NCBI GenBank assembly: GCA_050230475.1
Contig: JBFLGF010000016.1
Span: forward strand, 1-64,000
Origin: Ancylonema sp.
Lineage: Eukaryota
Direction of reading: 5' to 3'
Length of the DNA: 64,000 nt
Part shown: positions 1-64,000 of the stretch, one piece after another
Position numbering within the stretch: the stretch's first letter is position 1
Layout of the letters: every line of letters starts with the position of its first letter
Position numbers and translations under genes: made by a program
The notes under the pieces: model-generated
Databases searched by the model: none
Seen by the model: the letters and a program-made list of their open reading frames with translations, nothing else
What the model was told of the DNA's origin: nothing

Positions 1-107
1 AGACTACTCACACAGCATTATTGTCAGCAGCACCATATAGTATATGCATTGATACAGCTTATTTTATTTCCTTGCAAAGAAGTGTAAACTGGTGAATGGT
101 GTATTCT

Positions 108-756
108 TTACCACGTCGTCACAAACCTACCACTGAACTCCACTGCGGCGCCACTGATAGTTAGATTCGCGCTGAAAGAAGACTCGCCGTTTGATTTGAA
201 CGCCACCTTGATGGGCTCGCCAGAAGTAGCCCTGAAAGTTGCTTTTACCCAGTTCACCTCCGCGTTCGAAACAAACTGCAGCGAATTTTTTTTAAGAAGG
301 GCAGCAATATAATGAGTCGTCGGAAGAATCTTTTTCAATATCGGCCATAGAGGATTCGACAACTTATCGTGGCATGCATCAAATGGAAATCAATGTTTTT
401 ATGTGAAAGAGTAGCGAAATTCCTCAGCCAGAATCCTACGCGCAAGCAACCTAAATCAAATTCACCCTTAATTAAACCGGATACATTAGGGAAAGATATC
501 GTACGTTTCCTTCTGGATGCTGCACAATGTAATCCAGGACCACTGGTCCATCGAGGTAGAACACCGGAACCGCGACCAGCTTCGCTTGCAAGGAAGGGGT
601 AGCCGAAGAGTTTACCACGATTATTGATTGAGAGACAGCAGCGGGGTTCGGCTCCAGAAGCACAGTTTGGACGCTACCCTGACCTAACGACAGGTAGGGA
701 AGGGTTGTAAGACATAGAAATACAGCGAGGAAAAAAGCCTGAATATTTTTCGGCAT
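108..756 (-). CDS. Secreted protein of unknown function, paralog A (spliced; probably continues off the left edge)
   Basis: Exon 1 (756-505) encodes a signal-peptide-like N-terminus (MPKNIQAFFLAVFLCLTTLPYLSLG) and ends QHPEGN at a GT donor (gtacga). An in-phase exon after ctgcag (~277) reads FVSNAEVNWVKATF... Exon 1 resembles that of the gene at 2254-4313. Confidence 0.6.
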
Positions 757-2253
757 CTGGACTGATTTTGTGCTTCTACCAGTCTCCTTTCTCTCACAGC
801 TGATTTATTGGATGCAGTGGTATGATGGAAGCTGTCCTGGGCTGAAAAGGACCTGTTTTCTTTGCATCTGTGCAGCGGCCAGCAGAGTGGACTTCGAGTT
901 GAGTAAGAAGTGGACATTCTTCCACACAGAAAGCGCGTATTGAGTCCCGTTCTACCTTCCGATGCCACCGCATGCCAGCGTTTGCAAATCTGCTGCGAGC
1001 ATCAGACGTCTCACAGCGCAAAAAACATATCGCTTTCACAACAAATGATTTAGCACGCGCCACGTACTTCGTAGGTTCGACATGGCGAGGTTCCCTAAAG
1101 ATTTGAAGCATCAGTCCATTAAGAGGAGCGATAGGATTGTGTACTTTCGATATGCGGAAGAATTTGGACAACGGGGCGTGCTCGTAAAATCACATATGTA
1201 TGTTATGATTAGCGGCGTTCAGCAGCGGTTACCGGTTCCCACCGATATCTATTTGTGCTCATGGCCTCTTTTTCATTTGCATGATATCATTAAGTCCTGA
1301 AAACCTGCTATTCGAGGGCATCACTTTCCAAGCGTAAGCAACGTATTCGTCTGGCTAGTAGTGTATATCGAGTACATTATCGTATCATCGATATCTATAT
1401 CAGGACGTACCCGTAATTATCCATCGATGGGTCGATGTCGTGAAATTAATACGACCGTACCCAATATTTGAGCTGATTTGGCAAAAAAAAATTCCTGGTT
1501 TCTTAATGCACAAGTGAGATTGAAATGCAATCGAATCCGCGACCGATATCGCATCGGACACTACTTCCGCTACTGATAATCAACAAGAATAAGCAAAATC
1601 TTATTGAGCCGAAGAAGATATATACGTCGATGTTGTCTTATGCATGATATGTATGTGCGTTATGATATAAAAAAACAAGTCGATGGTAGATCACATAAGC
1701 TAACGGACTCACCGATTCTACGCTACTTCTTTCTGGCTGTAGGTTAATGGAATCAAATAAAAAGAGAATGTGCACAAATAAAAACAAGGTATTTAGTATG
1801 CGAAAATAAAATTTATGTGTTCGATGCGTGTATGGATTTGTCTTTTTGTAACGATAAATTTGAGGTCGGAGATTGCAAAAAGAACCATCGGACGATCAAA
1901 CAACTTATATAATAAGGTGACCGCAGATCTCACTTTCTTTGATTAAAAATCACTTGCTGCCCTCAAATTGAATAAATCTGAGCTTGATTGACGTAATGGG
2001 GGATCATTTAGCAAAACAAAATCACGTAACAACCACATCTCGGTTGATCTACATCCTTCACATCGACAATAACTTCTCTAGTGAAGATTGCTCTATAGAT
2101 AACACTTTTAACATAGAAGACATAGCAGTCTCATAAACCACAAAACATAATGATAAAACTTGCAACGTAGGAGTCTCATAAACAAGAAAACATATTGATG
2201 AGATACCATTCGAAGGACCTTCCAGACAATAGCTCTCGTATATCACACTTCTT

Positions 2254-4313
2254 TTATCCATGGAATCGCTGGTATTTCCCGTGACGGGGTGGATTTGGCA
2301 TTCGGTGTTTGCTTGGCGATCGTCTGGGAGCGTCATGGATGTTTTCCACTGTTGTTGGGGCATATGCTGGAGAAGGTGAGTGAGCTCGGGTCGCGACAGG
2401 AACCGGTGTTAGTCCCCTCCCACCCCTCGCAGACTTCGGCGGTATGATTTGAGGAGTCGTTTCGACACGGTAACCTCCGCTTTGAAAACTAAACGTTATT
2501 TGGATTTCTGATGTTCCATCCAGGTTGCCAAAGGCCTTGGTGTTTGGCGTGAAGAGTTTCAAGATGTCACTGCAAGAAGCGCAAAGAAAAAGGTCGATGT
2601 ACCTACTGTAGAGCAATCCAAGCAACGGAATATGATGCACTATTGAGCCATTCAAGACCTTAACGTCATGGTTGGGATTGTACTATTCTACGATCGAAAT
2701 TGTGCAAAATGATGGTTGCTTGCTCTTTTTGTCATACAAATTTTTAAAAACATGAACTTCGGAAGCTTTTGCACTGAAAACCTCGATATTACTTCCTCTA
2801 TCCCTTTCAAGATCAATATCTTAACATCTTTTCGATACAACGACCACTTGTTTCACCATAACAATCTGGCACAAGTTTCTCACTTACTGATCCGTAATTG
2901 AGTAACTCCGTTACTTACTTGGCGGTGGCATTGACACTGAGGTGTACATCAAGAATCAGCTCTCGACCCTGCGAAAATGGAATGGACAGAATTTTAATAT
3001 AATGTGTGTGTCGTAAGTTTCGTGGTTCCGAGCAAGTTGAGAACATTAGAAATATACATGAGAACAATAGAACCTGCCCCGCTTTCAAATGACGCGAATC
3101 TAAACATGTCACTTACTGATTTCGATACAACACACTGCACCATTTTTTACGACTGCAATCAGTCACGCGTACTCACATCGTGTCCCCCAATAAGCTGACC
3201 GACAATCACAGGCTTTAGCGCTGGAATTACGCTGACAGTGACGTCAGTTTCCAAGAAAGAATTCAGATTCAGGTTCCCAGTGACAGAAGTCGCCTCCAGA
3301 ACCACACTATCAGGTATAAATTGGAAGCGACCAGCAGCATCCACGTTGAAAAGGCCACCTGGCCACTAGATTGACGTCAGCGCAAACCATGTGTTGTGGG
3401 AGCATGGTACACAACACAACAACTGATCATGTAACAACAACCAAACACCAACTGTTGTGTGCTGGTTACCACAATTATTCAGCGTTCAGAATTAAAGCAT
3501 ATGAGCTCATGGAGCTATGACTAACAGAAACAGCAAACTTGCCTCTGATACAAGACGAGATCACAAAAGCTTATGTGTTTAAGACCAGTGATAGTTACCA
3601 GAGATAGATACGGATGCCCCCGATATCAAAGCAAACGCAAAGAATGAAGAATTTCTTCCACTGAACCGTACGGTCCATGATTTCTTTGAGCTGGTGGCAA
3701 CCAGAGTGCATGACTCCCACTCGACTTGCGCCAAGCTGAGGAACTGCGAAGGGAATTAGGCAATCTTATAACGAGACGAGTCGGCCCTTGGACCATCTAT
3801 AAAATGTTGGATGCAAGAAAGTCAATCGGTGCAAACTGTTTTCAATAGACACCTAAGTTCTTAGATTTTCTGGATGGACCTATCTGGATAACATTTTTTG
3901 TCGAGGAAAATGAATCTGGATCTATCGCAGATCCAGATTCTATTGCGATGCTGAGGAAAAAATCTGTGAAATATCAAACAATTATAAAAATTGATGTTGA
4001 CGACATTCCAAACTACTTCCATGTCCTATCCACTCACGTTTCCCTCCGGATTCTGGTTTAGAAAGTTGAGAGAAACTCCTCCATTCCCAAGAAGAAACTG
4101 AGGAAAATAAATGAAAGAAATGTCGATGGAGCTTGGGATTCCTGCGTTCCTGTGATGTATATGGTAGGATCCGTTCACTTGAGGAGGATTCGGTGAGAGG
4201 TTGACTCCCTGCACTCCATTACTCTGGCATGTCGCCGATGGCGCAAGATATGCCAGACAAATAACGACGATACAGATCTGTTTGAAGAAGTGCTCCATTG
4301 ACTCTGTCGCCAT
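2254..4313 (-). CDS. Secreted protein of unknown function, paralog B (multi-exon, Pro/Thr-rich C-terminal tail)
   Basis: Exon 1 (4313-4038) has a hydrophobic signal peptide and ends QNPEGN|gtgagt. Exon 3365-3177 reads WPGGLFNVDAAG...GGHD|gtgagt, a small exon at ~2968-2919 reads GRELILDVHLSVNATA|gtaagt, and the last exon is ~2680-2254. The final acceptor is not resolved. Confidence 0.6.
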
Positions 4314-6063
4314 TATTTCCGGATTCAACAGAATTTCTGCGGCAATATATGTCTCAGCGTCAATTCTAACTCGTCGTGTGAGATGCTGAGGTGATGTCAA
4401 GGGAGTATATCTAAGGAAAAAAAAGACAATCTTGCAACTTGTGAGGATACGGAGAACGCACTTGGTAGAAGAAACAACAGTCGACGTACGGCTCCTTCCA
4501 AAATGTTGAGACTCTTCCAGCCAGAGTGCTTTTTAGTACCAATTCCAATTTGAAAATTCAGGTGGGAACGACTTCTGCTCCTGGAAGTTATGTCAGCACG
4601 GATTCTTCGCACGCGCTAAATGAGGAACAACGGGTTGTTGAAACGAATTTACCGGTACATCGAATCCCCCTGACCCGGTAATTTGAACATCGACAATTTA
4701 TTCTCAAAAACATCCCCTGTCGCTGATGTTATTGAACTGAAGTACTCTCACCATTGATGTTCCATGTCGCATATAAACTGCCGTCGATTCATGCCCGAGA
4801 TTATCCTTGTTATGATGGAATAGTATCCCGTTTAATTTATCGTTGCCATATACCGTGTCACATGACAAGTCAAGTGACGATGCTCACGAACCAATGAACG
4901 TGCTATGTTGCTGTTATGCAAAATATATCGGACATTTAGTGTTGGCAACCTTTGACTGCGTTCATTATCAACGCCGTTGGTTTTTCGGATCCATTTATGT
5001 TGATCTTTTGATTGAAGATGTTCTTGATGTTGAGCGAATTCGAGCCGATATCTCATTGAAATCCGTAAAATTTGAAGGGGTGTGCCTTATTTTTCGACGA
5101 CGACGATCAAGTATGATAAGATAACGGTCACACGTGTTCATCTTCGATGCGCTTGTCCGTTGTTGACACGAGAGGCCGAATGCCTTCGCATGTGCATGTG
5201 CAAGATTTTCCGTACTAGTGTTCTTAACGGACTTGATCTGGCTTTCCGGCACGTTTTCGGTTTTTCGGAAATATTTGTGAGAACCTTGGAGCTTGGGATT
5301 TTGCTTCGCAAGTGTGGGATCGCATTGCTAGCAACATTGAAGCTCAGGTCCATAAAAAGAAACGGCTACCATGCATGGATCCAAGTCCATCCACTCATTC
5401 TCTCATTACAACTCGCTAGTTTGCATTCATATCCTCCGAAGATAATGTTCAGCAAAAAGCGTTGCATTTCTTTGAAGTCGTCGTTTGTGTCACTTAGGCC
5501 TAGCGCGCTAGGATCTCGCTCATCTCCACAACGCTTTAGATGCATTCATCGACATGTTTTTGATTTGTGGGAACACAATCACTGGACTTTGAACTCAAGT
5601 TGATGATACTATAAAAATCATACCATCATTCAAAGAAAGTACAATCGTAAAAGATGCATCCCTTGTGCTACATGGCTAATGATAGCCTCCAAGGTTAGAG
5701 GGAGCCAATGCCATTTGTTGGCACAGTCATTCATTCACGCGACTATTGGCACTTCTTGTACCACGCGTGGCCGAATGTACCGGGTAGTAAGACTAAAAAA
5801 TTGTACATGAAACCTTCTACGGATTCAATAAGTGTCGAACTCGCCACACATGACCATGGGTTTGGCTACCCTTATATATACGACATGCAAACACTATAAT
5901 TGAACTTTATCTTGTGCACACATTCGTTGTCACAAACAACTATTGGTGACAAATGAATCGATCCCTATGCACATGGTGAAGGCGTTCGTCGTTACAATGA
6001 TTATAATATTTCACAAAGATATGATGATGACTATGCATTGTACAATACAAAAACTCATCGAAA

Positions 6064-8656
6064 TTACGAAGCGAGTGATTTCTGCGCCTCAACCTCCTCA
6101 TCTTCGCCATACCTTAGTATGCTTGCCCCTCCCTCTCTTCGCCCTACTCTAGAAGCTTCACTCAACTTAGATTCCGTTTGACTTCTCCTCTCGTACTCGG
6201 CCTTGTAGTATTGCAAGCTAAGAAAACTCAAAACAGTACTTGCCAGCACCGCAACCAAACAAGCAACCGCCATGATATAAAATGTTAGTCTGAAACAATG
6301 CCCGCCCGTGCAAAGTAGAGCCGAGGGTGGGGGAGCCATGGCTTTTGTAGGCGAAAGATTCAAATTCCCGGACTCTATTTCGGCTTCTTTGTCATAGAGG
6401 TATCCTGCCACACAGACCGACAACAAGTACGACCCTGTCGGGTTCGTGATCGTAAGCCAATTATAAAACGTCCCGAAATTCTTCAACCCACAGAGCTCCG
6501 ATGCGACGGCAGGCATGATCCCCCACTGCGCCCCGTATGTGAACCCGACTAAACCCGACGCGAAATACAGAGTGCCCGGTAAAGCAGAGGCACACAACAA
6601 GTGCCCCACCCCCATCAAAGCCTGCGTGATTGCCATAAATGCCGGCCGGGGCCACCCCATCTCCCTCACAAAATACTCCGAAACAAACCCCCCCCCCACC
6701 CTCCCCAGGAAATTCCAAATACTCAGCAACGAGACCAGCACCCCGATCGAGTTCTGGTCATACCCCACCGCCCGCCCAATTTGTCCCAAATTGTTGATCA
6801 CTGTGAGCCCAGACCCTGCAGCCAGAGTGAGCGCGAGGTAAATGAGCCAAAAATCCGGCGTGCAAAACCCCTGTAGCAGATTGTGGTCTTCCCCTCTTGC
6901 TGGCCTCCCAGCCACCGCCACCGACCCACCCCCACCCCCAACCCCCACCCCCGACCCCTGGGCTCGTTGGACCTTCGGACCCCCCCCCAGAAGCCTCTCC
7001 TCCTCGTCTGAAGGTTTCTCCTGGGATTGCATCCTGGCCCTCCAGTTCAGACCCCCCCTGGCTACCACAGGCTCTGTTGCTGCACCCCACCCCTCCTCCC
7101 CCCCGTCTCCCCTACTTTCCACCTCCCCTTCCTCCCGTTTCCTCCCGCCCCCGCCCCCGCCCCCCACCCCAACCCCAACCCCGCCCCCACCCGCACCCCC
7201 ATCCCATTCCTGCCTCACAGCAACGTATACGGGCAGGGATAGGAGAAGGAAAGCGCCAATGGTGAATACCAGACTCAGAGTGCGCCCTACGTTGATTGCT
7301 GCGTCCAATAGGCTTGCCCCGAGTAGGTAGAACGCCAGACTGACGCCCAGAGCCATGAAGAGCCCGAGGTTGGCGCGCTCATTGGGGTCTTCCGTGGGGG
7401 GGAGGGGTCGGATGAGGGGGATCACGAGCACGGCAATGAGGGCGGGAAGCCAGGCGACCAATAAAAGGAAAGCGTCTTTGTCGGGGGCATAGAGTGCCAT
7501 GTAGATTTGGGTGAAAATGGCACCGCTGAGACCGATGTAGCCCTGGATTTGTTTATTTTTATTTTTTTGGGGGGGGGGTGGGAGGGGGGGGGAAGGGATG
7601 AGCTTCGACCGAGATTTTGGTGTGGTATCAGGACTGTTATTGTCTTGAGAGGTTGTGTTTTCATGTTTAAGGCGAGTAAGAAAGTATGTTCTCATATGCG
7701 TCCAGTACGCGGGAGAAGGGAATTGAGGATCTGTGGTAATTTTGTAAAGAATACTTATTTTTAGGAAGAAGAAGAAGGGATAAAAAACTAATGTTTCTGT
7801 ACCACTTCGAGTACTTCAGGAAATCATAATTAAGATTTGTACAACTTGTGACAATTGCAGCATATTTTGATGCACATCGGGGGTGCTGCACTACCACTTT
7901 TTGTTATATTGAAATGCATTTAGTACTGGCAAACGGAGGTGATGTGACGTCCATTGTCAACAACTTCTTATACCAACTCCTTCCCCTGCTTGCTCCCAGT
8001 GAAAAAGCACGATGCCTACTCCCGATCAAGGACAAACAGTCTACACAGTGCTCCCTCGATATAACGACCCTCTTTATAAGGATATCGAGAGAGCACTTCG
8101 GAAATTATTCCGGCTCATGATGTAGAATCTGGATCTGATCCCGAACAATCTAGACTGGAGCGGACTAGACTGGAGTTAGAAATCCAAAGCTTGCACAGAG
8201 TGGAACCCCACTAACCTTCAGCAGCCCGACAACGGGCCCCCGGCTGTTCGGGAAGTTCTTCACGTTGGTCACCAACCCCGCTGTGTTGAAAAAAGTCGCC
8301 CCGTTCGTCCCAATAGCGATGTAGAGACACACGAGCCAGAAACCGGGTACGGGTATCTTCCCGGTGAGAGAAAGGTAGAGCATTCCGTACCCGAACGCCG
8401 ACTGTACGGCACCTACTAGAAGAACCACCCAGATCGGCGCGACGTCTCCCAAGAATCCGGACGTTATTCCCACGTTACCACCGATGTCCTTCGCCATTCC
8501 GACCCCGTCCAGCATCTGTTGGTTATATCCGAACGTGGATTTGAAGCTCTGGGAATACATTCCGAACATGTACGCTGTGCCGGCGCTGGACTGTAGCCAT
8601 GTCGCTGCAAAGAATACGATGTACCGATTCCGGAGCAATCCACGCCATTGGAACAT
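6064..8656 (-). CDS. Nodulin-like major facilitator superfamily transporter (NFD4-like family), 2 exons
   Basis: Exon 1 (8656-8216) contains WLQSSAGTAYMFGMYS, KDIGGNVG and NVKNFPNSRGPVVGLLK|gttagt. Exon 2 (7542-6064) contains cag|GYIGLSGAIFTQIY, GSGLTVINNLGQIG, SIWNFLGR and CTGGHCF. These are plant nodulin-like/MFS motifs with an in-phase intron. Confidence 0.92.
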
Positions 8657-9201
8657 TGCGCTTAACTCTTCTACGCGTTACGTTCCACAAGGAACGTTTT
8701 TACGACCAAATGGTCCACGCGGTCAAGGCGATGGGCGTAGGTAGTCTGTTAAATTTGGTCAGAGCTGAAATGACCAGGTGCAGGGGTACAATGGCACATT
8801 CGACCACGCAATCAAATTTGTCGCTGAACTTGAGGCAAGGTGATAAGGGGGAGTGGCTTCAACTTTCATCTCGTAAAAAAACTGCGGGTAGCATGCAGTG
8901 AGAACTTTAAATTCCATTTAGGATGCAGAGGAAGATCGAATGATACCCTTACTGTTTCCTGCTGCCATAGGACCCGACGCTATCGATATTTCAGCACCGG
9001 TCTGACATCACTGGCTGAGAGCAATTCGCCTGTCGCAAGTCATGGCCACAACGACCACGAAACAGCATTGTCGGCCCGCCGTCAAAACAGGTGTCCATGT
9101 CCTGAAGACCTGAATACTCACGTGGCAAAACTGTCGGCAAGACCACTACTCAACCGGTTTGGGACGACCGACCGGTAGTCTTAGGGTTCGTGCGGCTCCG
9201 C

Positions 9202-10323
9202 CAGGTATGGCAAATTAGGCCCTAAATTGATCTCTGGGGTTTATGAACGTACAAACCCTAATTAGAAGTTGCACTTGAATTGCTGAATTGCTAAGGTAGA
9301 CATAGTTCTTGGGTGCCTAGGCAGTTTTGAACACAATGGTGCCCCTACAAACTTGTCATTCCAATGGCTAAATGTGTTTCAATCATAATTTCAAAATGAT
9401 TAAACAAAATGGGAATCACCACGTTCAAACGAGCCCATTAGCAACTACATTCTCTGTATCATGCATGTTTGATCTCCTTCGTCATTTTGGTAAATAAATA
9501 AGTTTTGTTTCCTAACACCTATCTGAGCGTATGATGTATTTGAAAAAAATAGAGCGAGAATTCAATAATTGGTGTCTCAAATATTGGAAAAAAACAAAGT
9601 CGAAGTGACGATCAAAGAGAGAACGATTGGAAGCATCGTTGATGGGTAGTCGATTTATCACGTGATCCATCGCCGCATTTATATAAACATCGGCACTTAT
9701 TTTGTAGTCTACAAGAACAACGTGAATAAATAATGAAATAAGAGGGTTTCGGTCATCACAAATTGGAGGGTAAAGTAGCGTGTCCAAGACGGTCGCGCAA
9801 GGAAATCGATGGCATTTTATTAAATTAGTCTTCAATGCCATTTATTCTCCAACCCGTTCGACAATTTTGGGGACGGGGGCGGAGGAAAGGCAAGATGGTA
9901 TTTCCTTCGAAGAGCCTCAATTCCGAGTCCCCCGGATGACTCAATTCCGTACGACCCTGTGAGAGGTCACCGTTGCTAAGATATATTGTCTCGCAGTTCC
10001 CGATTGAGTAGGCATTTCCCGATTGCGCTTGACAAATGTCTGGTCGTCCGATGTCTACTCAAAGTATCCGCAATGGCGAAACGTCTGTTGTCACTAAAAA
10101 AATTTTGTCACTACGTTTTGGTCACATTCCCCCCCCCCCCGAGGAGAGCAATTTAGGCCCTAAATTGACGGCTGGGGGTGGGAAATGCCCCTGAATTGGC
10201 CCTAAATTCAATTTTTACTCAGGGGTTTTAGGGGTGAGTTTTGGGCATACCCTTAGTATGCTTTTGTAATTACGGTCTATATACCCCTAAGTACGAAGAG
10301 GGTTTTTAGACTTGCCATCCCTG
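9202..10323. mobile_element. Non-autonomous hAT-like DNA transposon
   Basis: Termini CAGGTATGGCAA (9202) and TTGCCATCCCTG (ends 10323) form an Ac-like TIR. The 8-bp flanks GGCTCCGC / CGCTCCGC match 7/8. A subterminal motif GGCCCTAAATT occurs near both ends, and there is no transposase ORF. Confidence 0.75.
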
Positions 10324-10896
10324 CGCTCCGCATTCCGCACTCGGGCCATCCACCTGGTGGATTCCACCATACCGCTACACCTGTACATTGCTCCTTCGAT
10401 ATATGGACCCTCGTTAAACATACAGCCTAGATATAAGGACGGTTTTTCAGAACTTTTAAAAAATCAACACAAATCGCCCTCGATACAAGCATAACGACAC
10501 AACTACTTAAAAACATGATTTCAAAATTTTGTTAGAGAATGTCCTTCAATTTGTATAAAACGTTGTTTCTCGCATCTAGCGATGTATGGAAATCGATTAA
10601 ATTATAGAATCCCAAAAATACGAATTAACGTCGATGCAAGTGATGAAAATTTATAGGTGCAAACTAATGTCCAACGTTTCTTAGGTGCTAGTTAGTGTCG
10701 AATCATGTCGATATTATATGTGTGTCCGTTTCTTATGCCATATTGAAAGTTTTTGGTGGCAATCTTTTAGCCGATTTCAAATTATGAAAATGTACAGAAG
10801 GATTTGGATAGATCCGGTTTGTTGGGATGCATAAGAATTGTGTATTTTGTTTGCGGTTCGGAATTTGGAACTGGTGTAGTCTCTTCATGACAAGTA

Positions 10897-12029
10897 CAGT
10901 AAAACTTGTCTAAAATAAACATGTCTAAAATAGTAACCTCTATAAAAGAATAGAAAATGTCCCCCCCGATGTTGGGGGAGTGTAAATATTCCAAAACCTG
11001 TATAACTATCTGAAAGAATACTATTTTACCCCCCCGCGATATGTATAAAAGAATAATGTACGGAATCCGTACATTCTGGTACCGGTTTTGGTATGTCCGT
11101 ACATAATAAGTATCTCCAAAATTGTGGGAAGTGAGTATGAAACGTCCGGTAGGACAAAATTGTTGCCGGAAAATATTTGGTGGATGGTGCGAGTGCCTTC
11201 CACGTGCATATATTATCTCCCAAGTTGTGGGAATTCATGTGGGATTCGCTACACGACAATTTTGGGCGCTGCGACCGGTATGTCGGGTACAGTAAACCCT
11301 TGATATAGTGACACTCGATATAGTGACAATCACGATATAGTGACATTTTTTCTGCCCTTTTTCTAATCCTATATAAAAACCCACTCGATATAGTTATAAT
11401 CGCTATAGTGACACACGCTATAGTGACTAAGTTTTCCCAGTTTTTATTATTGAGATGTCACTATAGAGTGAAACTTGCCTATATTAACGTTGTGAAAATT
11501 GATATCCGCCCAAATCTAATAAAAAATAATTAATAATAAATTAATAACATGTCTGAATTAATATTTTATACATGTCCTGACATTATTACTTCAAAGAGGT
11601 GTCATTGTAGCGAGTGGATATTAGAACAAACGCCATATAGATGACCTACCTTCTTCAATAAAAACCTCTGCGAACCCGAAGTGGTTGCTCAAAATAACCT
11701 AAAATTCACTTTCCTTCGATATAGTGACATTGGCTCAATGTCGCCCTATCAAATGTCACTATGTAGTGTATAGTGACACTCCTCGCATTCGATATAGTGA
11801 CATTATTTTCCACTGTCTATAAAATTGTCACTATATCAAGGGTTTACTGTAGTATAAGGTGGAAAACACGTTTCAACGGATTCTGAACTGGATATTGGCT
11901 TGTTTCCCGTCGTAGGCACACGGGAACGGGTTTTAGGACGTTTGGAATTAGAACTGTCTAAATGAATAACGTGTCTAAAAGAATATATTTTCTCCTCCCC
12001 AAGAGTATTCTTTTAGACAGGTTTTATTG
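10897..12029. mobile_element. Tc1/pogo-type MITE (outer element)
   Basis: TA|CAGTAAAACTTGTCTAAAA ... TTTTAGACAGGTTTTATTG|TA imperfect TIRs with TA TSDs. A TGTCTAAA subterminal motif recurs at both ends. Confidence 0.7.
11290..11849. mobile_element. Tc1/pogo-type MITE nested in the previous MITE
   Basis: Perfect 24-bp TIR CAGTAAACCCTTGATATAGTGACA / TGTCACTATATCAAGGGTTTACTG with TA TSDs. Many internal (GA)TATAGTGACA copies occur in both orientations. Confidence 0.9.
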
Positions 12030-12759
12030 TATAGGTTTGTCTTGCCTATAATCGATTAAATCTATATAAAGACAAAAGTTCACAGACCCTAAAAACTAAC
12101 ACACATCGACATTGAATGAGTGTTCAATTGTCGTAGACTAGCCATTGGATATAACAAAAGCTCATCCATTACTTATATTTTTTGTTGCGAGGGCGACCTA
12201 AGTAGAAAAGTAACTCGTTTGAGATGGTTTGTTTTGCATAAGAAAATTCAAAGGAAACGGGAAGCCAACAAATCCCGAGAACACATATTGTGGAATTACA
12301 TACAATGATTCGCCATTGAAAACATGAAAGCATATCTAACATCAATCCTTTGTGGGTTGTTTAAAGTAATCCTAATAATTGTCGTATGATTACATGTCGT
12401 GTGGCAAAATGTAATCACACCACCCTTCAACATAATTACCCTGAAAAATAAGAATTTGAAGCATATATGTGGTGTCTATCTCAGCATGCTCATACGCTCT
12501 ACACTTGCCACAAAATTGACTTAATTTTGTTGATTAATTTGATGCAATGGGGTGCTAGAACTGCGTAGGGGAGTGAAGTGGGAGATGTGGGGTGGTAAAG
12601 GAGGAGTGTATGGGGTAGAGGGTGAAGAGATCGGGTGGAGTGGTGCAGTTTGAGGCAAAATGGAGTGTCCGGGGAGAAAGGGTGTTTGAAAGTGGCATTT
12701 TGCCAGGGACATTCTGCTAGGTGTGGTAGAATAGCCCTTTGGCCAGCACGATGAGTATG

Positions 12760-13030
12760 AGCACGACAGTCTTAGCATGGATTGCATGTGCTAGAGAACG
12801 TTGTAAAGCAACAACAACTCTCTGCCAAAACCAAGTAATTAGCAAACTAGCATTTTGCCCTGTTCGCCCATTCAGCTGCGCCGCACGGTGAGCACAATCC
12901 ACCAACAACCGATTGCTTGCATCGGAAAGCGCACCGTACGTCACCAACGCAAACGGGATAAACTTGGTCCCCGCCGCGCGATCACGATAGTGTGTTTCTT
13001 TGCGCCTTTCCGCATCCTTTGCGGCCACCA
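12760..13030 (-). mobile_element. Fragment of a non-LTR retrotransposon: C-terminal restriction-like endonuclease (CRE-like clade)
   Basis: AAKDAERRKETHY...FIPFALVTYG...QRVVVALQRSLA matches the K..Y / F.P...E(T).G / QR...ALQR pattern of RLE-type LINE C-termini. Confidence 0.65.
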
Positions 13031-13646
13031 CTTCAAAATATGTTGTGAAATCTTGAATATTCAACGCGTTCACAAGCTATTCACAAAATTATATTGAACT
13101 CACGGGTTAAAGAGCAAAACGTATCGAAACCGGTTCAAAATGAATGCTAACAGAGGCGGGGCCAATTTTGTGAAAAATATTTAGAAGGGGGTCAATAATT
13201 CACAACTTTTCACACGTGCAACTAGAATAAGTATTAGAGGTTGTTGCTAATGGGGCCTCTCAATAATTGCATGCCGTATTAGCCATAGTGAGTCCCGCTC
13301 CGCTCGCGGAATTTTCGAGCCCGGCTCCGAGCTGGCGCACGTCCGCGACCCGCGTGGCAAAAACAAAATCGAAATGCGAATAAGTACAAACTCTCTCCCG
13401 CCAAGCAGGTAGTTACTAGTTACCGGAACTTCGGGTATTTCGTCCCGAACATAGTAAACATACTCTGATGGTTACTTTAGAGATTGTGTCAGTCGGATCC
13501 GTTTTTTTTTTTGGCAATTGAAAAATGATGTAGCGAATCTTAAAGATATCTTCCCATTAGGAATCGGACGACATCTAGAAGAGGAACGGGGCAATGAACA
13601 ATGCTCACCCGTCAAATGTGGGATAAAAAAAAATTAAAAAAAAAAA

Positions 13647-14186
13647 ATGTGGCACAAACGACAATGGGATGAAATAGAAGCTGCGGAGTCGGCGCGCAGA
13701 AGATCCACTCGTTTGGCGAACAGATCTGTTGCAAGGAGAGGAGTCACTTGGGATCCAGTCACAGAGGAGATTGTGCGGTTTGAAGAGCTGCCGCTAGAAG
13801 AACCTGCTCTCTTGCCTGATCTACCTCCAGCACCAACAGCAGCTCCTGTTGCAGCTCCTTCAGAACCAGAAAATGCGGATGCCAGACTTGGTGAACGGCT
13901 GGCGCGACAACCAGTCCCTATTATTCTCCCTCTTATCCCTCCTCTTGCTTCTCCTTCACAGCCAGCAGTCGCACCCACAGGACCAGCTCGTGGAGCCGAC
14001 TATGGTAGGACATGTGACAGTAGAAAGATGCCAATGAGTTTTAGGTTGCGCCCGTTTGGGGACTTAGAGCTAGGTACACTGAATGAGGAGGAACCACCAG
14101 GTGAGACACTTCCAATTTCCGAGGATGTTCAACGTGTGAGAGAAATCGTAGGGATGCTAGGACCACTTCAGAGCTTGGTAACTTGA
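13647..14186 (+). CDS. Possible gag-like N-terminal ORF of the retroelement
   Basis: ATG-initiated 179-aa ORF with a basic RRSTRLANR segment followed by an acidic/Pro-rich region. It lies upstream of, and on the same strand as, the RT. No diagnostic domain was recognised. Confidence 0.3.
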   Translation: MWHKRQWDEIEAAESARRRSTRLANRSVARRGVTWDPVTEEIVRFEELPLEEPALLPDLPPAPTAAPVAAPSEPENADARLGERLARQPVPIILPLIPPLASPSQPAVAPTGPARGADYGRTCDSRKMPMSFRLRPFGDLELGTLNEEEPPGETLPISEDVQRVREIVGMLGPLQSLVT

Positions 14187-14299
14187 TTGTCAGATGGGAT
14201 GAAGGATGTAGTCAGGTTCAGGAATTCTGTGGTAGATAGGGCAGCGGCACTCAATGTTATGTGCCCACCATCATGTGTGCCATCTCGCGTAGTTAGTGA

Positions 14300-15830
14300 A
14301 GTAGGGATGCCTAATCCTGAGCTTTTAGGGAGAACAAAGAGGGTAGGCATGGCACGGAGTAGCGTAGGCGTGCCATCTTGCACTTATGCTCTCCTCCCAT
14401 ACCTAACACCGTCCCCGAGTATATTTTCCCCCTTGATTCAAAGAAAAGGAAACAGAGAGGAGGCGAGGATGCCTAATCTCTCGTCCTCAGGGAGAATACG
14501 ACGGGTCGACTTGGCACGGAGCAGCGCTGCTGCCTGGACATCTGTACTCTCCTCCCAAGCCTGCCGCCAGCCCTCGGTTCATTTTCCGCTCAATCTTAGA
14601 GAAGAGGCACCAGAGAGGGGCCAGGGGTGTCAAACCACGTGTGCTCTGGTCTTGGTGACTGGCAGCTGACACAGAGCGCTGCTGACTCCAATGGTGGATG
14701 CAGCCTCTTCTCAGCACCACTTGTGGGTCAAAAGGAAAGGTGTGAGGGTAAGCCGCTGGAACCAACTGCTGTAGCCTCTAGTGGAGAAGGCTGCACTCTC
14801 GTTCCAGCACCCCCTCCCTGTCGAAAGGAAAGGTGTGAGGGTAAGACGCCTCAACAAGATGCTGCAGTTTCCAGTGGAGGAATCTATACTCTTGCTAAAG
14901 CACCCCCTCCCGGTCGAATGGAAAGGTGTAAGGGTAAGCCGGTGTCACAAGCTGTTGCAGCTCCCAATGGTGGGGACTGCACTCTTTTGACAGCAACCCC
15001 TCCTAGTCGAAAGGAAAAGTGTTAGGGTAAGCCGCTGCACCAAGATGCTGCAGTCTCCAGTGGAGGAGGCTGCACTCTTGTCACAACACCCCCTCCTAGT
15101 TTAGATAGGGAAGAGGCAAAGGTGTCTAACCTCCTGCACTCACGGAGAACAAAGAGGGTAAAGATGGCACGGAGTAGCAACAGTGGTCCTAAAAACACTA
15201 ATGCTCTTCTCCCAGATTTACATCCGTCCCCAAAATCATTTTCGCCCATGAATCAGAGAAAAGGAAACAAAGAGGAGGCAGTGATGCCTAATCTATTGTC
15301 CTCAGGAAGAACACGACGGGTCGACTTGGCATGGAGCAGCGCTTCTGTCTACCCTGATTGTTGTACTCTCCTCCCAAGCCTGACGCCAGCCCAAGGTTCA
15401 TATTTCGCGCACTCTCAAAGAAAAGGAAACAAAAAGGGGGCAGGGGTGTCTAACCTCTTGCACTCAGGTCATGAAGACGGGAGACTGACACAGAGTGCTG
15501 CAGGCTCCAATGGTGGACCCACTCTCTTCTCATCCTCTCTTCCGGGTCGAAAGGAAAGGTGTGAGGGTAAGCCGCTGGAACCAGCTGCTGCAGTCTCCAA
15601 TGGAGGAGGCCGCACTCTCGTTCCAACACCCCCTCCTTGTCGAAAGGAAAGGTGTGACGGTAAGACGCCTCCCCAAGATGCTCCAGTTCCCAGTGGAGGA
15701 AACTATACTCTTGCTAAAGCACCCCCTCCCGGTCGAATGGAAAGGTGTGAGGGTAAGCCGCTGTCACAAGCTGCTCCAGCTCCCAGTGGAGGGGACTGCA
15801 CTCTTTTGACAACACTCCCTCCCGGTCGTA
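14300..15830. repeat. Hierarchical tandem repeat: ~816-bp duplication, each copy containing ~160-bp units followed by 93-bp units
   Basis: The GGAAAGGTGTGAGGGTAAG-like motif recurs every 93 bp (~14731/14824/14917/15010 and ~15549/15642/15735). GTCCTCAGG.AGAA.ACGACGGGTCGACTTGGCA occurs at ~14482 and ~15298. Confidence 0.85.
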
Positions 15831-16029
15831 GAATGATGTTTGATGTCATGGATGTATGTACTAACCCCACGTCAATAGTCACCAACTTGGTTGCAGCATC
15901 TGTAGTATCACTGCCGGAGATTGGTGGAGGCACCGCTTCCCTTCACCCTGCCATGATGACTACCTTTGACGATCCGCTGCGCTCCAGATCAGCGCTCCTC
16001 TCCATTCCCAACCCAGTGCTGGCCACAAG

Positions 16030-16830
16030 GAGACATCTTAAAGGCGTTGCTCTTGTCGAAGGAGACCAATGTGGGGAGCACTCGACGTGGCTTGCCGCGT
16101 ACGTTGGTAAGCCGGTGAGGAGGATGATCCGAGAAGAAAACAAGCGAAAGCTGATGATACTCCTCGAGCACCATAGTGAGGTCAGCGAGGGGATGGTCCA
16201 CGGGCACCCAACGTTGGAGCTGGTTGGGAGCCGCCAGGTTGGTCCAGAAGCGTTGGAAGCGATGAGACAGGCCACCTAGGGTGGCTCCGTCGATGCAGAT
16301 GGATGGCTCACCGAGGAATCTGCGTATCTGAATATTTGCACGTTTGACAAGAGTCAGATCATCCGCACGCACATCCACATTCTCTAGCAAGTAGATGACC
16401 GGCCTACCGCTATGTTCATTGTGGCACCAGTTGATCAAACGGACCAACTCCATAAAAGGACCAAAACGACTATCATCCGTCCCTCTGCCTGGTCATGTTG
16501 CATGTTGAATGGTTGACATGGAAAACCCGCACCTATGAGGTCAATGGGGCCATACGTGGTAGCCAGATTGGCCATCTGAGTGTTGGAGATGAGGCGGATG
16601 TCTTGGGGCAGACGCGTGTCGAAACCCTGGATTGCTGTTGCAGGGAGGAGGTGTGGGAATCGCAGCTTCTTCTTCGCCACGTATTGACGAGCCGCCAGAT
16701 GCACCTTAGGGTTGATGTCTACGACTGTCAAAGTCTTGACCTTCAAGTTGGCCATCAAGGCGACTGTCAGCAAAGGACAGCCTACTCCGCAGACGAAGTC
16801 GACCACATGCACCCCCTCGGTGAGCTGTTG
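16030..16830 (-). pseudogene. DNMT3-like C5 cytosine DNA methyltransferase domain in a retroelement polyprotein (frameshifted, C-terminally truncated)
   Basis: Motifs occur in canonical order: I VVDFVCGVG (~16810-16780), II VVDIN, III QDIR, IV GPIDLIGAGFPCQPF (~16550-16510), then a 1-nt frameshift at ~16480, VI YLLENV (~16390-16375) and VIII SHRFQRFWTNL (~16265-16235). Motifs IX-X were not found. Confidence 0.88.
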
Positions 16831-17595
16831 CGTTGTGAGGCGACGGAGGTCTTGACAAATGGGGTTGGCACGATTGCGCTCTGGACCTTTCCAAGGAGGC
16901 AAAGGGGAATGCAGTAGTGCAGGGGTCACGTCTGGCTGTGATGCATCCAACCTAGCTATCCATTGACGCCGTGCACGCATCTGACGGACGGCATATGTCA
17001 CAGCAGCACGCTGGCTGAGCAAAGCAAGTTCTTGTTCAAAAGTGGATAGACCACGCGCTACGACAAGTGTAGGAGCAGGAATCAGACCACAACGCATATT
17101 CTCTTGAGCAACAACTACTTTCTTAGCCGCCAAATATAGTTGCATTGTTTCCAAAAATGGAACAACCAACCTTACAAGTTGTTGGCGTTGATGCCAGAGT
17201 TGAGACATGGGACCTTCACCTCCACCAAGGCCCTGAGTGCCGATCCAGTCCCTTACCAATGTGGTGTTGTGAAGAAGGATGTCCACCTGGTGCTGGAGAT
17301 CGGGGATGTCGAGGCTGGGCACTTGCAGAGCACGCGCGTTCAGCAGCCAATTGCGAAGAAAGTTAGTGGCAGCAGCTGCCTCCTCTTGATCGCTAAGGGA
17401 CTCGCGAGTGGAATCTTCTCCGTACCACTGGTCCGCGAGGCGTTGAATGGCAGCTATCTGGCCCTTGTTGCTGATCTATGGCCCTTCATCACCTGCAAAG
17501 CACTGAAAGCCTGCTGCTTCACCACCTGGCGTCTGCTGATCAGGTGTAGCATACAAGTCAATCGCAAACCGGGCAGTGCGTTTGGCTGTGGTGCT

Positions 17596-18033
17596 CTAGT
17601 GTGGGTTGTATTCCACATAACTCTCACGAAAATTCATACTGTTGGTGACACGGTGAGTGAAGTGTGCACCAATAAGGACATCATAGCTTGTTGCGTTGTC
17701 TACCAAAATATGGAGGTATACACAAGCCTCATCTGGGGTTCCTTCATTTAAACAAACCTTGACTTTACGTTTTGTGACACCACGACAACGTGCAGTTTCT
17801 CCAGATGCCATGGTGTAACTGATGCCAGCATGCAAGTCTTCCTCCTTTATTTTCATCATTTCTGCCACTCGTTTGCCTATCATGACGTAGTTGGCTCCCG
17901 TATCCCAGATGCAGATTTCTGGCTGTAACCCATCTAATGTGAACACACCAGCCTGATTTGGGACTGTGATATGCTTCCATGCAATGATGTTACGCAGACG
18001 GGGTGGTACTGGTGGTTGATAGTCTTCATTCAT
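17596..18033 (-). pseudogene. Retropepsin-like aspartic protease, same frame as the DNMT ORF
   Basis: ICIWDTGANYVMIG catalytic motif, flap-like YTMASG and C-terminal YDVLIG. It is in the same frame as ORF 16435-17322, separated only by two TAG codons (~17597, ~17477). Confidence 0.85.
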
Positions 18034-18368
18034 GACCAGGTACTGAGTACTACAACACCCTCACCAAGGTCTAGGAGAGTCCCACCGTGCGTAAGGCAGA
18101 GCTTCTCTTTGGCTTCGACCGCGACGACTCGAGTGGTTTGCAGCCATCCTGGGTTTCCTTCATCCTCAGTAGGACACAGACCCTACCCTCGGCGATGCCT
18201 CCGGAGGGTATGATCTGGGGGGGGGTGAGTCGGAAACGGAAAATCAGGACAAGGTACAGTATGTGGGGGGGGGGTATGTGCAATATCAGGAATAACTACA
18301 TTATGTAGGGGGTGACTATAAACAAGATGAAGATGGATCTCAATATGTGGGGGGGGTAAATCAAAACT

Positions 18369-21300
18369 TTGCATCTTCTCCACCCATGGTGTTTGATGAA
18401 GAATTTGAACGGTTTAGAGCAGGCAGCTCTGGCCTTGTCTGTTGAATTTAATGCCCTCCGGTACAATGTCGAGGAAGGGGCGTTCTTTTATGATGGTACT
18501 AACATGCAGAACTACGACAAGGGACCTAAGGAGCGGCTGCACTTCCGTAAAGCGCAACTGTTGGTCAACGATTGGAATCTCCAGCTCGCTCATGAGCAAC
18601 TGCTGCGGGAACAGCCCTTGCGTGAAATGATTGACGACCAGCAGCCCATGATGGGTGCAGTTGGTGAGAAGGATGCATGGAAGCTGGGCAGCCAGCTCTC
18701 CCGAGGTGAGAAAAAAGGTATGGTTTCCTTCCTTGAGAGTCATGTGGACTCGTTTGCTTATTCGACAGCAGATTTAGGAGGATTCACAGGGGAGGCAATG
18801 GAAATTCCCCTAACTACAGATAAACCTATCTTCTCACATGCTCATAAACTTGGGAAAACAAAATGGGATCTTGTGGGAGAAAACAGTGGTAAACTCGAAC
18901 AGCAAGGTCTCATCAGGCCATCTATACAGTCAAAGTATGCTTCTGCAACAGTGGTAGTAAGAAAAAGGGATGAAATAGGGGCGTATACTGATCTGCGTCA
19001 ATGTGGAGATTATAGGCCCTTAAACTTATACACTGAACTTGATAGATACCCACTCCCCGCAATTGAAGACATATTTCAAGAAGTGCAAGGTGCTGTTATC
19101 TTTAGCAAACTAGATCTGAAGTCAGGCTATCATCAGATCCCTGTTGCACAACAGGATAAGTGCAAAACAAATTTTTGGAGTCAAAACCGTCGGTTAAAGG
19201 AATGGAATGTCGTGCCGTTTGGACAGAAAAATGCTCCTCCTTTCTTTCAACGCCTTATGGATAGTTTGCTTGCTGGACTATCTTTCGCAAAATGTTATAG
19301 CGATGATCTCATTGTTTGGAGTTCGTCTTATGCGAAACATCTCAAGCATCTCGAGATTGTGTTTCAAAGGCTCAAGGACTGGGGACTAAAAATTCATCCA
19401 GGTAAGTGCTTGTTTAGGGCTGAGGAGGTAGACTTCCTAGGGCAACGGGTGAACACGTATGGCATCCGCCCTCAAATGGAAAAGACGCAAGTTATTCGAG
19501 ATATGCAGGTGCCTAAGAATGTGTCAAGACTGCGTGCTTTGTTAGGTCTTTTTTCATACCATAGGAAGTTTGTGCCTAATTTCTCTTCTATAGCAGCCCC
19601 TCTCAATAAGGTGCTCAAAAAGGACGAGCCTTGGCGCTGGGGCGTCAACTAGCAAGCGGCTGTGGAGCAATTAAAGTTTATGCTGTGCTCAAAGCCTGTG
19701 CTGCGAAGGCCAGACTATTCCCTTCTTTTCAGGTTGCAAACTGATTGGAGCCAAGATGGCGTCGGGGCTGTCCTCAGCCAAAAAGACGACCAAGGGCAGG
19801 AGTTCGTGGTGGCCTACGCCAGCCGCAGCTGTAACCCGGCAGACCGCAACTACAGCGCCTACGATGGAGAGGGCCTGGCGGTCGTTTGGGCGGTGCAACA
19901 CTTCCGACACTACCTCCTAGGGAGTCACTTCACCCTTCTGACTGATCATGCTGCTTTGAAATGGATGATGACTACATCTAGGTTGACTGGCAGGTTAGCT
20001 AGGTGGTCTTTACTGCTGCAAGAATATGATATTACTATTGAGCATACTCCCGGAGTGGAAAACTCGGTAGCAAACTGTTGCAACAGGTTTCCCACGCCAT
20101 CTATAGAGGGCAACTTCATGGTACAGAGGGAGGAACTAGGATTTTTTTGCACTGCTGTGAGTGCTGAGCAGAGGGGCTTTGTTCTATCCCCTCCCACTTA
20201 CTTTGCATACCACACTGGTGGCAGTTCCCTTCCTACAGTCTCTACCTCTACAGGTGTTCCCCGTGCACCCTCGTCAGCCGGACCTTCTACCACTGCCCCT
20301 GGCAATCGGGACACTGGGGGACTCTCGAGGCGTGACCCCCCTGTTGAGAACTGGGAGAGAGCGGAGGGGTCAACCCCTTCCACATCCGAGGACAACGGAG
20401 GACAGACAAGAGACCCCCCTGTAAAGGACAGGGGGGGAGAGGAGGGGACAACCCCAGTGAACATTTGGTAGGACACCCCGGTGCTGACCTTCCTCAAGCA
20501 TCATCGACACACACCAGGCGCCCTCAACACAGCCCGCGATCGGGTGTACAGGCGAGCTCTGGGATATCGGTGGTTGGGGGGGGTGTTGTATAAGGATTTC
20601 CCACGTGGCATCATTCTTGTCGTGCCAAAACCAGCTGCTCGCTTTCCTCTCATTCTTAAGGTGCATCAACAGCTAGGTCATTTTGGTATCAACAGGGTTC
20701 AACAGTTGCTTCAACAAGACTATTGGTGGCGAAAGATGGGTGATGATATGCGCGCTGTAATCTCAAATTGTCATTCATGTGTGCGTACAAAGGCTTCTTT
20801 TCGAGATCCTTAGCGTGAATCGCATCTTTTACCTATTCGTGGTCTAGGTTATCGTTGGGGTGTGGATTTTGCTTGGCCTATGCCTATGACTAAGCGAGGA
20901 AATTTGTATGTACTGGTCATGATAGAACACTTTACGAAGTGGATCGAGCTGGTGCCTTTGCTAGACAAGTCAGCTAAGGGAGTGGCTCATGCCTTCCTGG
21001 ACTTCATCTGAAGTCGGGATGGGGCACCAACCGAAGTCGTTAGTGACCAGGGCTCGGAGTTTAAGGGTGAATTTCAGACGTTACTAAGTGAGCATTTCAT
21101 CGATCATCGGCTGGCCTCTCGCGAGCACTCGCAAGCAGACGGCTTGGCTTGGAACGCATGGTGCAGACCATGAAAAAGGGACTTCGGAAGTCCCTCTTGG
21201 AGCGTGCGGCTACAGACTGGGACCTGGTCCTACCTTACTTCACCATGGGGTACCGGATGACCACCCAGAAGGCCCTCGGCTACAGTCCCTATTACATTCT

Positions 21301-21898
21301 GTTCGGGCGCCACCCCATCTTCCCATCCCGCATTCAGGAGTTGGAGGACGCAGCCCTTCCCCCGTTGGATGACCCTGAAGCAGTACGCCTCTTCCTGGAT
21401 GAACGAGGACAAACCTTCCACCAGATTATGCCATTGGCGATGCGCAATCTTGCGATCGCCCAGCATCGGGATGCCACTCGGTTCCGTCGAGTGAGGGCTG
21501 GGGAGTGGGACAGGGAGAAAGTGGGGTTGAGAGCAGGGGAGTTTGTTATGGTGAAACGCCAGAAAGAAGGGACGCTGGACGTGAATGCACGCCCTACGGT
21601 GTTGAGGGTGGTGCGAGTGAAGGAGAAGGGAGTGGTGGTCCTATAGGGACAGGACGGTGCATGTATTGAGGAGCAAGAGAAGAACGTGGCACCATGCAGT
21701 TTGCAAGTGGAAGATACTCACGTGTACCCTGAGCGCTATTTTCCTGGGAGTTCTGTCATCTGTCGAGAGTCTGGTAGTAGGGAGAAGGGAGAAAGTATGG
21801 TGTTGTGTGACCAGTGTCAGGAGGGCTATCACACGTGGTGCCTCACTCCTCCTTTGGATGATATTCCATTAGGAGCTTGGTCTTGTCCTTATCACTAG
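18369..21898 (+). pseudogene. Gypsy pol: reverse transcriptase, RNase H, integrase, C-terminal PHD finger (stops and frameshifts)
   Basis: RT: DYRPLN, LDLKSGYHQI, PFGQKNAP, YSDD. RNase H: LQTDWS, YASR, TDHAAL. Integrase: H-x-GH...CHSC zinc finger, WGVDFA, SDQGSEF, ERMVQT. PHD: CRES...CDQC...HTWC...WSCPYH, in frame after the TAG at 21644. Confidence 0.93.
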
Positions 21899-23383
21899 TG
21901 GGATTAGTTGGGTGGCTTTTTGGGGGTATGTTTTTGAGGGTAGCAGAAGACCTCTTTTTTTCGACCAAGTTTTCAAAACTACCAGCTTTGGTTTGGCAGA
22001 TATTTTTGTGTGGATTCAGTTTTTGTGTATTTAAGTGTTGGTTCTCTTCATATTCCCATCACTTAAGGGGGGGGAGTTAAAAAAATTGGGCATATGATGT
22101 GAAGTGTGCGTAGAATGCATTCTCATGCATGTCTTGAGGTGATTGGAGCATGTTGTGTATGCGATAGGGTGATAGTGTACGATCTCAGTCTATACGTCAA
22201 CATGTACCGAATCTAAAGACGATGATGCACATTGTCTATTTTACATGGTATGTCAATTCAATTTTTTTTTTGGTTGCATTTTCTACTTTGATTTCACGCC
22301 AAAAAAATAAAACCCGTACCGTTTCTTACCGCTCCCTACCGTCTCCCTAACGATTTCCCTACCCCCTACCGTTGTCCTACCCCCTACCGATGCCCAGCCG
22401 GGCTGGGCAACAAAATCGGTAGGAAACGGTAGGGGGAGAATACCGTGGTAAAAACCTCCTACCGCGGGCCGAAAATGCGGTGTCACTAACCCTACTCAGG
22501 CCTAAACGAAGTTAACCAGGGTTTAAAGGCCATCAGGGGCCAATCCGAAATTTCCATCTACGACCGCGCTCCAATCAGAAATCCGGAAAAAAATATCCAA
22601 ATACCGGTAAACCGCTGCAGCAGATCGAGACCACCAAGGAAAAACCGCGCTAAAAAATCGCGTGCGTACGCACACGCGCACGTTGATTTGATTCGACGCC
22701 AGATGTCGTAAAGGATCCCCGTGGTGATGCCACCGCGGTCACCCGACGTCGAAATATCGAATCACCGCGTGCAGAATCAGCTGAAGCCAATGGGGGCCCA
22801 TCTTCAAGATATGACCCTGCGAACCACTTGGCGAAATTATGGAAGGTGTCAGCTACGGAACAGGACTTGGGTTGGCCATTTCTCCGAGGAAATGTTGTTA
22901 GGGCGGAGGAGCAGGTGACTGTTCACGAACCAAAACACAAACACGCCAAACACATCGCTAAACACGTCATAGTTCATCAAGCTTATCTCAGCGGTTTCCG
23001 ATACAATGGGCCAATGGAGGCAGGGCTGGGGCAAGAACTTGGAACCGGGTGCGTATCATGTCAAAATATCCAGAGTGGCACCTACCAGCAATGTGGGAAG
23101 TTGAGAAATGGCTGCGAATTCTTCTCTGATACTCAACTTTGTCTAGATTAGTTCCGCAATAAAGAAGGGCTGAAGCTCTTGCCACCTTGCATTGAGGACG
23201 TGTTGTCGGTGCCTCACCATGCCTCACACGCGTGCCTATCTCGGTCATCGGGCTGCTGTTGGGTTTCTCAGGTGTCAATGAACTTCTCAAAAGATTTCTC
23301 AAGCACACTGCGTAGGCAAGCAGTTCTCGAAAGCAGAAAAGCTTGCTCTTACGGAGTCGGGGAGGTCCACGAATTCCTGCGTT

Positions 23384-26300
23384 GTGACAGCAGTCGTAAA
23401 ACAGGAGGAACTGCCTGAGACTGAGTCCTGGTTTCATCTTGGCAAAGGGGACCTCACATCGGATCGCCACTGTGGTCAGACATCCTCTGGGAAGAGACGT
23501 TATGAGGATGAGCATGTGCAGATTGGCTGTGACTGGAGTGAGGCACCATGGGATGCACCATGGGATGTACACCCTGGGAAAATTCCTCACACATCCAATG
23601 CTGAGGATGAGGACACCGATGGCTGGTCTGCCAAGATACGGGAAACCCTGCGGAAAGAAAACCGTCTCCCACCGTGCGACAATCCGCTTGACGTAGATAG
23701 TGGTGCACAGTTCTCGTTTCTTGAATATTTCCGGAGGCATGTATGTCAGGGTCAGATGAACTCTGCTCCCAAATCTGAGATTTTCCATGGTGATCCGGAA
23801 GGAAAGTCAGTGGCGTTGGCAGACACGGAGACGTTGCCAGCTTTGAAGCCGTCACTGGCGTCCCATCTGTCCTCTGTTCAAGGGAATCAAATTGGAGTAT
23901 GTGTCCAGCCAGCTGCTTCACGGTACCTTGCGTTCACCGACCTTCCCAATCCGAGACAATACTTCACCATCGATCCTTACAAGTCCGGACAAGCCTGCCC
24001 TCCAGTTGTGGATCCTCGCCTGTTCCAGAGCAGTAAGATGTTACCTGCCACTTGCTCAACCCCCCACGAAGACGAGGAAAGACGACGTGGTCAGATGCCT
24101 GAGCTGGTTCAAGATGCATATTCCCTGCTTTCGGCGCCGGACCACTCAGTGGTGACGTGTCCGGATTGTCCTCCCTGTCCCTTCGCTCAAAAGTTTGACA
24201 CAGTCCTCAGGTTTCCTTCCGTGGCTTCTATGGGAGAGGTGACCGAGGCATCTAAGGAGGTGTCGGGAGTCAAAGTCGGCACTGGTGAACGTGAAGGACA
24301 TGGTTGGCCAAAGACCTCCTTTCACTGGTCACCCTCCGGATGCTCGCACCGAAAGAGGAGGTTGCACGCGGCACGACTACGAGCGAAGGCGAAGGCGAAG
24401 GCTCATCGAGTGAAGCTGAGGGATGGCGAATTCGATCGGAAGTTAGCGGTGCTGGTGAAAGAGGGAAGCACTGGTGAGTACACCTTCAAGTACAAGGTTC
24501 TGTGGTGGCTTTTGGCCATGACGTGTGATGACTTTCTGTTGGCTTTTGCGGATAAATCAGGATCAACTTTGACTGAGTCGGTTGCAACTATTTACTGAGA
24601 TAATGATTACAGATTCATTTCTTTTTCTACGAGTTTTTCAGCCTTCTGTCAGCCGACTCCATGCCTGATCTGTACCATCGGCCACAGTTTTCGGTCACAG
24701 AGTTCCAACTGTGATGAGCTGAATTTGTATGTGTACACGAAGGTTCCACGTGTATCTTCCCTGTAGCATTTGTGGTGTCGTAAGAGCAAGTCTGCACTTC
24801 AGACAATCTCAAAATAACGACTTTGATCAGTTCGTACACGCGTGATCAACTGAGCTTCATGTTTGGAGCGGCTGTTAACTTGTTTCTTATTCTTAGTTCT
24901 TGGTTCCGACTCTTTTGGTCGTAACCAGCGAGTGTGGTTTTGTAACGGACTGTAATCTTCAGGTTGTTTTGACAGCGCTTTACGGTCAATACCTAAGCGA
25001 AATTGGTGTCTTCGGATACATCGTAAAAAAGTTCACAATGTTCCCATAGCTGAAACCTGTTGCTGTTTTATGGTATGATAGGCCGAGGACCACAAGCTCT
25101 GTGGAGAATCTGGAAGAGAAAGTAGAGGTCAAGACCACAGTGAACAGATACATGTGGAGATTTTGGTGGACCTCCACAAAAACCAACGTGTCTGATTCTC
25201 CTTGCTTTTGTTTATTATTGTTATTTTCCCCGGTTTATTTGCTCAAGGATTTCATGGTTTTGTAGTCATTTCTCAAAGCGCAAGCCCTCCTTGTGCCTCT
25301 ATCTGCAGGTCGATCAAGTATGGAGGCTCCTGGCACCAATCTATTTTCCACCTACAGGTGGCGTGGCAGCCTGGAGGCCGTTGAGGAAGGAAAGGGAGGC
25401 CACAAGGGAGATGAGGGAAGAAGAGTGGAGCCAAGGGTGAAGCTAGAAGAGGTGGGAAATATTTGTTTTTTTTCCGTTTGCACAACCTCATTACTTTTAA
25501 AGAGTCGAAAAGCTGCGATGAGGCGCAGTTTTTGCTCTTCCAAGACTTTGAAAGTTTGTCGTTTGATGTTCATTGGACAATTCTGTTGGATAAATGTCTG
25601 GCAAGATCCCATGCAGGAACAGACCCTTCAGTATTTTGCTTGATGTGAGTCCAAGTCAAACGTAACTTACGAGATGCTGTTGGACCATAAGGCATCGAAG
25701 GTGACAAAGTGAGAGAAGATCCATGGCTTTCAACAGAGGTTGCTTTTTAAAAGCCTTTCCCTCTTCTGTGTTCCCTCTTTCGAGGTGCAGGTGAAGGAGA
25801 AGTTGTTGTTTGACAAGGTACTGACCAAGACAGACACGAGTGGTCTTGGGCGCATCATCTTGCCAAAGGTAAGATGCCATTGGTGGTCCGGAGCTGTTGT
25901 TCCACGTGACTTGATGCCAGTCATGACTACAGCAACCGCGTTTTTCGTTTTTGTTTTTTCTCTTTAATAAAGCATTCTGAATGAATGAGGCTTGCTGTTG
26001 TGGCCTGATATGGAAGGATCCTGACATCTCGTTTCTGCTCCTGCAAGAAAATCTCTGCATTCCGCGTATCTCGTCATTTAAGACTCTTTGACCTAAATTT
26101 TCTCGCAAGCCAAACCGTCCGTCCATCCGATGGGACTTTTGGTTCTCTTTTCCCAACCGCTGTTTTCTAATTCTTCTACCCCTCGTTTCTGATACTCCCC
26201 AGCGCCCAGCAGAGCAATACCTTCCCCATGTGCCGTGCAAGGAAGGGATCGAGTTGGATTTCGAGGACTGCAACAACACTGTGTGGAAGGGAAGGCTGAG

Positions 26301-29208
26301 GTACACAGTCCCAATACTACCTCATGATTTTCTTATTTTTTTCGTCTCGATTTTTATAGAGTTGTCAAATTCTGTCTTTGAATTCGTGAGGGAGCTGCTT
26401 ATATGAAACTCCGACTCGTCAGCTGTCGTGCACCTGCTCCCTAATCTCGCAGCTGCTCTCAGTCTGCAATCCTTTTCCCTTCCATGTTGTCTATATTGCT
26501 TCCCTCCTGCCCCCTCACTCGTCTGCCACGCAGTCCCGCAGTTCGACCTTCGTGAAATTTCAAGCCGAACAATGATCCGCTTCTGACTTCAGACCTCTGC
26601 GTTTCTGCGTTGTTGCAGGTATTGGGTGAACAAGAGCAAGATGTACGTGATTGAAGGAGCGGGTGGCTTCCTGAGGGAGCACAAGCTCCTGCTGGGAGAC
26701 AAAATCCTGCTCTTCTCTTCTGGCCCAGAAAAGAAGCTGGTCAGTCGTCCTAACAAGTCTTCACGCAGACTACGAGGTGCATGAATCGATGTAAACAATC
26801 ATAGGAGGACAATTGTCATGTTTTACAGTTTGTCCACTGCAGCCATGGTTCAACAGGATCAGCAACAGGATCAGCATACATCTGCGTCGGCTAGATGGCA
26901 TACACACCCCCGGCAGAAACTGAAGTATCATCAGGCATCCAGAAACTGAGGTTTATCATCCATCATGACGTCAGAATTCAAACCAGAGAAGTCCAAAACC
27001 CGATCGCCATAGACATGAGTGAACCACAGATCCTCCCCCTCCATTCCTTCTCTTCCCTCCAGGTCATCCGTTACGACCGCGGCCCCTTCCTTCCCCAACC
27101 CCCCTGCAACGTCGCCACCCCACTACCCGCTGCATCCCAACGAGAACCGCCTGCCGCCCAACCCCCAGCCCCCTCCTTCCACCCCCTCCCGTCTCCCCCC
27201 AACCCTCTCTCTGGCCTTTCCTTCTCAGAGACCTTCTACTCGCGTTCAAACCTCGGTCCCACTCCTGTAGCCCCCACAGTCGACAACACCCACCTCCCCA
27301 CCCCCACCCCGACCCCGACCCCCAACCTCCCGCCTCCTCCACCCTTCTCTCACCCCCTCTGCCCTCCCAAGCCCTTCTTCGAGCAAACCCTGAACCCTGC
27401 CGGAGAACTCCAACCCCCAGAGCCACTACTGCCGGAGAACTTACAGCCCCCAGTGCCACTACCCGGGTCGTGTACCCTACCCGGTTCGGGTTCGGGTTCG
27501 AGTTCTGAACGCCACGGTTCCAGTGCCCTCATCAGCCCCTTCTCTGCCTCTTTGGCGCTCCAATTCTCATCCCAAGGGCCGCTTTCTGAGGATAGGGCTG
27601 GCGACAGGGGGAGGCGAAACGTCTCCGAGTCACCAAAGCTGTTTCCGACCGCCACGTCATCCGCGCTGAATAACGGGTTGCCACGTGGCATCCCGCCGGC
27701 GTCGGCCTCCCTCTCCACCGCCACTGCCGCGCAGCTCCAGAAGCTGCCACGTGTGCGCATGAAGTCCGGGCGCCTGCTGCCCCCCCTCGTGGTCGCCGCT
27801 CTGCTGCAGAGCGCGATGCAGCTGCAAAGGAGGAGGGTGCGCGCCATGCCGAGTGTGGAGAGGGAGAGGGAGAAGGAGTCTCCTCCCCTCACGAACGTGA
27901 AGGTGGAGGACGTGAAAACGGAGACACGTGTGGGGGGACGGGGGGAAGCCCTGGCCGGACACGTGGCGCCGCCGTACGGCGGGATGGAGAAGAGCGACAC
28001 CACCATGATTGGAGACTCTTTCCTGAACACGTGTGAAGGGGATGATTTCATGCGGTTGAAGGGGGGGGATGGGGGGGGAGGCAAAGAAGGTGTCCGAACA
28101 TTCCCTCCCGCTCCGTACGCTTATCCCAGTGGGAAGAATTGGTGCGGCCCATCTCAGCCGTTCGTCCCGATGATGGACGAGGCAGCGAACGCGAGCATCC
28201 TGCAGGGGTGGGGAGAGGTGGGAGGAGAGATGGGAGGGGCCCTGTTCTCCAACGGTGATGACGTGGATGATGGCAATGGTGACGTCAAGGGTCATGGTGA
28301 CACGTGTACCATCGGTCGCGCTAGTGGAGGAGGGGCGGAAATGAGTATGGACACCCAGGGGATGGTGGAGTGCGGTGGGTTGGGGTTGGGGAAGGTGGGA
28401 GACGGGGAGGATGACCTCTCTGTGTTTGGAGACTTGGAGGGGTTTGGGGCTTCGCCGTCCCAAATTGGATTGGTCGGTACACCAAATAGAGGTATGGCGC
28501 ACGTGTTGCTCTTCGCTTATTGCTGATTGCTTATTGCTCATTGCTTATTGCTTATTGCTTATTGCTTATTGCTCATTGCTCATTGCTCATTGCTCATTGC
28601 TCATTGCTCATTGCTCATTGCTCATTGCTCATGGCTCATTGCTTATTGCTCATTGCTCATTGCTTATTGCTTAGTGCTCATTGCTTATTGCGTTGTGTGA
28701 TTGGGAACTCAAGTTGACATAGTCTTTGCGTTGAGGTCATTGTGTGTTGAGGTTGGTTGTACGGAGTAAGGTAAGGGTTGTGTGCACGTATAACAACGGG
28801 AGTGAGTGACATTGTACACACTTTTCTGTTCTTCTTCCGTCGTTTGATGTATCTCTTGGTCCGTAGTCGATGAATGGACTACACCTAGAAAGCTAGACAC
28901 AAGTTGATGTCCGAACCGTAATTGTTTGCATTCATGTTTCATGTTTACGTTTCAATGTCGTTGTAATTTTCTCCGTAAGGTGGTTTGAAGTTTCAAATGG
29001 TTAGTTGTTAGGAAGTGGGTCTCATATTGTAAGAAACAAAAATGATGCAGGATCTTTGGATGGTGCCTTTGAAATTCTACCCGTCAACCCATTGAAGGGT
29101 GGCCTTTGCTCTCCCATGGACCCGGTCCGATCTGTCGATTTGGCGACTACCGAATCTTGTCTTGGACTTTTTGACATCGACCTTCCGAGCGTGCCTGGAA
29201 TCTACTAA
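23384..29208 (+). CDS. B3-domain transcription factor, LAV (ABI3/FUS3/LEC2/VAL)-like; 5' exons uncertain
   Basis: B3 exons: 25791-25868 (VKEKLLFDKVLTKTDTSGLGRIILPK), 26203-26300 (RPAEQYLP...WKGRLR), 26619-26739 (YWVNKSKMYVIEG...GDKILLF), 27063-28491 (VIRYDR plus Pro-rich/acidic tail) and an in-phase last exon 29051-29208. All are GT-AG and phase-compatible. The long ORF 23384-24474 is probably an upstream exon. Confidence 0.8.
28512..28692 (+). repeat. Heptamer tandem repeat (TTGCTCA/TTGCTTA)n, intronic
   Basis: About 25 directly visible copies just after the donor at 28492. Confidence 0.95.
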
Positions 29209-31409
29209 GGGATGATGGGACGTGGAAATTTGGTGACGAGAGTTGTAGCGATTTAGTAGTGCTGCATATTTTGGCAAAAAAAACATTAGAAGAAACCGAA
29301 AGGGGTGACAATGAAATTTGCACAAAGTAGAATGTAGTCGACAGTACGCTTCTACATTTTTACATTTTTTGTTTTCTACGTTTTTACAGGCTGGGCATGC
29401 TGCCTTAGTGCCATGGTGCAAACCATGTTTGGCAATCTCCTAGTAGGGTTTACACGAAATCAGCCGTACATAACTTTGTCGGGATTTACATTGAAGTTTG
29501 GCAGTCGTCATCATGATGCCTTGTACAATAGTATTTCGGTTCTCTACTCTCTACTCATAAAAGCGCCGAAAATCAGTCCTTCCGTGTCATTTTGCAATTG
29601 ACTACAGTGTGAGAATAATTTTGTTTTGTGCTTGAGTGTTGCATCCTCATCATCCACAAGTGCGTTGTTTGTATACTACGGGGCGATAAAATCGAATGCA
29701 ATTCATGGTTGACAATAGTCGCCGATTGTGCAAAATGACAACTCGCTAGTTGACAACGTTCTTCATACATAAGTTGGTCCCCATCCATCCCCATCCTCGA
29801 TGCGGATTGGCATCGGATCGGACCTGATCTGAATCGGTGCGGAATAGGATCTCCCAATCAGATCGGGTCCAACGAGAAAATAAAAAAACAAAAACTCGTT
29901 GTCGGGGGTGTTATGCCACACCGGGTGCATTTGGTTTTATTATCCCTCCATCGATTTTAACCAGTTGTTCAACGCCTTTGATCCGGATCAGCACGGAATC
30001 GAGGTTATTTTTCCTGATCGGATCGGGACCAACTATGCCTCATACCGATTGACATGTTAGTCGGGTCGGGATTCGAAAATGCGATATAGTATTCACCGAG
30101 ATTCTTGGAAATTATTTACATCATCTGAACTCGAGTAAGGTTGTATGATACGATAGATGAGTTCAATTGCAAGCCGAGTAGCACTCTACATGAGCAAAAC
30201 TTGTGACTCTCACATATGTACAGTAGTTGACACGTTGCAACAATCACGATTCGAAGGAGAGGATATTTACGCGTTTAAATATTGGATGCCAATTGATTCG
30301 TGATTGTTAAGAAACGATAACACAAATGAAGAAATACACAACCTCGATTCTCACCATGATACGAAAGCGACAATTTCTCACCGATATCTTGTGGTACGGC
30401 TAGAGACTAGAGGATTGCACATCTCAAAGCATGTTGCTCACGGTATGCGATGTTCTGATGTGTACTTGTCGATGCCAAATTGGGACCACCTTAGGAGGTG
30501 GGAAAGATTGAAAGGTGAGAAAATAGTCAGAGTTTTTTTTTTCAGTTTCGCATAAAGACACAATTGGTATAGGCATAAAGTATTAACAAAAATATTGTGA
30601 AAATTGATGTATTTGAAGACGCGGAACAAGACACAATAAGACCATGTGTTGACCAAGCGTGAACCCAACCCTCCTGGGCCAGAAGGGTTGGCCCCACAAG
30701 ATCATGACGAGGCAAGATACCACCTACTAAGTGGAGTACTTAATGCTAGGAAAAGCAGAAAGCTCATACGTGTTCGCATTTTTTTATTGTTTTTTCAAAA
30801 TAATAATTCTTCTATACCTGTCTATGAAACTTACAAAACGTAGTAGAGTCGCTTTATTGATTGACGCTTGTCAATGTCCAACAAGTAATGCGAAACACGT
30901 TGCGGTTAGAGACTCGGAAAAATTGACAAGCGACGGTTGGAATGGTGGCTCAAAGCCTATAATTCCAAATTAATTAGAGTCTCTAATATAATTAGAGACT
31001 CTAAATCATTCCAAAACAATTCTGTCATCACCTATATACAAGTGAGTACGTCAAGAAACCAAAAGCATTCATATGTAATCCCCTCCCAATCGCCTACCAT
31101 TCCGGTATGCTTTTCACTCCGCACACCATACGCACAACGTACGCACAATTTATCGGCCATTAGAGACCTCTAATACACATAGAAAACCAACTTTGTCTGC
31201 CCTAAACCATCTCCAAATATATATCAACGACAACTACAAAGGGTGTACATCTTGATGGGACCCCCCCCACACTTTCAATTTAAGTTCTCATTGTGCCTTT
31301 CGATCGCAAACTTTTTGTCGTAACCCGCCGGGTTTGGTGACTCCCACTCCTTTCGCCCCACCCCCCCTTTTCTCCATCTACCCCCCCACCTCCCCTTTCT
31401 CTTGTTGCC

Positions 31410-33961
31410 CTAATCCATTTTGCTCGCCACTCGCGTTAGCCAGGGGCCGCGTGAGAACGAGCCTGCTCGAGTCAACTCGGTCTCATTACCCTTTGATTTG
31501 CTACTCGACGGCGAGATCCCTTTTCGTATTTTCGCCTTCGCATCCGTCCACGAGGAGAACGAAAACGTTCGATTGTAGGAAATTTTGGACGGAAGGTTTT
31601 GCGATAGGTTGGTGGCAATGTTGGAAGTGATGTCGGAAACTGTGGAGGAGATTTCGGAGACCGCGTCCCCAATGTCTCCCATCACATGCCCTCTCTTTTC
31701 TCGTAACACGCCCCATTCTGCTTTCGCCTTCTCCTCCTCCTCCCTTTTGCTCTTCACCCCCACCCCCATGCGAGAGATGGCTTGGCTCACCATACCGCCG
31801 ACCTGAACGGGGCAACACATGGGGGGGGAGAACAAAAAAACCAGTATCAAGTTTTCGATTCCACCTCACAGGCTCACTCTCGAGGCTCACTTTCCAGCTT
31901 GTGTGTACGATGCATGAGTGTGCACCCCCAACACAATTTTGTGATTTTTGCAATGTTGTGAAAAACCACTTTGGCACGTTCTCATTCCATTTCCGTGATA
32001 ACCATCCCACTTCCACACTAAACGACCACCCAGTTTCTGGAACCTCATTTCATTTACATCACCAATCTTCACTTCCCCCTCCCCCCACCTTGAAATGTTT
32101 CATGTGGTCCAGACGAGTGTGGTCCAAAACTCGCACCCCCTTCTCGTTCACTGCAACCAAAGAAAGAGGAAGGCGAGTAAGCACGAGGAGTGATCCGTTC
32201 AGCACCCTAGGCACCTTTCAAATGATATTAGAAAAAAACTACAGCTGTTATGGTTCCTCCGCCTATTGCTTTGAGATTGAAAACAAAAAAAAACAAAAAC
32301 CCAAAAAAAAAAAAAAAAAAAAAAAAACAGATAATTTTTTTTTCATTCATGATTGCCCTCCTATTTCTTCCCCCCCCCTCCGTCCCGCTTGTGGCCCCCC
32401 CCCACCCATCCCCCCCCCCCCTTCCCACCCCTTCATAAACCCCCTCCCCACCCTACCGTAAACGAAGTCGTGAAAATCCCCGTCCCACACCAGATCCCCG
32501 TCAAACGCAAAGTATTCGTGCATGTGGAAGATGGACTCCATGGAGGTGCGCTCGATACCCACCACAGTCACACTCAAAGACGCGTCCCCTGATTTGAGCG
32601 TCTCCATTGTGTGACCGTATAGGGGACTGCTCTCGTCGATGACGTGGCGGCACATGAGGCCGTAACGGAGGTAGGAGAGCTGGGGGGAAAGGGGGTAAGG
32701 TGGGAAGGGGGAAAGGGGGGGAGGGGGGGAGGGGAGATACATGTGTCACCATTCCGACCCACTCCCTCCTCCCTCCTCTCATACTTTTTTAATCCCAACT
32801 CAAAACCAAGAGAGCGCAAGCATCCATCACCCATTCCATGCCTCATTGCACAAGACGACGTCACAACGAGACCATGATGACGTCACCGTGACGTCATCAT
32901 GCTGACGTCATCCATCGGGTCCCACCGCCCCCCTCCCCCCGCCCCGCCCCCCTCCCATCCCGCACCTCCGATCTCACTAGCGTGAGGTCCCTGGTGGAGC
33001 AGAACATGGCGCCAGACGGCAGTCTCACGAATATCCTGAATGTGAACCCAACCCTCACGTCCAGCAGCTCGCATGGGGAGGGGCCGCTGAGCACCAGGCG
33101 CATGGCAAGGACGCGGTGGCGGGTGGGGGCGCCCTCCCCCAACGAGTTGGGTTGGTGGACTACGTCCTCGCTGCGCAGAATGGCCTTTTTAGAACAGCGC
33201 ACGGCTTGAGAGGGCTGGGACATGCGGGCGAAGACTGGTGGGGGGGGGGGGAGGGATGGGCAACGAACAAACATACAAAAAATCAAAAAATAAACAAACA
33301 AACAAACATATTAGGTGATCCTCCAACTAACCGACAAAGCACCTATCTAATCATCCAATCATCATCCAAACACCCAACCAGCCATTCAGCCGAATAAGCC
33401 AATAATTGTATTCAACCAACCGACCGATCATTCCATCCCCCAAGCAACCCAGCATCCGAGCAGGCATCCAACCAAACCAACCATCCCACCGACCGACTGA
33501 CTCACACATCGAGAATGTAATTCAACGCCGTACTTCACAGCCGAAACATCAAAACAACTCCCATTACATCATTTTTTTTCTCCTTTTTTTTAAAGTGCCT
33601 CAACACGAGGGAACCGTCCTTTTTTTCTCCCCCTCACCCGCCCCGCTGAGCAGCACAAACAGAAACTGCGCACAGAGCACATTCTAGTTCGCCACCATGA
33701 GCGTAAACGGCGAAACCGCGGCCACAGGCGCCCCCCCAAACGTGGTCGAAATGGAGAGTGCGTATAAAAACACGTTCAGCGCCGCGCCGCAGGTGGAGAG
33801 GGCGGCTTCGAGGGCGGACGCGGTTGGGGGGCATTCTGCCACCACCCCCTCCTCGAAATGCATTCCTGCGCTGTCCAGAAGGTAGAGGGGGGTGAAGAGG
33901 AGGCCCAGGAGGACAGGGCTGGAGAAAACGCCCACTAAGAACTGAAGAGGAGGCATCTGTA

Positions 33962-34000
<39 letters not shown>

Positions 34001-35966
34001 TGTGGGCGTAGGTTGGAGGTTTGGGTTCAGGATTTTAGGGTTCAGAATTCAGGGTTCAGGTTCAGGGTTCAGGTTCGGGTTTCAGGGTTCAGGTTCAGGT
34101 TTCAGAGTTCAGGTTCGGGATTCAGGGTTTCAGGGCTCAGCGTTCAGGATCAGGGCTCAGGTTTCAGGTTCGGGGTTCAGGGTTCAGGGACCAAGTTTCA
34201 GGGTTCAGGGTTCGGGGTTCGGGGTTCAGGTTTCAGGTTTCAGGTTTATGGATGCGTGTTGAAAGGACCAAAATCTACTACTTCCGACTTGTCCCCTTTC
34301 TCCTGATACAGTAAAACCTGTCTAAAGAATACTTTTGGGGGAGAAAAAAAACAATTAGACAGTTCATTCATTTGAACAGTATTAAATTCAAACCTGAGCA
34401 ACTGCGGGTATTCTCAACTTGCAATTGCACTACTGAACCTTCTGTCGACCCCTTGTGATCAACACTGTGAATTTATCTGGAAAATTTTGTTGCTAGACCT
34501 TACCTTAAGACATGCCGCATACACGTCCCTAAATCGACAGGTGAGTGATTTATCCTGTCTCACTTGCAAGCTATCCATGCCCTTTCGCCCCCTGGGTTTG
34601 AACTGCACATTCGAGGAAGCGTCCTTGGGGAGACTGTGGGGGTCCGACCCCGCCTCCCTTTCTACCGTCGAAAAACTTTTGCCGACGGATTCAAGAGTCG
34701 CTTCTGCCTTCCGGTCTTTCACGCTAGCTGAGGTCTGGGGGGGCAGAATGGGAAGGCGGAAATGAAGATAAGGCAGAATGGATTGGGGTGTGGCATTAAT
34801 GGCATTAATGGCATTAATGGCATTAATGGCATAAATGGTGGAGTCAATCCTTTTTGCCATGGTTAGATAGGCCTGACTACAGGACCAGATTTAAACGTGA
34901 AGATTGGAATTTAGTTCAACAGGACGTAATCTGTGCTTTGGATAAACTGCATCGGGTTTGTTCTTGTCAGGTTGGTGTCACACGGGGTCATCACGGGCTC
35001 AGGGCTCAAAAAAAGACTCTTTCTAGGAGCGTAAGCATGAGCAGGGTAAGTGCTGATCGCTAACATTTAACCACATATAACCAAATAATTAGATACTTAC
35101 CATAATTAAGTCTCGCAGAACTTCTGTTATAAACAGCTCTTTTTTTCATATACCATAAAGTTGAAACATGGGCACTGAAATTGACAAATTATTCGGAAGA
35201 AGCAATTGACCACAAAGCATTTGAAACGGTTGACTGTTTCACATGGACCATGCCAACTACTCGTCACTATTCATGCAGAAATTGTATGATATGCGACGAA
35301 GACTGAGGCAAACAAGCATATGCATGCATGAATATACATACACCTCCATTATTCTCCTGTACTAGCAGAATATGAGGAACATTGTCACTGAATGTTCCCT
35401 TCCTAAAGATTTGCAGGCAGCTCCCCTGGACCTTCCCTGGTAGCAAGGCGACTTACCATGTTCACGAACTGCAAGCTGTGCTTCACCTTCTTCCAACTCA
35501 CACCAGGAGCGCGAGGTGGGCGCACGAGCATCTCGGGGGGCACCATGCTCTCCATTTCTGCGCGTGAGTTTTCTGCAGCCTCGTCAGGAAGGACCGCGTC
35601 AGTGGCTGGCGGAGCAGCCTTTGCGGAGTTCTCGTTCTCAGATAGGTCGAGTTGTTCGTGCCTGGAAGTGGTGGGGTTCCGCTGAGGGGGTTCCGATACA
35701 GAGGGTTCAGTTACAGCGGGCATGCTTTCTTCGTGAATAGGTGCGGCAGGTGACTGCCCTGCTCCCCGTGATGAATCCAGTTCTACTTCTACTTCACTAT
35801 GTGACGCTCGTGCTCTAGCAGACCTGTGAGCCACATTCAGTGTTTGGCGCCATGGAGAACCGGTCGCTGTTGCCTCAGGTTCAGGAGTTTTGGGGTGGGG
35901 TAGTCTCCAGTGGACTTTGGCTCTACTGCTTTGACTATCCGCCTTTGTAGAAAAGAGACGTTTCAT
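31410..35966 (-). CDS. Inward-rectifier (Kir/IRK-fold) potassium channel-like gene with an in-frame stop, possibly a pseudogene
   Basis: Exons encode RFRDVYAACLK (slide helix), TM1, pore FLYALSISTTFGG, TM2 then VFARMSQPSQAVRCSKKAIL, and RHVIDESSPLYG...VTVVGIERTS...LVWDGDF (Kir cytoplasmic domain). A TAG at 33686-33684 lies within TM2. Confidence 0.82.
33962..34245 (+). repeat. Poly-G tract plus degenerate (GGGTTCA/GGTTCA/GGTTTCA)n array in a Kir intron
   Basis: Directly visible. Confidence 0.9.
34309..34393. mobile_element. Solo end of the pogo-type MITE family seen at 10897-12029
   Basis: TA|CAGTAAAACCTGTCTAAAGAATACTTTTGGGGGAG... matches the reverse complement of ~11940-12029. Confidence 0.7.
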
Positions 35967-36821
35967 GGCAGAGGTTGCTCCCGTGTCAGCGCTCAACCTT
36001 CCAAAGAAGGTACCGTGAGTTGGTTGATTCCGCAATCAACTTGGAATATTTATCCTAATTCTTTGCAGTCGTCCACCTAACGAACAACGTGATAAATTGT
36101 TTGACTTTACAGTGTCCTCAAATGTGCACTCAACTTCTTTTCACTCCAAGGCCGTGGGAACCAGCGCAGCACCAATGCTATGAAGCATACCACAGAGATA
36201 CTGCCCGAATGATACGACTGTGCGACTTTAACGTAAAGGGACCTCTGTGTGTGCTTTGCGACGAGCCCTTTTATCGATATATGGTTTGCGGCTGCTGTCT
36301 CCGTGTGCTAAACAGGGGAAACTCTCAGCTCAATCGACGATGACTTTTCCCCCTTTCTCTGCTGCTTCGGCGCGGGCGAAGCAGCACGGGAAAAGAGACA
36401 GACGAGAATTTTGCCAAACAAGTGGCAGAAAACGGCAGTAATCCTTTGTTGCCAGTCGGCAAAAAACATTTTCCTCTGTGTGTTCGTTATAACGGATGTT
36501 CATAGCCAGCTGGACTTGAATCTGTTCAGAAGCCGCCATGGACGGAAGGACAGTGGCAGAAATAACTGGGAGGTGCTCCCAGAACCAGGAGCTACGGTTT
36601 AGACTGAAATGTAAGGTGGTTGCAGAGCTCTTACCACACGTCCAGGAAGTTCTTCATGGGAATGTTTCGATCTGCAGCATTGATTGTCGTTTCCCGGGTT
36701 GATACCCTCGAGTGCGAATTCGTAGGCACGTAGTATCAGCAACCCATTGTCGTTTATTTCGCCAGCGTTCCAAGCGTAGCCCAATCCTGGCATTCTTGAG
36801 CAAGACGAGATCTTGAGCAGC

Positions 36822-39545
36822 ATGAAAGTTCGAGTAGCTTCGCTTTTCAAGGGCGTGCGGCAGGCGGCTGATCGTCGATGCAGGAGCCCAATTGGCTCTC
36901 TTCCAGGAACTTCAGGATATGATGTGGGGGTTCGCTCAGGACGTGAATCTTCAATTGTATTCTCGCTGCTGAGATTTGGCGACGCGAAAAATGTGTCACA
37001 CCCCTCTGATACAGGGTCCTATACCCCCGCAGTTCCTACGTGCGACCGCAGTGGATTTTTCCCCTTTCTTTCGGAAGTATCTAGCAATAGATTCGCAACC
37101 ACCAGCTCATCACAGGGTTGGCTATCCTATACCTTTTCACCCCAAACCAGAAACTCCCTATTACAGTCGGACATTTGTACTTCCCCTGTACGGTCACTCA
37201 TGACTTCCTCAATATATCAGGCTGCTTCAACCTCCACCACCCCCCTCCCTCGTGTCATTCCACCTGGTGGCTTCTTAAACCTCACATCCTTGAAGGACAG
37301 GCCTGGTGCTAGGCAGAATAGCAAGAGGCTGGGTAGGGGTATAGGGTCTGGTAAGGGTAAGACTGCTGGACGCGGTCACAAAGGGCAGAAGGCTCGGGCT
37401 GGGAGGAAACCAAGAATCGGATTTGAAGGTGGCCAGACGCCTCTCAGATTGACCTTACCAAAGCGCGGATTCCACAATCCCTTCAAATTAGAGTATCAGG
37501 TAAGCAAAACGATTTGCAGGACGATTTGCAGCTCTCAGGGTTCAGGGATAGGGGTCTGGGGCCTCTCAGCGACCATTTGGAGATTCTTTGACATACATGT
37601 GGAAGATACTCCTTCCAGAACGATTCGAGAGGACTGGGTGTGGTCGCTGCAATCTAATTACTGTCTACTTTGGTCCAGCACATAATTGTCGGAACTCATG
37701 CTGATTCAAGATGGGACTGCTTTGGTGCACAGTAGAAGTAATGGAAGTGAATCTTATCGGTGGACGAGAACTCTACTCTTCTCCTCTTCTCAGCATGCAT
37801 TGAGTGTCAAAGTGAAAGCCTTACCTTTCCGGGCCACCAAATTGTGTATAGATATTTTTACCGAATGTTGAACTGAAGAAGCGGTGGAAGTTATTCGGTT
37901 TGCGTGACTTTACTGACAGTTGCTGATGTGGCATTTTCCACGCAGGTCATCAATCTGGCAAAAATTCGGCAAAAGATCAAGGAAGGGCAGATCGATTCCC
38001 GGAAACTCATCACCATGAAGACATTGAAGGTAAATACCGAGCACTGAATCACAAACCCTGGCAAATCTGTGCGGAATATGGAAAATCTGTACGGAATATG
38101 GCACAACTCGGCAGAATTCGACATAACCTGGCAGACAATCAAAAGGCCTTGTCCTCCACTCCCAACTGCTTCTGTTTCCCAATAACGGCTCCCCAGTCCT
38201 TTGCACTTGAACCCCCCAAGCCTCATGCCAGCTGTCCAAAATCCCTTGCACCATAAACCCTGGTTCTGCTGCCACCTGTACTCAACCACATAACAGCATA
38301 CCCGTAACCCCCATAAGCCCCACAATCCTAGACCTCATAACCCCATAACCCCCATAACCCCCACTACCCAACAACCCCATACCCAGGTCGCCTCTGACTG
38401 CTGTATATTTTGACCACAATGCACTGTGGAGCTGCTTCCTCTGGCCTTTGACTGCTGCTCTTGGCCTCGTGTGGGCTCACGTGGGCTCGTGTGGGCCTGT
38501 AGGCCTGTCTGGCACTGCTGTAGCTGGAATCTGGGAAATTGTGCCCTCGCAAGTTGAGAGCTATGGGTTCTGTCTGAAGAAGTAGAGCACATATATGGCA
38601 GCTTTTACTCTATTGTTACATGTATGTACACGCATTTATCTATCACCTTACGCGACCAACATAGTACCATTGTAGTACCTCAATAGTACACGTAAGCTCT
38701 GACCTTAACGTGGAGAAACAACATCTGGTCTTTGCACGGTAGGCAGTACATATCTTGTCCAGTGTGAGCTTTTTCTTCACAACTCATGCCCTTGACTAGT
38801 AGAGCTGACCATACCCCATGCACTACCTTCCTTCTCTTTCATTTTTTCGTCCAGGATGCGGGCGCTATTGGGAAGGCGATGCGTGACGGCGTGAAGCTGT
38901 TGGGCGGAGGATCAACAACTTGGAAGTTGCCGCTGCACATAGAGGTGAGATTTGCGTGACGAGAAGGCGTGTGACCCCTAGTTGATCTGGATACGGCAGT
39001 TGAAGCATTCTCATGTTTTCTCTCCGTGGAGGTGGCGATACAAATGCTTGCGACAACTTTGTGACATGACACTTCCACTTCCACACATCCGATCAGGGCA
39101 TATTTTTATGGCCTCGTCACTAAATTATATTGTCAATTAGAGACATTGCTTGCCTTTGTCACTCTTCTTGTAGTCGTTCCTAAAGCCATTCTTCACACCC
39201 TCAAAACCCAACCCATCGAGGTGCTCAGAACCGAAATATCGCATCGTGTGTTTGATTGAGTATTCTATTCTCACAACATCCGCGAACATGGTTGATGCAT
39301 TTCAGGTCAGTCGGGTATCCGCCCGTGCCAAGGAGGCCATTGAGGCGGTGGGAGGTAGTGTGGTGAAAGTCCATTACAACAAGTTGGGGTTGAGAGCCCT
39401 ATATACCCCCGAGTGGTTTGCGAAGAAGGGCCGACTATTACCCAAACCAGCTAGACCGCCTCCTAGCCTCGTGTCGCAAGTGGATGCCATTGGACGTCTT
39501 CCGGCGCCAACAGAGTTGCCTACTGTGACTCAAACGAATGCTTGA
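36822..39545 (+). CDS. RPL15: Ribosomal protein uL15, bacterial/organellar type, probably mitochondrial (4 exons)
   Basis: Exons 36822-37499 (long transit peptide; [39 protein letters not shown]), 37946-38029, 38855-38944 (GVKLLG) and 39306-39545 ([28 protein letters not shown]). All are GT-AG and in phase. Confidence 0.93.
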
Positions 39546-40502
39546 TGACCTCTTCTTGGGATACTTGCTCTTGTTGTTAATAACTTGAAGGGAATCAATT
39601 TCTCCAACATCTTGATGAGACTCTGTGGTGTGAATTCAATGCATGAGGGCTGACCATATATATCATAATTGGCGTTGAGTGATCGGATCCGATGGCCTTG
39701 AAAACACACAAAGTGTGTAGAAAAGCAAATACACTAAGGGTTTCATGACGGTCTGCATAAACTTCGCAACCCAATTTTTCTTTGCGTTGCACAAACGCAT
39801 TTTGATGTGGTTTTATGGTGGATGTTTGCTCCGTGGCCTATGAAGTAGTTTAAAGCATTGTGGTATGCAAATTATTGCTTTAGCAAGATTGATGCTATTG
39901 CAAGACTATAGCAACTTAAGCACTACCTTCTTCGCGTTCCTATTTCAACAAGCCTACACGCCTTGTGAACCTCCCATGAGGGTATTTAGTATACTTGTCG
40001 CAATTATGAGCTAGCAAGAGTTCCTTTGCCACAAGCATTATGATCTACATCTGTTGCAAGCAATGCCTCTGTAAGTAGTCATGTGGAAGTGGTTTAGTTG
40101 CTTTTACCAACTGGTCGGACTTTTGGTCTTGTTTGTAGAATATGGTCGTACATGAAGTGGTCTACCCGATTCGGGGAGAGCACTCTCCTTGTGTGGATGT
40201 TTGTACTGTCATGTCGTCCTTAATGCATGGTACCCGCTAGAGTCGTATGTGCACCGAATTCAATGAGAGAAAATTATGGGAGGGTGAGGGGCGAATATGA
40301 ACATTGCTTGTGGTCTCGAAACGAGAGGGAGGAAAATACAATCTTGACATCGCACAAGAGTATTCTAAGAATCCTTATAAATTGAGCATGACCAATGGAA
40401 GATAAGCCACCGTAGTATTCTGTGAATTGTGCGTATGTCTACCGTATTGTCCCGTGGCCACACATAATGACCCTCAAGTATTCATGAAAAGGGTGGGTCG
40501 AG

Positions 40503-40830
40503 TATTAGTTTTTAGGGTCAGTGAACTTTTGTCAGTATATCGATTTTAGGCTTTGTTCGGAAGTTAAGTTTCCAGTTTTGATGATCTGGCACAATACTTG
40601 ATTACGATTGGTGTTGACTAGTAGTTCTGATCAGTAGAAATCCTTGACTAGGAGGGGTAATGGATCACACGCGATTGTACTGAGTCAGAGCTTGCACGCA
40701 GAATTCTGCAATCAATCAATCTACCTCAAACTTGCACTTTTGTTGTTTGTGTTTGTAAAGCTGTGAATGTTTGTTTCAAGAGTGTGAAGACTGTTACTTC
40801 TTGCATCGATGGCAGAAGATAGCAGCAACA
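40503..40830 (+). repeat. 5' LTR of copia element 1
   Basis: Direct repeat of 48554-48960, lacking ~78 bp present in the 3' LTR. Ends CAACA before the PBS. Confidence 0.92.
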
Positions 40831-41019
40831 GTGGTATCAGAGCAAGGTACTGCATTTTAGATGGAGACGAAAATCAATATATCAATATATCAATATATCA
40901 ATATATCAATATAGCCTGGCAATCCAAGGCATCTGCAACACTCGATGACGCAGACTGTCTTGAGATCTGCAAGGGAATAGAAACAGAACCAGAGGAAGTT
41001 TATCCAGCATATGATGACG

Positions 41020-44000
41020 AGCATTGGATAGGCGTAGCTCCGTCAATCGTATTGTAGTTGTTTTCTCCGAAACTTGCGCAAGTGTGCGACCGGTCGCTTC
41101 AATTTTTGGACGTATAGCTTCTCGAATGTTTGTGTGACATGTAGTTGCGAGGTACACGAGGGTATTCGTTTCCCAATGTTGTAATGTTGGTTCAAATTCA
41201 TCCTCTTGTATTGTAGGAATGATCGACACCGTTCGATGTTGTAAATTATTTTCCAGTACATGGAACTCGTAGTCCGCCAGTACGTCGTCTTCATGTGTTG
41301 ACACAAATATTGTTTCATCTTCTCTGCCCAGTATATCACTGGATGTGCCTATTTCCATTTCCATATATTGAGCTTTTGGGGTTGGCAGCAGGGTGAGGCT
41401 GGTGGTGAGCAATGCCGATGGAAGCCATTTGCTTGCCTCCTTTATCCCAGTCGACATGGTAATGAAATCTATTCGATGAGTCCATGTGTCGATGACTGCT
41501 CCAATCGATCCCATAAATGCATTCCCGGGAAGCACCGAGAATGCATCTGATGGTGACAAATGTAAATTTGTAAATACAATGGCTTGGTTTGCACCTTTGC
41601 CAATGCTGATCGGAAATTTATTTTTGGTTGCACCAAGCGACGTGTGAATATCTCCACATGCCGTTTCATATGCAATGCCAGGCTCTACGTCTTGTGGTGT
41701 GATACCCAAAGCTCTCGTTAAGCTCTTTCCAATGATGACATTGCCAGCGCCCGAATCCACAATAGCGTTTTGTGCAGGAACATCTCCAATGCGCAAGTTA
41801 TCCGTGGCATTTGGGATTGTAATGATAGTCTAGTTTGCCGTTGCACGCGCTTTACTGGCTACTATTGGTGATGCGTCCACCTTTGGTAATACCGAGAATG
41901 TTGTCGGTGGTTTCAAACACGACTTTTCCGGTGGTGATGGTAGGCGAGGTACCACTTCTTCTGAATTGTCTCCAGATGGAGTATTCAGTCGTTTCAATAT
42001 GCGTAGGAGATGTGACTCCATTCGATCCATTTGTTCTTGCGTTGCTACTTGTCGTGTAGTCCATTGTTCATTAAAAATGTTGAATTGTTTTTCTGAAATG
42101 GAGGTTTGAACTGTAGCCACGGAAGTGTAAGCCGGCGTCTCTTGAACACGAGTTGTTGCAAGTTTTGGTAGAAGGTTTTTCTGAAGATCATTATACCATT
42201 CTTCTTCTTCTTCTTGAATTTGAATCAATGTCGAATATAGAGGATTATTTATCCAGCGTTTCCTTTGCTGTCGTTTGAGAATAACAATGTTGCTTTCACT
42301 CTGCAATCTTTCCTCGTAAGGCAGGTCGTGAAGCTTCTCCATTGCTTCCTCCAGTGTGACATACAATTGTCCCAGCTGCATGTACCGAAAGTCATCAGAA
42401 ACAACGGCAAATTCTTTAGTGTACTCTAGCTGCTCTTGGATCGAGTCAATGCGCACTTCGTGTTCTGTGAATGCTCTCTTCCAAGGTGTCGTATCAATGG
42501 CGTGCAGTGATTTGACGTTTGTAGGTATTTTGCGTAGTGCACCCAGAGGGCTGACACCCTCTAATAATTGTGGGTCCGTGTAAGATGGAACTACTCTGCG
42601 ATGCATAGTAGTTGATAACTTTTATCCAAATCTTTGAGTTGAAGCGCAGCTTCACTAGATCTGTCGATGACTTCTAGTCGATCGAGTTGTCCTGTACTTC
42701 CCCTCCTAAATTGATGTAGGTAGGTTCCAGTAGTTTGTATTAGAAGTTTGTAATGTAAGTGTTCGTAGTAGGAATCGACGAGTTCGATGCAGAAGTTGTA
42801 CTCCTCTACTCGGTGTTGTCGCGCTCCTTGTAAATGTTCTTAAATTAACAATTCCAGTTGAACTGCAAAATTGCTTATTCAGAACACCAAGTGCAATGTT
42901 TTCAACTCAAATGTGAATTAGATGAGTTGATTTTGCAAGCAAAAATTTTGTGTAGAAGCGTGTAAAGCACGTGTGAACAAGGGGTGGTCTAACAAGCCCA
43001 CGCGTTCGATAAGCAGTAAGTAAGGGTTTTGGCACCATGTAGTACCCCTAGATAGGCGTGGTAAATCTCTGAGCCGTGGGGCTATCTCAGAGGGGGAAAG
43101 AGATTGAATCTGAGGTGTAACCTTTGTAGGAAGATCAGGTGGGCACTAGGTCATCACAGGGGATAGAGACGGAGCTCAATGTAAGCGAACCACTGGTAAC
43201 CAGATGAAAAATCTCTGACAGGGAGTAGTCAATGCAGTCGAGAAATGTCTTTTGCAAGAGCACTTCCAAATTACAAAGACTGGTGTAATACAGCTTCCAA
43301 GTGAACGGGTCACTTGAGGGGAATGTGATAAATCACGGGGTAAAGTTAACAGCCTCTCTATTGTTAAGAGATTGGGAAGAGTGCAACCCGAAGGTGGTAC
43401 ACAGGGTAAGATTTATACCGGATAGAAGCGTCTGAAAAAGGCAGTTTGTAAAACCGGCCTCACTGCTGCAAAAACACTCCGTGGAGAGTGGTCAGACAAG
43501 TTAGCAAGGTTTGACCCTCGTTGGTTTGCAAGTTACGGACTGGAACCGCCTGCGCAATCCCAACAAGCTGGCAAGTCTCAAGGTTACGGCTCTGAGGCAC
43601 GACTTTTCCTTCGGACTGCCGAACTTGTTGATCCAATCAGACAGTTTTGGTGTGTAAAGTTGTTGACCGCTGAAGGGTCGTATCGTGTACAAATGTTGTT
43701 TGACCCGCAATAGGATCCTTCTGTGTAAGAAAATTGGGGTGTCGCTATGGACGGACAACGGTAAAACGTAACTTTGCCAGATGCCAGATGCAAAAATCGA
43801 TACAAGATGATGCAGGTGGGCACACAAGTGTCCAGGATATGATGTGCAGATCTAAACAACCTAACAACAGCAAAAACTGCTGGTTGTCTAAGATGCCAGA
43901 TGCAGATCTACACACAACTTTTCAATGAATCTAGGCAATATGACAAATTCAAAGATTTCACAGATTTCACAGGTTTCTGCAAAAATTACAAATTTTGCAA

Positions 44001-45130
44001 CCTGGCAATTCTACACGAAACAGTCCTTCACAAAATTCCCAGAATCTTGTAAATCGATAGTCAGATCTGAACAAAGTTCACAAAAAAATGCGCACGGACA
44101 AATTTTCTACCTCTAGTTGCAATAGCGCGCAACGCTGAAAGCACACAAGATTGATGACAGGAAAACAAAAAATCTGGTAATTTCAGCTATTCGGCCCTTT
44201 CGCTGAATTTAAGGAGTTTGGCACGCTTGAATCGCGGTAGTGATCGTAAAACGATCACCGAAACGTCAGCAGGAACGGTAACTTGACTCGTTACTCTCTC
44301 GCTGCGGGCAAGCAGACAATGCTATCGACACTCTCAGGATTCTAAAAGAGTGTGAAGCAATACAATAACTAAGTAAGAACACTATAGCTATCGGTATCGG
44401 CCAGCGATGAGCTATGTATGTGTAAGTCTTAATTACTTGTAATCTGCAGTAAAGGACTTTGAGTCTGCAAACTGAGCGTAGCTCTGGCTTGCGTCGTGTG
44501 TCGTGTAAATGGGAAAAAAGGGTAAGTTGCGAAAGCGAAGTAAACACTGAAGCACGATGAGCGACAACTCGGATGTGCAAGCAGCAATGACAATAAAGCA
44601 CACTATGCAAGCAAGCAGATTGCAAGGCAAAGCACAGTAGACAGAGATACAGATTACACGAGAGCAAGATAGGATGCAAGTCTCTTCAGCGTTAGATTCA
44701 ACGAAAGCTGAATTCAGAGTTCAAAGTACAAAGGTTATATTCAAACTTCTAAAGACGACGCTAGACGCGTGGTCGATCTACAATTCAATCTCATAAACTA
44801 TGTCTCGCGCGCAATTGTCTTATCTACAATATCTATCGTCGGATATTCATCGACGGCTAACAATTATGACGAGTCATCACAAGTTGATTGCTGACTAGTA
44901 CAAAGGTGCCACGTCGGATCGACGGATAACAAATGCTAACAAATCTAATTCAAATATTGAGCGGGGGCGCAGGCTGACAACTGGAGCTCGGGAGCGGGAC
45001 CGGAGCGGGACGGAAGTTGTAGTGCGGTAGCGGAACTCTTGATTTGGCGCGGCGCAGACGTGATTTAATATAGGGAGAGATTTAGTAGATATTAGGGGTA
45101 AAATAGCTAACGATCTCAGACGTCGTGACA
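41020..45130 (-). mobile_element. Truncated Ty3/gypsy-type element (5' LTR, PBS, gag-like ORF, protease) nested antisense in copia element 1
   Basis: On -: TGTCACG...TACTACA (45130-43038) is immediately followed by PBS-like TGGTGCCAAAACCC. ORF 42606-41830 is coiled-coil and gag-like. The protease has AIVDSGAGNVIIG...FSVLPGN. Copia gag is interrupted at ~41020 and copia protease resumes at 45131. Confidence 0.75.
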
Positions 45131-48100
45131 GAAATCTGTGAAGGGCGTGTCGGTGAAGGAGATGAGAAGAGAGGCTTTCTGTGGGATGACGGTTCCAACC
45201 ATCATTCAAGTGGACAGCGACCACACTTCAAAACATTGATCGACATTCCGCAAGAAATTGTCATGCATCACCTTGTAAGCAGTGTGAGTGTCAAGCAGCG
45301 GGGAACTGTTGAGCTCGAAACGGAGGGCGAATGTGGAGGAATTACTCTGCAAAATTGTCTGTATATACCAGGGATGAAAGTCAATCTTTTCAGCGGCCAA
45401 AAAGCAAGAGCACAGGGGTGGGAGTATACATTCCAGGGACCAGCAGGTGGAATAATTCCAGTCTTGCGGAAAGATGGAAAACAGATTTGCACAATTCGTG
45501 AATCCAGCTCTGGTCGTCATACATTGATATGCACGCCATTGCGACATCATCGACAAAGTGAAGGGGAAGCGGTCGTTGCAGGTGTCGATGTGAACGTTCT
45601 GCATCGACGTCTTGGTCATGCAAATGAAAGGGTGCTAAGAGAATTGGGAAAAGCAGATCTCATGCGTGGACTTGAGGGAGGTGTTTCTGGAATCCTTGCA
45701 AATTGTGAGGGCTGCAAACTCGGCAAAGCACATGATCGACCGCATCCAAGCAGGGAACTGGGAGGAGGGGATAAAGTTTGTTTGGGAAGAATTTCAGTGG
45801 ATTTGGCGGGACCTTTTCAACCGGCGTCGCTTGGGGGAGGCGTCTACAACATGGTGATTGTCGACGAGTACAACATAAAATCGTGGGTAGAAATTCTGCG
45901 CTCGAAAAATGACGCTGCTCCTCGCCTGAAAGAGTGGATAGCAATCTGGCAACGACAAAGTGGAAACTTTGTCAAGAATCTGCGGTCAGACAGGGGAGGA
46001 GAATTCTTCGACAATGACTTTCAATTGTGGCTTCGCGGCAAAGGCATCAACCATGAGCCAACTCCTCCATTCACTCCTCAGGCAAATGCCATTACTGAGA
46101 GGATGAACAGAACTTTGCAAGATCGAGCTCGATCAATGCTTCTCCACATGCAAATTCCTCCAGATCTCTGGGCTGAAGCCATCTCTCATGCATCCTATCT
46201 TCGAAATCGCTGCAAAGTTACAAATTTACCAAAGACTCTAGAGGAAATGTGGACTAGTAGCACACCTCATGTAGATCATCTTCGCTCCTACGCCTGTAAA
46301 GTTTATGTGCGCATGGAGAAGAGAGATCGACAGGGCAAGATGGCAGCGCTGGCTTGGATAGGAGTGCTTATTAGTTGGAACTCACAAAGCCCTTGTCACA
46401 GAGTGCGGGATCCGACCACAAATAAAGTCCACAATGTTGGTCATGCGCATGCTGATTTTGACGAATCTGTTGGAGCTGGATGGTGGAGAGGGCAGAATAT
46501 CGGGAAGAAGGGAAAAATCTGTGAACTCGATGCAGCCGTCGAAATGGAGTGGCCAGATCTGGTTATGACAGACGAAAAGATTACTCGCAAAGGAAATTGG
46601 CCTTCTGTCGATGAAGGAGTTCCTGATGTTGATGGCAATCCTTTGCCTTAGCTTCCGGCACTTCCTCCTCCTGAGAATGACAAGTGTCCTGAGCTTGTAA
46701 GCAATTCGAGTGGGGATGCAAGTGATCAAGATCTGCTGAAGGATGGGCCTGAATGGTATCCTGATGAAGCAACTCCTGAGAATCCAGTCCTTGCAACTGC
46801 AAAGGACAAAATCAAAGAAGCTGTCAAGACTCCTCAAGATGAAGTTCGACGCTCAACTCGTGAAAACAAAGGTATTCCGGCAAACAGATTTGTCGCTGCC
46901 TATGTTGCTGGATTGGATGCCGAGTCAAAAACTACAGAAACGGTGGCAGAAGCTCTTAGCAGTCGAGAAAGAGGAAAATGGTAGGAGGCAATGGATGCAG
47001 AAATGAACAGTCTCAAAGAAAATGAAGTGTTTCGTCTTGTTCCCCAGCCAAAGGGCAAGAAAGTGATAATCAAAGTGGGTGTTCCGTATCAAAAAGAATG
47101 TTAATGGCTCCATTGAGAAGTATAAAGGCAAGGTCGTGGCCAAAGGTTTCGGTCAGGAAGAGGGTGTAGATTATGACCAAACCTTTTCTCCTACTGTACG
47201 GTTTGAAAGCATTCGTCAGCAGATAGCTCTAGGGGCTTCAAAGGGGTTGCATATGCACCATACGGATGTCACCACTGCTTTTCCGTATGCTCCTTTGGTA
47301 GAGGAGATGTACATGGAAATACCAGAAGGCACTGTGGGGAGGGTAAAGAGGGACTGGTGATGCTTTTGCTTCGCTGCTTGTATGGGCTCAAGCAAGCTCC
47401 TCGAGGCTAGAACCAACATATTGACGATGTGCCGAAAGAGATGGGTTTTCACCGTCTAGAGTCGGATTTTGGGCTATACATCTTGGGTGAAGGCCCACAA
47501 GCTCTTTATCTGGCTCTATATGTTGACGATATGTTTCTTTTATGCATTGAAATCAAGAAAATCTATGGTGTGAAGACAGGTCTGGGGGGAAGGTACAACA
47601 TGAAGGACTTGGGAGAGGTAGAATTCCTCTTCGGTCTCGAAATTCGAAGGCAGCCAAATGGCGATATCTTTTTGTGTCAGGAAAAGTCTGGAAAAGAACT
47701 TTTGGAGAAGTTTGGCATGAGGGAGTGCAACTCAGTATCGACACCGCTGGAGATTGGGGTCAAGTTTTGTGAGAATCTTGGGGAAGTTGCTGAGGGGGCT
47801 GCTATTGAGGGTGCTGGCTACAAGTCTGCTATGGAGAGTCTTCTCTACTTGTAATTTGGAACCCGACCAGATCTGGCTGCTGCAATAAATTCTTTGTGCA
47901 GATACAGCCAGAATCCAAGGGAGCATCATTGGGAGGGGGTTAAAAGGGTGCTGAGACATTTGCAGGGAACAATCAATTTTGGCTTGATGTATAAAAGGGG
48001 AGCAGATTTACCAGTTGTGGGCTATTCGGATGCAAGTCATGGTGATGATTCTGACACTAGGAGGGGGCGTGCTGGGTACGTGTTTCTGAGTGGAGGGGCA

Positions 48101-48484
48101 GTTGTCACCTGGAAGAGCAGTCTGCTGAAGACTGTTACTCATTCCAGCTGTGAAAGTGACTATCTGGCTTTGAGTGCAACAGGAAATGAAGCTATCTATC
48201 TCAGTCAAATGCAGAAGGAGTTGGGAATTGCTGGTGAAGGGGGTGTGTTGTTGTTGGGAGATGATGAGAGTTCGATGAAGCTTGCAGAAAACCCTGTGTT
48301 CCACAAGAGGTCTTAGCACATTGAAATAAAATATCACTCGATCAGGGAGAGGGTTGCAAAGAAGAAAATTGAGTTGAAATGTGTGAGGAGTGAGGAGCAG
48401 GCTGCAGATATACTTACAAAAGCAGTCTCTGTAAAGGTGTTGAAGGTTAACTGTGCACTTGTTGGTTTGGTTCATGAGGAGTAG
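45131..48484 (+). pseudogene. Copia pol (protease-integrase-RT-RNase H), multiple stops and frameshifts
   Basis: ORFs 45125-46651, 47079-47360, 47429-47854 and 47894-48316 carry copia motifs in INT-RT-RH order. Confidence 0.92.
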
Positions 48485-48553
48485 GGAACTTGTGAAAAAT
48501 CGATATTTGTTGCTTATAATTTTTGGAGGGGGAAAAAGTTCCCAGGGAGGGGG

Positions 48554-48960
48554 TGTTAGTTTGTAGGGTTTGTGAACTTTTGTCGGTATATCAATTTTAG
48601 GCTTTGTTCGGAAGTTAAGTTTTTAGTTTTGTCGATTTTGTCGTTTTGTCTGTCGATATGATTACGATGATTAGTTCTGGCCATTGGCAGTTTGTCGATA
48701 AGTTTAGATGATCTGGCACAATACTTGATTACGATTGGTGTTGACTAGTAGTTCTGATCAGTAGAGATCCTTGACTAGGAGGGGGCATGGATCACACTCG
48801 ATTGTACTCAGTCAGGGGCTTGCGCACGCGGAATTTTGCAATCAATCAATCTACCTCAAACTTGCACTTTTGTTGTGTGTGTTTGGAAGGCTGTGAATGT
48901 TTGTTTCAAGAGTGTGAAGACAGTTACTTCTTGCATCGATGGAAGAAGATTGCAGCAACA
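48554..48960 (+). repeat. 3' LTR of copia element 1
   Basis: TGTTAG...CAACA after the polypurine tract AGGGAGGGGG, followed by TSD TCGAG. Confidence 0.93.
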
Positions 48961-49981
48961 TCGAGTCAAATTGAATAATTCATTTTTTCAAAAAAGTGGG
49001 TCATTCTATAATGTGGGTCACGAGATAATAAGTATTTTTCATGATTTTGGGAAATTGTATATTGGGTGCGCGGGTTGGGCAAGTGGTGGTTTCTTGGCTA
49101 AGCTAATTCGTTTTGAAACACCCGGGTCATTATGTATGGTGAACAAGATGTGCACCTAAGGTCGTGGGGTGCGTAAAGTGGAGGGAGGAATGCACATTTC
49201 TTGGCCTCCGTATCGTGTACCATTTGAGTAAGTCACACCGAGTCTTTTACCTTCTGGTCACCGTCGGCCAGATATTCCTCGCCGAATGTTTGACATTCCG
49301 TACATCTTCTTGTCAAGGGCGATCGAATTTGTGAAGCGCACATCGACATCCACACAACCCGCGCATGTTCTTCCCCTCTGATTGCTTTAAGGCGATCTGC
49401 ACGAATGGAGAATCGAAACCACAACCTATGATAGCCATACATATTCATCCTCCGCCGATAGAACTTCGTATTGACAAGCCGGAGATACGGTCAACAGTTA
49501 CACATACAATATGATACAAACACGTTATCTTGTAACGAATGTGATGAATGGGACCACGACAAAGCAAGTTGTGCGGATCAACATCTTTGAACATCTTTGA
49601 TACATTGGACACTGCAATGGTCTTCGTTGACTATACTCACACGGACATTAGTGACACTTGTCATCCAGATTTCTTGGTACACCAGCACGTGTTTTTCTCT
49701 TGAAGGAGGGCAGAGGACGGATTTACTTAATCCGTCCACATGTTGCGTGGACGATTCCATATGCGACACGACTTCGAACACAACTCTTGATTGTGGCAAG
49801 CCGATTTCGGACCTCAAGGTAAACGAGCATCAATTGAGGCACAACACGCCAACTCCAATGAATAAACTAGGGCGATTTATGGTGTCAACTAGAGACGGCG
49901 CTCCTAAAATATGTTGCCACTACACTGCTTGTTCGGTTCTCAAGTACTCTCATGTTGTTGCGCCTGTAGCAACATCCGCGT

Positions 49982-55576
<5,595 letters not shown>

Positions 55577-55956
55577 GCGGGCGGTTGCCCTGCTCTTCGT
55601 AGTTGCAAAAGCAATTCAAAGCTTCTTTTCCTTCCTCAAGTTTCCTGGGTTTTATACGCGCTATCGCTGGCCAAAACGAGAACAGAAGACTTCTAGATCA
55701 CTGCGCCATGCCGAAGCTCAAGACAACTTCGCTGCTCAGCCAGCCGTACAGCTTCGGTTGGGCCCACCGGGATACTACGCCACCATTCCCAAGTCGGGAA
55801 TCCCGACAGGGCGATTCCAGCTGCCGCGAAAAGTACCGGAATGAACCGGGCGGAGACTTATCCACCCGGGCCGCCGCCCGGATCCAGCCCGTCCGGGGCG
55901 AAAAGCGGGGCGAAATTCGTGAGTCGGGGCCGTAGGCCAAAATACCAAAAAAAGAA

Positions 55957-56264
55957 GGGAGAGACTGCGGGCACCCCCCTAAGCGACTGCGGGCACCCCC
56001 CTAAGCGACTGCGGGCACCCCCCTCCGGACAGCTCGAAGTCTTTCCATTTTTTGAACTCCACATTGATCGGGAAAAAAATACTTAAAAAAATGCTAATAT
56101 TTACTTCGTAGTCTCTTCTACAGTACACATAAAAAATATTTTAAATATCGCAAAACATTTGGAAGCTACGATTTTTTGAACGTACCTATTTTTGAAGGAA
56201 AGACTGCAGTCCAGTCGGAGGGGGGTGCCCGCAGTCGCTTTGGGGGGTGCCCGCAGTCTCTCCC
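55957..56264. mobile_element. Mutator-like MITE with 9-bp TSD AAAAAAGAA
   Basis: Long TIR GGGAGAGACTGCGGGCACCCCC... / ...GGGGGTGCCCGCAGTCTCTCCC with internal 20-bp repeats. AAAAAAGAA at 55948-55956 and 56265-56273. Confidence 0.85.
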
Positions 56265-56273
56265 AAAAAAGAA

Positions 56274-56840
56274 GGGAGAGACTGCGGGCACCCCCCTAAG
56301 CGACTGCGGGCACCATAGATGGGGTCAGCACCGTGCGCAAGATTTGCGCACGCGTGCCGCGCGGGGACAATTTCTGTAATCGACTGAAATTTGACTTAGT
56401 AGTTGAGTACTGACCATTTTGCACTGTAAGTAGTTCGATATAACGTCCTAGGCCCTAAATTGAATACTGCCACACTGTAACCGGTTCACCAAACACATTT
56501 CATGGATTTGGAAACATCCCGGCACCCGTGGCATCCCTACCCCCCCCCCCCCCCGGTAATAATAATTTAATTTTAACGCTTGTGGGTCAGCACCGTGCGC
56601 GAGATTTTCGCACGCGTGCGGTACGCGTGCGCAAGCGCACGTGTGCGGAACACGTGCGGGACACGCACTTCAAAGACCCATCTATGGCGGGCACCCCCCA
56701 AAGCAACATCGGGCACCCCCCTCGGACAAGCCCACAGTCTTTCCCTTAAAAAAATTAGCTTTCAAACGCTTTGCGATATTTATAATATTTTTTCTGTGCA
56801 TTGCAGACGGGACTATGAAGTAAATATTAACATTTTTTTG
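56274..56840 (+). mobile_element. Left arm of a second Mutator-like element of the same family (interrupted by a hAT MITE)
   Basis: Begins with the same GGGAGAGACTGCGGGCAC terminus. 56687-56840 resembles the reverse complement of ~56090-56255. No partner TIR was found in the window. Confidence 0.7.
56314..56686. mobile_element. hAT-like MITE with perfect 8-bp TSD GCGGGCAC
   Basis: TIR CATAGATGGGGTC / GACCCATCTATG, with GCGGGCAC at 56306-56313 and 56687-56694. Confidence 0.85.
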
Positions 56841-56927
56841 CACTCTCCTCTTCCACCTCCTCTACTGCTTCCACTACCCCCTCCTCTTCGATTCCTTTCA
56901 CTTCCTCATTCTCCACTACTCCTTCCA

Positions 56928-58098
56928 CTACATCCTCCTCCCCCTCATCCCCAACTTCCCCCCCGTCCCCCTCCACCCCCCCACCTCAACTCTCCCCAAA
57001 AGGAGGGAGAAGGGCCTCGAACACTCCCGCCCCCCCATGTGCCCCTCTTCCCACCACGGATGGTTCAAGGCCGCCTCCGAGCTTAGCCTGCGAGATGAAT
57101 CCGCGTCTAGGAGGCCACCTACCAAGTGGGTGCACGAGGGGGACGACAAATCCCCACACTTTTAATAGAGCCTCAATCGAAGGCTCCCGGTTTCCGCCTC
57201 CAAAAATTTTGTGGGCGGGCTCCCCCACAACCCCTCAAGTAGAGTTACGCCGAAGGAGTAGGCGTCCGCCTTGTGGGAGTAGGGGGCCCCGTTCCTCACT
57301 TTGTGGGCCGCATAGATTCCCGTGTGCCCCCCCCGCATCCACCCGTCATCCCGGGGCCTCATGCTCACGAAGTCCCCAAGGAACCCCCGCGGCACCTCCC
57401 CCCCCTCCTCCAACCTCCCGCACGACAACACGTTGCCGGGCTTCACGTCGAAATGCACCAGTTCTCTCCGGTGCAACCCCAAGGCCGCGCAAAGGGTCCC
57501 CTAGAGCGATTACGTAATCGTCTTCGCTCATCCTCCCCCCTTCGACGTCTTGCATCGCGTCTTGTAGACTGCTCCCCCTCGCCCACTCCAACACGATGTC
57601 GATGTGTTGGAGGGTGACGTACACGACTTGGAGTCGAAGGGCCTCCCGGACGTCCTCGACGGCGACAAGATTCTCGATTTCGGCGTGTGCGGCGAGGAAG
57701 ATAGTCGAGTCGTGGGAATATATTTTCATCTGCTTCACGGCGCACTCCGTCGGGTAGAAGAGCCCCCTCGCGAAGGACACGTGGTCGTTGGACCCCTGGC
57801 CCACCATGTACTCCAGATCGAAGTCGTCTTCGACCCACCTGTCAGTGATGGGGTATGTTTTCACGACCCCCCCACCCCTCGCCACCTTGAAGAGAGCGGC
57901 CAGCCTCTCCACCTCACCCTGTTGGACGTGGAGTGGAGGAGACGGGACCTCGACAAGGGCGGCGGAGGGGGCTTTGGAGAACCCCGGGGGGGGAGGAGGG
58001 CCTTGGGTTGTTGGGAGGGGCAAATTGAACCCCGGAGGCGGGCAAGGAGCGGCGCGGGGGGTCTTTGTGAACCCCGGGGGAGGAGGAAGGGGGAGCAT
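56928..58098 (-). pseudogene. Intronless Ser/Thr protein kinase pseudogene with Pro-rich N-terminus
   Basis: VGQGSN (Gly loop), CAVK, AEIENL, IVLEW, then a frameshift at ~57480, LVHFDVKPGNVL, GDFV (for DFG), ADAYSFGVTL, a stop at 57162, then RLSSEAALNHPW. Confidence 0.85.
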
Positions 58099-58879
58099 GC
58101 TCGATACGGGCGCGCGGAATCCCGGATGTGGTCCGTGAGAGGTCGGAGTGGACACACGGCCTGTAAGTAGAAGGCCACGAATGAGTACCGAGTATTTCAT
58201 GACGTCTGTATCCCCCTTCCCCTTCTCACCTTCGTCTGCGTCCGAGATCGAATGGTAGAAGTTTTCTATGAGGCACCATAATAAGATACACAAATATGAA
58301 CGGCACAATGATCAGGACCATAAGCAAGGCCATACACTTGTGTGAGATGGATAAAAGCTAAAAATTGATCCTCACTTTTTTTTTCGTCATCTCGTCGGGC
58401 ATGGACACTTTGGTACCATTCCGGTCCCTATAGCAATGTTACGAGATGGAGGAGTTTTCGAATGTCTGAATGGTAGGTGTTGGGGGGTCCTGTGGGTGGA
58501 ACACCGAACGAGGTGACAAGCAAAATGTGCATGAGGAGAACTCGCGTTGCTCAACACAGCCTGCATGAACAGCCGCGCAAGCTTTCGAATGAGTCTCGCT
58601 ACCTTACACATGCTGGTAGCACTCCTGGAATGTCAATATCCGGCGGTGGACGGTCACGGATAGAAGCCGGGAAAAAAAAGACTCACCTCGTACACCCGTG
58701 TCTCTGGGAATAAAATTTTCTCCCGACCGCATAGTGGTGTTGGAATATTTTGGATAGCCATATGTTATGCTTGCTAGTCCAGTTGTAACCGGTTACTCTA
58801 ACCGGGAGCAACTCTAACCGGGAGCAATATTCCTATATGTGCCTATATGCGGGGCCGGGCAAGTTTGTGTCCGGGCACC

Positions 58880-61800
58880 TGACATGTTGCCGACGCTTAG
58901 AGTCGTTATTTGTTTGACGCGTCGTGTCAGAAATGTCCGGCATGTGCCGTTGACATGTAGACGAGTTGTCAGTCAATGATAGGCCGACGGTCAATTGTTG
59001 TGCCGACCGTCGGCACACAACAATCTGTAAAGCGCATCGGGTATTACCATCCCCGATGCAATCACAATAATAATTCGTTCCACACACGCAATTCCTATCT
59101 CGTTGATCATCAGTGATAGAGATCCTCTTGCGTACGGTTCGTTTTGTCGCCCACCTAATTATCCCGGCACGTCTAATCACTCAAAAGCTTATAGGTTATG
59201 GGCCCACGTGCGGTCTAGTTCAGACGCAGACGCCGTGTTGGATAAAAACTAAAGGCTCCACACGCGATTTCGGCTGCGGTAATCTCTGTGAACGGTATCT
59301 TCTGCCAGAGGCAAATATATTCGTAGTTGTTAAGTGCTGCAGTAATTTTCACATTGCGCTGCAAGAATTCGAGCTGAGTGCTGCAGTGCAGGAATTGCAC
59401 TGAGAACTCGAGCTGAGTGAGAAATTTCGAGAAATCCTACACAATTGCTGCCACAATGTCGGATAGGTCGCAAATCCCACAAAGTTCACTGGAGCAGATT
59501 ATACAGGATGGGCCTTCAAGGTCAATATGGGTTGGCGGACAAAAAGTTGCATCGTTTGGTGATGGATTGGGACAGCATGCCGCGGAGGTGTCCCCAGACG
59601 TGATCCTTCCATTGACACCAGACAACGAGTTGCAATTTGCCGCCAGGGGGATCGACGTTGACGTCGAGAGATTGGTCAGGGAGCATCAGATTTCCCAGCA
59701 GCTTCTGCAGCTCGAGAAATGGGACGAGGACAATCTGGCTGCCATGTCGTCCTACATAGTCAAACACTTGGGACCTTCGGAGCTGACGCACGTCATGACT
59801 GCACGACAGCTGCCGGAATGTGGGACGCCCTGAGGACATTCTACCACGTGCAGGGTGCGATTTGAGATGGCGAACACCGAGGCGTTGCTAAGCGCGATCA
59901 TACAGACTGAGGCGGAGGACCTCAACGTATATGTTCAAGCGTCTGCAGCAGCTACACCAAGGATTTGAAGAATCTGGGTGCGCCTGTAAATCCCATGAAG
60001 CAGGTGATCAACCTGCTCAACTCCCTAAACACCTCATTACAGCCCAATGGGTCTCGAACGCTGATGCCGTGGTCGGAATCGTCTCCCACATTCTGTTTAC
60101 GATTCCCCCACATCGTGAGTTGCGCTGCTGCGCGACGGACGTCAGAAAGGAGCTGAATGAGCGTCAGAGGGGGGCGCTGCCAGGAGGTCACCAAGCTCAT
60201 TATGGTGGACCTGGAGGGGGTGGCGGAGCTGGAGGCACCAGCAGACCTGGTGGTGGGACTGGAGCTGGTCGCCGAGACGCTGCAGGCGTCGAATGCTTCG
60301 GCTGCCACAAATTCGGCCACATCAGGGCGAACTGCCCTTCACCAGCTATTGGCGGAGGCCATGCCGGAGCCTGGAAATGCCACAGGTGCCACCAAGGAGG
60401 CCACCGAGCTGCTCAGTGCCCTGCGACATCGCCAGCAGCTAGAAATGTTGCGCACGCGACTCAGGGAAGTTCAGGGGGGAGACAGAAGTGCAGATATTGC
60501 AACAATGTAGGGCATACAATTGAACAATGTAGAAAACGCACATCTGACATGGCTTTAATGAACCCAGAAGCTGCTCGAAGGGCTGACGCACAGGCACGAC
60601 TTGCTCGCTTTGCTGACAAACCCTTTGACGCTTATGTGGATTATTTGGCTTTTGGTGCTTTCTCGTTCGATTTTGCTCGAGCATTGTCTGCTGGTTCTCA
60701 CACAGACTCCCTAATCCTGGACTCAGGTGCTACAGACCACATTTTCACTGAACGTGAACACTTCGTGGAGTACACTCCAACCCTGAGCACGCAGAGGGCC
60801 TTCATCACCAGTGCTGACGGCTCGTCACACAAGGTAGCAGGCACTAGGTTCGTGCACATCCGAGTGAGGAATGGCGACACCTTTTTTGTGCAGCCACTCA
60901 ACTCGATCCACGTCCCTACTTTTGCCTGCACCCTCGTGTCGACATCGTGCCTCGTCAAAAGAGGTGGGCTGAGCTTCTTACAGCTGCCCACTGGTCCTGA
61001 ATTAAACAAGGGGAATGCGAAGTGGGCTGATGTACTGCAGCAGCCTAGCAGTCTGACTTTGCTTGCTGCTACCATCGTCATGCCTGGATCTCATGTTACG
61101 AGTGCAAATTTATCCACAGGCATGATCTGGCATCACAAACTGGGTCACCCCGGTTCTGATGTGATGTCAGATTTTGTCAGACGTGGTGACATCCCACAGT
61201 TAAGTCCAGATGAATTAACTGAAGTCAGGGGATGTCAGATTTGCTGTCAGGGGAAGATGAGTCAGCTGAGTCACGCTAAGGTCAGCGAGGATCTGGGAAC
61301 ATGCCCCAAGATGGGTCGCATTCACCTGGATCTCATTGGACCTCTGTGTGTTAGGTCTGCTAATGGAGGTTTCACTTATGCTCAGACAGGGATTGAGGTG
61401 TCCACACGTCTGTCATTTGTCAGTTTACTAAAAACTAAGGATGAAGCACTGAACCGAGCAAAGGTCACTATACAGTTGCTCGAGGTCTTGTCAGGGTTGC
61501 CACTACAGTCTATAAGGACAGACAAGGGTGGGGAGTATGTGTCTCAGGACTGGATAAACTACTGTGGGGGGAAGGGTATTGACAAGCAAACCACAGAAGC
61601 ATATAGTCCTGAACAAAATGGAATCTGTGAGAGACTGAATAGAACATTGACAAAAAAAATGCGATGCATATTGATCTGGTCAAGTCTACCGAAGTCGTAT
61701 TGGGATGTTGCATTGTTACATGCAAACTAGTTAAGGAACAGAACTCCCACTAAGTCGCTTGCTGGCAGAATCCCAATTGAAGTCTGGGAGGGAAAGAACA

Positions 61801-64000
61801 TGAAAATGAACAAAAGTCATAATTTTGGGTGTCTGGTCCAATACTTGAAGGTTGGGGCGGAAAAGAACAGGCAAGGGGACAAGTTTGCCCCTCGCACTTG
61901 CTTTGGTGTGTTTCGGGGATGGCTGCGGGGAGTGCAGGCTACAACGTCTTTTCGACCCCCATAGGGTGGGGGTGATATCACGTGGACGTGCGGTTCTTCG
62001 AGGAGGTGCCGGGGTACCCGAAGCTCATGGGGGGGAGAGCTCCCCAGGTTCAGGCGGCAACAGAAAAACACTTTTTCTATCTGTTCCCCGACACCGAAGA
62101 TGAGCACCCAGCAGCAGTTGTGCCAGCAGCAGCAGTCCAACACAACATGCCAGCAGCAGCAGTCGTCCACCCCAACATGCCAGCAGCAGCAGTCCACCCA
62201 ATCATGCCAGCAGTTTTGCAGCTGATGCCAGCAATTCTGCAGCCAATCCCAGCACCAGCAGAACCAGCAGTCCCTGAGCCAGCAGCTGCCAACGACTATC
62301 CGCACGACAACTTCCAGCCACAAGCTGCTGAGGTCCCCAACATCACGATTGAGCTGTCCGACAGCCAGTCAGGGATCAAAACAACGCAGGAGGTGGAGAT
62401 GCAAGGGAGGAGGATGCAAGGAAGGGGTGCGAACCCGGGAGTGGGGGAGCCAGGCAGCATAGCTGATCGGGTCATGGCCAAAAGACGAGCCAACTTTGCT
62501 GAATATGGGGATCTCATGTGATGTGATGGGGAGGAGTTCGATGACGCAGCCCATGCCAACTACTCAGCGACTGAGTGGGAGCCCAGCTGCTTCTACACTG
62601 GCTTCAACGGTCCTGTCGATCCTGGCTACGCATGCGTAGCATCAAACGGCAACTCCTCCGAGCCACTCACCCTCAACCATGCGATGATGAGGCCAGACTG
62701 GGACCAGTGGGACAGAGCCATCGTGGAAGAGCTCGCTGCCCTGGAGACGTTCAACACCTTTGAGGTGGTGTGTGTACTTCCTCCAGGTAAAAAGGCTGGT
62801 GCTGTGGGGTGTCGCTATGATTTTAAAGTCAAAACAACACCTCAAGGGGTTATTGAGAGATATAAAGTCAGACTGGTCGCACAGGGATTCTTACAGCAAG
62901 AGGGTATTGACTATAACGAAGTATTTGCACTAGTAATCGACAGTACATCCACCCTACTCCTCTCTATAGCCAACCAATATTATAGCCAACCAATATGACT
63001 GGGAACTGGAACAGATTTCCTGCATGGACGTCTGGAAGAAGAAGTTTATATGAAAATACCACCACGTATGTATATCAATGGGGGTGCTGAGGGAAAGGTC
63101 TTACTACTGAATGGTGCTTTGTACGGTCTAAAACAGAGTAGCCACGTGTGGCAAGAAATGTTCAGAAAATTTATGATATCTGAAGGGTTTACACAATGCG
63201 TAATGGACACATGTATATATATGAGGGGGGAAGGAGACAGCAAAATCATACTGGGCATACATGTAGATGATCAGGTGATCACAGGTCCTAACGCAATGGT
63301 GGTCAAAACTTAAAGGGGACATGGGTAAAAAGTTCAAAGTCAAGGATCTGGGTCCCCTAACCCATATCGTGGGGGTGGAAGTGAAGAGGGATAGACAGAG
63401 AAAATTGCTCACAATGGGACAGTCAAGTTTCTTAAGGGGAGTACTCGAACGTTATGGGATGCATGAATGTAATCCAACCAAACTCCCTCTCGCCCCTGGA
63501 ATTCAGTTTACGCAAAATGATGAACCAACTCTTCCCCCTACCCCTGAAGAAATAACAGACTTTCGAGGAAAAGTGGGATCTCTCATATACGCCATGAAAC
63601 AAACCAGACTGGACATCGGGTATGCACTTGGGGTACTGGCTAAACACATGGGAAATCCTGGGGTCGCACACATAAGGGCATTACATCAATATTGAGATAC
63701 CTTAAAGGGACTGTGAACCACGGACTGACGTTTGTGGGAAAAGACAGCTTTGAAGTAAAGGGTTACTACGATGCATCATGGAACAGCTGCAGTGCATGAC
63801 AGGAAAGTCAGGTCACAGGATGGGTAACCGTTGGGGGGACAGCACTGAGTTGGAAGTCGCAGAAGCGGTCCACTGTTGCACAGAGCACTCTTGAGGCTGA
63901 ATATATCGCTGCCTGTAGTGTATCTAAAGAGTGTTGTTATCTAGAGTCTCTCTTGAAAGAACTCAAGGAACTCAAGTTCCCAAACCAAATCACACTCCAC
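58880..64000 (+). mobile_element. Ty1/copia LTR retrotransposon 2 (degenerate, runs off the window; LTR start approximate)
   Basis: PBS GGTTATGGGCCC at 59194. Gag has three CX2CX4HX4C knuckles. Protease LDSGATDH; integrase WHHKLGH, CQIC, HLDLIGP, RTDKGGEY, ERLNRTL; RT KVRLVAQGF, ALYGLKQS, HVDD; RNase H start. Confidence 0.92.

Follow-up and report, generated by a model that had tools for sequence, protein, structure and literature searches.

The main weapon of a host against its transposons is cytosine methylation, yet some of these elements encode the enzyme themselves, and the reason has been a question since 2018. The same question is posed by the 64,000-nt stretch of DNA analysed here (the window), in which an initial annotation had noticed, next to a gypsy pol, a retropepsin and the motifs of a C5-methyltransferase in one reading frame: does this methyltransferase belong to the host or to the element, and what would an element use it for? 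We are highly confident that the locus represents a Gypsy family whose polyprotein reads protease (PR), DNMT3-like methyltransferase (DNMT), reverse transcriptase (RT), RNase H (RH), integrase (INT) and PHD finger. The element in the window is a dead member of this multi-copy family with an inverted internal block, and the DNMT likely marks the element's own new cDNA with 5-methylcytosine; this reading as a whole we consider probable. The window copy is a fossil that contributes only host range and the inversion.

Protease and DNMT lie together on the minus strand in an intronless 2-kb block (16019-18039). The retropepsin (17596-18039) carries its DTG at 17907-17890, is recognised by Pfam PF13650 (Asp_protease_2, E 1.3e-5) and ends with an in-frame TAG (17598-17596). 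It is followed by a spacer of about 240 codons (16861-17595) that aligns with the homologue P0001, holds a second TAG at 17478-17476 and is helical in a model of the close homologue P0248 (helices aa 240-410, model m5e35e3a89cb9). The DNMT3-like domain is split by a frameshift near 16503 into a part with motifs I-IV (16504-16860; catalytic PC at about 16521-16516) and a part with motifs VI-VIII and the target-recognition region (16019-16503). Both halves score far above chance (E 9e-32 for the N-terminal and 1.5e-37 for the C-terminal half) with a family profile that was built from 34 relatives and from which the window sequence was excluded. The motifs occur on the minus strand in canonical order, with I at 16800-16780, II at 16725-16708, III at 16611-16594, IV (PCQ) at 16551-16513, VI (ENV) at 16393-16376 and VIII at 16264-16235. 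The retropepsin and the motif order reported by the initial annotation are both confirmed. Its description of the frame as intronless and broken by two TAGs and one 1-nt frameshift stands as regards the introns, the TAGs and the presence of a frameshift, but at the frameshift sister contigs (see below) differ by a 2-base indel and not by 1 base.

By profile and by fold ranking, the affinity of this predicted domain is with DNMT3, as had been proposed from its signatures. When the PDB was searched with the family profile, DNMT3A (E 2e-26) and DNMT3B (E 3e-24) ranked first, with DNMT3A/B/C spanning 2e-26 to 5e-19, followed by DRM (1e-15), M.HhaI (3e-11) and DNMT2 (7e-9), and neither DNMT1 nor CMT was found among the 58 PDB matches. 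Similarly, Foldseek returned DNMT3A/B as top matches (TM 0.74-0.79 over the target) for the P0248 model, which has a mean pLDDT of 70.6, with a DNMT part mostly at about 90 and a poor protease part. Of the two window halves, the C-terminal one matches DNMT3A structures (E 2e-5), and a PDB sequence search with the N-terminal one alone gave no useful match. The PF00145 search suggested by the initial annotation failed for the window fragments at E 0.05, and the NCBIfam dcm match reached only E 0.05; by contrast, PF00145 is found with E 2e-9 in the closest long homologue, P0001, which also carries the protease and is 43-49% identical across the block. In a DNMT tree (quick search; 34 rows minus 7 same-cluster duplicates, without a K. 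nitens sequence), the window groups with P0001 (support 100; 53% identity) and with P0072/P0028 (99), and the backbone is left open.

The PC, EN and RxR residues and those of motifs IX-X are kept in the aligned relatives with few exceptions, and motif I deviates from FxGxG across this DNMT clade. In the window copy the PC and the ENV are retained, while one Arg of motif VIII and the core of motif X are gone. Its motif VIII, for which the initial annotation had given the signature HR.R.FW.N, is indeed present, but the second Arg of the RxR, an Arg in 14 aligned relatives, is a Gln. With host DNMT3A/B and plant DNMT3/DRM the domain shares the catalytic fold and the signatures, whereas it differs from them in having no PWWP, ADD or UBA domain and no introns, in an identity of only about 20%, in its fusion to a retroelement and, compared with DRM, in being unpermuted (motifs I-IX run in order, without the DRM-type rearrangement). 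A host DNMT3 or DRM gene was rejected on the basis that the sequence is intronless, fused to a retropepsin and multi-copy, and the comparisons support a DNMT3-like methyltransferase that is a built-in part of the Gypsy polyprotein as opposed to a host gene.

The block does adjoin the gypsy pol, as initially described, but on the opposite strand and as an inverted internal segment of the same element: RT, RNase H, integrase and PHD finger (18360-21898) are on the plus strand. Residues 63-721 of P0001 map to the minus strand and residues 727-753 to the plus strand, at the place where the minus-strand match starts, and the intact proteins P0002 and P0003 show the same strand switch on the window (PR and DNMT minus, RT to PHD plus). 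Sister contigs from public sequencing runs with this DNA (X1 and X2 are one sample) contain opposite-strand joints from 16007 to 17966/18044 (X1, X2) and from 16013/16016 to 18051 (X1, X2, X3). Because these contigs join both breakpoints on opposite strands, we conclude that the sister copies are colinear, that the window copy has an inverted 2-kb block, and that the family order is PR-DNMT-RT-RH-INT-PHD, which matches P0002 and P0003. The two breakpoints share an inverted repeat that is imperfect and about 15 bases long. Past the inversion, DNMT motif IX continues on the plus strand (18036-18128, match at 18036-18119, TAG at 18072-18074), as revealed by tblastn with P0001 (E 0.005) and by the alignment of relatives, the match with the profile alone being weak (E 2.6). 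The motif X core is removed at 18128-18131 (plus strand), a site where contigs of runs X1 and X2 show joints and loose ends (18128). The additional sequence that sister contigs carry at this point looks, when read by eye, like the stretch of P0248 with motifs IX-X, and because they keep it, motif X would be deleted only in the window copy. Of motifs IX-X, both given as missing in the initial annotation, only the core of X is gone.

The 5' part of the element (13638-16018, plus strand) consists of low-complexity Pro/Ser-rich frames with 93-bp (31-codon) repeats, as defined from ORFs and self-comparison, and its contig depth is about that of the pol region. No Gag domain was recognised in 13638-16018 by Pfam or by comparison with relatives. 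The 93-bp repeats (14300-15912) form part of a longer duplicated stretch, roughly 815 bp in size, and encode a Cys/Pro/Lys-rich unit of 31 residues. The plus-strand pol begins with a linker and the RT (18360-19652; PF00078 match at 18996-19448, E 3e-30; YSDD at 19296; TAG at 19650), which is 47% identical to that of P0002, and continues with the RNase H (19713-20027) and a linker (19653-20471 in all; PF17917, E 6e-38) and with an integrase (20472-21646) made up of an H2C2 zinc finger, a DDE core and a C-terminal part (PF17921, E 2e-16; PF00665, E 5e-5). A C-terminal PHD finger (21758-21898; PF00628, E 3.8e-11), present in the same place in P0003, and a purine run that reads like a polypurine tract (22065-22077) complete the plus-strand features. 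The integrase region is disrupted by stops at 20469, 20811, 21009 and 21644 and by a frameshift near 21150. With stops and frameshifts in the PR-DNMT block as well as in pol, and with the motif X core lost, the copy is inactive, as the initial annotation had stated. In run X1, the summed contig depth over the element (13.6-22 kb) is 5,800-13,300 versus 131.7 on the unique right flank, a ratio that suggests tens of copies, the summed depth itself being no copy number. The family has the PR-RT-RH-INT order and the DDE integrase that define Gypsy elements; a DIRS element was rejected since a protease and an H2C2/rve integrase were found, where DIRS elements have a tyrosine recombinase and no protease.

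The association of the DNMT with the rest of the element extends to relatives. P0002 is a single intact ORF of 2352 aa (zinc knuckle-PR-DNMT-RT-RH-INT) and P0003 one of 1516 aa (DNMT-RT-RH-INT-PHD), in line with the earlier view of a DNMT linked to PR and RT and not of a host gene; in L009 a single stop separates the RT frame from that of PR-DNMT, and P0252 stops after the DNMT. Such intact natural homologues (P0002, P0003, P0248 and L009) are a source of enzymes for assay. A metagenome scan with integrase motifs only gave at least 583 pattern matches, of which 516 were confirmed and 80 loci kept. Among the matches listed, 38 loci have at least 5 kb upstream, and a DNMT is located upstream on the same strand in 31 of them, on the opposite strand in none (0/38), while seven are without a DNMT match; PR-DNMT-RT order was seen in 26/38 and a PHD finger in 34/38. 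Most of the 80 loci stem from few related metagenomes and are non-independent, and with at best about 44-48% identity to the window RT they represent a related family other than the window's own. These data show that the predicted DNMT travels with this integrase clade, and the architecture, which the initial annotation thought might be new, is not peculiar to the window, PR-DNMT-RT being the common order in relatives. Repeats of the A-coding-B-A-B type are complete in 6 of 21 long relatives and a B-B pair is present in 3 more; self-comparisons revealed no terminal repeat pair for the window copy. A metagenome scan with P0001 returned nothing, and no locus emerged when viral contigs were scanned with the RT.

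The strand switch in the window could be read in two other ways. The inversion could be a misassembly of the window copy and no true rearrangement, which would leave the family-level conclusion unaffected; among the contig pieces listed, none crosses 16019 or 18039 in the window orientation, i.e. none spans the window's own inverted junctions. On the other hand, the inverted repeat at the breakpoints and the offset joints fit a homology-guided rearrangement, and the window copy has many further private lesions, so that we consider a misassembly quite improbable. The opposite strands of PR-DNMT and pol, together with the failure of the window fragments to match PF00145, could also be taken to mean that two unrelated things adjoin here: on one strand a fragment with PR and DNMT, or a retrocopy of a host DNMT3 that had been captured, and on the other an independent Gypsy pol. 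We rejected two separate elements, to which we attach a negligible probability, on the basis that a single homologue (P0001) crosses the junction and continues on the plus strand, that both block ends are joined in sister contigs, and that a reversed DNMT was seen in none of the 38 loci. A single element with an internal inversion is the reading that we retain.

The precedent named by the initial annotation (de Mendoza et al. 2018) is correct: that paper (PMC5890265) describes KnitGypsy-Dnmt3 of Klebsormidium nitens, in which a Dnmt3 resides in the Gypsy Pol and is under purifying selection. It shares with the window element an intronless, unrearranged Dnmt3-related domain in a Gypsy Pol with RT and RNase H in a streptophyte alga, and with some of the window element's relatives the DIRS-like repeats of the A-coding-B-A-B type (Fig. 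4c legend of PMC5890265). Unlike KnitGypsy-Dnmt3, compared here by its published description, the window copy is inverted and dead and its host is likely a zygnematophyte; it also has a C-terminal PHD finger, a term absent from the portions of the text and supplements of PMC5890265 available to us, although Fig. 4c could show one. In the same paper, SymbioDIRS-Dnmt3 of Symbiodinium, which confers de novo CG methylation in yeast, likewise has its Dnmt3 in an RT-bearing ORF but belongs to a tyrosine-recombinase DIRS element of a dinoflagellate, SymbioLINE-Dnmt is a LINE element of the dinoflagellate Symbiodinium, and the two are presented as independent acquisitions (PMC5890265). By the features compared, the element is a putative member of the KnitGypsy-Dnmt3 kind, with the terminal repeats seen in relatives only. 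Chromatin-reader fusions occur in other retrotransposons, reportedly including MBD-Copia. In those with Chromo or PHD readers, the reader is appended to the integrase (bioRxiv 10.1101/2021.11.30.470311), whereas here a reader and a predicted DNA methylation writer would be combined in one polyprotein.

The host was assigned from one gene, an NFD4-like gene at 6064-8677. Its best named matches are from Mesotaenium (the label Mesen1 is presumably Mesotaenium endlicherianum) and Closterium, with 47-50% identity, compared to 41-43% for two models with the prefix SM; land plants mostly lie at 33-38%. In a tree without Chara, Coleochaete and Klebsormidium rows, it groups with Mesotaenium and Closterium (100% SH support), by which the host is likely a zygnematophyte. 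Titles and abstracts, outside subscription papers and bioRxiv supplements, yielded no published Gypsy-DNMT3 from zygnematophytes or from land plants, hornworts included. In the passages of PMC12344493 considered, DNMT3s of retrotransposons come up solely through a citation of the 2018 work and are called Copia and DIRS. Such Gypsy elements were thus found in print for Klebsormidium only, and zygnematophytes are likely a new host class.

We then turned to selection and decay. Median pairwise dN/dS among the relatives, in dS bins up to 0.8, was 0.42-0.59 for the DNMT, somewhat above the 0.34-0.45 of the RT, and 0.36-0.49 for the integrase. The relatives are decayed metagenome copies, and their DNMT values exceed those given for KnitGypsy-Dnmt3 (<0.2; PMC5890265), as expected of dead copies; they suggest purifying selection on the predicted DNMT among these relatives. 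No third-position bias was detected in the window copy versus its sisters (13 of 40 differences, p 0.6), which fits neutral decay. The CpG observed/expected ratio is 0.49-0.68 in the element, 0.53-0.58 in two window copia elements without DNMT match and 0.67-0.70 in two host-like reading frames, so the element displays no extra CpG depletion relative to those copias and frames. Among 31 likely lost-C sites in the window copy, a chosen subset for which polarity is assumed, 3 are CG, 13 CHG and 15 CHH; within the CHG and CHH sites there is an excess of CHG (p 0.004), whereas CG shows none (p 0.87). This CHG-rich, non-CG loss fits host-type CHG silencing over a CG self-mark.

How could the DNMT serve an intact element? 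We hypothesize that the polyprotein would be packaged and cut by its own protease, leaving the DNMT beside the RT as double-stranded cDNA appears, and that the DNMT would act in cis and methylate the cDNA just made, with CG as the probable context in view of what SymbioDIRS-Dnmt3 does in yeast. The methylated new copy might then look like host DNA or be shielded from deaminases and nucleases, and the PHD finger of the integrase could read the histone H3 tail and in this way guide the choice of insertion site. We propose cis-methylation of the element cDNA because of the position of the domain and because related enzymes, those of SymbioDIRS, are active at CG, and regard the proposal as evenly poised. 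The absence of extra CpG depletion in the element, the enrichment of CHG and not of CG among the lost C sites, and the lack of activity of the Klebsormidium enzyme in yeast speak against a CG self-mark.

Alternatively, the DNMT might be a brake or a trans actor that methylates integrated copies, their promoter or the DNA of the host, holds transposition down and persists because the host is spared. This option is raised in the discussion of PMC5890265; purifying selection shows only that the domain is useful, and a PHD reader paired with a methyl writer would suit action on chromatin. However, a place between PR and RT in Pol would put the DNMT in the particle and not in the nucleus at large, and CG-specific decay is absent, and we hold a brake or trans action to be rather doubtful. 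It is also conceivable, but in our view unlikely, that the domain does not methylate DNA now and has instead a structural role, binds nucleic acid or modifies RNA. The Klebsormidium Gypsy DNMT3 showed no activity in yeast, a result called inconclusive by the authors (PMC5890265), motif I is divergent in the clade and CpG depletion is absent; against this, the PC, EN, RxR and motif IX-X residues are conserved in relatives as described above, and the domain model is of high pLDDT and matches DNMT3A. Methylation of the element's own cDNA is the reading that we prefer. It could be part of a broader scenario, which we find possible while leaning slightly against it: an old, streptophyte-wide Gypsy lineage (Klebsormidium, zygnematophytes, mosses) with DIRS-like split repeats, whose DNMT3-like writer is active and is accompanied by a PHD histone reader, would deliver pre-methylated cDNA to chosen chromatin, and the DNMT3-like module would have moved between retroelement classes (two Gypsy Pol positions, PCIF1 LINEs, Copia). 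If true, methylation of their own cDNA would be a general strategy of green-lineage retroelements.

DNMT3-like domains were also encountered in proteins of other layouts. P0055, P0076 and P0096 (also P0068 and P0092) are LINE-like polyproteins with a related DNMT3-like domain after an RT and a PCIF1-family domain, the order in P0055 being endonuclease-RT-PHD-PCIF1-DNMT-RNase H. PCIF1 is an adenine methyltransferase, and these polyproteins may combine two kinds of methyltransferase in one protein. Whereas their DNMT comes after the RT, that of SymbioLINE-Dnmt is in ORF1 (PMC5890265). Another Gypsy layout is that of P0067, P0082, P0083, P0087, P0108 and P0062, where the DNMT comes after RNase H and before the integrase; in the DNMT tree these DNMTs form their own clade (support 97). 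P0075 is a Copia-type polyprotein reading zinc knuckle-DNMT-protease-integrase, and P0035 has a DNMT3-like domain and a Dam domain in one protein.

Several other features of the window were recorded. A Copia element at 40502-48960 has LTR-like end repeats that are 94-95% alike and a pol on the plus strand (45107-48485). Inside it, on the minus strand (40906-42621), are frames encoding a retropepsin of Gypsy type, which shares about 31% identity with the protease of the DNMT-bearing family, and an antisense second protease within a Copia is unusual. At 12058-12102, the first 45 bp of the Copia terminal repeats recur in reverse; contig depth is very high there and loose ends flank the copy on either side. 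A second Copia (Pol_BBD, rve, RVT_2) begins at 59892 and runs past the window end at 64000. The exons at 25713-26740 resemble, by eye, those of a gene with a B3 DNA-binding domain; the fragment tested gave no Pfam match. Simple repeats comprise a 7-bp tandem array at 28478-28715, a degenerate GGGTTCA array resembling telomeric repeats at 34018-34257 and a long AT microsatellite at 53487-53750.
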